Below are positions 1-56,015 of a DNA stretch of 56,015 nt, one piece after another; positions within the stretch are counted from its first letter, which is position 1, and the number at the start of each line of letters is the position of its first letter. The notes below the pieces were generated by a model. That model was not told the DNA's origin. It made no database searches and worked only from the letters and a program-made list of their open reading frames with translations. The translations under genes were made by a program, and so were the position numbers. This stretch comes from Pseudomonadota bacterium (GTDB taxonomy: Bacteria > Pseudomonadota > Alphaproteobacteria > Rhodobacterales > Rhodobacteraceae), in NCBI GenBank assembly GCA_027592105.1, contig JAQCLA010000001.1:1-56015 (forward strand). Reading direction: 5' to 3'.

Positions 1-67
1 GCGCGATTGGAAAGATGAAAAGCCGAAGTAACCCCATCTCGGCACGGGCATCATTCCAATTGTCACG

Positions 68-198
68 ATGAAGCAACATAAAAACGCGGCAACGAACGCG
101 ACAATTTTCTCGCAGCACAAACGGCAAAGCCCCCCGCGAGGGAGGCTTATTGTTCTGATATTTATAAGAAATTTTTTGGTTGCGGGGGTGCGCAACCG
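68..198. mobile_element. att-like integration scar (left island boundary) containing the tRNA-fMet 3'-end core
   Basis: TGGTTGCGGGGG (177-188) is the reverse complement of the tRNA-fMet 3' end (CCCCCGCAACCA). It continues into an inverted arm (GGTTGCG...CGCAACC). The ~110 bp upstream is colinear with 40974-41080. Confidence 0.75.
127..148. terminator. GC-rich hairpin, possible terminator
   Basis: AAGCCCCCC-GCGA-GGGAGGCTT stem with a GNRA loop, ~200 bp downstream of gcdH on the minus strand; weak U-tract. Confidence 0.35.
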
Positions 199-356
199 CC
201 GCTGTCGGACCAGCATATGGTGTTGACCAGCAAACTATTTGCCTAGAACGCGCTCCCTTTGATCTTTTTCAGCTCTTCTTATGGTCAGACGAAGTAGCGT
301 TTGCAAAGCATAACGTGTTCGTCTGACCTGATGAATTCGATTGAGCAGGGTATACT

Positions 357-1583
357 TCAGAAAAAGGCCTGCAACCCTGTCTGTGCCCGGCCAAGGATCA
401 GCGCATGGACGTCGTGGGTTCCCTCGTAGGTATTGACAGTTTCGAGGTTCACCATGTGACGCATGACGGGGAAGCTATCGGAAATGCCGTTGCCGCCATG
501 CATGTCACGCGCCATGCGCGCGATGTCGAGCGCTTTGCCACAGTTGTTTCTCTTGAGCAGGCTGATCATTTCCGGCGCCGCACGGCCCATATCCATCAAC
601 CTTCCCACACGCAAAACGGCCTGTAGGCCAAGGGTAATCTCGGTTTGCATATCGGCCAGTTTCTTCTGGAAGAGCTGCGTTTGCGCCAAGGGGCGGTCGA
701 ACTGTTTCCGATCGAGGCCGTATTGACGCGCCGCATGCCAGCAGGCCTCCGCCGCGCCCATCACGCCCCAGCCAATGCCATAGCGGGCCCGATTCAAACA
801 TCCAAACGGCCCTTTAAGGCCCTGAACGCCGGGTAACAGCGCATCCTCGGAAACCTCGACATTTTCCATTACGATCTCGCCGGTCACACTTGCCCGAAGC
901 GAAAGCTTGCCGCCGATCTTGGGCGCGCTCAGACCCTTCATGCCTTTTTCCAGCACGAAGCCCCGAATCTTGCCATCATGGGCATCCGATTTTGCCCAGA
1001 CGACGAAAACATCGGCGATAGGCGCGTTCGAAATCCACATTTTCGATCCGCTGATGCGATAGCCACCATCGATCTTTGTGGCGCGCGTCTTCATACCGGC
1101 TGGATCGGACCCGGCATCTGGCTCTGTCAGGCCGAAACAGCCGATCAGTTGACCCATCGCCAGACCCGGCAGGTATTTCTGCTTCTGCACCTCGGACCCA
1201 TAGGCGTAAATCGGATACATCACGAGGCTCGACTGCACGCTCATCATGCTGCGATAGCCGGAATCGATGCGCTCGATCTCGCGGGCGACAAGACCATAGG
1301 TCACATAACCCGCGCCCAAACCGCCATATTCCTCGGGGATGGTCGTACCAAGCAGACCTGCCTCGCCCATCTCGGCGAAGATCTCAGGGGTGACGGCTTC
1401 GTCGCGATAGGCTTGGGTCACGCGTGGGGCCAGCTTGTCTTGAGCAAAGGCCTGTGCCGCGTCGCGTAGCATCCGCTCGTCCTCCTCCAACTGATCTTCG
1501 AGGAAAAAGGCGTCATCCCATTTGAAAGGTCCCAGATCTGGCCCCATTCCAGGCTTTACTGTCATTTTCAGATCGCCATCCAT
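357..1583 (-). CDS. gcdH: glutaryl-CoA dehydrogenase
   Basis: Acyl-CoA dehydrogenase with GCD-typical motifs [59 protein letters not shown]. Start may be 1565. Confidence 0.92.
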
Positions 1584-1594
1584 GTTCGCTCTCC

Positions 1595-2995
1595 TTATGT
1601 CTGCGCAGCCGCATGGCGGCCGGCTAGGTACCCAAAGGCAATTGCAGTCAATAAGCCATTTCCGGACAGATAGCCCTCGACGGCTGGGCCAGACACGCCA
1701 CAGGCTGCCCCACCCGATGCAAAAAGATTTGGCAATGTCGTGCCATCGGCCCTCATCACACGTGCGTCATCTGCGATGACCAACCCACCTTGCGTGTGAA
1801 AAAGCGCGCCTGTTACCTTTACGGCGAAAAACGGACCCGACAAGGGCGGTGTCACCGTGAAGTCGCGACCCTGCGCATCGGTTCCATCGCCCTTGGCCAA
1901 GGCTTGCACCTCGGCGATGGTCGCGGCCAATGCCGCCTCGGACAGGCCTGTCGCGGTGGCCAATTCCGCCACAGTCGCACCAGTTTTGATCGCACCGGCG
2001 GCCACCGCTTCGCGATAATCGGGAAAGCCCGCGACCGCGAAATCATGGCGCGCTTGATCGTAGATATTCCAAGCGACCCGTCCAGTTTGATCAATGACCT
2101 TGACCGCCTGTTCGGAATAGCCGCCCATCTCGTTGGAAAAGCGGCGGCCGTCCGAATTCACTTGGATAGCACCCTGCATCATCAAGGCCCATGAGATCAA
2201 AATCCCATGGGGATGTGCCAGTGAACCATGTCCCTGATAGCCCGAAAGATGTTTCAATTCAGCGCCAAGCGCCTGACCCCAAGCAACGGCGTGGCCGGTA
2301 TTGCCGGCATGACCATAATATTCGCCACCTGCGATCTGGGGGATATGTTCGGCCACCATCTGCGCGTTGCCGCCATACCCGTTGCAAGCCAAGATCAAGG
2401 TCTTGCACCCGATCACCTCGCAAGTGCCATCAGGGCGCATGACGCCCACAGCATGCGCCTTGCCATCGGTACCAACATAAAGCGTTTCAGCCAAGGCATC
2501 GGTGACAAGCGCGATATCTGCTGCGATGACCGCGGCAAGCAAGCGCGCCTCGAGCGCCGCGCCGGTTTTTTCGGGTACTGCATGCATCCGGTGACGGGCG
2601 TGGCCTGGATAGAGGAAATCATCCAGCACATGCCACTCTACCCCTGCGGAATCGGCCAACCACTCCATGGCGGGGCCAATCGTCTGTGCCGCCAAACGGG
2701 CAAGGCGAGCATCGGATTTTCCATAAGACTTGGCCATCAGATCGGCACAGAACAGGTCGGGCGTATCGTCTGTGACGCCGATCGCTGCCTGAAACCGCGT
2801 TGCGGGTGCAGGGACAAAGCCCGACGACATCGAGGTCGACCCAGAAGGGGAGGCATCACGCTCCAACACCACGACTTGCGCGCCGCTTTCAGCCGCAGCC
2901 AATGCCGCCGTCAAACCCGAGGCACCCGCCCCGATGATCAGCACATCCGTCGTGAAATCAGCAACCGGGATATCGTGGCTGATCGCGGGCATCAC
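1595..2995 (-). CDS. FAD-dependent oxidoreductase (FAD_binding_2; fumarate reductase/TcuA/KstD superfamily)
   Basis: GAGASG dinucleotide motif, GxRFx[26 protein letters not shown]. Confidence 0.85.
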
Positions 2996-3603
2996 GCGGC
3001 CTCGATCATGCTTTGCGCCTGTGCGCAGGTGATGACCTTGCCGACGGTCGACAGATCGGCGATCGCGCTGTCATGGGTGGCTTGCGAGAAGGCCGCGCAT
3101 CCATCCGACAAGACCACGGTCTGGAAATCGCGCACATGCGCGGAGCGCACGGTCGAGGCCACACCACCATTGGTCACGATCCCACAGACAAACAAGGTAT
3201 CGATCCCCGCCTTGCGCAGGCTGAATTCCATGCGCGTTTGATAAAAAGCGGAATACGCGACCTTTTCCACCGTGAGATCGGCGGGCTGCAATTCATCGAC
3301 CAGCGCATGACCCCAGCCACCGGGTGTGAAATCCCCCTTGCCTAAAAAGGGTCGGATCGATTTCAGATGCGGCGCGATAAAGGGCTCCCCCCCTTTACCG
3401 GGCACCAATGTGAACTGAGTCGAGACAATCCAGCCACCCTTTGCGCGCAGCGCATTGGCGACGGGCAACACCCGCGCAGGCAACGCCGCGATGGCATCCG
3501 AGGTCTGCCCACCGCGTGCATATGCGCCCTTGGGGTGCAAGAAGTCGTTTTGCAGATCAACGATCAATAAGCCCGTACGGGCAGGGACCAGATCAAAATC
3601 CAT
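2992..3603 (-). CDS. isochorismatase-family hydrolase lacking the catalytic Cys
   Basis: IVDLQNDF and EKVAYSAF are present; GIVTNGGV has Gly where amidases have Cys. Confidence 0.85.
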   Translation of the reverse strand: MDFDLVPARTGLLIVDLQNDFLHPKGAYARGGQTSDAIAALPARVLPVANALRAKGGWIVSTQFTLVPGKGGEPFIAPHLKSIRPFLGKGDFTPGGWGHALVDELQPADLTVEKVAYSAFYQTRMEFSLRKAGIDTLFVCGIVTNGGVASTVRSAHVRDFQTVVLSDGCAAFSQATHDSAIADLSTVGKVITCAQAQSMIEAA

Positions 3604-3606
3604 CGC

Positions 3607-5652
3607 TTACACCTCCGGGCGAATAACGAGATTGCCAAATGAATCGACCACTGCATACAGGCCGGGATCAACAAAGATCGTAGTATCGGGCTGCTCCAAG
3701 ATCGCTGGGCCTGCGATGCGTTCGCCCACCGCCAATGACAGCCGATCATATAGCCCGGCTTGATGAAACGCACCTTCGGCCCACACCGTCCGCGTTCCGA
3801 TACGACAGGCATCGGCAGGCTTGCCATCTTTCGGCGCGAATACCGCCATGTCAAAGGCCGGTCGCCGCCCGATCACCGTGACACGGTAATTCATAACGCG
3901 TACAGGGATACCGTCCAAAAGCCGTCCATATGCCGTGCGATAGGCGGTGTTGAACGCGGTTTGGATCGCTTCAGTCGTCAGCCCATCTGCTGGGTCGACA
4001 GCGACGGCAACCGTGTGTGTTTGGCCCAGATAGAGCATATCGAATTCAAACACCCGATCGATACGTGCAAAGGCTGCGCCGGCCGAGGTGACGACAGTCT
4101 CTGTTGCGTCGGCCACGCTTTGCAATTCCCCCCCCAAGGCGACGGCATCGATGCTGGACAAAAGCCGATTCACGGTCTGAACGCGGTCATGGCGCATATC
4201 GGCCACGACACAGCCCAAGGCCGATGTCACACCAGGAAAGCGCGGCACCAACGCCGAGCCAAGACCGACCTCCTTGATCAGAGCGCCGGTATGCAGCGCA
4301 CCGCCACCGCCAAACGGCATTGCGGCGAATTTCGCCGGATCATGCCCCTTCTCGATGGAAACAAGCCGGATCGCCCCCGCCATCTTGGCGTTAGCCAAAC
4401 GCAAGATGGCCTCTGCCGCCTCCTCCACACTGATGCCGAGTAGCTCCGATAGGTTCTTGCGGATCGCTTCGCGTGCAGCCTCCACATCGAGACGGTCCAA
4501 CTTGCCACCGATAGGGCGATCGGGGTTGATGCGGCCAAGGATGAGGTTGGCATCCGTCACCGTGGGCCGCGTGTTGCCCAAGCCATAACAGACCGGACCT
4601 GGATCAGAGCCCGCTGATTCCGGACCAACGGTCAAAAGGCCGCTGACATCGAGCGATGCGATTGATCCGCCACCTGCGCCGATGGTGGTGATCTCGATCA
4701 TCGGGGTGCGCACGACCATTCCGAAATCGATCGCAGTTTGCGGTGTCAGGGCTGCAACGCTTTCGGCCACGAGCGAGACATCGAAGGATGTGCCGCCCAT
4801 GTCACAGGTCACGATATTCTCAAATCCTGCCGCCGCAGCGATCGCTTGTGCCGCGATCACACCTGCTGCCGGGCCAGACAAAGCCGTGCGGACAGGGAAA
4901 TCCTTGGCGGTACCCACACCCATCACGCCGCCGTTGGACTGCACGATCAGCAATTCCCCATCAAAGCCTTTGGCATCAAGACCCTGCTCCAGCCGGTCGA
5001 GGTAGGACGAAACCACAGGCTGCAGATAGGCGTTCAGCGTCGCGGTCGACAGCCGCTCGAACTCGCGGATCTCGGGCAAGATCTCGGTGGCGCCCGTCAC
5101 ATAGGTCGTGGGCCAAACGCTGCGCACGGCCTCGACCGCGATGCGTTCATTCTCGGGGTTGGCGTAGCCATTGATGAAAAAGACGCAGACCGCCTCGCAT
5201 CCCGCCTCGGCCAGCGCGCGGGCTTGGCGCTTTACCGCTTCGGGATCGACCGCCTCAAGGATCGTGCCATCGGCAAGTACACGTTCGGCGACCTCGACAC
5301 GGTCGGGGCGGGCCACGACCGGCACAAAGGCCCCGCGCAGCCCCCACGTGGTGGGACGATCACGGCGGCGCATCTCCAAGACGTCCCGAAAACCCTCGGT
5401 CGTGATGATGCCCGTGCGCGTGCCTTTTCGTTCCAACAGCGCGTTTGTGCCAACGGTCGTGCCATGCACAACTGTGCGAATATCGGCGAAATCGGCAACC
5501 TTGCGGCCGATACCTTCGATAAAGCCTTTCGACTGATCACCGCGGGTTGACGGAACCTTGGTCGTTTCGACCTGCCCGGTTGCTTCGTTGAAAACGAAGA
5601 CATCGGTAAAGGTGCCGCCGACATCGACGCCGATCACGATTGTGCCGCTCAT
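3607..5652 (-). CDS. hydantoinase A / 5-oxoprolinase ATP-binding subunit
   Basis: GVDVGGTFTD, HGTTVGTNALLERKG, SGPAAG, DMGGTSFD, GAGGGSIA, SAGSDPGP. Confidence 0.93.
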   Translation of the reverse strand: MSGTIVIGVDVGGTFTDVFVFNEATGQVETTKVPSTRGDQSKGFIEGIGRKVADFADIRTVVHGTTVGTNALLERKGTRTGIITTEGFRDVLEMRRRDRPTTWGLRGAFVPVVARPDRVEVAERVLADGTILEAVDPEAVKRQARALAEAGCEAVCVFFINGYANPENERIAVEAVRSVWPTTYVTGATEILPEIREFERLSTATLNAYLQPVVSSYLDRLEQGLDAKGFDGELLIVQSNGGVMGVGTAKDFPVRTALSGPAAGVIAAQAIAAAAGFENIVTCDMGGTSFDVSLVAESVAALTPQTAIDFGMVVRTPMIEITTIGAGGGSIASLDVSGLLTVGPESAGSDPGPVCYGLGNTRPTVTDANLILGRINPDRPIGGKLDRLDVEAAREAIRKNLSELLGISVEEAAEAILRLANAKMAGAIRLVSIEKGHDPAKFAAMPFGGGGALHTGALIKEVGLGSALVPRFPGVTSALGCVVADMRHDRVQTVNRLLSSIDAVALGGELQSVADATETVVTSAGAAFARIDRVFEFDMLYLGQTHTVAVAVDPADGLTTEAIQTAFNTAYRTAYGRLLDGIPVRVMNYRVTVIGRRPAFDMAVFAPKDGKPADACRIGTRTVWAEGAFHQAGLYDRLSLAVGERIAGPAILEQPDTTIFVDPGLYAVVDSFGNLVIRPEV

Positions 5653-7382
5653 GCTGCGCGCTCCTTGCGAAGGGCTGCTGTCGCGCCCGCATCCAATGTT
5701 CCATCCGCAGCGATCACAACGCCGTAGCTGTCGCGCGCAACCGCGGCACTGACATAGCCCAGCGTCACATCGGCCAGCACCGCCTCGGGGGGGCGATCAA
5801 GCGCATTGCCATACCCACCACCGCCGGGTGTTTCCAACCGCAGCTTCTGGCCACGCGTGATATGAATCCCGACCATTTTCGAGACCATCGGCGGGGTATG
5901 CTCGCCATCGGCCTGTTCATACACAAAGCGGTTGGTGGCCGCATCGCCGCCGCCCACTATCCCGCGCGGCGCAACCTTGCCGCGTTCACCGAACAAGAAG
6001 ACATCGGCGTTCGCTTCCAACAGCGCGATCTCATAGATCGCGCCAAGGCCCCCACGATACCGCCCGGCACCGCCCGAATCCTCGCGCAGGGCCCATTTTG
6101 TGAAGCGGACGGGATAGGCCGCCTCCAAGATCTCGAGCGGTGGAATAGTCGCGGTCGAGATCGGCGCATTGCCATGGTTCAAACCATCGCCTGTCCCATG
6201 CGCGCCATGCCCACCCCCAAAGAAAGAGAACATCACCCAACGCGCACCATTTGCACGGTGGCCCGCCAACGACAGCGCATTGATCGTGCCATAGGCACAG
6301 GCCATCGCGTCCTCGGGAGCGACCTGGGTGATCGTTTGGAACATGACATCGATCAGGCGCAAGATGGTCTCGGTATAGCCGCCAACAGGTTTGGGCGCCT
6401 TGACCGAAAGAAGCGAGCCTTCATCGATGCGGAATGTCACAGGTTCAAGCACCCCCGCGTTTGCGGGCACATCCCCGAAGATATGCTTCAAGGCGACGTA
6501 ACAGGCCGCAATCGTCGTGGCGCGCGAGATATTCACCGGCCCCTGACACGCAGCCGATGAGCGCGTAAAATCAAGGATCATCTTGTCGCCATCGATGGTC
6601 ATATCGAGGGCGATCTTGAGCGGAACGTCGTCAATCCCGTCGTTGTCGAGCCAATCTTCGGCCGAATAGGTGCCTGATGGCAAGCCAGCGATCTTGGTGC
6701 GCATCATCGTCGCTGCGCGAGCCTTGAGCGCTGCCAAAGCATCGCGGGCCGTTTGCACACCATATTCATCCAACAGGGCATTCAGGCGCTTTTCGCCCAG
6801 ATCCATTGCGTTGATCTGCCCGTTGAGGTCACCATAGAGCGACATCGGCTGGCGCGAATTGGACGACAAGATATCGACCACATCTTGTCGAAACTGGCCC
6901 CGATCATAGAGCTTAACCGGCGGGATCAATATCCCTTCCTGAAAGCACTCAGTCGCCGCTGGGTTATAGTTGCCCGGGACGTTTCCACCGACGTCATGCC
7001 AGTGCCCGACGGATGCGAGATAGCAAAACACCTCGCCATCGCGGAACACGGGTTTGACGAGACGAAAATCCGACAAATGCGTGCCGCCATCGTAGGGATC
7101 GTTGAAGATCCACACATCGCCTTCGTTGACACCGCCCTGCGCCGCCGCCTTCTTGATGACAGCCTTGACCGCAAAGGCCATCACCCCCACGAAAATCGGC
7201 AGCCCGGATTTGCCCTGTACCAGCGTGTCGCCGTTTTCGGCGTCATACAGGCCATGGCTTGCATCATGCGCCTCAGCGATGATCGGGTTGAATGCCGAAC
7301 GGAACAATGTCGCATCCATTTCATCGGCGATCTGCTCGAAGCGGCCCTTGAGAATGGCAAGTGTGACGGGATCAATTTCCAT
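5649..7382 (-). CDS. hydantoinase B / 5-oxoprolinase hydrolase subunit
   Basis: Start reassigned to ATG 7382 (MEIDPVTL). Motifs NDPYDGGTHLSD, HWHDVGG, SGGAGRYRGG, TPGGGGYG. Confidence 0.93.
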   Translation of the reverse strand: MEIDPVTLAILKGRFEQIADEMDATLFRSAFNPIIAEAHDASHGLYDAENGDTLVQGKSGLPIFVGVMAFAVKAVIKKAAAQGGVNEGDVWIFNDPYDGGTHLSDFRLVKPVFRDGEVFCYLASVGHWHDVGGNVPGNYNPAATECFQEGILIPPVKLYDRGQFRQDVVDILSSNSRQPMSLYGDLNGQINAMDLGEKRLNALLDEYGVQTARDALAALKARAATMMRTKIAGLPSGTYSAEDWLDNDGIDDVPLKIALDMTIDGDKMILDFTRSSAACQGPVNISRATTIAACYVALKHIFGDVPANAGVLEPVTFRIDEGSLLSVKAPKPVGGYTETILRLIDVMFQTITQVAPEDAMACAYGTINALSLAGHRANGARWVMFSFFGGGHGAHGTGDGLNHGNAPISTATIPPLEILEAAYPVRFTKWALREDSGGAGRYRGGLGAIYEIALLEANADVFLFGERGKVAPRGIVGGGDAATNRFVYEQADGEHTPPMVSKMVGIHITRGQKLRLETPGGGGYGNALDRPPEAVLADVTLGYVSAAVARDSYGVVIAADGTLDAGATAALRKERAA

Positions 7383-8229
7383 AGGAATTCCCTTTTTTGA
7401 GCATGTCGCCGGTCCCGATGACATCGTTTAGGCCAGAGAAATCGAACATGCGGTCTTTGAAACCTTCGTTGGATCCGGTGGAGATGAGGCCGCGGTAATA
7501 GTCACCCGCCGTTTTCGCTAAGGCGCGCACGACGCCACCGGGGAAAATGACCAATGAAAACCCAAGGCTTTGAAGATCGGCTGTGCCATGGATGGGGGTT
7601 TTGCCGCCCTCGACCATATTTGCCATCAAGGGAATACGCCCGGCAAAGCGCGCGGCGATCGCCTCGAGTTGTGCGCGGGTCTGGGGCGCTTCGATGAAGA
7701 GGATATCGGCACCTGCCTCGATGTAGAGCGCTGCACGATCGCAGGCCGCCTCGAACCCTTCGACGGCAATCGCATCGGTGCGCGCGATCACCAGTGTCGC
7801 CTCGCTGGTGCGCGCATCGACGGCGGCACGAATTTTCCCGGCCATTTCCGTGTCCGAGATCAGCGTCTTGCCATCCAGATGGCCACACCGTTTGGGCATG
7901 GTCTGATCTTCAAGCTGCAGCGCATTTGCGCCTGCACGCTCGAACACCCGCATGGTGCGCTGCACGTTCAGCGCATTGCCGAAACCATTGTCGGCATCCA
8001 CGATCAACGGCATCGAAACGCGGTCACGGATCAATGCGATTGTGTCGGCCACCTCGGCCATCGACACGAGGCCAATATCGGGACGCCCGAAGCGGGTATA
8101 GGCTATGCCCGCACCCGAGAGATAGGCCGCCTTGGCCCCGGCTTGTTCCGCGATCAGCGCCGTCAACGCATCGCAAACACCCGGCGCCAGCAAGATATCC
8201 GGCCCGCTCAACAGGGCTTTGAGTGTCAT
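7372..8229 (-). CDS. isocitrate lyase/PEP mutase family lyase (PrpB / 2,3-dimethylmalate lyase-like), copy 1
   Basis: DADNGFGN, EDQTMPKRCGH, ARTDA, NMVEGGKTP. Confidence 0.88.
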   Translation of the reverse strand: MTLKALLSGPDILLAPGVCDALTALIAEQAGAKAAYLSGAGIAYTRFGRPDIGLVSMAEVADTIALIRDRVSMPLIVDADNGFGNALNVQRTMRVFERAGANALQLEDQTMPKRCGHLDGKTLISDTEMAGKIRAAVDARTSEATLVIARTDAIAVEGFEAACDRAALYIEAGADILFIEAPQTRAQLEAIAARFAGRIPLMANMVEGGKTPIHGTADLQSLGFSLVIFPGGVVRALAKTAGDYYRGLISTGSNEGFKDRMFDFSGLNDVIGTGDMLKKGNSYGN

Positions 8230-8729
8230 TGACTTGGTCCTTTGTCATCGGTGGCAAAGCGTTTTTTCAGATAAGGCACAAGGCCGCCTGCCTGAATGAT
8301 TGCACGCAGGTTCTCAGGCATCGGATCAAGTGGCAGTGCGATCCCCTTGACCGTCAGTTGCAAAACCCCGCCATCGGCATCCAGCGTCGCAAGATCGCCA
8401 TCTAACACGCCGTCGATGCTGGGTGCGATCAACACGGGCAGGCCCAGATTGACGGCGTTGCGATAGAAGATTCCAGCGAAGGATAGCGCCACCACACCGG
8501 CAACCTGCAGGTGGCGCAGCGCTTCGGCGGCCTGTTCGCGCGACGAGCCCGCGCCGAAGTTACGCCCGGCGACCACGATATCGCCCGGCTGCACGCTGGG
8601 TGCGAAATCAGGGCGCGCTGCTTCCAGGCAATGGGCGGCAATCGCCTCGATTCCGCCGCGCATATATTGGCCGGGCGCGAGCTGATCGGTATCGATATCG
8701 TCACCCAAAAGGAAAATCCGCCCGCTCAT
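8226..8729 (-). CDS. LeuD/DmdB-like hydratase small subunit
   Basis: Start reassigned to ATG 8729 (MSGRIF). Motifs DDIDTDQLAP, NFGAGSSREQA, SFAGIFYRNAVNLGLP. Confidence 0.9.
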   Translation of the reverse strand: MSGRIFLLGDDIDTDQLAPGQYMRGGIEAIAAHCLEAARPDFAPSVQPGDIVVAGRNFGAGSSREQAAEALRHLQVAGVVALSFAGIFYRNAVNLGLPVLIAPSIDGVLDGDLATLDADGGVLQLTVKGIALPLDPMPENLRAIIQAGGLVPYLKKRFATDDKGPSQ

Positions 8730-9991
8730 GCCAGCATCTCCCTTGGGTCGATGATGTGACCCGCGACTGCGGCGGCGGCCACGGTTAAGGGAGAACCAAG
8801 CCAGACCTGCGAGGACGCCTCGCCCATCCTGCCTTTGAAGTTGCGCGCCGTCGAAGAGATACAGGTCACATCGGCACCGAGCCGATATGTTCCATAGCCC
8901 GCGCAGATGCCACAGGCATTGGGCAATATCTTTGCGCCAACCGCCTCGAAGATGGACATGATCCCATCGGCCTCGGCCCGGTCTTGATCGCGCTTGGAAG
9001 AGGGAGCCACCAAAAGATCCACCCCTGCCGCCAGTTTGCGTCCCTTGAGGATGCGCGCGGCGGCCTGAAGGTCTTCGTATTTGGCCCCTGTGCATGCGCC
9101 GACATAGGCCACGCTGATCGTGGTCTTGCCTGCCGCATCGGCGGGCATCGCGTTGGCCGGCGAATGCGGGGCGGCGACCTGTGGGGCAAGCGTCGTGGCA
9201 TCAAAGATGTGATGTTCGAGCACCGAGGCCCCTTCATCGCTATGCAGATCGGAAAGATCAGGAACACTGCCGCCAACACTACGCAAAAAGGCCGCTGTGA
9301 CATCATCCGGGGCAACAAGCCCGGTCTGGCCGCCGAGTTCGGCAGCCATATTGGACAGTGTCATGCGTTCTTGCATCGACAGCGCGCGGATCGCCTCGCC
9401 GGTGTATTCCACGGCCTGATACTTGCCGCCATCCATACCCAGACGCCCACATAAGGCCAGCATGATGTCTTTTGCCATCAACCCGTCACCCAGGCGGCCG
9501 GTCCATTCGACCAAGATCGTCTCGGGCACCTTCACCCAGATCTCGCCCGTCGCAAGCACACCTGCCATTTCGGTGGCGCCGATCCCGAACATAAAGGCGC
9601 CCATCGCACCGCCCGTGGGCGAATGGCTGTCACCGCCTACTGCGAACATGCCAGGCCGTAGCTGGCCGCTTTCGGGCAGAACCACGTGGCAGATGCCAAG
9701 CCCGTCGTGAAAACGCACACCTGTCCGGCGCGCCCAATCCCGCGTCATGGCAAGGATCGCGGCCCCCTCCTCCGTATCGCCCGGAACGAAATGGTCGGCG
9801 ACAAGCACAATTTTATCTTTGTCCCAAAGCCCAACGCCCAAATCCTGCAAGATCGGCGCGACACGCCGCGGCCCTCCCGAATCGTGAATCATCGCCAGAT
9901 CCACTCGCGCGGTGACGACATCGCCGGGTGTCACGTGATCGCGGCCTGCAGCGCGCGCGATAATCTTTTGTGCCAAGGTTTGTCGCATCAA
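8726..9991 (-). CDS. LeuC/DmdA/HacA-like [4Fe-4S] hydratase large subunit
   Basis: ADHFVP, GICH, GGDSHS, GACTG, CGICAG, ARNFKGRMG; short (~420 aa) homoaconitase/dimethylmaleate hydratase type. Confidence 0.9.
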   Translation of the reverse strand: MMRQTLAQKIIARAAGRDHVTPGDVVTARVDLAMIHDSGGPRRVAPILQDLGVGLWDKDKIVLVADHFVPGDTEEGAAILAMTRDWARRTGVRFHDGLGICHVVLPESGQLRPGMFAVGGDSHSPTGGAMGAFMFGIGATEMAGVLATGEIWVKVPETILVEWTGRLGDGLMAKDIMLALCGRLGMDGGKYQAVEYTGEAIRALSMQERMTLSNMAAELGGQTGLVAPDDVTAAFLRSVGGSVPDLSDLHSDEGASVLEHHIFDATTLAPQVAAPHSPANAMPADAAGKTTISVAYVGACTGAKYEDLQAAARILKGRKLAAGVDLLVAPSSKRDQDRAEADGIMSIFEAVGAKILPNACGICAGYGTYRLGADVTCISSTARNFKGRMGEASSQVWLGSPLTVAAAAVAGHIIDPREMLA

Positions 9992-10839
9992 CTTGTCCCC
10001 TCCTCCGCCGCCCAGAGCGGACCGTCAGAGCCCGCCTTGCGCGTCATGGACATCTCAATGTGGTAAAGGTCGGGGCGGTAAAGCGCCCGAATATATTGCA
10101 ACGCGCGATCATCAGCGCTGCGCGCGATGCGGCGCACCTCCAATAAGGGTGCGCCTGCGTTCACCTCGAGTGCCTGCGCGGTATCGGGCGCGGCCAGCGT
10201 CGCCGATACTGTTTGACGCGCCGATGCGACAGGATGGCCCGCTTGCTCCAAAAGCGTCAGCATCGCAGTCGATGCCAGTGCGGTGGCGTCGAATTCGCGG
10301 CCCACATCGGCGGGCAGGAAGCAGACGAGATAAGACATCGGCACACCATCGAGCGTGCGCACACGGACCGAACGCTGCACCTCTGCCCCGTCATCCAACT
10401 CCAATGCGCTGGCGATATCGGGACCGGCATTTAGGTATTCAAACGACAAAAGCCGCACTTCGGTCGTGGCCTGCATCATGCTGATATTCTCAAGCCAGCC
10501 ATCGATCGAGGTACGCACGGCACTGGCGCCGGCACGCTCCAAGACCCTCGTGCCGCGCCCGCGTTCCCGCTTGACCAACCCGGCCTCGGCCAGTTCGTCT
10601 AGTGCCCGCTTCGCTGTAATGCGCGACACGCCATAATCGCGCGATAAATCGAACTCCCCCGGCAAAACGGTCCCTGGCCCAAACTCACCGCTGTCGATCC
10701 GGTTTTGCAACTGCACCAGCAATTGCTGGTAGAGAGGCACCGGCGACGCCGGGTCCAGCCGTGTCGGAGCGCATGGCTCGGCGACAGAGTAGGCCGCAAC
10801 GTTCACGGCTGAGATGCAAGGTTGGTAACGCTCATACAC
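9988..10839 (-). CDS. GntR/HutC-family regulator with UTRA domain
   Basis: PLYQQL...LPGEFDLSRDYGVSRITAKRAL...RGRGT winged HTH plus C-terminal UTRA. True start is probably downstream of 10839. Confidence 0.88.
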   Translation of the reverse strand: MYERYQPCISAVNVAAYSVAEPCAPTRLDPASPVPLYQQLLVQLQNRIDSGEFGPGTVLPGEFDLSRDYGVSRITAKRALDELAEAGLVKRERGRGTRVLERAGASAVRTSIDGWLENISMMQATTEVRLLSFEYLNAGPDIASALELDDGAEVQRSVRVRTLDGVPMSYLVCFLPADVGREFDATALASTAMLTLLEQAGHPVASARQTVSATLAAPDTAQALEVNAGAPLLEVRRIARSADDRALQYIRALYRPDLYHIEMSMTRKAGSDGPLWAAEEGTS

Positions 10840-10840
10840 C

Positions 10841-10856
10841 TAATGATATAACATTA
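10841..10856. promoter_or_regulatory. candidate HutC-type GntR operator
   Basis: AT-rich near-palindrome TAATGATATAACATTA directly upstream of the UTRA regulator and its downstream operon. Confidence 0.55.
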
Positions 10857-10876
10857 AGTCATTAGGGCAAGGCCGA

Positions 10877-11644
10877 TTATGCGTGATCGCTTTTCTCTGC
10901 CGCGTCCAGCATCTCGTGGACCACCGCCCGGCGCGAGGTCAGTGGCGTGGGATATGCCACACGGCTATGGGTCAGCCCCAAGCCCAACACGGTTTCCGCC
11001 AGCTTATAGGTCAGGGGGCCGGGGTTCACGACGGGCACAGGCAGCCGTGCGGCCAGATAGGCATGTGCCTGATGCATTGTGGTTGAACCCAAAAGGATCA
11101 CATCGGCCCCATCCTCTTCGATACAGCGTCGCGCAACCGCTTCGAGGGCGGGGAAGATGTCGCTTTCCTTGCCTGCCATCAAGGCTTGGTTGTCCGGTGT
11201 GGCATCGATCCATCGAATGGAGGCGCAGTGGTGTTGCACGCCAAGTTCAGTCAGTGTCTTGCGATACAGATGTTGCCAATGTGGCCACATCGCGATGATC
11301 GAGAATTTATGGCCCAGCATCATCGCCATCAAAACCGACGCACGACCGGGGCCGATCACCGGGATGGATAATTCAGAACGCAACCCTGCCATGCCGCTAT
11401 CCGACATCGTGTCGATGCAAACGGCATCAAAGCCGCGGGCCTCAGCCTCAAGGCCCGCTTCCAAGGCGCCCAGTTCAGCCAAGACCATATCGGAGGCACT
11501 AACATAATTGCGCGGCGCGACGCGCACGGACTCGAAAACAAACTCGATGTTGGGACCAAGCTCCACCGCGTTGAGCTGTGCGCGCCGTTGGTCGCGGTTC
11601 TCTTCACTCATCGGGAAAGGAACGATTACAAGAACGCGTTTCAT
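10877..11644 (-). CDS. Asp/Glu/hydantoin racemase-family protein lacking the catalytic cysteines
   Basis: Aligns with 15477..16139, but reads IDTMSDSG (vs IACYSDPG) and LLGSTTM (vs VLGCAGL). Confidence 0.82.
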   Translation of the reverse strand: MKRVLVIVPFPMSEENRDQRRAQLNAVELGPNIEFVFESVRVAPRNYVSASDMVLAELGALEAGLEAEARGFDAVCIDTMSDSGMAGLRSELSIPVIGPGRASVLMAMMLGHKFSIIAMWPHWQHLYRKTLTELGVQHHCASIRWIDATPDNQALMAGKESDIFPALEAVARRCIEEDGADVILLGSTTMHQAHAYLAARLPVPVVNPGPLTYKLAETVLGLGLTHSRVAYPTPLTSRRAVVHEMLDAAEKSDHA

Positions 11645-11726
11645 CTCAGGCTCCTATCTGCTTGCAGCTTCGCTCATGGCGGGCCTAAGCTGAGAAGCAA
11701 TCAGGAAAACGCGTGAGGGGCAAGGC

Positions 11727-13097
11727 ATGGACAGTCTCGGTAAAGTGGCGGATTTCGCCGCCAATACGGTGACGGCCACGATATCGGGTGATGTGTTGAG
11801 CCGCACGGCACTGATCCTTGCCGATTGTATCGGAGCAATAGTAGGCGGTGCCGCCGAACCGGATGTCGCTGCCTTGCGCCGTCGGCAGGTCGGCGCCGGG
11901 CCCGCTTTGCTTATTGGCACCGATCAAACCCGCCCTGCAGGCATGGCAGCGCTTTTGAACGGCACGGCAGGCACCACCTTGGAAATGGATGAGGGCAACC
12001 AGTTCTGCAAAGGTCATCCCGGCATGCACACCGTGCCCGCAGCACTTGCCATATCGGCGGGACGCGATGTGTCGGGTGCGGATTTTCTGGCAGCAGTGGC
12101 GACAGGCTATGATGTCGGCGCACGGGTCGGAATCGCCACCCGACTGCGCCCATCCATGCACCCGCATGGGACATGGGGGACCATTTGTGCCGCGACCGCT
12201 GTAGCCCGACTGCAAGGAGCGGATGCCGCGCAGATGCGCCATGCCATCAGCCTGTCTGCGAGCCTTGGTTTATCCACATCGCGGCGCACGATGCTGGAGG
12301 GCGGCACGGTACGCAACGTGTTCGCCGGTGTCTCTGGCCAAATGGGTGTGCTTGCAGGCGATATGATCGCAGCGGGTTATACGGGCGACCATGACGGCGT
12401 GGCGCAGGTGTTCGGGCATGTCGTGTCGGACAGCTTTGACTCCGAGGCATTTGCCGCCGATCTCGGCACCCGCTGGGAGGTCAGCCGTAATTATTTCAAG
12501 ATGCATTCATGTTGCCGCTACAACCATGCGGCCCTTGATGCCTTGGCCATGCTGCGAGCGGCGCATCGCTTCGATACTGATGAGATCGCGGGTGTTGTCG
12601 TCGAAACCTATGCGCTGGCCGTGGAACTCAACGACCCCACGCCCAAGAATGTCTTGGCAGGCAAATTCTCTGTCCCCTTCGCCATCGCAACCGCCTTGGT
12701 CAATGGTACGACGCAGGTGCAAAGCTTTACCATGCCCAATGTCGAAAACCCGGAGATCCTTGCGCTGGCCCAAAAGGTCAGTGTCATCGAAGACCGGGCG
12801 ATGACCGCGATGCTACCGCATAAGCGGCCCGCACGGGTCAGCGTGACACTGTCCGATGGTCGTTGCCTGCAAGCGGCGACCGAGACCAACCGTGGTGATT
12901 GGTCCGATCCTTATCCGGCGACGGAAATCCGCGAAAAATACCTCTCCTTGACGACACGGCTGTGGCGCGAAGAGGCCGCGATCCGCATTTGGGACCATGT
13001 GATGGCGCTGGCGGATGCGCCCAGCCTCGACCCGCTGTTTTCGGAAATGGCGCAAGCGCCGCGCGAACCATCGAAGGATACTCAAAAAGATGCGTGA
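11727..13097 (+). CDS. MmgE/PrpD family protein, copy 1
   Basis: AALLNGTAGTTLEMDEG..GHPG, YFKMHSCCRYNH, AGKFSVPF. Confidence 0.9.
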   Translation: MDSLGKVADFAANTVTATISGDVLSRTALILADCIGAIVGGAAEPDVAALRRRQVGAGPALLIGTDQTRPAGMAALLNGTAGTTLEMDEGNQFCKGHPGMHTVPAALAISAGRDVSGADFLAAVATGYDVGARVGIATRLRPSMHPHGTWGTICAATAVARLQGADAAQMRHAISLSASLGLSTSRRTMLEGGTVRNVFAGVSGQMGVLAGDMIAAGYTGDHDGVAQVFGHVVSDSFDSEAFAADLGTRWEVSRNYFKMHSCCRYNHAALDALAMLRAAHRFDTDEIAGVVVETYALAVELNDPTPKNVLAGKFSVPFAIATALVNGTTQVQSFTMPNVENPEILALAQKVSVIEDRAMTAMLPHKRPARVSVTLSDGRCLQAATETNRGDWSDPYPATEIREKYLSLTTRLWREEAAIRIWDHVMALADAPSLDPLFSEMAQAPREPSKDTQKDA

Positions 13098-14028
13098 AAT
13101 CGTCATCGGGGCCGCACAGATGGGCCCCATCCAACGCGCCGACACCCGCGAAGCTGTGGTGGCACGTATGCTCGCGCTGCTTGATCAGGCAAAGGATGCA
13201 GGCTGTCAGCTCGTCATCTTTCCCGAGTTGTGCCTGACCACCTTTTTCCCGCGATGGTATATTGCCGACCAGGCTGAGGTGGATAGTTGGTTCGAGACCG
13301 AGATGCCCAATGCCGCAACCCAGCCACTCTTCAACCGGGCGCGCGCGCACAGCATCGCGATATCCATCGGCTATGGCGAATTGACGCCAGATGGGCGTCA
13401 TTTCAACACCCAGATCCTGACCGACAGACAGGCAAATATTATCGGCAAATACCGCAAGATCCATTTGCCTGGGCATGATGAATACGACCCTGAACGCAGT
13501 TTTCAGCACCTTGAAAAGCGGTACTTCGCACCCGGAGATTTGGGCTTTCCTGTGTTTCGCAACATGGATGCTTGGATGGGCATGCTCATCTGCAACGACC
13601 GTCGCTGGCCCGAGGCCTATCGCGAGATGGGGCTGCAAGGGGTCGAGTTGATCGTCCTGGGCTACAACACACCCTCGGGCAATTCGCAAAACGCCGATGA
13701 GACACCTGAGATGCGCGACTTCCACTCCGATCTGTCGGTGCAGGCGGGGGCCTACCAAAACTCGGCCTTCGTGGTTGCCGTGGCCAAGGCCGGGAACGAA
13801 GACGGCCACCCCCTGAATGGCGGCAGCGTAATCGTATCGCCCGATGGCGTGATCTTGCAAAAAGCCAAGACGCTGGGTGACGAGCTTTTGGTTCAGGCAT
13901 GCGATATGGATGCCACCGCTTTCGGCAAAGCGTCGGTGTTCGATTTCAAACGCCACCGCAGGATCGAACACTATGGCCGGATCGCCACGCAAACCGGGGT
14001 GATCTATCCCGACGGCAAGGAGGGCTAA
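13090..14028 (+). CDS. N-carbamoyl-D-amino acid amidohydrolase (nitrilase superfamily)
   Basis: Start reassigned to ATG 13090. Glu-Lys-Cys triad in FPELCLTTFFPRW, YRKIHLPGH, ICNDRRWPE; also QHLEKRYF and GYNTP. Confidence 0.92.
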   Translation: MREIVIGAAQMGPIQRADTREAVVARMLALLDQAKDAGCQLVIFPELCLTTFFPRWYIADQAEVDSWFETEMPNAATQPLFNRARAHSIAISIGYGELTPDGRHFNTQILTDRQANIIGKYRKIHLPGHDEYDPERSFQHLEKRYFAPGDLGFPVFRNMDAWMGMLICNDRRWPEAYREMGLQGVELIVLGYNTPSGNSQNADETPEMRDFHSDLSVQAGAYQNSAFVVAVAKAGNEDGHPLNGGSVIVSPDGVILQKAKTLGDELLVQACDMDATAFGKASVFDFKRHRRIEHYGRIATQTGVIYPDGKEG

Positions 14029-14031
14029 AGC

Positions 14032-15480
14032 ATGACACATGATCTGGCCATCCGTGGCGGCACTCTTGCGACCGCGACCGAAACTTTTCGTGCCGATATC
14101 GGCATCCGCGACGGGCGCATCGTCACCATCGCCGAGGCGATCACGGACGCGCAGGATGTGATCGACGCCACCGGCAAGATCGTCATGCCCGGCGGGATCG
14201 AGGCGCATTGCCATATCGCGCAAGAAAGCGGAATGGGCGTGATGACAGCGGATGACTATGAAAGCGGTTCGATCTCGGCGGCTTTCGGTGGCAATTCCTG
14301 CATCGTGCCATTTGCTGCGCAGAAGAAGGGGCAAAGCCTTGCGGATACGCTGGCGACCTATGATGGGCGCGCTGCGCCAAAATCGGTGCTGGATTGGTCC
14401 TATCACCTCATCTTGACAGACCCGACCGCCGCTGCATTGGCGGAACTGCCCGATGTTTTCGCCCGTGGCGTAACCTCGTTCAAGGTGTTCATGACCTATG
14501 CGACACGGGTCTCGGACACGCAGTTTCTCGATATCTTGTCAGTGGCGGGCCAACACGGGGCCTTGACCATGGTGCATGCCGAAAATCATGACATGCTGGA
14601 ATGGATGGCAAGCCGGATGGTTGCAGGCGGCAATACCGCGCCGCGTTACCACGCCCCGTCGCGCCCCGGCTTGGCCGAGGAAGAGGCGATCAACCGTGCC
14701 ATAGCGCTGGCACGGCTGGCGCAGGCACCGATTTTCATCGTCCATGTCTCGACGCCCGGCGGGGCCGAGTTGGTGGCCCGCGCCCGTGCGGCAGGTGGTC
14801 AAGTCTGGGCAGAAACCTGTCCGCAATACCTGTTCTTGACCCGCGATGATCTGGATAAGCCGGGCATGGAGGGGGCCAAGTTCATCTGCTCACCTCCGCT
14901 ACGCGACACCGCCACACAAGCGGCGCTCTGGCAACATGTTCAGGCAGGGACGCTTTCGCTGGTCTCGTCCGATCATGCGCCATATCGCTATGATGACACA
15001 GGTAAATTTCAAGCGGGTCGGGATGTAACCTTCCGCCAAATCGCCAATGGCATGCCGGGCATCGAGATGCGACTGCCGCTGATGTTCTCCGAAGGGGTAA
15101 TGAAAGGGCGGATTAGCATCAATCAATTCGTGGCGCTGTCTTCGACCAATGCGGCGCGCATTTATGGCATGTTGCCCCGCAAAGGCACATTGGCCATCGG
15201 GGCAGATGCCGATATCGCGATTTGGGATCCGACACAGACGCGTGTCGCGGGCGCGATGCATGACGCGATGGACTATAACCCCTTTGCCGGCATGACGGTG
15301 ATCGGATGGCCCGTGACGGTGCTGGGGCGCGGGCAGCGGATCGTCGACAATGGCGCGCTGTGTGTCAAACCTGGTACGGGGCGCTTCGTCAAGCGTGCGC
15401 CGATCGATTTGACCGGGCGGGCAGGTCAGCCCGTGGCCGAACTCGATCCGGCCAACAACTTCGGAGCGACTTTGTCATGA
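14032..15480 (+). CDS. hydA: dihydropyrimidinase / D-hydantoinase (cyclic imidase)
   Basis: PGGIEAHCH, SFKVFMTY, VHAEN, VHVS, ETCPQY, CSPPLR, SSDHAP. Confidence 0.88.
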   Translation: MTHDLAIRGGTLATATETFRADIGIRDGRIVTIAEAITDAQDVIDATGKIVMPGGIEAHCHIAQESGMGVMTADDYESGSISAAFGGNSCIVPFAAQKKGQSLADTLATYDGRAAPKSVLDWSYHLILTDPTAAALAELPDVFARGVTSFKVFMTYATRVSDTQFLDILSVAGQHGALTMVHAENHDMLEWMASRMVAGGNTAPRYHAPSRPGLAEEEAINRAIALARLAQAPIFIVHVSTPGGAELVARARAAGGQVWAETCPQYLFLTRDDLDKPGMEGAKFICSPPLRDTATQAALWQHVQAGTLSLVSSDHAPYRYDDTGKFQAGRDVTFRQIANGMPGIEMRLPLMFSEGVMKGRISINQFVALSSTNAARIYGMLPRKGTLAIGADADIAIWDPTQTRVAGAMHDAMDYNPFAGMTVIGWPVTVLGRGQRIVDNGALCVKPGTGRFVKRAPIDLTGRAGQPVAELDPANNFGATLS

Positions 15481-16139
15481 GCGGTCCCATTTTGGTCATC
15501 AATCCAAACGCTAACCCGGCGGTCACGGCAGGGCTTGATGCCGCGATGGCCCCGTTTCGGCTATCGGGCGGCCCCGAGATTGCATGCGTGACGGTGCCCG
15601 ATGGTCCGTTTGGCATCGAAAGCCAAGCCGATAGCGACGCGGCTGTCGCGCCGATGCTGGATATGATCCGCGCACGCCCCGATGCGGCGGCGATCATCAT
15701 CGCCTGCTATTCGGATCCGGGCATTGATGCCGCGCGCGAGGTCGCGAAAGTCCCTGTCTTCGGGATGCAAGAAAGCGGTTTTCTGACCGCCATGTCGCGG
15801 GGTGACCGTATCGGCGTGGTCGCCATCTCCGAGGGTTCAATCCTGCGGCACCGCAAATACCTGCGCCGCATGGGGGTATTGGAGCGCATGGTCGCAGAAC
15901 GCCCCTTGAACATGTCGGTGGCCGAAACCGCCTCGGGGGATGGAACATTCGCTCGGCTGCGCGTGGTCTCGGAAATACTCGTCCATCAGGATCATGCCGA
16001 TGTCATCGTTCTGGGCTGTGCCGGCCTTTCGGCGCATCGGGCCAGCTTGGAAAAAGCCATCGGCAGGCCGGTTGTCGATCCGACACAGGCGGCCGTTGCC
16101 ATGGCCTTGGGCGCGTTGCTGGTTCAGTCGAAGCGATAG
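15477..16139 (+). CDS. hydantoin/allantoin racemase-family protein
   Basis: Start reassigned to ATG 15477 (ATGA overlap). INPN, IACYSDPG and VLGCAG, with both catalytic Cys present. Confidence 0.88.
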   Translation: MSGPILVINPNANPAVTAGLDAAMAPFRLSGGPEIACVTVPDGPFGIESQADSDAAVAPMLDMIRARPDAAAIIIACYSDPGIDAAREVAKVPVFGMQESGFLTAMSRGDRIGVVAISEGSILRHRKYLRRMGVLERMVAERPLNMSVAETASGDGTFARLRVVSEILVHQDHADVIVLGCAGLSAHRASLEKAIGRPVVDPTQAAVAMALGALLVQSKR

Positions 16140-17005
16140 CGCGCCTCGGCCGCATCATAGCTTTCTTTGTCGACCAAGCGTTGGCGCTCTTCGAAATCGG
16201 CTAGCCGGTTGATCACAGCACTGACATCACCTTGGACCTTCAAGACACCCAAGACCTCAGACATGGCGCGCATCGCTGCTTGCAGGGCAGTGTTGGCATA
16301 AAGCACCATAGCAAAGCCCATCGCTTGCAGCTCTGCCTGTGCGATCAGGGGTGTCTTGCCACCAACGACCATATTGGCCACCTGTGGCACCGAGAGACGC
16401 TGGGCGATGATCCGCATTTCATCGACCGAAATGGGCGCCTCGACAAAGGTCATGTCGGCACCCGCTTCGATAAAGGCTTCTGCGCGATCTAGCGCTGCCT
16501 CCAGCCCATGTATCGCGCGGGCATCCGTGCGGGCGATCAACAAGGTATTGGGGTCTTCGCGTGCATCCACGGCAGCCTTGATCTTCGAGACAGCCTCATC
16601 AAGACCAATCACCGCCTTGCCCGCGAAATGCCCGCATTTCTTGGGAAACACCTGATCTTCCATTTGCATCGCGGCCGCCCCGGCGCGCTCAATCACGCGC
16701 ACGGTACGTTGCGTGTTGATGGCATTGCCAAAGCCCGTATCGATATCGACCACCAAAGGCAGATCCGTAATCTCAGAAATCGCCGAGACAGTGCTTGCAA
16801 GTTCTGTCAGGGTCACAAGCCCGATATCGGGCGCACCCAGATAAGTATTGGAGATGCCAGCGCCGGTCACATAGACCGCGTCAAAGCCCTGATCGGCGAT
16901 CACGCGCGCCGTCAAAGCGTTCCCCGCACCGGGCAGGATCAATGCCTCGCGGCGTTCCATACATGCGCGAAACACACGGCGGCGCTCGGCAAGACTGCTT
17001 GTCAT
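16124..17005 (-). CDS. isocitrate lyase/PEP mutase family lyase, copy 2
   Basis: DIDTGFGN, EDQVFPKKCGH, ARTDA, NMVVGGKTP. Confidence 0.88.
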   Translation of the reverse strand: MTSSLAERRRVFRACMERREALILPGAGNALTARVIADQGFDAVYVTGAGISNTYLGAPDIGLVTLTELASTVSAISEITDLPLVVDIDTGFGNAINTQRTVRVIERAGAAAMQMEDQVFPKKCGHFAGKAVIGLDEAVSKIKAAVDAREDPNTLLIARTDARAIHGLEAALDRAEAFIEAGADMTFVEAPISVDEMRIIAQRLSVPQVANMVVGGKTPLIAQAELQAMGFAMVLYANTALQAAMRAMSEVLGVLKVQGDVSAVINRLADFEERQRLVDKESYDAAEARYRFD

Positions 17006-17694
17006 TCGCTAAATTCCTCGTCTTTCATCCAGCGCTCGACAGCCGAGCGACTAGAGCGCAAATGCGCCCGCATTGCTGCCTCTGCTGCATCAGGGTCGCG
17101 TGCGCGGAGCGCGTCTAAGATATTTTTATGTTCTTTTAGGGCTTCTGCAGCGCGACCAGGGCGCATCGACAGGTGGTGGCGGTAAAGGCGCAAAAGCGAG
17201 TAAAGCTCGTCCCCTAGCATACCGGTCAAGCGTGCATTGCCACAAGCGCGCAAAATAGCCTGATGAAAATCACCGTCGCCCGGGGCTTGGAAATAACCGC
17301 GCCCTTGGCGCATGGCGTCAGAGTTTTCATGCGCGCTTAACATCGCCGCAAGGTGGTCCAGATCGGCATCGGTCATCTTCGTGGCCGCTAATCGGCAGGC
17401 CATCCCTTCGAGGCTTTCGCGCACTTCCAACAAGTCAAGGAGGTCTTTCTTGCTAAGCGCCACAACCCGCGCGCCATGGTTCGACACGCGCGTAACCAGC
17501 TTGCGACCTTCGAGTTGGCCGATCGCCTCGCGCAGGGGGCCACGCGAAATACCAAAGCGGCGCGCCAATTCGCTTTCGCTCAGCCGCTCGCCGGGGCCAA
17601 GTTCGCCTTCCATGATGGCTTTTTCCAGCCGTTCCAACGCGAGGCTGGACAGGTTTTGTGCCACAAGGCGTTCTGATACATTTCCCACGCTCAC
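17002..17694 (-). CDS. GntR/FadR (FCD) regulator resembling the methylcitrate-operon regulator PrpR
   Basis: ELARRFGISRGPLREAI..LEG, RESLEGMACRLAA, GYFQAPGDGDFH, ELYSLLRLYR; directly upstream of a PrpB-like lyase. Confidence 0.85.
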   Translation of the reverse strand: MSVGNVSERLVAQNLSSLALERLEKAIMEGELGPGERLSESELARRFGISRGPLREAIGQLEGRKLVTRVSNHGARVVALSKKDLLDLLEVRESLEGMACRLAATKMTDADLDHLAAMLSAHENSDAMRQGRGYFQAPGDGDFHQAILRACGNARLTGMLGDELYSLLRLYRHHLSMRPGRAAEALKEHKNILDALRARDPDAAEAAMRAHLRSSRSAVERWMKDEEFSE

Positions 17695-18596
17695 CCAGCA
17701 CCCTCCGTTACATTAGATCCTCTAAAATGCGCCGCGATGTCCCCGACCCGGGTTATCCAAAGTCCCTTGATTTGCGAAACAAGCGCCAAGCCCTCGTCAA
17801 GATAGCGGATACGATGCGGCATCCCGAAAAGCCAAGGGTGAAGACCCACAACCGCACAACGCCCAGCCTCCCCTGCCAGTACTGAAATAGCCTCGGCCAG
17901 CATGGCGGGCCATCGCGGCGTGGGCACACGGCGGTGCCAAAGCGCTTCGACATCATCGAGTTCGGACAGCTGCGGCACAGACACCAAGGGCGGTTGTGTC
18001 TGCATCCAATAGGGCTGGTCGTCATTGGGCCAATGCGCGACCCAATCCAAACCTGCTTCGGCCAATAGATCCAGCGTGCGCGTGCTTTCGCTGAAGTCTT
18101 GCGCGATCCATCCGTTGGGTCGGGTGCCGGTGGCGGCTTGTAGGCGATCAAGGCAATGCGCGATCAGCGCGCGCTCATCGGCCTCGGGCATCGCCGAGGT
18201 AACCATGGCATCGGCCACCGCACCATGCGCGGCCACCTCCCAATTGCGGCGCAGCGCCTCTTCGATCAGGTTTGGATAATGGTCCAGGGCGGCAGCATTC
18301 ACCGCCAGCGTCGCGGTCATGCCATGCCGATCCAGTGCCTCGAACAGGCGGAAAATCCCGATTCTGTTGCCGTATTCGCGCCAAGTATGGGTTCGGTAAT
18401 CAGGTTGGAACTTGCCATAGGGATCACGAAAGCGCGGATCAGCATAGCCGTCGGGAGACAGGTTGATGGGCCAATGCTCAAGATAGACCACCGGCGCCAA
18501 AGCCACACGCGCCCCATCCGGCCATTGCAAAGCCGGTCGATTATGCGCGGCGCGATAGGGGTAAAGCGCGTGATCCATCCCGGCGGCGATGCTCAT
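17691..18596 (-). CDS. polysaccharide deacetylase-fold (PuuE-like) hydrolase, 'B' type
   Basis: WPDGARVAL, REYGNRIGIFR, WPNDDQPY, LHPWLFGMPHRI. Start reassigned to 18596 (ATGA overlap). Confidence 0.85.
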   Translation of the reverse strand: MSIAAGMDHALYPYRAAHNRPALQWPDGARVALAPVVYLEHWPINLSPDGYADPRFRDPYGKFQPDYRTHTWREYGNRIGIFRLFEALDRHGMTATLAVNAAALDHYPNLIEEALRRNWEVAAHGAVADAMVTSAMPEADERALIAHCLDRLQAATGTRPNGWIAQDFSESTRTLDLLAEAGLDWVAHWPNDDQPYWMQTQPPLVSVPQLSELDDVEALWHRRVPTPRWPAMLAEAISVLAGEAGRCAVVGLHPWLFGMPHRIRYLDEGLALVSQIKGLWITRVGDIAAHFRGSNVTEGAG

Positions 18597-19471
18597 GCGG
18601 CCTGCCTCCATGCATCAGACAGGTACCAATCGGCAATCTCAGCACCGGTCGCCAACCAGACGCCGGTGTGACCCGACACATAACGCAATGCGCGCTCCAA
18701 CGCCCGGATGCGATGGGGCTGCCCCATGATGTAGGGATGCAGCGCAATACATACGACACGGCCCTGTTCGGCCCCTTCGCGCCAAAGCGTATCGAAATGA
18801 TCGATGACCATTTGCGCGAAATCATCGGCCTCGAAGTGGTGCCGCCAGATCATCGCGTCGTTGATATCCATCTGGTAAGGTAGCGTGATCAAACTGCCTT
18901 GCCGGACCTGCATCCGCGTTGGCTGATCATCGTGATACCAATCGCAATAATAACTGATCCCGGCTTCAGCTACGAGATCGGGGGTATTGTCAGTCCATGT
19001 GGCGGCAGGCGAGAACCAGCCACGCAAGGGTTGCCCGGTCAGATTACGGTAGATCTCAACACATTCATGGATCGCGTCACGCTCGGCATGTTCGGACATG
19101 TCCCAGTGGTAGCGCGTATTGTAAAGCCCATGCGCCATGACATCCCAGCCATGCGCTTGCGCGGCCTCGAAAATCTCGGGGTAGTGCAACCAATTCGCCA
19201 TGTTGAGCGACAAGGTTAAAGGGATGCCCAAGGCATCGGTCACTTCAGCCATGCGCCACAGCCCGACCCGGTTGCCAAAATCGCGCAGGCCATAGCCCAA
19301 GACGTCGGGATGAGGGGTGCGCGGCCATGCGTTGCGCCCACCCGTCAAGGGGGGCAGATACTCGTAATGCTCGACATTGGGCACCACCCAGACCGCTACG
19401 CGCGCTCCACCCGGCCATGTCAGGCGCGGCCGGTCCGTGATGGGTTGATAAGCGACGCGGGGCGTGATCAT
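18593..19471 (-). CDS. polysaccharide deacetylase-fold (PuuE-like) hydrolase, 'A' type
   Basis: WPGGARVAVWVVPNVEHYE, RDFGNRVGLWR, HGLYNT, GWFSPA, LHPYIMGQPHRI. Confidence 0.88.
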   Translation of the reverse strand: MITPRVAYQPITDRPRLTWPGGARVAVWVVPNVEHYEYLPPLTGGRNAWPRTPHPDVLGYGLRDFGNRVGLWRMAEVTDALGIPLTLSLNMANWLHYPEIFEAAQAHGWDVMAHGLYNTRYHWDMSEHAERDAIHECVEIYRNLTGQPLRGWFSPAATWTDNTPDLVAEAGISYYCDWYHDDQPTRMQVRQGSLITLPYQMDINDAMIWRHHFEADDFAQMVIDHFDTLWREGAEQGRVVCIALHPYIMGQPHRIRALERALRYVSGHTGVWLATGAEIADWYLSDAWRQAA

Positions 19472-19497
19472 CGTGCGGGTCTCGGTACAGGAGAAAG

Positions 19498-20886
19498 ATG
19501 ATGCACCATCCCGCGGACCTTGCCCTGAGAGGCGGCACCGCCTTTTTGCCCGGTTTGGGCCTTCAGGCAGCAGATATCTTGATCACGGGCGGCAAGATCA
19601 GCGCCATTGCCAGCTCCGGCGCGGGCGATGCGGTCGATCAGGTCGATGTCACCGGGCTGACAATTTTGCCCGGCGCGATCGATGCCCATATCCATCTTGG
19701 GCATGGCATGGATATCGCCCGCCCCCGCGCACCAGAAGACGCTAAGTCCGAGACTGCGGCAGCCGCGGTCGGTGGCGTGACCACATTCATCTCCTACGTC
19801 ATGAGCCCCGAACCATACGGCCCGATTTTCGATGAGCTTTGCCAAATTACGCAAAGCGGTGCGCGTATCGATTTCGGATTTCACTTCGTTATTGCAATCG
19901 AGGAACACTTGGCCGAATTGCCCGAGCTGATCGCGCGCGGGTCGCCCAGCGCCAAGCTTTTCATGAATATCCGTGGCAACGAAGGCGCCCGCCTTGGCCT
20001 GCCCGGCACCGATGACGGGTTCCTTTTCCGCCTTTTGGAGGCATTGGCCACGCATAAGGGCCTGCTTTGCCCGCATCCGGAAAACATCGAAGTTGCATGG
20101 ATCTTGCGTGACCGCGTCACCGCCGCCGATCCCGAAGGCAAGGGTGGGCTGGCGACGTGGAACGCCACCCGCCCGCCCTTTGTTGAGGCGGACGCGCTGT
20201 CGCGTGCCACTTATTTCGCGCGACTGACGGGCACGCCTGTACATGCGGTCCATACCTCGTCTGGAGAAGCGCTCGATGCTGCGCTGCGCCAGCGCGCCGC
20301 CGGGTCCGATGTTTGTATCGAGACCTGCCTGCACTACCTGACGCATGATACCACAAGCGCGATCGGCGCGGTTGGCAAGGTAAACCCGCCCTTGCGCGCC
20401 CCCGCAGACCCCGAAGCGTTGTGGGCCGCGATCGGACGCGGCGATATCGATACAATCGCCACCGATCACATTCATCGCCCCATCACCTGCAAGGATGGCG
20501 GCATTTGGAAAGCGCAGCCGGGCTTTCCCGGTCTCGATGCTTTTTTGCCGGTTCTGTTGACCTATGGCTATCACAAGCGTGGCTTGCCGCTTGAAAAACT
20601 GATCCCGCTGGTCAGCGAAAACCCCGCGCGGCGGATGGGACTGCATGACAAGGGCGCGCTGCGGGCAGGCGCGGACGCCGATATAGCGGTGATCGATTTG
20701 AACGCCGATTGGATCGTTGGCAAAGAGCACATACGCAGTGATGCGGGCTATTCGATCTACGAGGGTGAGCGGATGCAGGCGCGTGTCGTGCATACTTTGT
20801 CGCGCGGTCGCTTTGTGTTGCGCGATGGCACGCTCGATGATGCGGCCATCGGCAACGGGCGCTTCGTGCGCCGTCACTTGGCATGA
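19498..20886 (+). CDS. cyclic amidohydrolase (dihydroorotase/allantoinase/hydantoinase family)
   Basis: PGAIDAHIH, AAVGGVTT, AKLFM, HPEN, VNPPLR, ATDH, ENPAR. Confidence 0.88.
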   Translation: MMHHPADLALRGGTAFLPGLGLQAADILITGGKISAIASSGAGDAVDQVDVTGLTILPGAIDAHIHLGHGMDIARPRAPEDAKSETAAAAVGGVTTFISYVMSPEPYGPIFDELCQITQSGARIDFGFHFVIAIEEHLAELPELIARGSPSAKLFMNIRGNEGARLGLPGTDDGFLFRLLEALATHKGLLCPHPENIEVAWILRDRVTAADPEGKGGLATWNATRPPFVEADALSRATYFARLTGTPVHAVHTSSGEALDAALRQRAAGSDVCIETCLHYLTHDTTSAIGAVGKVNPPLRAPADPEALWAAIGRGDIDTIATDHIHRPITCKDGGIWKAQPGFPGLDAFLPVLLTYGYHKRGLPLEKLIPLVSENPARRMGLHDKGALRAGADADIAVIDLNADWIVGKEHIRSDAGYSIYEGERMQARVVHTLSRGRFVLRDGTLDDAAIGNGRFVRRHLA

Positions 20887-20893
20887 CCACCGC

Positions 20894-22264
20894 TTAGGCA
20901 CGCCGGCCTCGCATCGCGTAAAGCCGCCCCGTCTGACACGCGTCACCTGTCAGGCGGGCGGCATCTCCGGTGGCATCGGCACCAATGCCCAGATCCGCCT
21001 CGATCGTGAAGCGCGCGTGCATCCATGTGGCAAGGTCGGCGGCCGCAATCGGCGTGAACGGCCCCTGATTAGGGATCGCGCCCACCGCTTCGACCGCGCG
21101 CCAATGCGCGCCATAGGCCGATGTCATATTGCGCACGCTTGCCAAAACATAACCACCGGGCGCAAGAACACGGCGCACCTCGTCAAGAAAGGCCTCGGGT
21201 GTGGGCATGTGTTCCAGCACCTGCGGCAAAACCACGAGATCGACAGATCCATCCGCCTGCGGCAGTGTCCCATTCACCATCACTTCGCCATGCAGGCGTG
21301 ACATGTCATGCCCTTCACGGCGCAAGCGCTCGGTCATGAAAGACAGGTTATTGGCCGATAGCTCGACAAGGGTCAGCTGCGCATCATGGCCAAGCGCGCC
21401 CATCAGCGCGGTTGTCGTTGTGCCACCCCATCCCATGACTTCGACCACCTTTGCCCCGCTGGGCAATGCCGGCAAAAGCGACATCTCGACCGCCGTTGCC
21501 TCACCCTGCCTGCGCGAGACATAGACACCCGCCAAGGGTGATTTGGCCCAAACCGAATAGCCACGGAAATCGGCCAGCTGGTCCCAACGCCAATGCGCGG
21601 GGTTCCACTCGGCATAGGGATTCGCGTCATTGCGGATCTCCCAATAAGGATAGGCGGCGGCAGGTTTTACCGGATAGCAGCTTGCAGAAGGGCGTTCGAA
21701 TTTTTCCAAGCTGAAAATTTCATGTATCGGGCGGCGCGGCGCCTTATTTTTAGGCGCTGTGGCCTTAGCCCGACCAATGGCCAGCGCGCCGATCACATCA
21801 AATGTCTCGGGCAATCTGATCATCGCTCGCAGGGCAACCTGATCACCGATGCCCGCATTCCAGATGCATTGAAAGCCGCGCAGATGCGCCGATAGCATCA
21901 TGTGATAGCACGCACCCGCCACCGATTGGACGATCGAGAAATTCCCATGCGTCCAACCCTTTTGAAAGCAGAGGTAAATCAGCGCCGAACATTCGGCAAA
22001 GTGATGGTTTCCACCGGAAATATCGCGTGCGCGCCGCTTGCGTGTCGGATCGGCAACGATGACGAAATGCCAATTCTGCTGGTTGCAAGACGATGGCGCC
22101 TCGACCCCATCACGCACGATATCTTCCAGAATTTCAGGGCTGATCAAGCTCTCGTCAAAGTCACGACAAGAGGCACGCGCCGCCAGTCGATCGAGGATAT
22201 CGCGGACATGTGCTGCATCGTCTTGCGGCACAACCGCTTCGGCGTCATCTCGCAAGCGGTTCAC
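20894..22264 (-). CDS. nitroreductase-family / class I SAM methyltransferase-like fusion protein
   Basis: N-terminal RASCRDF...APSSCNQQNWHFVIV; C-terminal LPQADGSVDLVVLPQVLEHMP...EVRRVLAPGG. Confidence 0.8.
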   Translation of the reverse strand: MNRLRDDAEAVVPQDDAAHVRDILDRLAARASCRDFDESLISPEILEDIVRDGVEAPSSCNQQNWHFVIVADPTRKRRARDISGGNHHFAECSALIYLCFQKGWTHGNFSIVQSVAGACYHMMLSAHLRGFQCIWNAGIGDQVALRAMIRLPETFDVIGALAIGRAKATAPKNKAPRRPIHEIFSLEKFERPSASCYPVKPAAAYPYWEIRNDANPYAEWNPAHWRWDQLADFRGYSVWAKSPLAGVYVSRRQGEATAVEMSLLPALPSGAKVVEVMGWGGTTTTALMGALGHDAQLTLVELSANNLSFMTERLRREGHDMSRLHGEVMVNGTLPQADGSVDLVVLPQVLEHMPTPEAFLDEVRRVLAPGGYVLASVRNMTSAYGAHWRAVEAVGAIPNQGPFTPIAAADLATWMHARFTIEADLGIGADATGDAARLTGDACQTGRLYAMRGRRA

Positions 22265-22293
22265 GAAGAATACTCCCGGGGGTGAAGGTCATC

Positions 22294-22335
22294 GTTGACA
22301 ATTGTTCGTCAGCTTCGCAACACTGTCAACAGTTG
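22294..22335. promoter_or_regulatory. candidate FadR/PrpR-type operators
   Basis: GTTGACAATTGTT and ACTGTCAACAGTTG in the divergent promoter between the fusion gene and dctP. Confidence 0.6.
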
Positions 22336-22511
22336 GCTGATTGGGCGCGGAGGTTTAATCGACTGGGTGGCGACTGTCGTTGAACTGCGTGCGCGGCTTG
22401 ACACGGGCACATCGAACAACACCCTTAAGTCGGAAAACTCTGGCTACTTCGGTTTTCAACAACCTCGAACTGACCGCCCTACAAGGGTGGCAAACACACA
22501 GGGAGATATTA

Positions 22512-23522
22512 ATGTTTAACCGTTTTACCACCTTCGTCGGAGCGGCCGCTCTGCTTGCTGGAACCGCCAGCGCGCAGGAAGTGACGCTTCGTTACGGCCA
22601 TTACTTGGGCGATTCCCCTTTCCTTGCCGCAGAGCAAGAATTTGCAGCCGCCGTTGAAGAGCGCACCGAAGGCCGTGTGCGCATCGAGATCACCTATGCC
22701 GGTGGTTTGGGAGCAGGTAATGAGCTTCTGACACTTACCGGTCGTGGTGCCATCGATATGGCCGCCATCGTGCCGGGCTATTACGCTGACCAGCTTCTCT
22801 ATTGGCGCGCCTATCAGATCCCCTTCGTCTTCGAGACACCCCGTCAGGCGATGGAAATCTCGGCAGCAGCTTACGACGATTTACCCTACTTCCGCGAAGA
22901 GCTGTCCAGTTTCGGCGTTGAATTCTTGTTCCACCAGCCCTTGGGCGATTACTACCTGACCGGCCCGAATCCGAATTGCGATAACATCGACGCTTTGGCG
23001 GGCATGAAGATCCGTTCCTTTGGCGCCGACATTCCCAAGGCACATGAAGCTATCGGCGCCGTTCCCGTTTCGGTCGGCGTTGGCGATGTTTACGAGGCGC
23101 TACAGCGCGGCTCGCTCGACTACTCGTTCTTGAACCGCGGCAATATCTTGTCGAACCGCCTCTACGAGCCGGGCCCCTATAGCTGTGGCCCTGTCATGGC
23201 GATCACCGGGCATTTGATCGTGATCAACGAAGATGTATTCAACGATATCTCCGCAGCTGATCAGGCGATCATTCTTGAGGAAGCCGATCGCGCAGGCGCA
23301 GCCTACATCAACAACATCGAAGCCGCTGAAAATGCTGCAGGCGACGCAATTGTAGCTGCTGGTGGCACCATCATTCCGATCTCGGACGAAGAGCTGGCCA
23401 AGTGGAAAGCTGCAGCGCCCGATCTGCTACAGAACTGGGTTGATGACATGGCATCTCGCGGCATGGGCGATCAAGCCGCTGAGGTTGCAACTTACTGGCG
23501 CGCGATCATTGACGCCAACTGA
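22512..23522 (+). CDS. dctP: TRAP transporter substrate-binding protein
   Basis: Start ATG 22512 after a GGGAGA RBS; signal peptide ending ASA-Q; GMKIRS with the conserved carboxylate-binding Arg; DVYEALQRG. Confidence 0.92.
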   Translation: MFNRFTTFVGAAALLAGTASAQEVTLRYGHYLGDSPFLAAEQEFAAAVEERTEGRVRIEITYAGGLGAGNELLTLTGRGAIDMAAIVPGYYADQLLYWRAYQIPFVFETPRQAMEISAAAYDDLPYFREELSSFGVEFLFHQPLGDYYLTGPNPNCDNIDALAGMKIRSFGADIPKAHEAIGAVPVSVGVGDVYEALQRGSLDYSFLNRGNILSNRLYEPGPYSCGPVMAITGHLIVINEDVFNDISAADQAIILEEADRAGAAYINNIEAAENAAGDAIVAAGGTIIPISDEELAKWKAAAPDLLQNWVDDMASRGMGDQAAEVATYWRAIIDAN

Positions 23523-23533
23523 GCGCTGAAATT

Positions 23534-23560
23534 CGTGGCGGGTGTTGATCGCCCGCCACG
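23534..23560 (+). other. intercistronic hairpin after dctP
   Basis: CGTGGCGGG...CCCGCCACG perfect 9-bp stem without a U-tract, typical of mRNA-stabilising stems after binding-protein genes. Confidence 0.6.
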
Positions 23561-23589
23561 GACCCTTTGAAGACAGGAACCTCCACCCA

Positions 23590-24126
23590 ATGAAGCTTGT
23601 CTCGAAAATCGTCGAACGCCTTGCCTTGGTTGTCTTGTTGATCGGCGGCATGGGGATGCTTTTTTCGATGTTTCTTGGTGTTGCCGACATCGTCGGGACA
23701 CAGGTTCTCTTGATACCTGTGCCTGGCCCACGCGAATTGACCGAAAGTACGATGGTGCTGATCGTTTTTGGTGCCTTGGCTTATGCCCAAATCCGCCGTT
23801 CCCATATCCGGGTCGAATTGGTCTATTTCCAGATGCCGCCACGGGTGCGCGCTGTCATGGATGTGATCACCGATCTGGCCGCGATCGCCTTTTACGGGCT
23901 GATCTTGCAGCAAGCGATTGGCGAGGCACAATATTCATTGCAGATCAACGAAGCCACAGTCGGCTTGATCCGCTTTCCACTTTGGCCCGCGCGGTTCATT
24001 CTTGCAGCAGGCTGCGCGCTCATGATCTTGCAGCTTACGCTGCACCTGATCGAAGATCTTATCCGCATCAAGACCGGCGCAGGGCTCGAAAACGACCCGC
24101 TCGGCGTCATTCAGAAAGTCGAGTAA
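23590..24126 (+). CDS. dctQ: TRAP transporter small permease
   Basis: Four hydrophobic segments and the HIRVEL motif; start reassigned to 23590. Confidence 0.9.
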   Translation: MKLVSKIVERLALVVLLIGGMGMLFSMFLGVADIVGTQVLLIPVPGPRELTESTMVLIVFGALAYAQIRRSHIRVELVYFQMPPRVRAVMDVITDLAAIAFYGLILQQAIGEAQYSLQINEATVGLIRFPLWPARFILAAGCALMILQLTLHLIEDLIRIKTGAGLENDPLGVIQKVE

Positions 24127-24132
24127 TCCCGC

Positions 24133-25443
24133 ATGTTTGATCCAGCAACCGCCGGAATCATCGTCGCTATTATGTTGTTCTTCCTGCTCAGCATGGGGGT
24201 TCACATCGGTGTGGGCCTTGGGCTGAGTGGCTTTGTAGGCATCTTGATCACCATCAACGAGCGCGCGGCCCTTGCGCAACTTGCGACGGTGCCGTTCTCA
24301 ACCACCAACTCCTTCACGCTGGCCGTTATTCCCCTCTTCATCTTAATGGGGGCGCTTGCAACACAGGCCGGGTTAACCACTGATCTCTACAAGGCCGCCT
24401 ATAATTGGCTGGGAAAAATTTCTGGTGGTTTGGCGATGGCCACCACACTGGCCTCGGCTGCATTTGGTGCGGCTTGCGGATCGACCATCGTGAACGCCGC
24501 AGTTTTCACCAAGATGGCAATGCCGGAGATGACAAAATTCGGCTATGACAAGCGGATCTCGGCGGGCTGTATCGCTGCGTCAGGGACTTTGGCCTCGCTT
24601 ATCCCGCCCTCCATCCTGATGATCATCTACGCCGTTATCACCGAGCAATCGGTTGCCCGGCTTTTGGTGGCCGGCCTTATCCCCGGTTTGATGTCGGCGG
24701 CGATTTACATGTTCGGGATCTATCTTGTGGCCAGGGCCCGGCCCGATCTTTGCCCCATCCCGGATGTCATAATCACTCGGCGCGAAAAGTGGGAATCGCT
24801 GAAGGGCGTTTGGGGGATCACTTTCCTGTTTATCCTTGTCATCGGCGGCATCTATCTTGGCTTTTTCGTGCCGACTTATGCTGGCGCCGTCGGTGCTTTC
24901 GGTGCCTTCTTGATCGTTGCTGCCAAGGGTAAGTTGAACGGCAAGATGCTAGTCGACACCTTCAAGGACGCCGGAATCACCACATCGACGATCTTTATCA
25001 TCGTCATCGGCGGCATCATCTTCGCGCGGTTTTTGACCTATACGGGTCTTGTCGGTGACATCTCCGATTGGATGCTTGCGCTGGAACTGTCGCCCTTCAT
25101 GTACCTTGTGGGATTTGCAGTGCTCTATCTGCTCTTGGGTATGTTAATCGACCCGATTGCGATCATGGTCATGACCTTGCCGGTGATGTTCCCGATCCTG
25201 ACCAGCGTTGGCTATGATCCGATCTGGTTGGGAGTCATCGCGATCAAACTGGCCGAGATCAGCTTGATCACGCCGCCCGTAGGCCTGAACGTATATGTCG
25301 TGCGCTCAGCTTCGCCCGTGCCTTTGCGTTTGGAGGAAGTCTTTGCGGGCGTCACGCCGTTCTTGATGATGGATTTCGTCACGCTGGGGCTTCTGATTGC
25401 TTTCCCCTCGATCGTATTGTTCCTGCCCAACCTGATGAGCTAG
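24133..25443 (+). CDS. dctM: TRAP transporter large permease
   Basis: IPLFILMG, GTLASLIPPS, ITPPVGLN. Confidence 0.93.
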   Translation: MFDPATAGIIVAIMLFFLLSMGVHIGVGLGLSGFVGILITINERAALAQLATVPFSTTNSFTLAVIPLFILMGALATQAGLTTDLYKAAYNWLGKISGGLAMATTLASAAFGAACGSTIVNAAVFTKMAMPEMTKFGYDKRISAGCIAASGTLASLIPPSILMIIYAVITEQSVARLLVAGLIPGLMSAAIYMFGIYLVARARPDLCPIPDVIITRREKWESLKGVWGITFLFILVIGGIYLGFFVPTYAGAVGAFGAFLIVAAKGKLNGKMLVDTFKDAGITTSTIFIIVIGGIIFARFLTYTGLVGDISDWMLALELSPFMYLVGFAVLYLLLGMLIDPIAIMVMTLPVMFPILTSVGYDPIWLGVIAIKLAEISLITPPVGLNVYVVRSASPVPLRLEEVFAGVTPFLMMDFVTLGLLIAFPSIVLFLPNLMS

Positions 25444-26786
25444 AGCAGCCGACCCAATGCGGCGATATCCGGTGCTGAGACCAGCCCTAAGATCGCCTCT
25501 TCCAATTGCGCTACTCGCATGGCTTCGAACCGGCGCGTCGCGTTGCTTGCGAACTTTGCACGGATAGAGGCGGTATTGACTGGTCGATCTGGTGCGCCAA
25601 GCACCTGATGTAGCGCGGCCTTGAACGGCCCCTTTTTGCCCATGCCTTCAATGCGGGCCGCAAAGCGCTTCGGAAAACCATGATCAGGCATCGGTGCCCA
25701 TGTCATGCGCTGCGCCACGGCGACGACATCTGCGCGCGGGTGGCTTGTGAAGCCGTCGACATCAACCCGGCCATCGACCAGCATCAGGGCCATCGCATAG
25801 GCCAAGCCCCATTTGCCGTCATAACCCGAGATCGGCGCTTGCCGCCGCGCCCAAGGTTCGCAAATCAACGGGGCGGCGGGTGGCGGCACAAAAGCTGTCA
25901 GCGACACCAGATCATCTGTGCGCAAACCCTCGGCCATCGCCTGTTCGATCGCCTCCAAAAACGGATGGATGTAGTGGCAACAGGGGTAAAGCTTGAACGC
26001 GGCTTGCGGCAGTTGCCAATCCTGGCCCAAGCCATCCAAAGCCGCCGCAAGCCCGGATGCATCACCGGCAAAACTTGTCATCACGCCAAAGCCACTTTCC
26101 AAGATGGATGCAGGCCCAGTCATGCCTGCCGCCGCCAGACGCGCGGCCTCGATCCCGGTGCGTGCGGCCCATCCGGGGTTTAGCGCCTTAGACATTGCCC
26201 CATCTGCCAGAAACGCGAGGGTGCCCGACGCCTGCCCCCCAGCGATACCAATCGCAGATGTCGCGCGGGCGCGATCAAGGCCAATGATCTGACCTGCAGC
26301 GGCAGCGGCCCCGATAGCCCCACCGACGGAGGTGACCTGAAATCCGCGTGCCTGAAACGCGCCGGGTGCCGCCAAACCGATGCGGATCGCGACCTCCCAG
26401 GCCACGATATAGGCAAGCATCAGATCACGCCCTGATGCTTGCGCCGATTGCGCCACAGCCAGCGCCAATGGGGCTGCGACGGCGCTGCCATGCACCACAG
26501 ATCCGATATGGGTGTCGTCATATTCCAGCGCATGGATCAGCGCGCCGTTGATCATGGCAGCTGCGCCCGCCTCGGCTGTGCCGCCACTCAATAAGCTGGC
26601 AGAGCCTGCGGCTGCTGCGGCTGCCCAGCCTGCGTTCTCGGGCAAGCTGGCCGAGGCAAGGCCAACCCCGATCGCATCGAGCAGATGCAGTTGCGCCGCC
26701 TCCAGCACATAGTCGGGCACGCCATCGGCAAAGGTGGCCGTTGCGAACTCGACGATCCGGGCCGCGCCTGTCATGGGCGCGCTCAT
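25440..26786 (-). CDS. MmgE/PrpD family protein, copy 2
   Basis: NGALIHALEYDDTH...HGS, FKLYPCCHYIH. Confidence 0.9.
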   Translation of the reverse strand: MSAPMTGAARIVEFATATFADGVPDYVLEAAQLHLLDAIGVGLASASLPENAGWAAAAAAGSASLLSGGTAEAGAAAMINGALIHALEYDDTHIGSVVHGSAVAAPLALAVAQSAQASGRDLMLAYIVAWEVAIRIGLAAPGAFQARGFQVTSVGGAIGAAAAAGQIIGLDRARATSAIGIAGGQASGTLAFLADGAMSKALNPGWAARTGIEAARLAAAGMTGPASILESGFGVMTSFAGDASGLAAALDGLGQDWQLPQAAFKLYPCCHYIHPFLEAIEQAMAEGLRTDDLVSLTAFVPPPAAPLICEPWARRQAPISGYDGKWGLAYAMALMLVDGRVDVDGFTSHPRADVVAVAQRMTWAPMPDHGFPKRFAARIEGMGKKGPFKAALHQVLGAPDRPVNTASIRAKFASNATRRFEAMRVAQLEEAILGLVSAPDIAALGRLL

Positions 26787-28138
26787 GCGCCTGCCCTGAT
26801 GTCTTCCATAGCGGTGATGCCCGCCCGCCGCCCCAGCACAAGTGCCGTGATCAACCCATTGCCCGAAGCATAGCCAAGCGCGCCGGCACGCCCGCTGATC
26901 CCGGCTGCGGCACCGCCACCTGCAAAAAGGTTCGGGATGATCCCGCCACCGGCCTTGCGTACCCGGGCTTGGGCATCGACCAAAAGCCCGCCTTGCGTGT
27001 GAAACAAACCCGGCTTGACCTTCACCCCGGCAAAGGGGGCTTGCAGCGGGGCCAGCGCAAACTTGCTGCGCCCAAACGCGTCGTCTGCGTCGCCCTGTGC
27101 AGCTGCGTTATAGTGCGCGACACTGTCGGCCAGACCATCCGCGCCAAGACCAAGCTTCTGTGCCAGAGCCTCCGGCGTATCGGCCCAAGCAATGGCCCCC
27201 ATCGCGGACATTTCGGCGTATTCTTCTTCAGCCATCGCCACATCATGGATACGCGCATCATAGATCGCCCAGGCAAAGGGGCCCTGCTTCATCACATGCG
27301 CGGCGTATCCGGAATAGCCCAGATCCTCATTGCCGAAACGCTGGCCTGTTTCGCTGACCAAGATCCCGCCTTTTTCGAGCGTGGTCCACGAGAGCAGCTG
27401 ACCCTGTGGATAAGCGACCGCCGCGTAGCCCTGATATGCAGCCATATTGCCCAGCGCTGCGCCAAGACTTTCGCCCCAGCGCACCGCGTCCCCAGTGCTG
27501 CCGGGTGCGCCGAAATATTCGGCCGCCGCGATCTCTGGGCAATGACGCGCGACAAGCGCGGGGTCTGCAGCAAAGCCGTTGGTGGCCAGCAACACCTTGC
27601 GCGCGCGAACCTCTTCGCCGTTCACAATCGCGCCCACCACCGCGCCTGCCTCGACCATCAAGGCTTCGGCCTTGTTGCCAACAGCGATTGGAATATCTCG
27701 ATCTGACACGAACCGCAGGAGGTCGTCGACCAGATCCTGCCCCCGGCGGGAACGTGGCGCATGTAGCCGTTCTACAGAATGGCCGATATGGCGATAAGCG
27801 GTGATCAACTCCATCCGCGCGCCCAGATCATCGATGAGCCATTCGCAAAGCGGCCCACATTCTGCGGCGATCATCGCGGTCAGGTCATCGGCATCATGCT
27901 GGCCCGCCACGCCGATCAGATCCGCGACCATCCGTTCCGGGCTGTCCTCGATCCCGGCGGCACGTTGGTATTTCGACCCGGCACCGGGGATGGAGCCGGT
28001 CGAAAGTGCCGAATTGCCACCAGGCCTGTCACGGCCCTCCAAGATCGCGACGCTCCCGCCTGCGTCATGCGCTGCGATCGCACCAGCAAGGCCACAGGCC
28101 CCGGCCCCGATCACCAACAGATCAAGGGTATCGCTCAT
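26783..28138 (-). CDS. FAD-dependent oxidoreductase, paralogue of 1595..2995
   Basis: [38 protein letters not shown]. Start reassigned to 28138. Confidence 0.85.
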   Translation of the reverse strand: MSDTLDLLVIGAGACGLAGAIAAHDAGGSVAILEGRDRPGGNSALSTGSIPGAGSKYQRAAGIEDSPERMVADLIGVAGQHDADDLTAMIAAECGPLCEWLIDDLGARMELITAYRHIGHSVERLHAPRSRRGQDLVDDLLRFVSDRDIPIAVGNKAEALMVEAGAVVGAIVNGEEVRARKVLLATNGFAADPALVARHCPEIAAAEYFGAPGSTGDAVRWGESLGAALGNMAAYQGYAAVAYPQGQLLSWTTLEKGGILVSETGQRFGNEDLGYSGYAAHVMKQGPFAWAIYDARIHDVAMAEEEYAEMSAMGAIAWADTPEALAQKLGLGADGLADSVAHYNAAAQGDADDAFGRSKFALAPLQAPFAGVKVKPGLFHTQGGLLVDAQARVRKAGGGIIPNLFAGGGAAAGISGRAGALGYASGNGLITALVLGRRAGITAMEDIRAGA

Positions 28139-29496
28139 AATGCGGTCATACCTTTGACGGTTGCATCCCATGCCCGGCCCAGGCCGGCTGGATCAAGATC
28201 AAGCAGCGCATCCATGACCGCTCCCATCGCGGGATAGGCCTCATCGACGATGCCATGGATCTTGGCGCGGATTTCATCGGGAGTGAAAGGCAGGTCCGGC
28301 CCGCCGCGTGCGCTCATCACCTCTTCGGTCAGGGTGCTGCCATCATCGAGGGTCCAAGTCACCCGTGTCGGGCGGTCATTGGGCCAAGCTGGGAGTGGCG
28401 CATAGGGTGCGGTGCTGACCTTGTGGCGGAGCGCAACAACATCAGGAATATGGAGCGAATTTGCCGAGAACGCCTCGGCCCCGCCGCTGCCATGCACTGC
28501 CGCCGTAGCCGCGATGTGCTGGATCGAGAACTTCGCCGCGATCGTCGTATCGGGGTCGGGATTATCCATGATCCGGGCTTTTTCATGCGTCTCCAGATGG
28601 ATCGCCGCGATACGCGATGCCGGCGCGCGCTCGAGGAGCTTCTTGGTCGCCTCGATGGTCGCATGACCATATTGGCAGCAGGCAAAAACCTTGTGATAAC
28701 CATCGCTGATCGCCCAAGCCTCACCTAGGGCGGCGTTGAGTTCGTTTGCATCGGCGCGGGCGCCGAAGGCGTCTGTGTAGACATCATACAAGGCCGAGGG
28801 CAGACCGCGAATGCCGATGGCCGACCAGTCAACGGCGCGAAGCCCCGTCTGCGCGGCAACCCCGGGCCAGACATTGCGCACAAGCGAACCTTGGATCGGG
28901 TGCGTATATGGCCCCGGCAAGACCATGGTCGCGGCACTGGAAATTGCACCCACCGCCACATCTTGCGGCACCCGGCGCAGCGCGGCAATCGCGGCCGCCG
29001 CCCCAACCGCCGCAAGGCTGCCATGCGGGTGCAAGACGAGATTGGGAAAGGTAAAGGCGCGCGCCACGCGGGCCACGGTTTCGTAACCAATCACCAATGC
29101 GCGCATCAGATCGGTGGCACTATGACCATCGGCCTCGGCTTCGGCCAATAGGGCGGGCAGGCAATAGACGCCTGCATGACAGATCACCCGCCGATACCCT
29201 TCGTCGAGTTCTGCCCAATCCCCCGCACAGCCATTGGCCAGTGCCGCCGAATAGCGATCTAGCCGCTGATCCCGGGCATTGAAAACGGTGGCTTCGGCCG
29301 CCCCGGCGGCTTTGGCAACACCATCATGCAGCGCTGTCACCTCGGGTTCCGCGCGCGCTGCAACCATGGCCGCCATGTCATCGCACAGCACAAGTGCCGC
29401 ACGCTTTTGCACCGCGATTGGAATATCAGCCCATTCTATCGCGCTGGTAAAGGCGACCAGATCTTTCAGCGCCGCACCAATTTTTTCCGCGCTCAT
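28135..29496 (-). CDS. MmgE/PrpD family protein, copy 3
   Basis: ALANGCAGDWAELDEG...CHAG, YHKVFACCQYGH, AAKFSI. Confidence 0.9.
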   Translation of the reverse strand: MSAEKIGAALKDLVAFTSAIEWADIPIAVQKRAALVLCDDMAAMVAARAEPEVTALHDGVAKAAGAAEATVFNARDQRLDRYSAALANGCAGDWAELDEGYRRVICHAGVYCLPALLAEAEADGHSATDLMRALVIGYETVARVARAFTFPNLVLHPHGSLAAVGAAAAIAALRRVPQDVAVGAISSAATMVLPGPYTHPIQGSLVRNVWPGVAAQTGLRAVDWSAIGIRGLPSALYDVYTDAFGARADANELNAALGEAWAISDGYHKVFACCQYGHATIEATKKLLERAPASRIAAIHLETHEKARIMDNPDPDTTIAAKFSIQHIAATAAVHGSGGAEAFSANSLHIPDVVALRHKVSTAPYAPLPAWPNDRPTRVTWTLDDGSTLTEEVMSARGGPDLPFTPDEIRAKIHGIVDEAYPAMGAVMDALLDLDPAGLGRAWDATVKGMTAL

Positions 29497-30182
29497 GCCC
29501 GTGTCTCCATAGCGTTAAGGGTTGCGATGACCGCCCCCGAGGGCATGACATCGGCATATTTCCCGTTCATGTCCCATAGGTTGACGGCATGTGATGTTGG
29601 CGCGCGGTCATAGACGCAATCCTCGGGCACGATGACCTTGAAATTGAGTGCAAACGCATCCGTAACCGAAGACCTGACGCAACCCGATGTGGTGCAGCCC
29701 GTCACCACCAGCGTATCGACACCCAGATCGATGAGATGGCTGGTCAGCGGTGTTCCAAAGAACGCGCTTGGGTGTTTCTTGGGCAAAAGCACATCGCCGG
29801 GCACCGGGGCGACCTCGGCGACGAAATCATACCCCTTTGCATCGATCCCCATGATCGAGGGGATTTTCTGTGCCAGTCGCCCGCCATCGGTTGCGGCATT
29901 CTTGGGCGCGACATGGGGGTAGAGGACCGGGAAACCTTTGGCGCGGAACACCGCCAGCAAGGGCGCGATCCGGTCGACTGCCGCCCAACCAACATCACCG
30001 CAAGAGGTGGGGTATTGCTTGATCGCTTCCCAATAAGGCAGCCGCTCTGTGCCAACGGTACGATATTGCACATCAATGATCAGCAGGGCCGGGCGCGTCC
30101 CAAAACCGCCTGCACCGCCAAAGCCTGCGGCAGCATAACGACGTTCTTCTTCTTCGGAGATCACCCCGCTCCAAGCAGTCAT
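29493..30182 (-). CDS. isochorismatase-family amidase (maleamate amidohydrolase NicF / N-carbamoylsarcosine amidase-like)
   Basis: GFGTRPALLIIDVQ, KKHPSAFFGT, GCTTSGCVR (Asp-Lys-Cys triad). Confidence 0.85.
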   Translation of the reverse strand: MTAWSGVISEEEERRYAAAGFGGAGGFGTRPALLIIDVQYRTVGTERLPYWEAIKQYPTSCGDVGWAAVDRIAPLLAVFRAKGFPVLYPHVAPKNAATDGGRLAQKIPSIMGIDAKGYDFVAEVAPVPGDVLLPKKHPSAFFGTPLTSHLIDLGVDTLVVTGCTTSGCVRSSVTDAFALNFKVIVPEDCVYDRAPTSHAVNLWDMNGKYADVMPSGAVIATLNAMETRA

Positions 30183-30207
30183 AGCGCGTTCCTTTGCCGG
30201 GTTCAGC

Positions 30208-30246
30208 TTGTCAACAGTTGACGAACTCGCTGCAAGCTTGTCAACC
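30208..30246. promoter_or_regulatory. candidate FadR/PrpR-type operators
   Basis: Palindrome GTCAAC-A-GTTGAC (30210-30222) plus a TTGTCAAC half site, in a divergent promoter. Confidence 0.62.
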
Positions 30247-30275
30247 TTGCAGCATCGTTACAAACGGGGAACGCG

Positions 30276-31163
30276 ATGGAAATCCGCCAACATGACCGTT
30301 ACGGGTTCAGCGCCTTGCCAGATCGCCCGACCTATACCTGGCCGGGGGGCAAACGGCTGGCGGTCAGCCTATGCAACAATATCGAATGGTTTTCGTTCAT
30401 GTCCGGGCTTGGCAGCGACCACACCTTGCCCGGTGCCGCGCAGACAACGCGCAACTATGCATGGCGCGATTATGGCAACCGGGTCGGCATCTGGTACCTT
30501 TTCGACCTGCTTGATGAATTGGGTCTGCCGTGTTCGCACAACGTGAATGCCGCCGCATTGGCGCACTGCCCCCAAATCGTGGCGCGGATCATCTCCCGTG
30601 GCGACGAGGTGATCGGCCATGGCCTGACAAATTCCGAGCGCCAAGACATCATGGACGAGGCGACCGAGCGCGCGATGATTGCGGCAACATCGGACACCAT
30701 CGCCCAGCATTTCGGTGCGCGCCCCAAGGGCTGGCTTGGCCCCTATATCGTGCAATCACCCGCGACACTCGATCTGCTGAAAGAGGCGGGCTATACCTAT
30801 ACGCTCGATTGGCCTGCCGATGACCAACCATTTTGGATGCGCACCAAAACCGGGCCGATCCTATCGGTGCCCTATTCCATCGAACTCAACGACAGCCCAG
30901 CGCAGGTTTTTCGCCACCACACGGGCGTGGATTTCGAACAGATGATCGTCGATCATTTTGACGAGATGCTGCTGCAATCCGAAAAATATCCGCTGGTCTT
31001 CAATATCGTGATGCATCCTTTCGTCATCGGCCAACCATTTCGCCTGCGCGCATTGCGCCGCGCCTTGGACCATATCTTGGCGCAGCGCGACGATTTGTGG
31101 ATCACTACCCCGGGTGGCATCGCCGCATATGTGGCCACCCTTCCCGAAGGAACGCTGCCATGA
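30276..31163 (+). CDS. polysaccharide deacetylase-fold (PuuE-like) hydrolase
   Basis: WPGGKRLAV, WRDYGNRVGIW, GHGLTN, GWLGP, DWPADDQP, HPFVIGQPFR. Confidence 0.88.
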   Translation: MEIRQHDRYGFSALPDRPTYTWPGGKRLAVSLCNNIEWFSFMSGLGSDHTLPGAAQTTRNYAWRDYGNRVGIWYLFDLLDELGLPCSHNVNAAALAHCPQIVARIISRGDEVIGHGLTNSERQDIMDEATERAMIAATSDTIAQHFGARPKGWLGPYIVQSPATLDLLKEAGYTYTLDWPADDQPFWMRTKTGPILSVPYSIELNDSPAQVFRHHTGVDFEQMIVDHFDEMLLQSEKYPLVFNIVMHPFVIGQPFRLRALRRALDHILAQRDDLWITTPGGIAAYVATLPEGTLP

Positions 31164-31546
31164 CGCGTGATGACCAGATTGGACTTGTCACCCGCTATTT
31201 CAAAGCGGTCGATGACGAAGACTTGATTGCCCTCTTGGATACGCTTTGCCCCGATTGCGTGTTCAGCGTCGAAACCCATGACGTGCGGTTGGAGGGGCAT
31301 GACCAAATCACCGCCATGTTCACCCGGCTTTGGCATGATCACGCAGCAGTGAAGCATCATGAGTTCGTCCATGTCCCCGACCCCGTGACAGGCGGTATCG
31401 CCAGCCGCTTTGCGGTACAAAACACCGCGCAGGACGGCAGGTTGACGCATAAATCCAACTCCAATTTCTTCGAGATCCGTGATGGGCGCTTTGCCACGGT
31501 CCGCGTCTACATGACGGGGCAGAACACGCTAAAGGGCACTGCATGA
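31160..31546 (+). CDS. SnoaL/NTF2-like protein
   Basis: VTRYFKAVD...FFEIRDGRFATVRVY; start reassigned to 31160 (ATGA overlap). Confidence 0.8.
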   Translation: MTRDDQIGLVTRYFKAVDDEDLIALLDTLCPDCVFSVETHDVRLEGHDQITAMFTRLWHDHAAVKHHEFVHVPDPVTGGIASRFAVQNTAQDGRLTHKSNSNFFEIRDGRFATVRVYMTGQNTLKGTA

Positions 31547-31920
31547 CCGATGATGATCTGAGCGCCCTCGCGCAGCGATATTTCACCGCCTTGGACGCGC
31601 GCGATCCCGATGCATTAGGTCAAACCCTTGCGGATGATTGTCGCGTTACGATCGAAACACATGGCATCACCTATGATGGGCGCGCGGCGATCTGCGATCT
31701 TTTCGCCACGCGTTGGCAGGGCCCGATGCGGGCCATGCACCATGATTTCAGCCATTCCCCCTCGGCCAGCACGGGGCGGATCGCCAGCCAGTTCACGGTA
31801 ACTTATTCCGGCCCCGGCGCGCCGGAGCCGAAATCCAATGCCAATATCTTTTGCATGGCAGACGGCAAAATCACCGAGATTGCCGTCTACATGGCGGGCG
31901 CCAACACCATCAAGACGTAA
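31543..31920 (+). CDS. SnoaL/NTF2-like protein (tandem paralogue)
   Basis: QRYFTALD...ADGKITEIAVY; shares the ETH, IASxF, KSNxN and YMxGxNT motifs with the upstream gene. Confidence 0.8.
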   Translation: MTDDDLSALAQRYFTALDARDPDALGQTLADDCRVTIETHGITYDGRAAICDLFATRWQGPMRAMHHDFSHSPSASTGRIASQFTVTYSGPGAPEPKSNANIFCMADGKITEIAVYMAGANTIKT

Positions 31921-32581
31921 GCAGGCCCAGCACCTCATCGGTCGAGCGCACCTTGCCAAAGAAGCGGGCGAAATTGCGCATCGTGCCCTCGTGCAATTCC
32001 TTGTGGGTGGTCGCGCAGGCATCTTCGACCAGCGTGACGGCATAGCCACGATCGGCCGCTTCACGGGCGGTCGTTTCCACGCACATGTTGCTCGACACGC
32101 CAACCATGAAAAGATGCTCACGGTCCATCGTGCGCAAAAGGTGGTCCAACCCCGTGGAAGCAAAGGCCCCGATCGATGTTTTGCGCACGATCGGATCACC
32201 CGGTTCGGGGGCCAGCTCTTCGATAATCTGGTGGGCGCGCTGACCTTCGTAATTATTCACCGATTGAAAGAAGCTGCGCATATGCACTGGCGCATCCGAG
32301 CAATCGGAAAGCGCCGCGCCGATGGTGATATAGACGACCTTGCCGCCCGCCGCTCGCATCGCCTTGATCAAGCGTTGGGTGTTGGGGATGACCAGCGCAT
32401 CGATCCGGTCGAAACGCCAATCGGTCACGCCATTGCCCTCGGCCTTCATCTTCGCCGCCAAGGGGCCGCTGCGGTGGCCGGTCGCATATTGCATGTCGAC
32501 GATCACAAGGGCCGAGCGGGCGGGCTCCGTGATCCTTTCGGCGTTGAATTGGCCGACATAGTCGACGTTGATCTGGCTCAT
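31910..32581 (-). CDS. isochorismatase-family cysteine hydrolase
   Basis: ALVIVDMQY, RKTSIGAF, GVSSNMCVETTAREA. Confidence 0.87.
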   Translation of the reverse strand: MSQINVDYVGQFNAERITEPARSALVIVDMQYATGHRSGPLAAKMKAEGNGVTDWRFDRIDALVIPNTQRLIKAMRAAGGKVVYITIGAALSDCSDAPVHMRSFFQSVNNYEGQRAHQIIEELAPEPGDPIVRKTSIGAFASTGLDHLLRTMDREHLFMVGVSSNMCVETTAREAADRGYAVTLVEDACATTHKELHEGTMRNFARFFGKVRSTDEVLGLLTS

Positions 32582-33984
32582 GGTCTATCCTTTTCGATGT
32601 CGTGAAGGGTGACGGGAAAGAGCGCGTCAAGCGCATCCCAGGTATCGAGTTGCATGATATGATAAAGCGAAAACGCATAGGCCGGCCCTGCGTCCAGCTC
32701 GGGCGGGGTGATCGGAAAGGCCAAGTTGCCGCCGGTACAAAGCCTACCATCAAAGCCCCAATGCAAGAGCTGTTGGCGCGCGGTGGCGGCAACAGCGCGG
32801 GCCGTCTCGAGATCAGGGGCGGTGCATTCGCCGAATAAAAAGACCTCGCGCGGGGTGGTCGTCGGGGGCGTGGGCCAATCCATTACCCCGTCAATACCAT
32901 AGCGGCGAAACTGGAGCGTCCAGGGCGCGTCTTGCGTTTGCGGGATCATCTCGGCGACCAAGTCACACACAGCCGCCAAGATCTCGGACGAGGCCGCGAT
33001 AAAGCCGGGATCGGCGACCCCGGCCAAGATGGCAACGCGGTGGCCGACCGGGCGGGCGGCCTCGACCTTGACGCTGGGTTGTGCGGCGTCATGCCAGACG
33101 GCTCCGCTGACATGGACACGGCGCGTATCGATTGCGGTATAGCGCGCAGCGCTGAGATCGACATGCCCCTCAGGCTCGAAAACGCAAGTTGGATCGGCCT
33201 GTTCGTAAAGCGCATGGGCCGCGACCGACAAAGGCGTCGCTGCGCGTGTGGGGTTCATGCTTTCCAAGCTGAACCCATCGCCCGACAGCGTGGCCAGCAT
33301 CGCATCACGCCCACCCGGTTCGCAACACAGCGAGGTACATTCGAGGATCTTGGCCATATGGACCGCCGGCCCCTTGGGGTAGCCCAAAAGGACGGGAACC
33401 ACGGCAAAGAGGGCGGTATCGCAGGCGCGCCCTGCAAGGATCACATCCGCACCTGCCGCCAAGGCGGTGGCAAAGGCGCGCTGGCCCATCTGGCCCACGA
33501 TATGGGTCGATGGCGCGATCTGTGCCGTGATCGGGCCAATAGGGGCAAGCCGGTTGGCATGTTCGGCCGCCTGCACCATGTCGCGGGGCATATCGGCCGC
33601 GATCGTTGCAAGGCGGAACGCAAGGCCAAGTTCGGCTGCGACCGAACGCAAAAGGGCGTCGACCTCTGCCAGATGCGGCGCGGCCCCGGCTGTGCCCGCG
33701 CTACCGATCAATAGCGGCACATCCAGATCGCGCGCGGCGCGCAGCACCATCGCCAGATCGCGCCGTACCATCGAAGGCGCCGCCGCCATCTTCCCCGATC
33801 CAAGGTAATGCGGCCCCGGATCGATGGAACCCATATCGGCGGCGATCACATGCGGCGCGCGGGCAATGCCTGCGTCAAAGGCCGCTTTTGGGATCCCCAG
33901 CCCCAATTGCCCCGAAGCCGCCAAAACGCGCAGCGGCGCATCCGTCCCCGGCCAGTCAGCGGCTAGGCGCGAAAAGGCACTCAT
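32578..33984 (-). CDS. AtuA-like (DUF1446) protein
   Basis: DMGSIDPGPHYLG, IGSAGTAG, VGQMG, GRACD, HMAKILEC, VAAHALYE. Confidence 0.75.
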   Translation of the reverse strand: MSAFSRLAADWPGTDAPLRVLAASGQLGLGIPKAAFDAGIARAPHVIAADMGSIDPGPHYLGSGKMAAAPSMVRRDLAMVLRAARDLDVPLLIGSAGTAGAAPHLAEVDALLRSVAAELGLAFRLATIAADMPRDMVQAAEHANRLAPIGPITAQIAPSTHIVGQMGQRAFATALAAGADVILAGRACDTALFAVVPVLLGYPKGPAVHMAKILECTSLCCEPGGRDAMLATLSGDGFSLESMNPTRAATPLSVAAHALYEQADPTCVFEPEGHVDLSAARYTAIDTRRVHVSGAVWHDAAQPSVKVEAARPVGHRVAILAGVADPGFIAASSEILAAVCDLVAEMIPQTQDAPWTLQFRRYGIDGVMDWPTPPTTTPREVFLFGECTAPDLETARAVAATARQQLLHWGFDGRLCTGGNLAFPITPPELDAGPAYAFSLYHIMQLDTWDALDALFPVTLHDIEKDRP

Positions 33985-34280
33985 ACAATCAAATCCAACA
34001 AGGGCGTATGCTGCTGCGCGCCATAGGCGTCGCGATCACCGGGCGCACCCGCAGGAACGCTGCGTGGCAAAACGATCTTGACCGCATGAGCCGATGGCAC
34101 GGTCATGATGCGCACATCCTCCGGTCTGCGGGCATAGCAGCGCGCCACGGCCGCCACTGTCAACGAGGCGACACCACGCGCAAAACCCGGCGCATCGGCG
34201 AAGAGCACATCAACCGTCAAAAGGGTCGGCCCGGCATTTTTGGAACGGATCACCCGTGCAAGGTCAGACAAGATCATCAT
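33981..34280 (-). CDS. DUF4387-family protein
   Basis: LARVIRSKNAGP and GDRDAYGAQQHTPL; the usual partner of AtuA-like genes. Start reassigned to 34280. Confidence 0.75.
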   Translation of the reverse strand: MMILSDLARVIRSKNAGPTLLTVDVLFADAPGFARGVASLTVAAVARCYARRPEDVRIMTVPSAHAVKIVLPRSVPAGAPGDRDAYGAQQHTPLLDLIV

Positions 34281-35175
34281 TGGCCCCCCATGCGGCGCGG
34301 CAATGATCGGCAATCTGACTTGGCGTCGCGCTCCAGATACCATCGATCGCGCAGAGCCGATCCAACGCCGCGCGCAGGTAGCGGATGCGATGCGGCTGTC
34401 CGATTACCCAAGGATGCAAGGACAACAAAAAGCTGCGGCCACCTTCGGCCGCCAATGCCGTGGCCGCGTCGCCGACAAGGCCGGGGTAACGCGGATTGGG
34501 CACCTTGCGCAGCCAAAGGGCCGTAACATCATCCCATTCCATTTGGTTCGGGATCGAGACAAGCGAAGGGCTTGTCAAAAACGGATAGGGTTGGTCGTCA
34601 TTGGGCCAATCAAGCAAGTGATCATAGCCCGCCTCGGCCAAAAGTTGCGGCGTCTTGGTGCTTTCGCCGCTGTCTGGACCCAGCCAGCCCCTTGGACGCT
34701 GGCCCAACACACGGGTGAAGGTAGCGGTTGTGCGCGCGATCAAGTCGCGCTCCTCGCGCTCGGACATCGCGGCGGTCAGCATGCGTGATTGGTATTCACC
34801 ATGCGCCACGAATTCCGCCCCCAGCGCCTGCAATTCTGCAACGGCGCGCGGATAGCGTTCAAGCGCGCTAGCATTGGCCGCAACGCTGAGCTTTAGTCCA
34901 CGCTCCTTGAGCGCTTGCAAGACACGGAACAGCCCGATCCGGTTGCCGTATTCGCGCTGGGTAAAAGGGCGATATTCCGGAAAGTAAAACCCGTATTCGC
35001 CGGTGAAGCGGCTGTCGCGCCATGCGCCCTCGGGCGGTTCCAACTCCCAGTACTCGAGATGGATCAGCACACAGACCGCCATGCGCGCGCCGCCCGGCCA
35101 TGAAAGCGGCTGACGCGTCGGCATGGCGGAAAATGCGTATAGGCTGTGGTCCATCCCCTCGCGCCGGCGGGTCAT
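34264..35175 (-). CDS. PuuE-like hydrolase, 'B' type (paralogue of 17691..18596)
   Basis: GMDHSLY, WPGGARMA, REYGNRIGLFR, DWPNDDQPY, LHPWVIGQPHRI. Confidence 0.85.
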   Translation of the reverse strand: MTRRREGMDHSLYAFSAMPTRQPLSWPGGARMAVCVLIHLEYWELEPPEGAWRDSRFTGEYGFYFPEYRPFTQREYGNRIGLFRVLQALKERGLKLSVAANASALERYPRAVAELQALGAEFVAHGEYQSRMLTAAMSEREERDLIARTTATFTRVLGQRPRGWLGPDSGESTKTPQLLAEAGYDHLLDWPNDDQPYPFLTSPSLVSIPNQMEWDDVTALWLRKVPNPRYPGLVGDAATALAAEGGRSFLLSLHPWVIGQPHRIRYLRAALDRLCAIDGIWSATPSQIADHCRAAWGANDDLV

Positions 35176-36083
35176 GGGGCAAGCCCTTCGTGCCAAGCGA
35201 TGTGATCTTGGCAATGGGCAAGATAGTGATCGGCGATCTCTTCGCCCGTCGCGGCCCAGACGCCGTCATGCCCAAGCACATATTCCAAAGCGCGCGCCAG
35301 ATGCGCGATGCGATGCGGCTGTCCCATCATATAGGGGTGCAGCGCGATGCACATGACCTGACCGCCCTCGGCATATAGCTCGTCAAAGCTGTCGCGGATC
35401 ATTTGTGCCATATCCTCGGCCTCGAATTGCTGCCGGTGCAGGATCGAGTCGTTGAGGTCCATCGTATAGGGCAATGTGATCAGGCGCCCCGTCGTCGTGC
35501 GCAGCGGCACGGGTTGGTCATCATGATGCCAATCGGTGTAATATGTGATGCCCGCCTCGGCGATCAGATCAGGCGTGTTGAGGGTGTAAGAGGCGGCCGG
35601 GCTAAACCAGCCACGGATCTGCCGCCCCGTCAGTTCGCCGTAAAGATCCACACATTCGCGGATCGCCACGCGTTCCTCTTCCTCGGAATAATTCCAGTGA
35701 TAGCGGGTATTATACATGCCGTGACACAGCACCGACCACTTGCGCGCCTCCATCGCGTGAAAGATCTCGGGGTAATGCACCCAATTCGCTATCGACAGCG
35801 AGACCGTGGCGCGCAGCGCAAGCCGGTCGAAAAGGTCGAACATCCGCCAAAGGCCAACGCGGTTGCCATAATCGCGCGATCCATAGCCAATCACATCGGG
35901 ATGCGGTGTACGCGGCCATGGGTTGCGTACCGGCGATGGCAGTGGCCTGTATTCGTAATGCTCGACATTGGGCACCACCCACAGCGCCAATTTTGCACCA
36001 TTTGGCCAAACGATCTTCGGCCGATCCGGCCAAGCCGAGTAGGGCGCGCGGTCTGCATGGGAAAATGGGTGTTGAGATGGCAC
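35172..36083 (-). CDS. PuuE-like hydrolase, 'A' type (paralogue of 18593..19471)
   Basis: WVVPNVEHYEY, WPRTPHPDV, RDYGNRVGLWR, HGMYNTRYHW, LHPYMMGQPHRI. Start taken as GTG 36083. Confidence 0.87.
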   Translation of the reverse strand: MPSQHPFSHADRAPYSAWPDRPKIVWPNGAKLALWVVPNVEHYEYRPLPSPVRNPWPRTPHPDVIGYGSRDYGNRVGLWRMFDLFDRLALRATVSLSIANWVHYPEIFHAMEARKWSVLCHGMYNTRYHWNYSEEEERVAIRECVDLYGELTGRQIRGWFSPAASYTLNTPDLIAEAGITYYTDWHHDDQPVPLRTTTGRLITLPYTMDLNDSILHRQQFEAEDMAQMIRDSFDELYAEGGQVMCIALHPYMMGQPHRIAHLARALEYVLGHDGVWAATGEEIADHYLAHCQDHIAWHEGLAP

Positions 36084-36100
36084 CGCGCTGTCTCTCTGCA

Positions 36101-36114
36101 AACTGTTTACAGTT
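36101..36114. promoter_or_regulatory. candidate FadR/PrpR-type operator
   Basis: AACTGTTTACAGTT near-palindrome with the same TGTNNACAGTT core as 22324 and 30209, in a divergent promoter. Confidence 0.55.
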
Positions 36115-36171
36115 CATACTAAACAAGACAGGCTATACAGCAAGCCCCGACACGCCGCTGCTGGAGGTAGG

Positions 36172-37035
36172 ATGCGAAAAACCACCCGACTAAAGGCGCT
36201 GATCGAAGCGCCGGAACTTTTGGTGATGCCGGGGGCTTATGATGCGCTTTCGGCAATGCTGATCGAAAAGGCGGGGTTTGGTGCTGTGCAGGCGTCGGGA
36301 TTTGGGCTGGCGGCCAGTCACCTTGGCCTGCCTGATATCGGTATCCTTGGGTTTCGCGAAATGCTCGACCGCACCCGCGTTTTGGTTGAGGCCGTGTCTA
36401 TACCCGTCATGGCCGATGGTGATACGGGCTTTGGCGATGCCGCGACGACATGGCATATCGTGCGGGCCTTCGAGGCGGCAGGGGCCGCCGGTATCAATCT
36501 AGAGGATCAGGTCAGCCCAAAACGCTGTGGTCATTTCACCGGCAAATCCGTAATCGCGATGGAGGAGATGGTCGGCAAGCTGCGCGCCGCCGTCGATGCC
36601 AAGCAAGACAAGGATTTTGTTATCAATGCACGCACCGACGCGCTGCAACCGCTGGGCGTGGACGAGGCGATCAGACGCGGAAACGCCTATGCCGCAGCAG
36701 GGGCCACGCTGATCTTTGTCGATGGGATCGAAACTCGCGAAGAAGTGCGCCGCGTGATCGCCGAAATCGACGCCCCGGTCTCGATCAACATGGTCGAAGG
36801 CGGGCGCACACCGCTGTTCACATTTGCCGAATTACAAGCCTTGGGTGCGGCGCGCGTATCTTGCCCGATCACCACGATCCTTGCCGCCATGAAAGGCGTA
36901 CAAGCTGCGTTGGCCGCGCTGATGGAAAGCGGCGCACCGGGATCAAGCCCTGCGCTGCTTGCCGGGTTCGACGAGATCAAGGATCAACTCGACACGGCAA
37001 AATTCGACGCGCTCGGCGCGCGGTTCAACGGCTAG
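36172..37035 (+). CDS. isocitrate lyase/PEP mutase family lyase, copy 3
   Basis: PGAYDALSA, DGDTGFG, EDQVSPKRCGH, NARTDA. Confidence 0.88.
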   Translation: MRKTTRLKALIEAPELLVMPGAYDALSAMLIEKAGFGAVQASGFGLAASHLGLPDIGILGFREMLDRTRVLVEAVSIPVMADGDTGFGDAATTWHIVRAFEAAGAAGINLEDQVSPKRCGHFTGKSVIAMEEMVGKLRAAVDAKQDKDFVINARTDALQPLGVDEAIRRGNAYAAAGATLIFVDGIETREEVRRVIAEIDAPVSINMVEGGRTPLFTFAELQALGAARVSCPITTILAAMKGVQAALAALMESGAPGSSPALLAGFDEIKDQLDTAKFDALGARFNG

Positions 37036-37592
37036 GTGGGGCGATGCTCGGACAGATCGTTCCAGACTTCTTGCCGGACAATACGACCTGCGACCAGCTC
37101 GAAGCGGTCACAAAAGCGGATCCCTGCGAAGGGCGCACCACCAACCCATGCGCCGTAAAGCGTGCCACGGCACCACACGATTGCTCGTTCGCCTTCAAAG
37201 GCTTGATCATAATCCTCGAAGCGTTTGGCGACATGGTCGTAACGTGTCTTGCTCCACTCGATCAGATCTTCGAGCGAGGTCATCGTGCGACCGCTGGGAA
37301 AGGTCATGGTAAAGTCGGCATGCAGATGCGCCTTGGCGCGCGCAAGATCACGTGCCTCCATGGCGGCGAGGTAATCGGCAACCACTGCAGCCGCCCCCGG
37401 CACCGGCGCGCCGGGCTTTCGCGCGACACCGCCGCGCATGTAATTTGTCGGCGGCACCTCTTCAGCGATGACGGTGATCCCCTCAGGCGGCGCGGCAATC
37501 GTTGCACGCACCGCATCGGTCATGCGCCGCGACAGCGTAGCGATGGTCTCGGCGTCATAGCCTTCGATCAGCGTGACCTTGATGACGGGCAT
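37032..37592 (-). CDS. 4-oxalocrotonate tautomerase-like / SnoaL-like fusion protein
   Basis: Start ATG 37592 after an AGGAGA RBS gives Pro-1 (M-PVIKVTLIEG). The C-terminal half VVADYLAAME...FELVAGRIVRQEVWND is NTF2-like. Confidence 0.8.
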   Translation of the reverse strand: MPVIKVTLIEGYDAETIATLSRRMTDAVRATIAAPPEGITVIAEEVPPTNYMRGGVARKPGAPVPGAAAVVADYLAAMEARDLARAKAHLHADFTMTFPSGRTMTSLEDLIEWSKTRYDHVAKRFEDYDQAFEGERAIVWCRGTLYGAWVGGAPFAGIRFCDRFELVAGRIVRQEVWNDLSEHRPT

Positions 37593-37678
37593 GGGGATCT
37601 CCTGTTTTATGTTGCGTCGGACCCTACGCCAGTATGCTGGGGGCGCAAGGGTCGCTTGCCAGAAGATAGGAGGGTGAC

Positions 37679-38065
37679 GTGACATTCACTGTGCAACAGA
37701 TCGACCATGTGGTGCTTTATGTCTCTGATTTGGACCGCGCCAAACGGTTTTACGAAACTGTGCTTGGGTGCAAATTGTTGCGCCACAATGAAAGGCTTAA
37801 CCTGATGCATCTTGCAGCAGGCAGTTCGATGATCGACCTGTTGCTGATGCCCGAACAAGACGGTGCCGGGCGCAACGTCGATCACATCGCCTTGCAGGTG
37901 ACCCCTTTTGATGCCGCCGCCATTTCCGCACATTTGCGCCGCTACGGGGTGGAACCCACGGCACCACGCGATCGTTTCGGCGCGGGCGGTGTCGGCCCCT
38001 CGCTAACATTTCTTGACCCCGACGGAAACAAGATCGAACTCAAAGGACCGTCACAAGCGCCATGA
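37679..38065 (+). CDS. VOC/glyoxalase family protein
   Basis: IDHVVLYVSDLDRAKRFY, VDHIAL, FLDPDGNKIEL. Confidence 0.88.
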   Translation: MTFTVQQIDHVVLYVSDLDRAKRFYETVLGCKLLRHNERLNLMHLAAGSSMIDLLLMPEQDGAGRNVDHIALQVTPFDAAAISAHLRRYGVEPTAPRDRFGAGGVGPSLTFLDPDGNKIELKGPSQAP

Positions 38066-38949
38066 TCACGCTTTACGAAAACTTGCGCACCATCGTTTAC
38101 GCGCCATTCTATTTGGCGGATCTGCGCGGCTATTGGGCAGATCAAGGGCTAGCAGTGAACATCCAGCTATCGCCCGACCCGGTCGAAACCGCGGAGGGGC
38201 TCTTGGCAGGGAGGGCCGATATTTCTTGGGGCGGGCCAATGCGGGTGATGTTGCATCACGAGCGTGACATTGATTGTCCGCTCGTGGCCTTTGGTCAGAT
38301 CGTTGCGCGTGACCCTTTCGTGTTGATCGGACGCAAGCCCAACCCAGCGTTTCGGTTTGAGGATCTGCGCGGTCTCCGCCTTGGCATTGCCCATGAAGTC
38401 CCGACACCATGGATGACGTTTCAAGATGATCTAAGCCGCGCCGGCATCGATATCAGCGCGCTGAGCCTGTCGGCACCAGCACCAATGACGACCGCGGTAG
38501 CGCGCTTGGCTGCGGGTGATATCGACGTAGTGCAAGTTCTCGAACCTTATGCATCAACCGCGGTGGCGCAGGGTGTCGGGCATATCTGGCATCGCTTCGC
38601 CAGCCGCGGTGATATCGGCTATACAAGCTTTTATACCACGCGCAGCTATCTTGGCGCCAATCGTGGGACATGCGCTGCCCTGCTGGCGGGCATCGCGCCC
38701 GCTTTGCATGCGGTCAATACGGCCGTCCCCGACGCGCTTGCCGCTGAACTTGCGCATCTATTCCCAACTGTGCCGCCTGCAATCCTGAGCGCGGCGATCG
38801 GGGGCTACCAAACCTCTGGCCTTTGGGCGCGTGATACCATGCTCCCAGCTGCCGCTTTTTTACGCCTGAAAGCCGCTTTGCTATCAGGCGGACTGATCTC
38901 TCGCGACATCCCCTATGACCATGTGATTGCCCAAATGGAGGCCAAATGA
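38062..38949 (+). CDS. NMT1/SsuA-type binding-fold protein without a signal peptide
   Basis: YAPFYLA..GYW..QGL, FEDLRG, LEPY; the N-terminus is immediately mature-like and no ABC permease or ATPase is nearby. Confidence 0.75.
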   Translation: MITLYENLRTIVYAPFYLADLRGYWADQGLAVNIQLSPDPVETAEGLLAGRADISWGGPMRVMLHHERDIDCPLVAFGQIVARDPFVLIGRKPNPAFRFEDLRGLRLGIAHEVPTPWMTFQDDLSRAGIDISALSLSAPAPMTTAVARLAAGDIDVVQVLEPYASTAVAQGVGHIWHRFASRGDIGYTSFYTTRSYLGANRGTCAALLAGIAPALHAVNTAVPDALAAELAHLFPTVPPAILSAAIGGYQTSGLWARDTMLPAAAFLRLKAALLSGGLISRDIPYDHVIAQMEAK

Positions 38950-39923
38950 ACAACGCTGTCCCCATCATCGATATCGCACCTTTTCTGTCTGGTGAACCGC
39001 AAGGTAAGGCGGCTGTAGCGCTCGCAGTCGCGAAGGCCGCACGCGATATCGGTTTCGTCGTAATTTCCGGCCATAGCATTGCACAGGACCGGTTCGACGC
39101 TGTGTTCGAAAAGGGGTTTGCCTTTTTCGATCTTCCAGAGGACGAAAAGGCAAAATGGCATCCGACCGGGCCGGCGAAACAACGCGGCTATCACGGCGTA
39201 GCGACCCGAGGGCTTTCGGCAACCTTGGGAAAAGATGCACCAAAAGATTTGCGTGAAAGCTTATTTCTGGGTCCTGTCGATGATCACGCGGCGGCATTCT
39301 CTCATATTCCTGAAGCCGCAACCGCCTATGCGCCGAACCTCATCCCTGACATGCCGGCAGGTTTCGACAAGGCCCTGACCGATCTTTATCGCGCGTTCGA
39401 AGGGTTGTCTGCAGATCTCTTACGGATCTTCGCGGTCGCCGCTGACATGCCCGAAGACTATTTCATGCCACTGATCGGCAAGCATTTCTCAGTCATGTCG
39501 GCGCATCATTACCCGGCACTGACTGAGCCACCCTTGCCGGGCCAACTGCGGACTGGGGCGCATACCGACTACGGCGCGATGACAATTCTGGCGATGACCG
39601 GGGCCAAAGGTGGGCTCGAGGTCGCCTGCAATGGCGCATGGCTGCCCGTAGTGGCACCCAAAGGAACGTTGGTGGTCAATCTGGGTGACATGATGCAACG
39701 TTGGACCAACGATAAATGGGTTTCGACCTTACACCGTGTCGTGGTTCCCGAAAGCCTCAACGACGCTATGTCGCGTCGCATGTCGATCGGCTATTTCATG
39801 CATCCCGATTATGATGCGCGGATCGAGTGCCTTCCCAGCTGTCTCGGCGAAGGTGCGCGCCACCCTCCAATCAGTGCGGGAGGGCATATAAAGGCAAAGA
39901 TCGAAGCATCTCACGGCAATTAG
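38946..39923 (+). CDS. 2OG-Fe(II) oxygenase, isopenicillin N synthase family
   Basis: VPIIDI, GAHTDYG, NLGDMMQRWTND, STLHRV, RMSIGYF (HxD..H and RxS). Confidence 0.9.
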   Translation: MNNAVPIIDIAPFLSGEPQGKAAVALAVAKAARDIGFVVISGHSIAQDRFDAVFEKGFAFFDLPEDEKAKWHPTGPAKQRGYHGVATRGLSATLGKDAPKDLRESLFLGPVDDHAAAFSHIPEAATAYAPNLIPDMPAGFDKALTDLYRAFEGLSADLLRIFAVAADMPEDYFMPLIGKHFSVMSAHHYPALTEPPLPGQLRTGAHTDYGAMTILAMTGAKGGLEVACNGAWLPVVAPKGTLVVNLGDMMQRWTNDKWVSTLHRVVVPESLNDAMSRRMSIGYFMHPDYDARIECLPSCLGEGARHPPISAGGHIKAKIEASHGN

Positions 39924-40084
39924 ACAATGATACAGCTACAGGGTGCCAACTAATTAGCGTAATTGCAAAGCGCTTTGTAGCTGATTTGATCATATGACCG
40001 TTATTTTCTGTGGTTACGAAGTAAACCTGTCACTCAATGTTGGCTTAATGGCCGTTTTCCAATCAACCTTGTGAAAATGTTTCG

Positions 40085-40492
40085 TTAATTGTAGTCGCTG
40101 AAATTTTTGTACAACTGCAAATTGTCACCGAACCATTCACTCTCAGGCCCAAAAGTGTAGGTGCCTTGGCCTGTACGTTTGTTATCCTTCCACTCACCAA
40201 CGTATATGTCGCCATTGGCATAAGTGATGGTGCCTTGGCCGTTCGCTTGGTCGTCCAGCCACTCACCAACGTAGATGTTGCCATTGGCAGAGGTAAAGGT
40301 ACCTTGGCCGTTACGTTGATCGTCTTTAAACTCACCGACGTATATATCGCCATTGGCAGAGGTGTGGGTGCCAACACAGTTTGACCAAGTTAGGTTTGGA
40401 TTGGAGGGGCAGTTCGGCAAAGCCCACGCCTCAGAAGCACTCAACATGAGTGCTGCACAGATTAGACCTGTCTGGGTGGTTAGGTGTCTCAT
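40085..40492 (-). CDS. secreted MORN-repeat protein, possibly truncated
   Basis: Signal peptide (AWA-LPNCP) and three 23-aa repeats G(D/N)IYVGE(W/F)xxxxxxGQGT; ends abruptly in AT-rich DNA. Confidence 0.75.
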   Translation of the reverse strand: MRHLTTQTGLICAALMLSASEAWALPNCPSNPNLTWSNCVGTHTSANGDIYVGEFKDDQRNGQGTFTSANGNIYVGEWLDDQANGQGTITYANGDIYVGEWKDNKRTGQGTYTFGPESEWFGDNLQLYKNFSDYN

Positions 40493-40973
40493 GGAAATAG
40501 GCTAGCATGCAGTCTTGGGTCTGTGGAGTCAGTTTGGGGGTACAAAAAAGCACGCTCTGGCTTCAACTCTCAGCTTAAGCTCGTGGGTCGAACGAAGCAA
40601 AGGTGATCGCCTGAGTGGAATATCATGCAAGGCGATCTTAGGGTCCCCTACTGAAATAGGGGGAACCCCCGAGTGGGGTCTCAGCGAAGTACCACCTGAC
40701 GTACATGGGCTGCCCGTGGCGCGATCCTCACGCCAGATTTGGCGGGCAACTCGTGTTTTCACAGGCTTCCATACCCAGAAGGCAACATGGCCCCTGAATC
40801 GCTGAAAATTGGCTCCAATCGCGCTATGCCAGTTTTGGTCGGCACGATGCCATCGTTCGAGCAGAATGCCATGTAAGGTGAACCTCACGAGGTTACGCCA
40901 TTTCACCCCCCTCCCCCCGGGTGGGGTCTGGAAGAGGCGGTGTCAGAAAGAAAGGGGGGGGGCGCCGGTCGAA

Positions 40974-41102
40974 ATGAAGCGCAAACATAACGCGGCAATC
41001 AAAGTGGCAATTTTAAGATGGCGCAAGGCGGAAGCGCACCGAGACGCAACTGCAAGTCATTAATAATTTATAATAAAATTTGGTTGCGGGGGCAGACAAC
41101 CG
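40974..41102. mobile_element. att-like integration scar (right boundary of the catabolic island)
   Basis: TGGTTGCGGGGGCAG (41081-41095) is the reverse complement of the tRNA-fMet 3' end; the upstream 107 bp is colinear with 68-176. Confidence 0.78.
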
Positions 41103-41142
41103 TCGTCAGTTGCCGGCTCCAGCCTGCCTGGTCTGAAACAGC

Positions 41143-41167
41143 CCTGCGGCCTTCAGGTTATGAGCCT
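41143..41167 (-). pseudogene. tRNA-fMet internal fragment (anticodon arm to T-stem)
   Basis: The minus strand reads AGGCTCATAACCTGAAGGCCGCAGG with a CAT anticodon; the 5' half and T-loop are absent. Confidence 0.8.
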
Positions 41168-41247
41168 ATACCCCAACGATTCCAATAACTTAGGGAAATC
41201 AGGCATTTAGCCAATAAGCCTTTGTTATCCTGAAATTTGTGACCCGG

Positions 41248-41325
41248 CATTCAGCCGCATTCACCAACATTCAGGCGCAAACCCGGCGCGAAACCCGCAT
41301 TCGCGGGTTGATGTGGCGTTGATGT
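41248..41325. repeat. phased short direct repeats next to the att site
   Basis: CATTCA at 41248, 41258 and 41268; GTTGATGT at 41307 and 41318; AACCCGC/GCGGGTT inverted repeat. Confidence 0.6.
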
Positions 41326-41365
41326 AGCCGTTTGCCCTGCGCCCGCGGATCTACATCTCGGACCT

Positions 41366-42712
41366 TCATTTTCTGTGCTCCTCGAGCCCCAGCTCAACCC
41401 ACATCCAAGCAAAATCGTAATCTGCAATCGGGCTGTCGTCTTGTTTAGCGCTCCGGTTCTCGAGAAGTTTCAGCCACTCGATAACCTTCGCCCGCCCGGC
41501 CGCACTCCGCGTCGCCTGTCGAGGTGATTTGTCGCCCAGCGCTGGAAGCGGCGTGTCCAGCGCCTCACGATAATGCTTGTCCATGTAGTCATGAGTGATC
41601 TGCCTGGCGATCTCGGGCGGGACTTCGTCCGCCTCACGGCTGACAGGCTGCGTTTCGCGCTCGGCGAGCATCTGTGCGATAGTGCGGATCGATGTCAGCG
41701 GCGGCTTCAAAAGGTCCCCAGCGGCACCCACAATCAGTTCCTGGACCCGAGCGGCGCGGGCTTGCGAGTTGACCGAGACCATCAGCGCCCTGCCCTTTAT
41801 CTCTAGCCCCGCCAGTACGGTTCCACCCTCCATCTGCGTATCAAGGATCAGGTCGCCAGCTGCCCTGCCCTTGCCCGCCGGGCGCGGTTCGATCCAGTTC
41901 CAGAATGTTGCGCTGGCGGGGAAGAGACCCGGGATCCGATCAAGGCGCTGGACAAGCTTCTTTTGGGTCGTACTGGCCTTCAGCACAAACCGCATGTCGT
42001 GGAACAGGACCTCGTTACCATCCGAGTTGCAGTAACTGCGCTCGGGCGGCGCAAGCAAACGCGGGATTTCTGTGAGCAGCCAAGCGCTGGTGAAAATCGG
42101 AGCGCATTCGTGGAGTTGCTCGGTCGACAGCGTCAGTGGCGCGCGTTTGCCAACCCGCATGGCCTCCCGCAGCATTGGGCCCAGGAGTTCGAAGGCCTCG
42201 GCAGAAAACGGCAGCACTGCTCCCGAGATCACATGGTGATCTCGCTCGGGCACCACACGAACCGCGATCCTGTCCCACTGCCGCAACGACTGGGTCGCTG
42301 ATTTCTCACGCACTGTGACTGCCGGTCCACCGCGAAGGATGTCTCGAACAACCATCGACGCTCCCGGCTTCACATCGCTGACCTCGTGCAAGCTGATGGG
42401 GGTGTCGCGCAGGGCCGCGAAGTAGGCCCGGTTCAAAACGGCTTCCTTCCATCCGCGCCGCTTCAGATAGAGATCGACGATATTCTCGCCTTCCGGCCCA
42501 AAGCGGCGCCCGAGAAAATCCTCGAAACCACAGCCCCAGAGGGCGCCCGATGCTGGTTCACCGAGCCCGTCGGCCAGGTCCTCACGATCAATATAGAAGG
42601 CCTCCAAGGCCGCGTCGAGATGCTCATCGATAACCGACTGCAACCTCTCGCCCCATCCCTGCTCACGCCTGATGAAGGCGAGAAGCCCCGATATATCGTT
42701 CCGCTCCGCCAA
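41366..42712 (-). CDS. hypothetical protein with an MbcA/ParS/Xre-like C-terminal motif
   Basis: Long ORF with normal amino-acid composition; probable TTG start at 42712 after GAGG; C-terminal LDTPLPALGDKSPRQA. Confidence 0.65.
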   Translation of the reverse strand: MAERNDISGLLAFIRREQGWGERLQSVIDEHLDAALEAFYIDREDLADGLGEPASGALWGCGFEDFLGRRFGPEGENIVDLYLKRRGWKEAVLNRAYFAALRDTPISLHEVSDVKPGASMVVRDILRGGPAVTVREKSATQSLRQWDRIAVRVVPERDHHVISGAVLPFSAEAFELLGPMLREAMRVGKRAPLTLSTEQLHECAPIFTSAWLLTEIPRLLAPPERSYCNSDGNEVLFHDMRFVLKASTTQKKLVQRLDRIPGLFPASATFWNWIEPRPAGKGRAAGDLILDTQMEGGTVLAGLEIKGRALMVSVNSQARAARVQELIVGAAGDLLKPPLTSIRTIAQMLAERETQPVSREADEVPPEIARQITHDYMDKHYREALDTPLPALGDKSPRQATRSAAGRAKVIEWLKLLENRSAKQDDSPIADYDFAWMWVELGLEEHRK

Positions 42713-43083
42713 CCTAACCTCAACCGAATCCGTTTCAATACCGAATAGCATCTGTCCGGCATGCAGGACCAGCGCCCCCCGAGATCGACGTGTTCGGCCC
42801 ACTGCCGCCGTCCAACCACCGACCGGAATGCTGCAGCTGCAGCCCTTATTCGCGACATTCGCCGCGAGCGCGAATTCAGTAGGTGGCCGAATTCCCAGGT
42901 CGCGGACGAACCGCCATTTCGCCGCAATTGCTTCAACGGCGGTTTTCGAGAACCAGTAAATTTTGTCAGATGATCAAGTTACGCATTTAGCAAGCGCTCC
43001 GTGTTGGCAGGATCGTGTGTCGGAAACATGATCGTACCGAACGCCTCGTACTGCTCTTTCAACATTTGTGCGCTCCCAACTGC

Positions 43084-43413
43084 TTAGGAATGACTTTCGT
43101 CGATGCCGCCGATTTCGCCGGTCTGTATCTGATCCGATGAAAAGGCTGCATCACCAACGATGCAAACGCTCTTGCATTCATCTTCGATCAGGACGGATTG
43201 GTGGCCGCATGCATGGCCTGGCGTCGGAATGAGGGAGACCGAACCGTCCTCGGTAATGGGCATTGTGCGGGCAAAGACGCCCCTTACACGCGCATCGTAG
43301 GCCACTGGCGCGAAGATGATGCCGGTCGGCAGCCGGCACATGAGTGAGGGAAACAGCGCGCCGAAGAGCGCCTTGAGACCTGCATCCGCGTTCGCATCTC
43401 CCTGCCTAAACAA
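43084..43413 (-). pseudogene. C-terminal remnant of a metallo-beta-lactamase-fold (AHL lactonase-like) gene
   Basis: LIPTPGHACGHQSV and IVGDAAF are present, but the N-terminal HxHxDH region is absent. Confidence 0.65.
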
Positions 43414-44221
43414 CCAAGCCTAGGTCTTGAAGATAGGCGAAGCCCTTCGGGATGTCCGATTTGCAGCGCAGTTCCAAAACAAGGTGGGGTTCTGCTGTGA
43501 GTTCACGCAGGGCCCGAAAGACTTCGTGCCAATGGATCTCGCCTTCGCCAGGTGCCCAGTGGCGATCTGCGTGACCATCCAGGTCTTGAAGGTGAACATG
43601 GCAAAGCTGGGCACCTGCGTCGCGGATGAAGTAATCCACCGGCGGTGCACCGGACATACGGCGAGCAAGATGAGCGTGGCCTGTGTCGATCGACAATGCA
43701 ATGGCATCAGAGCCGAAGGTATCCACCATCATGCGGCGGCTCGCGGGGTCCACGTCGAGGATGTTTTCGATGACCAAGGTAATCCCCTTGTCCTCTGCTG
43801 CTGCCACAACGGGGGCCATGATCTGGTGAATGCGGTCCAGCTTGGTTTCATCATAGTCGGGTTTCGCCAAACGGTTCCATTGATACCAGCGGGTGTACGG
43901 CGAATGCAGCACCATTTGCCGCGCACCGATACGGTCTGCGGCCTCTAGTGCCTTGAGGAAACGGGCAGTGATCAGCGGCTGCAGTTCAGGGTCCTTGTTG
44001 TCCATGTCCAAACCTTCAAAGGGGCCATGGATACCCAGACGCCCTTGATGCCCGTCGAGCGCGGCCTTGGCTGCTGCGATGCGGTCGTCAAACGCGGTGG
44101 TCAGCCCTTTAAAGCTGCCAAAATCCTGCAATTCGATGTCGCGGTCCGCGCCAAACAACCAGTCCCGGTGGTCAGCGATTTCAGCGGCGGTCAGGCAGGC
44201 GCCGATCTTGAGCGGTTGCAT
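43406..44221 (-). CDS. sugar-phosphate isomerase/epimerase / AP endonuclease 2 TIM-barrel metalloprotein
   Basis: GIHGPF, MVLHS, VIENI, IDTGHAH, HVHLQD, DRHWAPGEG, VLE. Confidence 0.88.
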   Translation of the reverse strand: MQPLKIGACLTAAEIADHRDWLFGADRDIELQDFGSFKGLTTAFDDRIAAAKAALDGHQGRLGIHGPFEGLDMDNKDPELQPLITARFLKALEAADRIGARQMVLHSPYTRWYQWNRLAKPDYDETKLDRIHQIMAPVVAAAEDKGITLVIENILDVDPASRRMMVDTFGSDAIALSIDTGHAHLARRMSGAPPVDYFIRDAGAQLCHVHLQDLDGHADRHWAPGEGEIHWHEVFRALRELTAEPHLVLELRCKSDIPKGFAYLQDLGLVV

Positions 44222-45404
44222 GCTGTGGTCTCCTTGGATCTGGAATCAGGACATAGGTGGCAATTGCAATAGACAGGCAAAGGGACATGGCCAAAAAGCT
44301 GTACCAGCCGCCAAATGTCTGTGTGGTCCATGCAAAGACGAAGGGGGCCGAGGCGTTCACCCCCATTTGGACAAAAGAAATCCAGCCGAGCCGCGCGCCG
44401 TAGCCTTTTGCGCCAAACAGCGCGAGCGGCAACGTGCCCCGTGCGATGGTCTTGATCCCGTCGCCCATGCCATAGAGTGCGGCGGCGGCAATGACGCCCG
44501 GCAGGGTGAAACCGAAGGTCAGCAAGGTCAGGAACCCCGCCATCATCAACCCGAGCGCCAGCGGATATGTCACCAGCGGATACATGTTCCGGCTGACCAG
44601 CATCTCAAAGAACCGGCCGACCGTCTTGAACGGACCGATCACCGCCCCCGCGAGCGCCGCCATCGCCGCGGTATGGCCAAGGTCTTGGACGTTCGTAACC
44701 CAGAGCGTCATCACCGCCCCCATCAGGTAGCCCGAGAAGATGAAGGAGATAACCATCCATAGCATCCCGCGCTTGCGGGTCTCTCCGGTCAGTTCCGGCC
44801 ACTGGGTCTGGTCGGGCTTGGGGGCATCGGGGTCTTTGAGCGCTCCGCGCAGGCCAAAGTAATGGAGGGGAACACAGGTCAGCAAATAGGCAAGGCCAAG
44901 GATCACCCAAGTCGTCTGCCAGCCAAAGCCATTGAAGATCCAAAACGTCAGCGGCCAGAAAATCGTCGATGCAACGCCGCCAAACAGCGTAATGATCGAA
45001 ATCGAACGCGGCGTTGGCACCGTCAGGTCAAGCCGCGCAACGGCTGCAAAAGCGACATTATAAAGCACAAACATCGCCCCTGCCTCGACCAAGAGGATCA
45101 CGGCAAACAGGCTTATGAGACCTTCCACCTTTCCCAGTAGCATAAGCGCCAATCCCGCCGCCAATGATCCAAACGTCATCACCAGGCGACCGCCGAAGCG
45201 GTCGGCCAGTTTGCCAGCAATCGGGGCGAGAAATCCACCAAAGAACAACGCCATCGACAGGACCCCGAAAATCGTGGTCAGCGACATGTCGAGATCACGC
45301 GCCATCTCGGGCAACAGAATCGCATAGGCATAGTACAGCGCGCCGTAGCCCATGATTTGGGTGATCCCGAGTGTGATCGCAGGGATGTAATCGCGGTGGA
45401 TCAC
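44181..45404 (-). CDS. MFS transporter (resembles the ArsK-like subfamily)
   Basis: About 12 TM segments; LGITQIMGYGALYY, GKLADRFGGR, FGGVASTIFWP, ARGTLPLALFG. GTG start at 45404 overlaps the phnM stop. Confidence 0.85.
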   Translation of the reverse strand: MIHRDYIPAITLGITQIMGYGALYYAYAILLPEMARDLDMSLTTIFGVLSMALFFGGFLAPIAGKLADRFGGRLVMTFGSLAAGLALMLLGKVEGLISLFAVILLVEAGAMFVLYNVAFAAVARLDLTVPTPRSISIITLFGGVASTIFWPLTFWIFNGFGWQTTWVILGLAYLLTCVPLHYFGLRGALKDPDAPKPDQTQWPELTGETRKRGMLWMVISFIFSGYLMGAVMTLWVTNVQDLGHTAAMAALAGAVIGPFKTVGRFFEMLVSRNMYPLVTYPLALGLMMAGFLTLLTFGFTLPGVIAAAALYGMGDGIKTIARGTLPLALFGAKGYGARLGWISFVQMGVNASAPFVFAWTTQTFGGWYSFLAMSLCLSIAIATYVLIPDPRRPQHATAQDRRLPDRR

Positions 45405-46606
45405 CCCGCAGGAAACCCGCGATAGGCTTGGCGTCCAGCGACCCATGTGCCTTGGATTGCGGGTGCCTGACAGTCGGGCCAATCGACAAGCACAAGGTCG
45501 GCGCGTTTGCCTTGCGCGATTTCGCCGCGGTCGGTCAGACCCATCGCCTTGGCCGGACCGGAGGAGACGAGTGACCAGATCGTGGAGCGGTTCGCACGTT
45601 TTTCGGCGTCCAGCTTCGCCACCGCAGAGAGCATCGCCGGATAGAAATAATCGGATGCCAGCGCGTCACAAAGCCCCGCTTCGACCATATCGCCAGCCCC
45701 GAGCGAGCCGATATGGCTGCCGCCGCGCGCGGCATTGGGAGAGCCGAAGATGATTGCATCGCCGTTGTCGCGGGCCGCTTGGGCCGCCTCGATTACCATC
45801 GGGAATTCGGCTGTCGTCGCGCCAAGATCGCGGAAATAACGGCGTGTTTCGGCCTTGGTATCGTCATGGCTGAGCATAGGCGCCCCGGCCTTGCGGCCCA
45901 GTTCGGCTACCTTTGCAATGGTCTTTGGCACATCGCTGCGGCGGTCCCAGACCTTGCCCAGCAGCTTCAGATAGGCCTCTTCGGAAATGCCCGACCGATC
46001 CGCCTTTTTCGCAGTGCGCTGGCGCATCCGGTCATCATCAAGACTGGCGATCTTGAAATCCGGCGAGAATTCAAACTCACGGTCCTGCATGGGCACGTCA
46101 TAGGCACGCATGGTCATCGAGGTGTGATCGTTGAACGCCAGAGAGGGCGTCAGTGGGGCCTGCAGGGCCCATTTAATCGTTTCAAGCGCCTCAAAGGCAA
46201 AGGTTTCCCACCTCAGTTGGATACGGTTCTCGACCATCAGACGGGGGGCAAGGCGCTGGATCGCTTCCATAAGGTCGCGCCCGCGGGCAACGTCGCGCAG
46301 GCCGGGTTCCCACCCCAAAGTGATGGCGTGATAGGCGGTGGCGATCCCGTTGCTGGCCAATTGGCGATCCGTATCGATCACCGCCGCATCTATAGGGAAG
46401 AATACGTTGGGACGCGGCATCACCTGACGCTCGAACGCGTCGCCGTGGACGTCGATCATGGCTGGGGCAAGGATGCGGCCGCGCGCGTCGATGACCTCAC
46501 CTTGAACAGGGCCACCGATTTCCGCGATCATGCCGTCTGCAACGGTCACTGTGGTTTCAACGATCTCTTGTGGCAGATAGACCGTAACACCTTGAAAAGT
46601 GATCAC
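45401..46606 (-). CDS. phnM: alpha-D-ribose 1-methylphosphonate 5-triphosphate diphosphatase
   Basis: DVHGDAFE..MPRP, FNDH, LSHDD, AEFP, GSPNAARGGSH, LASDY, DRGEIAQGKRADL. Confidence 0.9.
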   Translation of the reverse strand: MITFQGVTVYLPQEIVETTVTVADGMIAEIGGPVQGEVIDARGRILAPAMIDVHGDAFERQVMPRPNVFFPIDAAVIDTDRQLASNGIATAYHAITLGWEPGLRDVARGRDLMEAIQRLAPRLMVENRIQLRWETFAFEALETIKWALQAPLTPSLAFNDHTSMTMRAYDVPMQDREFEFSPDFKIASLDDDRMRQRTAKKADRSGISEEAYLKLLGKVWDRRSDVPKTIAKVAELGRKAGAPMLSHDDTKAETRRYFRDLGATTAEFPMVIEAAQAARDNGDAIIFGSPNAARGGSHIGSLGAGDMVEAGLCDALASDYFYPAMLSAVAKLDAEKRANRSTIWSLVSSGPAKAMGLTDRGEIAQGKRADLVLVDWPDCQAPAIQGTWVAGRQAYRGFPAG

Positions 46607-47268
46607 TCAGGTCGCTCCATAATCAGGTGCCATCGACCGCCTGGCGCGCCGTCCAGCAGGTCGCTTTCCAAGCGAAGAACGTCGAACTCACCAAACAAAC
46701 GGATCACATCTGTGCTGCCACAGAAATGATGCGGGTGGCGTTTGTCACCTTCATCGTCCTCAAAGACCCATGTATTGCGGGAAATTTCGCGCCCGCCCGG
46801 TAGTTTCGACTGCGTCAAGGCGAGACCGCGTAAGGTCAGCATCGTGCCTTGATACGTCCCGCCGGGGCGCAGGATGCGGAAAATCTCGTTGATTGTCCGC
46901 TGCATGATTTCCTCATCAGCGTGATATACGACGTTGAACGCCAGCACGTGGTCAAAAGAGCCGTCATCAAATGGCAATGCATCCATTTTGCCAAGACGTG
47001 TCTCGATGGACAGTCCCATGCTGGCCGCTTTGCGTGTGAGTTCGGCCAAGCCGTCTTCGGCTGCGTCAAGCCCCGTGGCCTGATGCCCCATGGCCGCATA
47101 CATCAGCGCATGCCGCCCGATCCCGCACCCAAGATCCAGAACCCGAGAGGAAGGGGCCAGAGCTTTCGCATATTCGGCGATGCGGTCTTCGGGTTGTTCC
47201 CAGTCCTCACGTTTGGCCGCGTCATTCCAAGCATCATTCCAATAGGCATGTGCCGTGTCGGTCTTCAT
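46603..47268 (-). CDS. class I SAM-dependent methyltransferase
   Basis: VLDLGCGIGRH, LPFDDGSFDHVLAFNVVYH, ILRPGG. Confidence 0.9.
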   Translation of the reverse strand: MKTDTAHAYWNDAWNDAAKREDWEQPEDRIAEYAKALAPSSRVLDLGCGIGRHALMYAAMGHQATGLDAAEDGLAELTRKAASMGLSIETRLGKMDALPFDDGSFDHVLAFNVVYHADEEIMQRTINEIFRILRPGGTYQGTMLTLRGLALTQSKLPGGREISRNTWVFEDDEGDKRHPHHFCGSTDVIRLFGEFDVLRLESDLLDGAPGGRWHLIMERPE

Positions 47269-48071
47269 CTTTGCTCTCCGATGATCTTGGTGCGGGTCCA
47301 GCCGCTAAGTTGTTCGATAGCGATGACCACAACAGCGATCATCAAAATAACGGACATGGCCGTGGGGTAGTCGAAAAGGTCAAAGCCGACCTTAAGCTCG
47401 ATCCCGATCCCGCCTGCACCGACGAGGCCAAGAATGGTTGATGACCGCACCGCCTTTTCCAGCGCAAAAAGCGATGTTGAGATGAACGCGGGCAATGCGG
47501 CAGGGATCGTGGCACAGGCCACCACATCAAGCTTGCGCGCTCCAGTTGCTGTCAGAGACTCCGCCGGTCCTTTCTCGGCACCTTCCATGTCATCGGCAAA
47601 GAAGCGTCCGCAAAAGCCGACAGTGTCCACGGCGATAGCCAGCATGCCTGCAAAGGGCCCAAGGCCCACAGCCACTACAAAAACCAGCGCCCAAGCGATG
47701 TCAGGCACCGCGCGGATAAAGCCCAGGATGTTACGCACGATCTGGTTGACCCAGATCCCTGCAACCAAGCCACGGGCTGCAAGCAACGCGACGGGGATCG
47801 ACAGGATCACCCCGATCACGGCGCCTGCAACGGCAATCTGCAATGTTTCAACCATCTTCCAACCCAGACGCGCCAGCGTCTGCGGGTCGGTGTTGGGCGG
47901 AAAGGCACGATCCAGAAAATCGGCAAAGCGCGGCGGTGCCGACATCATTTTATCGATCGAGAAGCCTGCCCCCGCAAGGCACCAGACGATCAGCGTAAGA
48001 CCCGAAGCGTAGCCAAGAAAGGCGAGGGCAGAGGGCCGCTCATAACGTGCAGGCAAAGCATGATCAGTCAT
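47265..48071 (-). CDS. phnE: phosphonate ABC transporter permease
   Basis: ETLQIA, RAVPD, AVGLGPFAG, VRSSTILGLVGAGGIG. Confidence 0.92.
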   Translation of the reverse strand: MTDHALPARYERPSALAFLGYASGLTLIVWCLAGAGFSIDKMMSAPPRFADFLDRAFPPNTDPQTLARLGWKMVETLQIAVAGAVIGVILSIPVALLAARGLVAGIWVNQIVRNILGFIRAVPDIAWALVFVVAVGLGPFAGMLAIAVDTVGFCGRFFADDMEGAEKGPAESLTATGARKLDVVACATIPAALPAFISTSLFALEKAVRSSTILGLVGAGGIGIELKVGFDLFDYPTAMSVILMIAVVVIAIEQLSGWTRTKIIGEQR

Positions 48072-48882
48072 AAAGTCCTCGCAGGTCAGAGGCGCTGACG
48101 GATGCGGCGGTAGCGTCCAGCTTCAATCGCCCCTCTGCCAGCCCCAGCAAGCGGTCACCATATTTCAGTGCGTGTTCGATATTGTGCGACGTAAAGACGA
48201 CGGTGACGCCCTCTTCGCGCGCCAGTTTGAAGAACAGATCCATCACGTCTTCGCCCGCTGCTGGGTCGAGCGATGCGCAGGGTTCATCCGCGATCAGAAT
48301 TTCTGGTTGGCCAACAATGGCCCGCGCGATGGCCACGCGCTGTGATTGCCCGCCAGACAAACGATCCGCACGGCGCTGCGCGAAATCTGCCAGCCCCACC
48401 TTTTCAAGGGCCAGTGTCGCGGCATCGCGGGACGCTGTCGGGGCCAGACTATGGCTCCAATGCCGCACTCCGGGGCGCTGGCCGAGCAGGCCGTGAACCA
48501 CATTCGACAGAACCGAAAGACGCGGCACAAGGTTATGCTTTTGCGACACAAGCCCCATGCGGGCCCGCAAGGCGCGCATTTCAGCCATCTTGGCGGCCGA
48601 GGGATCAGTCCCCAGGACCGTGACACGACCGTCACTGGCAGGAATCAACCCCATGAGGCAGCGCAGCAGGGTGGATTTCCCTGTGCCGTTTGCACCGACA
48701 AGGGCCACCGCCTCACCCCGTGCCAGTCGGAAGGACACATCTTCAAACACCGGCGTGTCACCAAACCGTTTGGTGACGCCGTGCGCCTCGATATCAACGG
48801 CAGGAACCGAGGGGATAATCCCCCCGGCTTCGGCGAGCCGCACAGGGGCTGCGGCTGGGGCCTTGGTTAAAAGATCATTCAC
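48064..48882 (-). CDS. phnC: phosphonate ABC transporter ATPase
   Basis: GANGTGKS, LSGGQSQRVAIARA, ADEPCASLDP; GTG start at 48882. Confidence 0.92.
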   Translation of the reverse strand: MNDLLTKAPAAAPVRLAEAGGIIPSVPAVDIEAHGVTKRFGDTPVFEDVSFRLARGEAVALVGANGTGKSTLLRCLMGLIPASDGRVTVLGTDPSAAKMAEMRALRARMGLVSQKHNLVPRLSVLSNVVHGLLGQRPGVRHWSHSLAPTASRDAATLALEKVGLADFAQRRADRLSGGQSQRVAIARAIVGQPEILIADEPCASLDPAAGEDVMDLFFKLAREEGVTVVFTSHNIEHALKYGDRLLGLAEGRLKLDATAASVSASDLRGLYD

Positions 48883-48889
48883 TCTGATC

Positions 48890-49759
48890 TCAGTCGCCAA
48901 TGAAGTTGTCGAACTGCGGGTAGCCCGCATTGGAATACATCGAGCGGACATAGTCATAGGCGCTGTCGTTAATCGCAACGAGGTCCATGCCGACGTATTT
49001 GTCGTTTTCCTCATGCGCGGTGATCCCTGCGATGATCGCATCCTTGTTTTCGAGGATCGCAGTCTGCACCATTTCAGCCGCCTCGGCAGGCACATGTGCG
49101 CCGACCATGATCATGTCGTTCGGCAGGTCACCCGAGCGCGCAATCATCTTGTAAAAGCCGTATGGCAAATCCGTTTGGCCGTTCCGCACACCGATGAAAG
49201 TGCCTGCATTCATGCCAAGCGCATCAATATCGCCGTTGTTCAACGCCTCGAAGGCGATGTTGCGCGACGTGTGGGTTTTCTCAATGTCATTGACTGGGTC
49301 GACACCGTGATCGGCGAGGACCTGCATGGGGCAAAGCATGTTTGAGGTCGAGCCGATATCCCCGAAGGCGACCGACTTGCCGACCAGATCAGCAGGCACG
49401 TTGATGCCGCTGTCGGCCCGCACGATGATCGCACAGTGATAGTCCGGACGGCCCAGACCGATCAGCGGGGTGGCTTCGGTCAACTTGTTGATCACGACAT
49501 ACTCGGCAGGGCCGGACACAACAAAATCGACTGTCTCACCGCGCAGCGCTTCGGCAGCCGCAGTGCGCGAGTTGACGGCGTAGAACTCGAACGTATCGCC
49601 AGTAGCAGCTTCCAGCGCCTCTTTGAACGGACCCCATTCCAGCTGCAGGCGCTCCATGCCTTCAACATCCGTGACAGCCAGTTTCCATGTTTCTGCCGTA
49701 GCCGCGAATGCAGATACAGCCGCGAGGCCAAGGCCCAGAACGATTGATTTGATTTTCAT
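48890..49759 (-). CDS. phnD: PhnD-family phosphate/phosphite/phosphonate-binding protein (divergent)
   Basis: ATG 49759 after GGAGG, signal peptide, FGDIGSTS, LPND. Confidence 0.85.
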   Translation of the reverse strand: MKIKSIVLGLGLAAVSAFAATAETWKLAVTDVEGMERLQLEWGPFKEALEAATGDTFEFYAVNSRTAAAEALRGETVDFVVSGPAEYVVINKLTEATPLIGLGRPDYHCAIIVRADSGINVPADLVGKSVAFGDIGSTSNMLCPMQVLADHGVDPVNDIEKTHTSRNIAFEALNNGDIDALGMNAGTFIGVRNGQTDLPYGFYKMIARSGDLPNDMIMVGAHVPAEAAEMVQTAILENKDAIIAGITAHEENDKYVGMDLVAINDSAYDYVRSMYSNAGYPQFDNFIGD

Positions 49760-49777
49760 GACAACCTCCACTGAAAG

Positions 49778-49793
49778 TTCATTCGGATGATTT
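49778..49793. promoter_or_regulatory. candidate PhnF operator 1
   Basis: TTCATTCGGATGATTT with near-palindromic core TCATTCGGATGA; identical copy at 50678. Confidence 0.7.
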
Positions 49794-49803
49794 CCACGAG
49801 TCC

Positions 49804-49843
49804 ATGACTGGTACGCGACAGGCGCGTGAAGCTTTTGTAACGC
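49804..49843 (-). promoter_or_regulatory. tandem Pho boxes upstream of phnD
   Basis: Minus strand GTTAC-N6-TTCAC-N6-GTCGC-N6-GTCAT: four half sites with exact 11-bp period. Confidence 0.65.
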
Positions 49844-49916
49844 GCTCAGGCGGCCAACCGGAACAGACGTACATTCATGTATGCGATACTGCCTGAAAGC
49901 TGTGCCACGCTTTGCA

Positions 49917-50489
49917 TCAGGCACTTGTTGCGCAAGAAGACAGAACAATTTTGAACTTTGATGTCTCCTGCCCGCCAAGGGATTTGTCGGCAGTATAAGT
50001 GCTCACCCAAACACCACCTGCTTTTTCGATGACACGCAAAGATGCGAGATTGTCGGGGCTTGCTGTGATTTCGACGTAGTTCAGCCCCGCCATTTTCGCT
50101 TCTTGAAGAATCTCAACAAGTGCAGCGGTTGCCAGCCCTTCACCCTGTCGCCATGGAACAACTGCGAACCCGATGTGACCAGAACACGTGGGCGGCAAAT
50201 CCTCGGTTCCTGGTTGCCATCGCAAACTTATGTGCCCGCAAAATCCATCATCCCATATCCACCGTCGAATACTTGGCAACCGCGGAACTTTCGAACCGTC
50301 GGGGAGAGTAACCGGTCCAGCCTTTGCATCCGGATCATCGAGACTTGAAACAAATGATGCTGCATTGCTTTCGATGCTTTTGATTTGGTCTTGCGCTGCA
50401 TCTGGTCGCAGATTGTCCGGCGACCATCCTCGACGCAAAGCCGAGACGTGATCGGGTATGTGGTCAATACTAGGTCTGAGTAACTTCAC
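49917..50489 (-). CDS. GNAT family N-acetyltransferase
   Basis: GHISLRW, GHIGFAVVPWRQGEGLAT, DNLASLRVIEKAGG. Confidence 0.88.
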   Translation of the reverse strand: MKLLRPSIDHIPDHVSALRRGWSPDNLRPDAAQDQIKSIESNAASFVSSLDDPDAKAGPVTLPDGSKVPRLPSIRRWIWDDGFCGHISLRWQPGTEDLPPTCSGHIGFAVVPWRQGEGLATAALVEILQEAKMAGLNYVEITASPDNLASLRVIEKAGGVWVSTYTADKSLGGQETSKFKIVLSSCATSA

Positions 50490-50608
50490 CTAACTCTCCT
50501 CAACAAGTTAAAGTCTTTCCTGACGTGCAACACCTGTGGCTCCAACATAGCTTGCCGCTTGAAAGGTATGCGCAGGGCCTCCCCTCCCGTTTTGACTGGA
50601 GATGTTGC

Positions 50609-50661
50609 GTGAAGTCTTCGTGACATCACACGGGCCATTGCGCCTGACATATCGATGTCAT
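50609..50661. promoter_or_regulatory. Pho-box-like elements in the divergent promoter
   Basis: Minus strand ATGTCAC-GAAG-ACTTCAC (50609-50626); plus strand CTGACAT-ATCG-ATGTCAT (50644-50661). Confidence 0.6.
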
Positions 50662-50677
50662 AACCCCATGGCATAAA

Positions 50678-50693
50678 TTCATTCGGATGATTT
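50678..50693. promoter_or_regulatory. candidate PhnF operator 2
   Basis: TTCATTCGGATGATTT immediately before the phnF start. Confidence 0.7.
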
Positions 50694-50697
50694 GGAA

Positions 50698-51414
50698 ATG
50701 AACAGAGACAAGTGGCGCCAGATCCGCGCCGAAATCGAGCAGGACATCATGGACGGCGTGCTTCCCGCAGGGGCGAAACTGCCAACCGAGCCAGAGCTGG
50801 TCGCAGTATATGATGCGGGCCGGCACTCGGTGCGCCGCGCGATCACAGATCTTGCAAAGGACGGCTTGCTAAGCGTCGAGCAGGGTCGCGGCACCTTTGT
50901 GCAACCGCGTCCGGTTCTGGAATACAGCATCGGCACGCGGACACGGCTACGGCCCAACCTCGCGCCACAGGGCGTGGATGTATCAAGCGAAAACCTTGGT
51001 GTCGAACACGTGCAGGCAGGCGGCTCAATCGCCGCAGACCTTGGCCTTGAAACCGGTGCGCCGGTCATCGCCAGTGGTCGCATGACCCTCGCGGATGGCA
51101 TCCCGATTTCCTTCGGTACGCTTTATCATGATGCCTCCCGCTTTGCTGAATTTCCCGAACGCCGCGCGGTGCTGGGGTCCGTCAGTGCTGTCTACAAGTC
51201 CTATGGTATTGACGACTATCTGCGCGGCTCAACGCAGTTGAACGCCCGTCCGGCCCGCGCCAGCGAAGCGCAGCGTCTGCGGCAGCATCCCGACATGCCG
51301 GTGATTGTGATCCGTGCCGTTGACACCCTGCTTGACGGCACCCCCATCGCCTGCAGCCGGGTCATCTGGTCCGCCGCACGCGTCAAATTCAACGTTCCCA
51401 ACAAAGAGGACTAG
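50698..51414 (+). CDS. phnF: phosphonate metabolism regulator (GntR/UTRA)
   Basis: WRQI...LPTE...RHSVRRAI...EQGRGTFV...YSIGTRTR; heads phnGHIJKLM. Confidence 0.9.
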   Translation: MNRDKWRQIRAEIEQDIMDGVLPAGAKLPTEPELVAVYDAGRHSVRRAITDLAKDGLLSVEQGRGTFVQPRPVLEYSIGTRTRLRPNLAPQGVDVSSENLGVEHVQAGGSIAADLGLETGAPVIASGRMTLADGIPISFGTLYHDASRFAEFPERRAVLGSVSAVYKSYGIDDYLRGSTQLNARPARASEAQRLRQHPDMPVIVIRAVDTLLDGTPIACSRVIWSAARVKFNVPNKED

Positions 51415-51417
51415 GCC

Positions 51418-51858
51418 ATGCCTGACCCGCATACTCTGGCCAACTATCCGCATGATGTGATGCTGAGCATTCTGGCCAAAGCGGATGCGGTGCGGATCAA
51501 GGCATTTGCCGAAGTACTTATCCCGCAATTGGGCGATATCGCAGTGCTGGAAAACCGAACGGGGCTGGTGATGTTGCCGATGCGGGACACCGCCAAAGGC
51601 GTCAATTTCCACCTTGGCGAAGTCTTGGTCAGTGAGGCCCGGATCGCCGTGGACGGGCGGGATGGCTATGGCATGCGACGCGGGCGCGACCTAGAGGCGG
51701 CGATGGCGATGGCGCTGATCGATCTCGCCGTGGCCAGTGGCGTTTCGCATGACGCCTGCGCAGCATTCCTTGACCAAGAGGGTGCCACCCAGACCGCCGC
51801 CGACACGGACCGTCTTAAGCGTGTCGAGGCCACCCGCGTTGATATGGAGACTTTCTGA
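51418..51858 (+). CDS. phnG: C-P lyase subunit
   Basis: TGLVM, FHLGEVLVSEA, ATRVDMETF. Confidence 0.9.
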   Translation: MPDPHTLANYPHDVMLSILAKADAVRIKAFAEVLIPQLGDIAVLENRTGLVMLPMRDTAKGVNFHLGEVLVSEARIAVDGRDGYGMRRGRDLEAAMAMALIDLAVASGVSHDACAAFLDQEGATQTAADTDRLKRVEATRVDMETF

Positions 51859-52388
51859 TGGGCGCATATCCGATACCGTCCGAATTCGAGGCGCGCACCA
51901 ATGCGACCTATGAAGCCTTGATGTGGGCGTTGTCCCGCCCCGGATTGCCAAGAGACCTGCCATCAGCGGGCCAAGCCGGGATCATTGAAACCCTGATTGA
52001 CCGGGAATGTGCGGTCTATTGTGAAGACGCTGATATGGCGGAACTGGCCGCGCGCAGCGGAGCGGTATTGGCCGCCCCTGAGAAGGCGGATCATCTGTTT
52101 TTGTCTCAGCCGCCCGCGCAATTGACAGGGCTGCGCCAAGGTTCTGACATGTACCCCGAGGAGGGGGCGACATTGGTCATGCCAGTGTCGTTGGGCAGCG
52201 GCGGCACCCTGCGCCTTTCAGGTCCCGGTGTGAACGGTGAGGTCACCCTTTCGCTTTCGGGCATCCCGCAGGGTTTCTGGGCTGAGCGGACCCGCGTCAT
52301 GCGCTATCCCATGGGTTTTGAAGTCTTCCTGCTTGATGGCGCCACAGTCATCGGCATTCCCCGTACAACAGTCGTAGAGGTTCTCTGA
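51858..52388 (+). CDS. phnH: C-P lyase subunit
   Basis: LMWALSRPG, GSDMYPEEGATL, LSGPGV, YPMGFE, GIPRTT. Confidence 0.9.
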   Translation: MGAYPIPSEFEARTNATYEALMWALSRPGLPRDLPSAGQAGIIETLIDRECAVYCEDADMAELAARSGAVLAAPEKADHLFLSQPPAQLTGLRQGSDMYPEEGATLVMPVSLGSGGTLRLSGPGVNGEVTLSLSGIPQGFWAERTRVMRYPMGFEVFLLDGATVIGIPRTTVVEVL

Positions 52389-53446
52389 TGGCCTATGTTG
52401 CAACGCGTGGCGGTGAACGCGCGATTGAGCAATCCCAGCGGCTTTTTCGCGAAGAGATGGGCACGATCACGGCAGAGCGCGTTGCCGAAATCCGCCGCGC
52501 CCTGCCTTATCTGATTGATCGGGTGATGGGCGAAGCCTCACTTTATGACGAAGACCTTGCCGCCCTTGCCCTGGCGCAAACCGGCGGCGAACTTTATGAG
52601 GCGGTGCTCTTGCTGCGCTCCTGGCGCACGACCCAGCCGCGGCTGGCTGTGGCCGCACCTGTGACGCAAGAGGGTTTGTTCACCCATCGTCGCATCTCTG
52701 CCGCTTTCAAGGATATTCCCGGCGGTCAGGTGCTTGGACCAACCCTCGACTATGCCCACCGCATTTTGGCGACCGAGGTGCTGTCGGATCAGGCCTATAC
52801 GCCTGACCCTGTTGAACCGGCGGCCCAGCCCAGCCCGGCAAGGCAGCCCTCGGTTGCCGCATGGCAGGCCGAGAATGATCTGCTGAGCGCCGCGCCAGCG
52901 GATCCGACCGCAGGCAACGATATTCCCGACATCACGCGTGAGCCGCTGCTGTTCCCGTCAAAGCGCGCCCATACGCTGCAATCACTGGCACGGGCCGAAA
53001 CCGGCGGGGTTCTGGCATTGGGGTACGCCGCCCAACGCGGTTACGGCCAAGCCCACCCCACGGTGAACGAGCTACGCTTGGCCGAGGGTGAGGTAATGGT
53101 TCAGCACCCGCGCGGGACCACCTTCAGCGCCGGTCGGGTCAAGATCAGTCAGGCCGAAGTGGTCAACAAAAAGGGCACGCAGCTTGAACTGGGCTTTGCC
53201 GCGACGCTGGGCTGGAACGAGGTCAAGGTGATTGCCGCGGCAACGCTGGATCTTAACAGCGAAGGCGCTGCGAAAGGATCAGCCACGGAAGAGGAATTCT
53301 TTCTCTATCACACCGAAGGCGTCGAAAGCTCGGGCTTTTGCATCCACTTCAAACTGCCCCATTACGTCACGTTCCAATCCTCGCTTGATGCCATGCGGGA
53401 TGCGAAGACCAAGAAGAACGCCAGACAAGCGGAGCCAGCCGAATGA
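52388..53446 (+). CDS. phnI: C-P lyase nucleosidase subunit
   Basis: MAYVATRGGERAI, DRVMGEASLY, RRISAAFKDIPGGQVLGPTLDY, HFKLPHYVTFQS. Confidence 0.95.
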   Translation: MAYVATRGGERAIEQSQRLFREEMGTITAERVAEIRRALPYLIDRVMGEASLYDEDLAALALAQTGGELYEAVLLLRSWRTTQPRLAVAAPVTQEGLFTHRRISAAFKDIPGGQVLGPTLDYAHRILATEVLSDQAYTPDPVEPAAQPSPARQPSVAAWQAENDLLSAAPADPTAGNDIPDITREPLLFPSKRAHTLQSLARAETGGVLALGYAAQRGYGQAHPTVNELRLAEGEVMVQHPRGTTFSAGRVKISQAEVVNKKGTQLELGFAATLGWNEVKVIAAATLDLNSEGAAKGSATEEEFFLYHTEGVESSGFCIHFKLPHYVTFQSSLDAMRDAKTKKNARQAEPAE

Positions 53447-54357
53447 GCCTCAAATCCCTGACAAAAGACTGGGAGCCGATGTCCTATGGTTTTCTTGATG
53501 CATCAGCCAAGTGCGAGATCAGACGCAAGACGCTGAAGGCCATTGCAGTTCCGGGCTGCCAGATCCCTTATGCCAGCCGCGAAGTGCCCATGGCCCGTGG
53601 ATGGGGTACCGGCGGGTTGCAGATCTCTTGCACGCTGATCAATCCGCGGACCACTGTAAAGGTGATCGACCAAGGGGCGGATGACAGCGTCAATGCGGCG
53701 TCAATCCGGCGGTTCTTGTCCCGTGTCTCTGGTGCGCCAACGACGACAGATACGCTCAAGGCGGATCTGATCCAGTCCCGCCACCGCATCCCCGAGGAAA
53801 AACTGCGCGAGGATCAGGTGCTCGTCCTGCAGGTGCCCAACCCAGAGCCGCTGCGGCCGGTGCAACCCAACATGTCCATCGCCCGGCAGATGCATGCAGA
53901 TGCGGATTACGGGCGGATGTGGCTGCAGCTTTATGAGCAGATCGTGCGTTCGGGTCGCGTGATGCAGGGGGCCAGCTATCCATCGCTGGTCCACGGGCGC
54001 TTTGTCATGACCCCGTCGCCAATCCCGCGCTGGGACGTGCCCAAAATGCATATGGCCAAGCACCTCACGATCCTGTCGGCAGGGCGCGAAAAGCGTCTGC
54101 ACGCCGTGCCGCCCTATACGCGGGTCGAACCACTGGTGTTTGACGATGTGCCCTATCAGGTGGAAGAACACGGGCAACTGACCTGCACCCGTTCCGGCGC
54201 CAAAGGGTATTTCATGAACGAAATCCCGCAAAATGACGGAACATCGACCTATGAGGTGTCCGACAGCGAATTGGGCATCAAGACCATTCAAAAAGCGGAT
54301 GGTGATACGGTTGAACTCGGCGACACATGGTATCAAGACGGGGAGATGACCCAATGA
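53443..54357 (+). CDS. phnJ: PhnJ homologue lacking the radical-SAM cysteine motif
   Basis: GWGTGGLQ, KVIDQGADD, IQSRHRIPE, PSPIPRWD and GREKR are conserved; the C-terminal CxxC-x21-C-x5-C reads CTRS...YEVSDSELG. Confidence 0.92.
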   Translation: MSLKSLTKDWEPMSYGFLDASAKCEIRRKTLKAIAVPGCQIPYASREVPMARGWGTGGLQISCTLINPRTTVKVIDQGADDSVNAASIRRFLSRVSGAPTTTDTLKADLIQSRHRIPEEKLREDQVLVLQVPNPEPLRPVQPNMSIARQMHADADYGRMWLQLYEQIVRSGRVMQGASYPSLVHGRFVMTPSPIPRWDVPKMHMAKHLTILSAGREKRLHAVPPYTRVEPLVFDDVPYQVEEHGQLTCTRSGAKGYFMNEIPQNDGTSTYEVSDSELGIKTIQKADGDTVELGDTWYQDGEMTQ

Positions 54358-55142
54358 TGGACCCGCCCCAGATCGTCAAAACGCGGCCTTTGCTGCTTGC
54401 ACGGGGGGTCAGTAAATCCTTTGGCGCGGTCAAAGCGCTACGGGATGTTTCCGCCACCGTTTATCCAGGCGAGGTTCTGGGCATTGTCGGTGAAAGCGGA
54501 TCAGGCAAATCGACCTTTCTGCGCTGTCTCAACCTTGAAGAGACACCGGACGAAGGCAGCTATACCCTTGATCTGCCGGATGTGCAGGGCAATCTGTTTG
54601 ATCTTGACCGCTATGCCCGCCGCATGCTGTGCGCCACGCGGATCGGGATTGTCTATCAGAACCCGCATTTGGGGTTGCTGATGAAACACTCGTCATCGGG
54701 CAACGTGGCCGAACGGCTGTTGGTCGCGGGCGAACGGCGCTTTCATGTGTTGCGCGAAAAGGCGCGGGGTGCATTGGATGCATCCGAATTCCCGTTGGAG
54801 CGGATGGATGCGCCGCCGATCGAACTATCGGGAGGGATGCAGCAACGGGTGCAACTCGCCAAAGCGATCGCGCTGGAACCTGCGTTGCTGTTGCTGGATG
54901 AGCCGACAACGGGATTGGATGTCAGCGTGCAGGCCCTTGTGCTTGATACGCTGAAAAAGCTGCAACAAGAGCGCAAGATCACCATGGTGATCGTCAGCCA
55001 CGACCTTGGTGTCATACGCACGTTGTCTGACCGTGTGATGGTGATGAAAAGCGGTCAGGTGGTTGAAGAAGGTCTAGCCGATCAGGTCTTTCAGGACCCG
55101 CAACACGCCTATACGCAACAACTGGTGCATGCAAAACTATGA
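54354..55142 (+). CDS. phnK: C-P lyase ABC-ATPase subunit
   Basis: GESGSGKS, LSGGMQQRVQLA, DEPTTGLDVSVQA, DPQHAYTQ; start 54354 (ATGA overlap). Confidence 0.93.
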   Translation: MMDPPQIVKTRPLLLARGVSKSFGAVKALRDVSATVYPGEVLGIVGESGSGKSTFLRCLNLEETPDEGSYTLDLPDVQGNLFDLDRYARRMLCATRIGIVYQNPHLGLLMKHSSSGNVAERLLVAGERRFHVLREKARGALDASEFPLERMDAPPIELSGGMQQRVQLAKAIALEPALLLLDEPTTGLDVSVQALVLDTLKKLQQERKITMVIVSHDLGVIRTLSDRVMVMKSGQVVEEGLADQVFQDPQHAYTQQLVHAKL

Positions 55143-55855
55143 CTGTTCTTGATGTTCGCGGCCTGTCCAAGGGCTTTATCATGCACCATCTTCGCACCCG
55201 CATGGGCGCGTTTGAGGATATCAGCTTTCAGCTCAATGCCGGCGAGTTTTTGTTGCTGAAAGGTAAGAACGGGGCGGGAAAGTCCACGCTGCTGCGAACG
55301 CTTTATCGCAGCTACCTTTCGCAAGGTGGCGAGATCCTGTTCCACTCGGACCACGGCGTCATCGATCTGGCTAAGGCCGCGGATGTGGATGTGTCCTTCC
55401 TGCGCCGTACCGAGATCGGCTTTGTCACACAATTCCTGACAGCGCGCCCTCGGGTGACCGCGCAGGATCTGGTGGCCGAGCCACTGCGGCTTGCAGGTCA
55501 GCCCGCGGAGGAGGCGCTGCGCACTGCGCGCCATTGGCTGAATGCTTTTGGTGTCAAGGAAGAGCTTTGGGCGGCGTACCCAACAACTTTTTCTGGCGGT
55601 GAGCAGCAAAAGGTCAATCTGGCCCGCGCCCTTATCCTGCCGCAGCGTTTGTTGTTGCTTGACGAACCCACCGCCTCGCTTGACGTCATCGCCCGTGCGG
55701 CTTTGGTAGAACGTCTGGCCGAGCTCAAAGCGCAAGGCACGGCGATGATCGGCGTATTCCACCACCCCGGCGATGTGGCCGCATTGATTGACCGCGAAAT
55801 TGACCTGACCCCCGATACTGCGCCCGAAGAGGACCGAGATGATGTGGCTGTCTGA
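55139..55855 (+). CDS. phnL: C-P lyase ABC-ATPase-like subunit
   Basis: GKNGAGKS, IGFVTQFL, PTTFSGGEQQKVNLAR, GVFH. Confidence 0.93.
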   Translation: MTVLDVRGLSKGFIMHHLRTRMGAFEDISFQLNAGEFLLLKGKNGAGKSTLLRTLYRSYLSQGGEILFHSDHGVIDLAKAADVDVSFLRRTEIGFVTQFLTARPRVTAQDLVAEPLRLAGQPAEEALRTARHWLNAFGVKEELWAAYPTTFSGGEQQKVNLARALILPQRLLLLDEPTASLDVIARAALVERLAELKAQGTAMIGVFHHPGDVAALIDREIDLTPDTAPEEDRDDVAV

Positions 55856-56015
55856 CTTTACGCTGGTTCTGCCTGACCGCATCGTCAAAGGCGGTTCGGT
55901 CCGCGTTGAGGACGGCTTGATCGCGGAAATCCGCGAAGAGATCGTGCCCGAGGGGATCAACGGGCGCGGCATGCAGCTGTTCCCCGGTTTCATCGACATG
56001 CACGGCGACATGATC
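55839..56015 (+). CDS. phnM: second PhnM (5' part only, runs off the window)
   Basis: Manually translated MMWLSDFTLVLPDRIVKGGSVRVEDGLIAEI...FPGFIDMHGDMI. Confidence 0.85.
   Translation, partial: MMWLSDFTLVLPDRIVKGGSVRVEDGLIAEIREEIVPEGINGRGMQLFPGFIDMHGDMI

Follow-up and report, generated by a model that had tools for sequence, protein, structure and literature searches.

The closest well-described system is the C-P lyase of Escherichia coli. In the mechanism derived from in vitro work on this enzyme, Cys241, Cys244, and Cys266 of PhnJ, the proposed C-P bond-splitting subunit, hold the cluster and Cys272 attacks phosphorus (PMC7916636). Structures of the E. coli enzyme place the proposed cluster site ∼30 Å away from the proposed glycyl radical, and cryo-EM identified PhnJ R107, H108, and Q124 and PhnI H219, H328, and H333 as ligand-binding residues; a cyclic-phosphate ligand was modelled in the complex with no phosphonate supplied, and the mechanism of C-P lyase is an admitted open problem (PMC9947105). 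The PhnJ proteins of Synechococcus sp. JA-2-3B'a(2-13) and Thermus thermophilus HB8 (plasmid pVV8) belong to the same lineage as the protein analyzed here, and both are devoid of Cys244, Cys266, and Cys272. Their clusters are in print as phosphonate genes, with the missing cysteines unremarked in the portions of those sources available to us. A literature search for a description of a cysteine-less PhnJ lineage returned none, most subscription papers being outside its reach.

A C-P lyase operon with a cysteine-poor PhnJ

We analyzed a 56,015-nucleotide stretch of a genome of the Rhodobacteraceae (the window), which carries a C-P lyase operon near its end (Table 1). The first-pass annotation called this operon intact, which is correct for phnF to phnL; beyond that span the operon is cut off by the contig end, which falls within phnM. 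The phnJ ORF encodes 304 aa with zero internal stops, and its start overlaps the phnI stop and its end the phnK start, in agreement with its earlier description as full length and coupled to both neighbors. The product matched the Pfam PhnJ profile (PF06007) with 387 bits (cut-off 25) and E. coli PhnJ with an E value of 1.7e-79 and 48% identity, and its AlphaFold model superimposed on 4xb6_D with a Z score of 34.4 and an rmsd of 2.3 over 272 aligned residues. Across the variant lineage, PhnK keeps 59 of 65 near-invariant columns. An NCBIfam search of the window returned neither a PhnJ nor a PhnI match, and an Rfam search of the window returned none.

Residues are numbered here by alignment of the window PhnJ to E. 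coli K-12 PhnJ. The Cys241 equivalent is present (Cys248, codon 54184); Cys244 is replaced by Ser251, Cys266 by Val272, and Cys272 by Gly278 (54274-54276). Gly32 (G38), Gly47-Thr50, Arg107, His108, and Gln124 are retained, and PhnI retains His219, His328, and His333, as do 33/33 variants. The alignments thus bear out the first-pass claims that only the Cys241 equivalent remains and that the Gly32 and His108 equivalents and the PhnI zinc histidines are kept. The protein carries the traits of the PhnJ family (profile score, fold, phnGHIJKLM context, and His/zinc product site); of the E. coli-type radical-SAM traits it has Gly32, with the CX2CX21C ligands (here C, S, V) and Cys272 absent. With these residues gone, neither a CX2CX21C cluster nor a thiyl radical at Cys272 is possible in the window PhnJ, which supports the first-pass proposal that it is not a canonical radical-SAM enzyme.

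Besides sequence identity, the variant and E. coli systems share the predicted fold, including the C-terminal domain, the gene order G-H-I-J-K-L-M, the product-binding and zinc residues, and Gly32. They differ in that the variant is without Cys244, Cys266, and Cys272 (in some relatives all four cysteines are gone), adds a C-terminal tail and a PhnI Cys near His328, carries another PhnF helix and another operator candidate, and in most cases has neither phnN nor phnP in its cluster. The Synechococcus/Thermus branch differs again, with Ala at the PhnI Cys position, no phnF, and a LacI-type regulator on pVV8.

The C-terminal domain is predicted to fold without metal ligands (pLDDT 92) and ends in a lineage-specific G-x-T-W-Y-x-x-G tail, the residues of which are invariant in 121/121 sequences. 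Its top structural match was the corresponding domain of E. coli PhnJ (42 residues aligned at rmsd 1.4, Z 5.1). The other 10 of the 11 structural matches with Z of at least 2 were ribosomal chains, weak at Z 2.1-2.7, and the Foldseek matches were weak as well (E above 0.4). We take these chains to be of the eL24/Rlp24 type, treble-clef zinc fingers; C-plus and C-minus zinc-finger paralogs occur among ribosomal proteins. The likeness lies in the fold, weakly, and in ligand loss that recurs in the same direction, although the PhnJ finger is part of an enzyme subunit for which an iron-sulfur cluster has been proposed. On this comparison, the variant C-terminal domain would be a metal-free zinc-finger-type fold, like the C-minus ribosomal proteins.

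A palindromic operator candidate lies just ahead of phnF, and a second copy lies ahead of a divergent transporter operon. With up to two mismatches allowed, the candidate was found upstream of phnF in 24/26 variant-locus rows versus 1/31 four-Cys rows, and the 16-mer has just two sites in the 2.74-Mb genome, both in the window; a degenerate form of the pattern is not diagnostic genome-wide, as it also matches in 35 of the 192 family genomes that lack the variant. The PhnF helix-turn-helix reads GRHS, typical of the lineage, as against NRHT in most four-Cys operons. From its position, palindromy, and lineage match, the palindrome may be bound by PhnF. As a lineage-specific operator candidate, it would tie the lyase operon to the second transporter operon. 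This divergent module encodes an atypical phnD', phnC', phnE', a SAM methyltransferase, a second phnM, an MFS exporter, and a TIM-barrel protein; close D' homologs occur in 6/8 variant-bearing genomes and in 8 of the other 192. The Pho-box-like repeat is the sole two-mismatch match in the window, yet 26/100 shuffles reach one, and it was rejected as a standalone signal.

Table 1. Features of the C-P lyase locus, in window coordinates
Feature	Position	Strand	Basis
Divergent module, likely co-regulated	43406..49759	-	Profile matches, operator candidate
Second operator candidate copy, upstream of divergent transporter operon	49778..49791	+	Genome search
Pho-box-like direct repeat upstream of phnF, weak	50644..50661	+	Consensus match
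Palindromic operator candidate, just upstream of phnF	50678..50691	+	Lineage match
phnF regulator, ATG at 50698	50692..51414	+	TIGR02325, over cut-off
phnG	51418..51858	+	TIGR03293, 79 bits, under cut-off 89
phnH	51858..52388	+	TIGR03292, 105 bits, over cut-off
phnI, zinc histidines kept (codons 53345, 53360), Cys at codon 53339	52388..53446	+	Pfam PhnI, 360 bits
phnJ, cysteine-poor lineage (Cys241 equivalent alone retained)	53443..54357	+	Pfam profile, E. coli alignment, AlphaFold model
PhnJ C-terminal domain, predicted folded without metal ligands, with G-x-T-W-Y-x-x-G tail	54151..54354	+	Model
phnK ABC ATPase	54354..55142	+	TIGR02323 top match, under cut-off; catalytic motifs visible in sequence
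phnL ABC ATPase	55139..55855	+	TIGR02324 top match, 242 bits (cut-off 256)
phnM 5' end, cut by contig end	55842..56015	+	PhnM models match residues 1-58

Extent of the cysteine loss and selection on the lineage

None of 121 sequences (the query and its 120 nearest homologs) has Cys at position 244, 266, or 272, which excludes chance or strain-specific damage. Likewise, the three cysteines are lost in 34/34 variant loci, and all four are retained in 53/53 other loci. R107, H108, and Q124 are kept in 34/34 variant PhnJ proteins, and Cys241 is kept in 34/34 first-sample variants. At position 266 the variants have V, L, I, or M (34/34) and the deep-branch relatives L, I, or V (120/120), and position 272 varies freely across the lineage (G, A, M, V, or L). 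Gly32 is conserved in 32/33 variants (Ala in 1) and in 112/112 deep-branch proteins; it is not absolute among four-Cys rows either, with Ser in 1/53. In the Deinococcota/Chloroflexota branch (n = 120), C occupies position 241 in 65 proteins, D in 43, and S in 10; of the 112 full-length PhnJ proteins, 43 contain no Cys whatsoever.

The variant lineage is found in Alphaproteobacteria, Chloroflexota, Deinococcota, and hot-spring Synechococcus, and the phn frames and gene order are intact in variant loci of several phyla. In trees built without the C-terminal domain (a quick tree and FastTree), the variants form one side of a branch with support of 93 and 99, the support-99 tree being the one with widened Cys spacing and short rows left out. 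Two loci, L243 and L269, have longer Cys spacing and are not variants, and L265 is truncated.

Median pairwise dN/dS was lowest among the 17 window pairs (0.137), followed by the 247 variant pairs (0.195) and the 602 four-Cys pairs (0.245); within the C-terminal domain it was 0.34 versus 0.35. By these estimates the variant PhnJ lineage is under purifying selection and not in decay. The first-pass annotation judged three targeted losses to be unlike decay and anticipated a clade sharing the loss, with dN/dS well below 1 and the same gene order. Such a clade was found (shared loss in 121/121, dN/dS ∼0.14, gene order conserved), and the converse case, a loss unique to this strain under relaxed selection, does not apply, as all 120 nearest homologs share it. 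A separate loss was observed in L224-L227, which are 77-80% identical to the four-Cys L228 and have a canonical PhnI site; the PhnJ of L270 keeps two Cys and that of L234 keeps one. The cysteine loss in PhnJ thus occurred more than once.

Readings of the cysteine-poor lyase

Since the loss occurred more than once and the variant is the sole PhnJ in many bacteria, phosphonates are likely still degraded, by a route as yet undescribed. Our preferred reading, with a probability of roughly 0.58, is that the variant is a working phosphonate lyase in which the cysteine site would be a dispensable metal finger and cleavage would likely take place at the His/metal site, with neither an iron-sulfur cluster on PhnJ nor a Cys272 radical involved. 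The retained ligand-binding residues, purifying selection, sole-copy genomes, Cys-free relatives, and separate loss support it. Upon phosphate shortage and PhnF release, a PhnCDE-type transporter would import organophosphonate, PhnGHIL would ribosylate it with ATP, PhnM would strip pyrophosphate, and PhnK and PhnL would shut the core over substrate sitting at the His site. In the least certain step, the ribose 2'-oxygen would attack phosphorus directly and one-electron chemistry from outside the PhnJ cysteines would free the carbon group, giving ribose 1,2-cyclic phosphate 5-phosphate; this chemistry may come from a redox metal bound by the His site or from a radical that a host enzyme sets in trans on Gly32. 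DUF1045/PhnN-type or host phosphoesterases would complete the route. Against a working lyase, alkane release from methylphosphonate requires radical chemistry, yet 0/59 neighboring ORFs from 11 variant loci (58 of the 104 candidates in 10 loci, and one ORF of L137, neighborhoods only) belong to a radical-SAM family. Also against it, the E. coli mechanism gives the lost cysteines roles in the cluster and in the attack on phosphorus, and PhnI has changed in lineage-specific ways (loss of E252, E in place of D318 in 29/33, A or G in place of M287).

A rather unlikely alternative is that radical chemistry was given up and that the complex instead uses the zinc site for a polar 2'-OH cyclisation of substrates with good leaving groups, whether the bond is P-O, P-N, P-S, or P-H or the substrate is an activated phosphonate (phosphonoacetate, for example). 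The absence of a cysteine radical site and of a radical-SAM neighbor fits this chemistry, as do the PhnF helix, the PhnI changes, and the cyclic phosphate in the E. coli complex (PMC9947105). The lineage's own operator candidate and a second, more distant phnJ in 7/8 variant-bearing genomes of the host family both fit a different substrate. However, the D' module also occurs in the 8 genomes where the variant was not found, and L224-L227 lost their cysteines with no change at the PhnI site. The transporters also argue against it. Linked PhnD proteins share the binding-protein family and phosphonyl-oxygen ligands of the phosphite/hypophosphite proteins PtxB and HtxB but not the aromatic cap residue (PMC5700983). 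This cap is present in 0/34 linked PhnD rows, all of which have G, T, S, or D at position 205, and His157, replaced in HtxB, is kept in 29/29 PhnD-type rows (both counts being of variant-linked rows, with the window's own downstream phnD outside the assembly). In their pockets the linked proteins agree with the PhnD of ordinary C-P lyase systems of Alphaproteobacteria.

The variant PhnJ P0129 (ABD01166.1) is assigned to Synechococcus JA-2-3B'a(2-13), which has been scored with phnIJM and with the other surveyed phosphonate genes absent. This carrier strain is said to release alkane, with a long growth lag. Phosphonates as sole P source reportedly support its growth, as relayed second-hand (PMC5955973), and unrelated C-P cleaving activities have been reported in these Synechococcus (PMC3266647). 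Together, the intact zinc site, the capless PhnD, and this growth make a switch to P-O, P-N, P-S, or P-H substrates the weaker reading; the suggestion of such a switch in the first-pass annotation retains weak support, with the canonical PhnI of L224-L227 also against it.

It is improbable that the variant complex merely ribosylates or scaffolds, with the C-P bond being cleaved by a four-Cys PhnJ, or by some other enzyme, of the same cell. The window's genome does contain, on contig C272, a four-Cys operon that includes phnN, and the second phnJ of most host-family carriers would be in keeping with such an arrangement, but the variant is often the only PhnJ, so that a scaffold role, as first proposed, is not supported as a general one. 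A single PhnJ match, the variant, was found in 5/5 non-alphaproteobacterial genomes tested. Single copies were likewise found in 4/4 phnJ-positive genomes of the Synechococcus genus and in 25/26 phnJ-bearing Deinococcota genomes (22/25 scorable loci variant). The variant is also the sole phnJ of G096, which is 99% complete (completeness figures cover host-family genomes). DUF1045 adjoins the sole-copy operon of G096, and DUF1045 and phnN lie inside a Mesorhizobium variant operon.

PhnI and PhnJ bind one another as a textbook pair. An iron-sulfur cluster might still be held through other ligands or through cysteines gained on other subunits, which we consider very improbable. In favor of such a cluster, Cys241 persists in the first-sample variants, and a lineage-typical PhnI Cys two residues before His328 occurs in 31/33 variants and in all 10 main-lineage loci that combine a Cys-free PhnJ with a readable PhnI. 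The same Cys is found in 3/52 four-Cys operons, however, and position 326 is Ala in the Synechococcus/Thermus branch and Val in the second-loss group; moreover, position 266 of PhnJ is hydrophobic throughout, position 272 is unconstrained, and no conserved Cys cluster was found on variant PhnG, H, I, K, L, or M.

Individual cysteines were also considered as replacements. PhnI Cys326 as a universal thiyl was rejected, being Ala or Val in two Cys-less groups, and the retained Cys241 was rejected as a stand-in, being Asp or Ser in 53/120 deep-branch relatives. The new Cys after Gly32 (PGCQ) in the first-pass annotation is real, but it is present in just 21/34 variants, in 1/53 four-Cys proteins, and in none of the deep branches; it is a late substitution and not a general compensation, and was rejected as a replacement. 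Finally, a decaying or non-functional paralog, as the loss of residues reported essential in E. coli might suggest (PMC7916636), is scarcely credible given dN/dS far below 1, frames and gene order intact over several phyla, and a conserved operator candidate.

Consequences for C-P bond cleavage

A broader reading, which we regard as unlikely, is that every C-P lyase uses the four-Cys site as a structural zinc finger and not as its catalytic iron-sulfur center, and that C-P cleavage and aerobic methane release would occur at the PhnI/PhnJ His-metal site through as yet undescribed chemistry, as the natural cysteine-free enzymes would then show; if so, the 30 Å that separate Gly32 from the cysteines in the structures of the E. 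coli enzyme would be explained. A large natural lineage without cluster ligands makes the role of the PhnJ cysteines directly testable, as does a four-Cys/one-Cys PhnJ pair that is ∼80% identical. A residue-curated survey scored phnJ as present in the Synechococcus strain carrying the variant type. Alkane release by the variant enzymes would mean that C-P bonds are cleaved by a second or revised chemistry; if no alkane is released, phnJ surveys overcount the potential for aerobic methane production.

PhnJ of the window and the proposed reaction

Profile, fold, gene context and product site all identify the window protein as a PhnJ. Its 304-residue ORF is full length and coupled to phnI and phnK, scores 387 bits against the Pfam PhnJ profile and is 48% identical to PhnJ of E. 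coli K-12 (NC_000913.3); its AlphaFold model superimposes on E. coli PhnJ with a Z score of 34.4 and an rmsd of 2.3 over 272 residues. E. coli Cys241, Cys244, Cys266 and Cys272 align with Cys248, Ser251, Val272 and Gly278, leaving the Cys241 equivalent as the sole survivor, and the protein lacks the two defining cysteine features of the radical-SAM enzyme. Gly32, Gly47-Thr50, Arg107, His108 and Gln124 (E. coli numbering, used throughout) are retained in the alignment, as are His219, His328 and His333 of PhnI. On all these points (intact coupled gene, lost cysteines, kept Gly32, His108 and PhnI zinc histidines) the first-pass annotation was correct. Apart from Gly32, the retained residues contact zinc and a modeled cyclic-phosphate ligand in cryo-EM structures (PMC9947105). 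Gly32, the proposed glycyl-radical residue, is Ala in a Synechococcus protein (L030:9986-10852) that, like the window PhnJ, lacks the last three cysteines (hereafter, variant), and Ser in a canonical, four-Cys protein (L077). The contig stops within phnM, and no close match to the downstream phnM-phnCDEE of relatives was found in the window genome (78% complete), which carries a second phn operon, with a four-cysteine PhnJ and phnN, on contig C272. No published description of a Cys-less PhnJ lineage was found in a search of largely open-access literature; the four cysteines are treated as conserved in PMC11978286 and are unmentioned in PMC6852614.

We favor, with a probability of about 0.58, the reading that the variant is a working phosphonate lyase. 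The substrate phosphonate would be ribosylated and then trimmed by PhnM; the 2'-oxygen would attack directly, taking the place of the Cys272 thioester step; a redox metal at the His-metal site, or Gly32 activated in trans, would supply the unpaired electron; and the C-P bond would be cleaved at the His-metal site, with PhnJ free of a cluster. The anatomy is observed, and the chemical steps are all ones that we infer. The main weakness of the lyase reading is the radical source, because none was found: none of 59 ORFs neighboring variant operons matches a radical-SAM family. The accepted scheme has a gap of its own, the cysteines lying ∼30 Å from Gly32 (PMC9947105), and the kinetic work behind it used isolated, tagged PhnJ (PMC9947105; PMC7916636).

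Control and substrate of the variant operon

A palindrome with the consensus TCATTCGRATGA lies directly upstream of phnF and of the divergent transporter operon, and in its 16-base form these two sites are the only ones in the window genome, even at 2 mismatches. With ≤2 mismatches it precedes phnF in 24/26 variant-locus rows versus 1/31 four-Cys rows, and it also precedes four of five genes of the type of phnD', the atypical phnD of the transporter operon. Across the 8 variant-bearing genomes of the family, 11 of 12 exact matches stand upstream of phnF, phnC or phnD'; since the loose pattern also occurs in 35/192 other family genomes, the weight of the evidence rests on position. The PhnF helix of variants is unlike the canonical one, and close phnD' homologs occur in 6/8 variant genomes versus 8/192 others. 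These features suggest that the variant operon is controlled separately and has a different inducer or substrate range. Such a separate regulon keeps alive the substrate switch proposed at first pass, with polar chemistry on other substrates, but we regard that alternative as unlikely.

Features of the window
Feature	Position	Strand	Remarks
Catabolic region	360-34000		Hydantoinase/oxoprolinase, three isochorismatases, three MmgE/PrpD proteins, two PEP-mutase/isocitrate-lyase-family proteins, aconitase subunits, racemases, TRAP transporter
Fusion protein	20897-22264	-	Nitroreductase and methyltransferase domains
478-aa ORF	41366-42802	-	No NCBIfam/Pfam match at thresholds used
ArsK-like MFS exporter	44181-45482	-	285 bits, under cut-off of 400
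phnD'	48890-49759	-	Accompanied by SAM methyltransferase and second phnM
Operator candidate	49778		Upstream of transporter operon
GNAT acetyltransferase	49917-50489	-	Between the operator candidates
Operator candidate	50678		Upstream of phnF
phnJ	53443-54357	+	Variant

By alignment, phnD' has Arg, Glu and Arg at the positions of E. coli PhnD Tyr47, Ser68 and His157, an unusual pocket that suggests a more anionic ligand. ArsK-like MFS exporters and weak ArsP-like permeases recur beside variant operons (the window, L007, L012, L019 and L029) and may export the organic product or imported arsenic analogues. The GNAT acetyltransferase, with homologs near four other variant loci, could have a PhnO-like role.

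Phosphite binders need an aromatic cap at the position of E. coli PhnD Asp205, and in HtxB the pocket histidine is substituted (PMC5700983; pocket context in PMC12718374). An aromatic residue at position 205 was seen in 0/34 rows of variant-linked PhnD, which tells against the substrate switch; His157 is retained in 29/29 PhnD-type rows linked to the variant, and most alphaproteobacterial ones have the same pocket as the PhnD of ordinary rhizobial C-P lyase. A Mesorhizobium variant operon carries DUF1045 and phnN, and in one genome (G096) DUF1045 adjoins a sole-copy variant operon; these neighbors, absent from most variant clusters, point to the usual cyclic-phosphate product for a variant lyase.

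Synechococcus JA-2-3B'a(2-13) reportedly releases methane or ethane, unlike its phn-less sister, and is said to grow only after a long lag. Its PhnJ, which we take to be ABD01166.1 (P0129), is without the three cysteines. A survey table scores phnI, phnJ and phnM as positive and the other phosphonate genes as negative in this strain (PMC9381506), and its growth with phosphonates as the only source of P has been reported (PMC5955973). This growth is limited support for a variant lyase, because these Synechococcus are also reported to have unrelated activities that cleave C-P bonds (PMC3266647; PMC10574752).

Copy number, candidate ligands and selection

In the host family phnJ is present in 95/200 genomes and the variant in 8, seven of which also carry a distant phnJ copy. 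Elsewhere, in genomes of unreported completeness, the variant is the single phnJ match in 5/5 genomes outside the family and in all four positives among 12 Synechococcus genomes, and 25 of the 26 phnJ-bearing Deinococcota genomes (251 searched) have one match, with 22/25 scorable loci variant and 3/25 four-Cys. The variant is not a passenger of canonical PhnJ, and the scaffold role also envisaged at first pass is, with the variant so often the single match, improbable. One genome carries four-Cys and cysteine-poor phn operons head to tail (L003:1950-10924).

A cluster bound via alternative ligands is similarly improbable, as no substitute cysteines were found in PhnJ, PhnI or other subunits, the last having no conserved cysteine cluster. 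The PGCQ cysteine (1/53 four-Cys proteins) was rejected as a substitute because just 21/34 variants have it, and a PhnI cysteine two residues before His328 (31/33 variants versus 3/52 others) was rejected as a general replacement because that position is Ala in the Synechococcus/Thermus branch. On the Deinococcota/Chloroflexota side of the lineage, position 241 holds Cys in 65 of 120 proteins, Asp in 43 and Ser in 10, position 266 is Leu, Ile or Val without exception, and 43/112 full-length PhnJ are entirely cysteine-free. In 19/52 canonical PhnK proteins, and in 0/34 variant ones, an insertion absent from E. coli PhnK brings in four cysteines.

The cysteine loss is common to 120/120 nearest homologs among the matches listed (mostly 83-93% identical). 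In a scan of 6 of 64 parts, variants make up 30 of the best 80 genome loci, from Alphaproteobacteria, Chloroflexota, a hot-spring Synechococcus and a Deinococcus; variant phnJ also lies on several rhizobial plasmids and on Thermus thermophilus HB8 plasmid pVV8, which PMC5529391 describes just as rich in phosphonate genes. Trees built without the C-terminal domain place the variants on one side of a branch, both in a quick tree (34/86 rows, SH-aLRT 93) and with FastTree (53/135 rows, support 99). Median pairwise dN/dS (Nei-Gojobori script, dS 0.05-1.5; pairs non-independent) rises from 0.137 among 17 window pairs through 0.195 among 247 variant pairs to 0.245 among 602 four-Cys pairs; over the C-terminal domain, variants (0.34) are constrained as strongly as four-Cys proteins (0.35). 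Thus, the clade with a common loss and dN/dS well below 1 exists, the claim of repurposing rather than decay holds in its second half, and decay, contradicted by both the shared loss and the constraint, has next to no chance.

Recurrent cysteine loss and the C-terminal domain

Six metagenome loci with cysteine loss branch in the tree with four-Cys proteins rather than with the main clade. In L224-L227 the PhnJ positions read Cys, Ser, Ala and Ala; identity to the four-Cys locus L228 is 77-80% for this PhnJ and 75-77% for PhnI, which has a canonical zinc site; L270 retains two cysteines and L234 one. Judged by sequence, these loci are a separate PhnJ group with stepwise cysteine loss, including a close four-Cys relative. 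The direction of loss repeats: Cys244 becomes Ser or Thr, Cys266 becomes hydrophobic and Cys241 goes last.

Modeled alone, the C-terminal domain of the window PhnJ is confident (pLDDT 92) and has the E. coli domain as its top match (Z 5.1, rmsd 1.4, 42 residues); next, at weak scores (Z 2.1-2.7), come ten ribosomal chains, which we take to be eL24/Rlp24, a treble-clef zinc finger. Zinc fingers with C-plus and C-minus forms offer an analogy for ligand loss. L224-L227 and four-Cys L228 make a natural test pair. Recurrent loss along one direction is the pattern seen in a structural metal finger that can be dispensed with.
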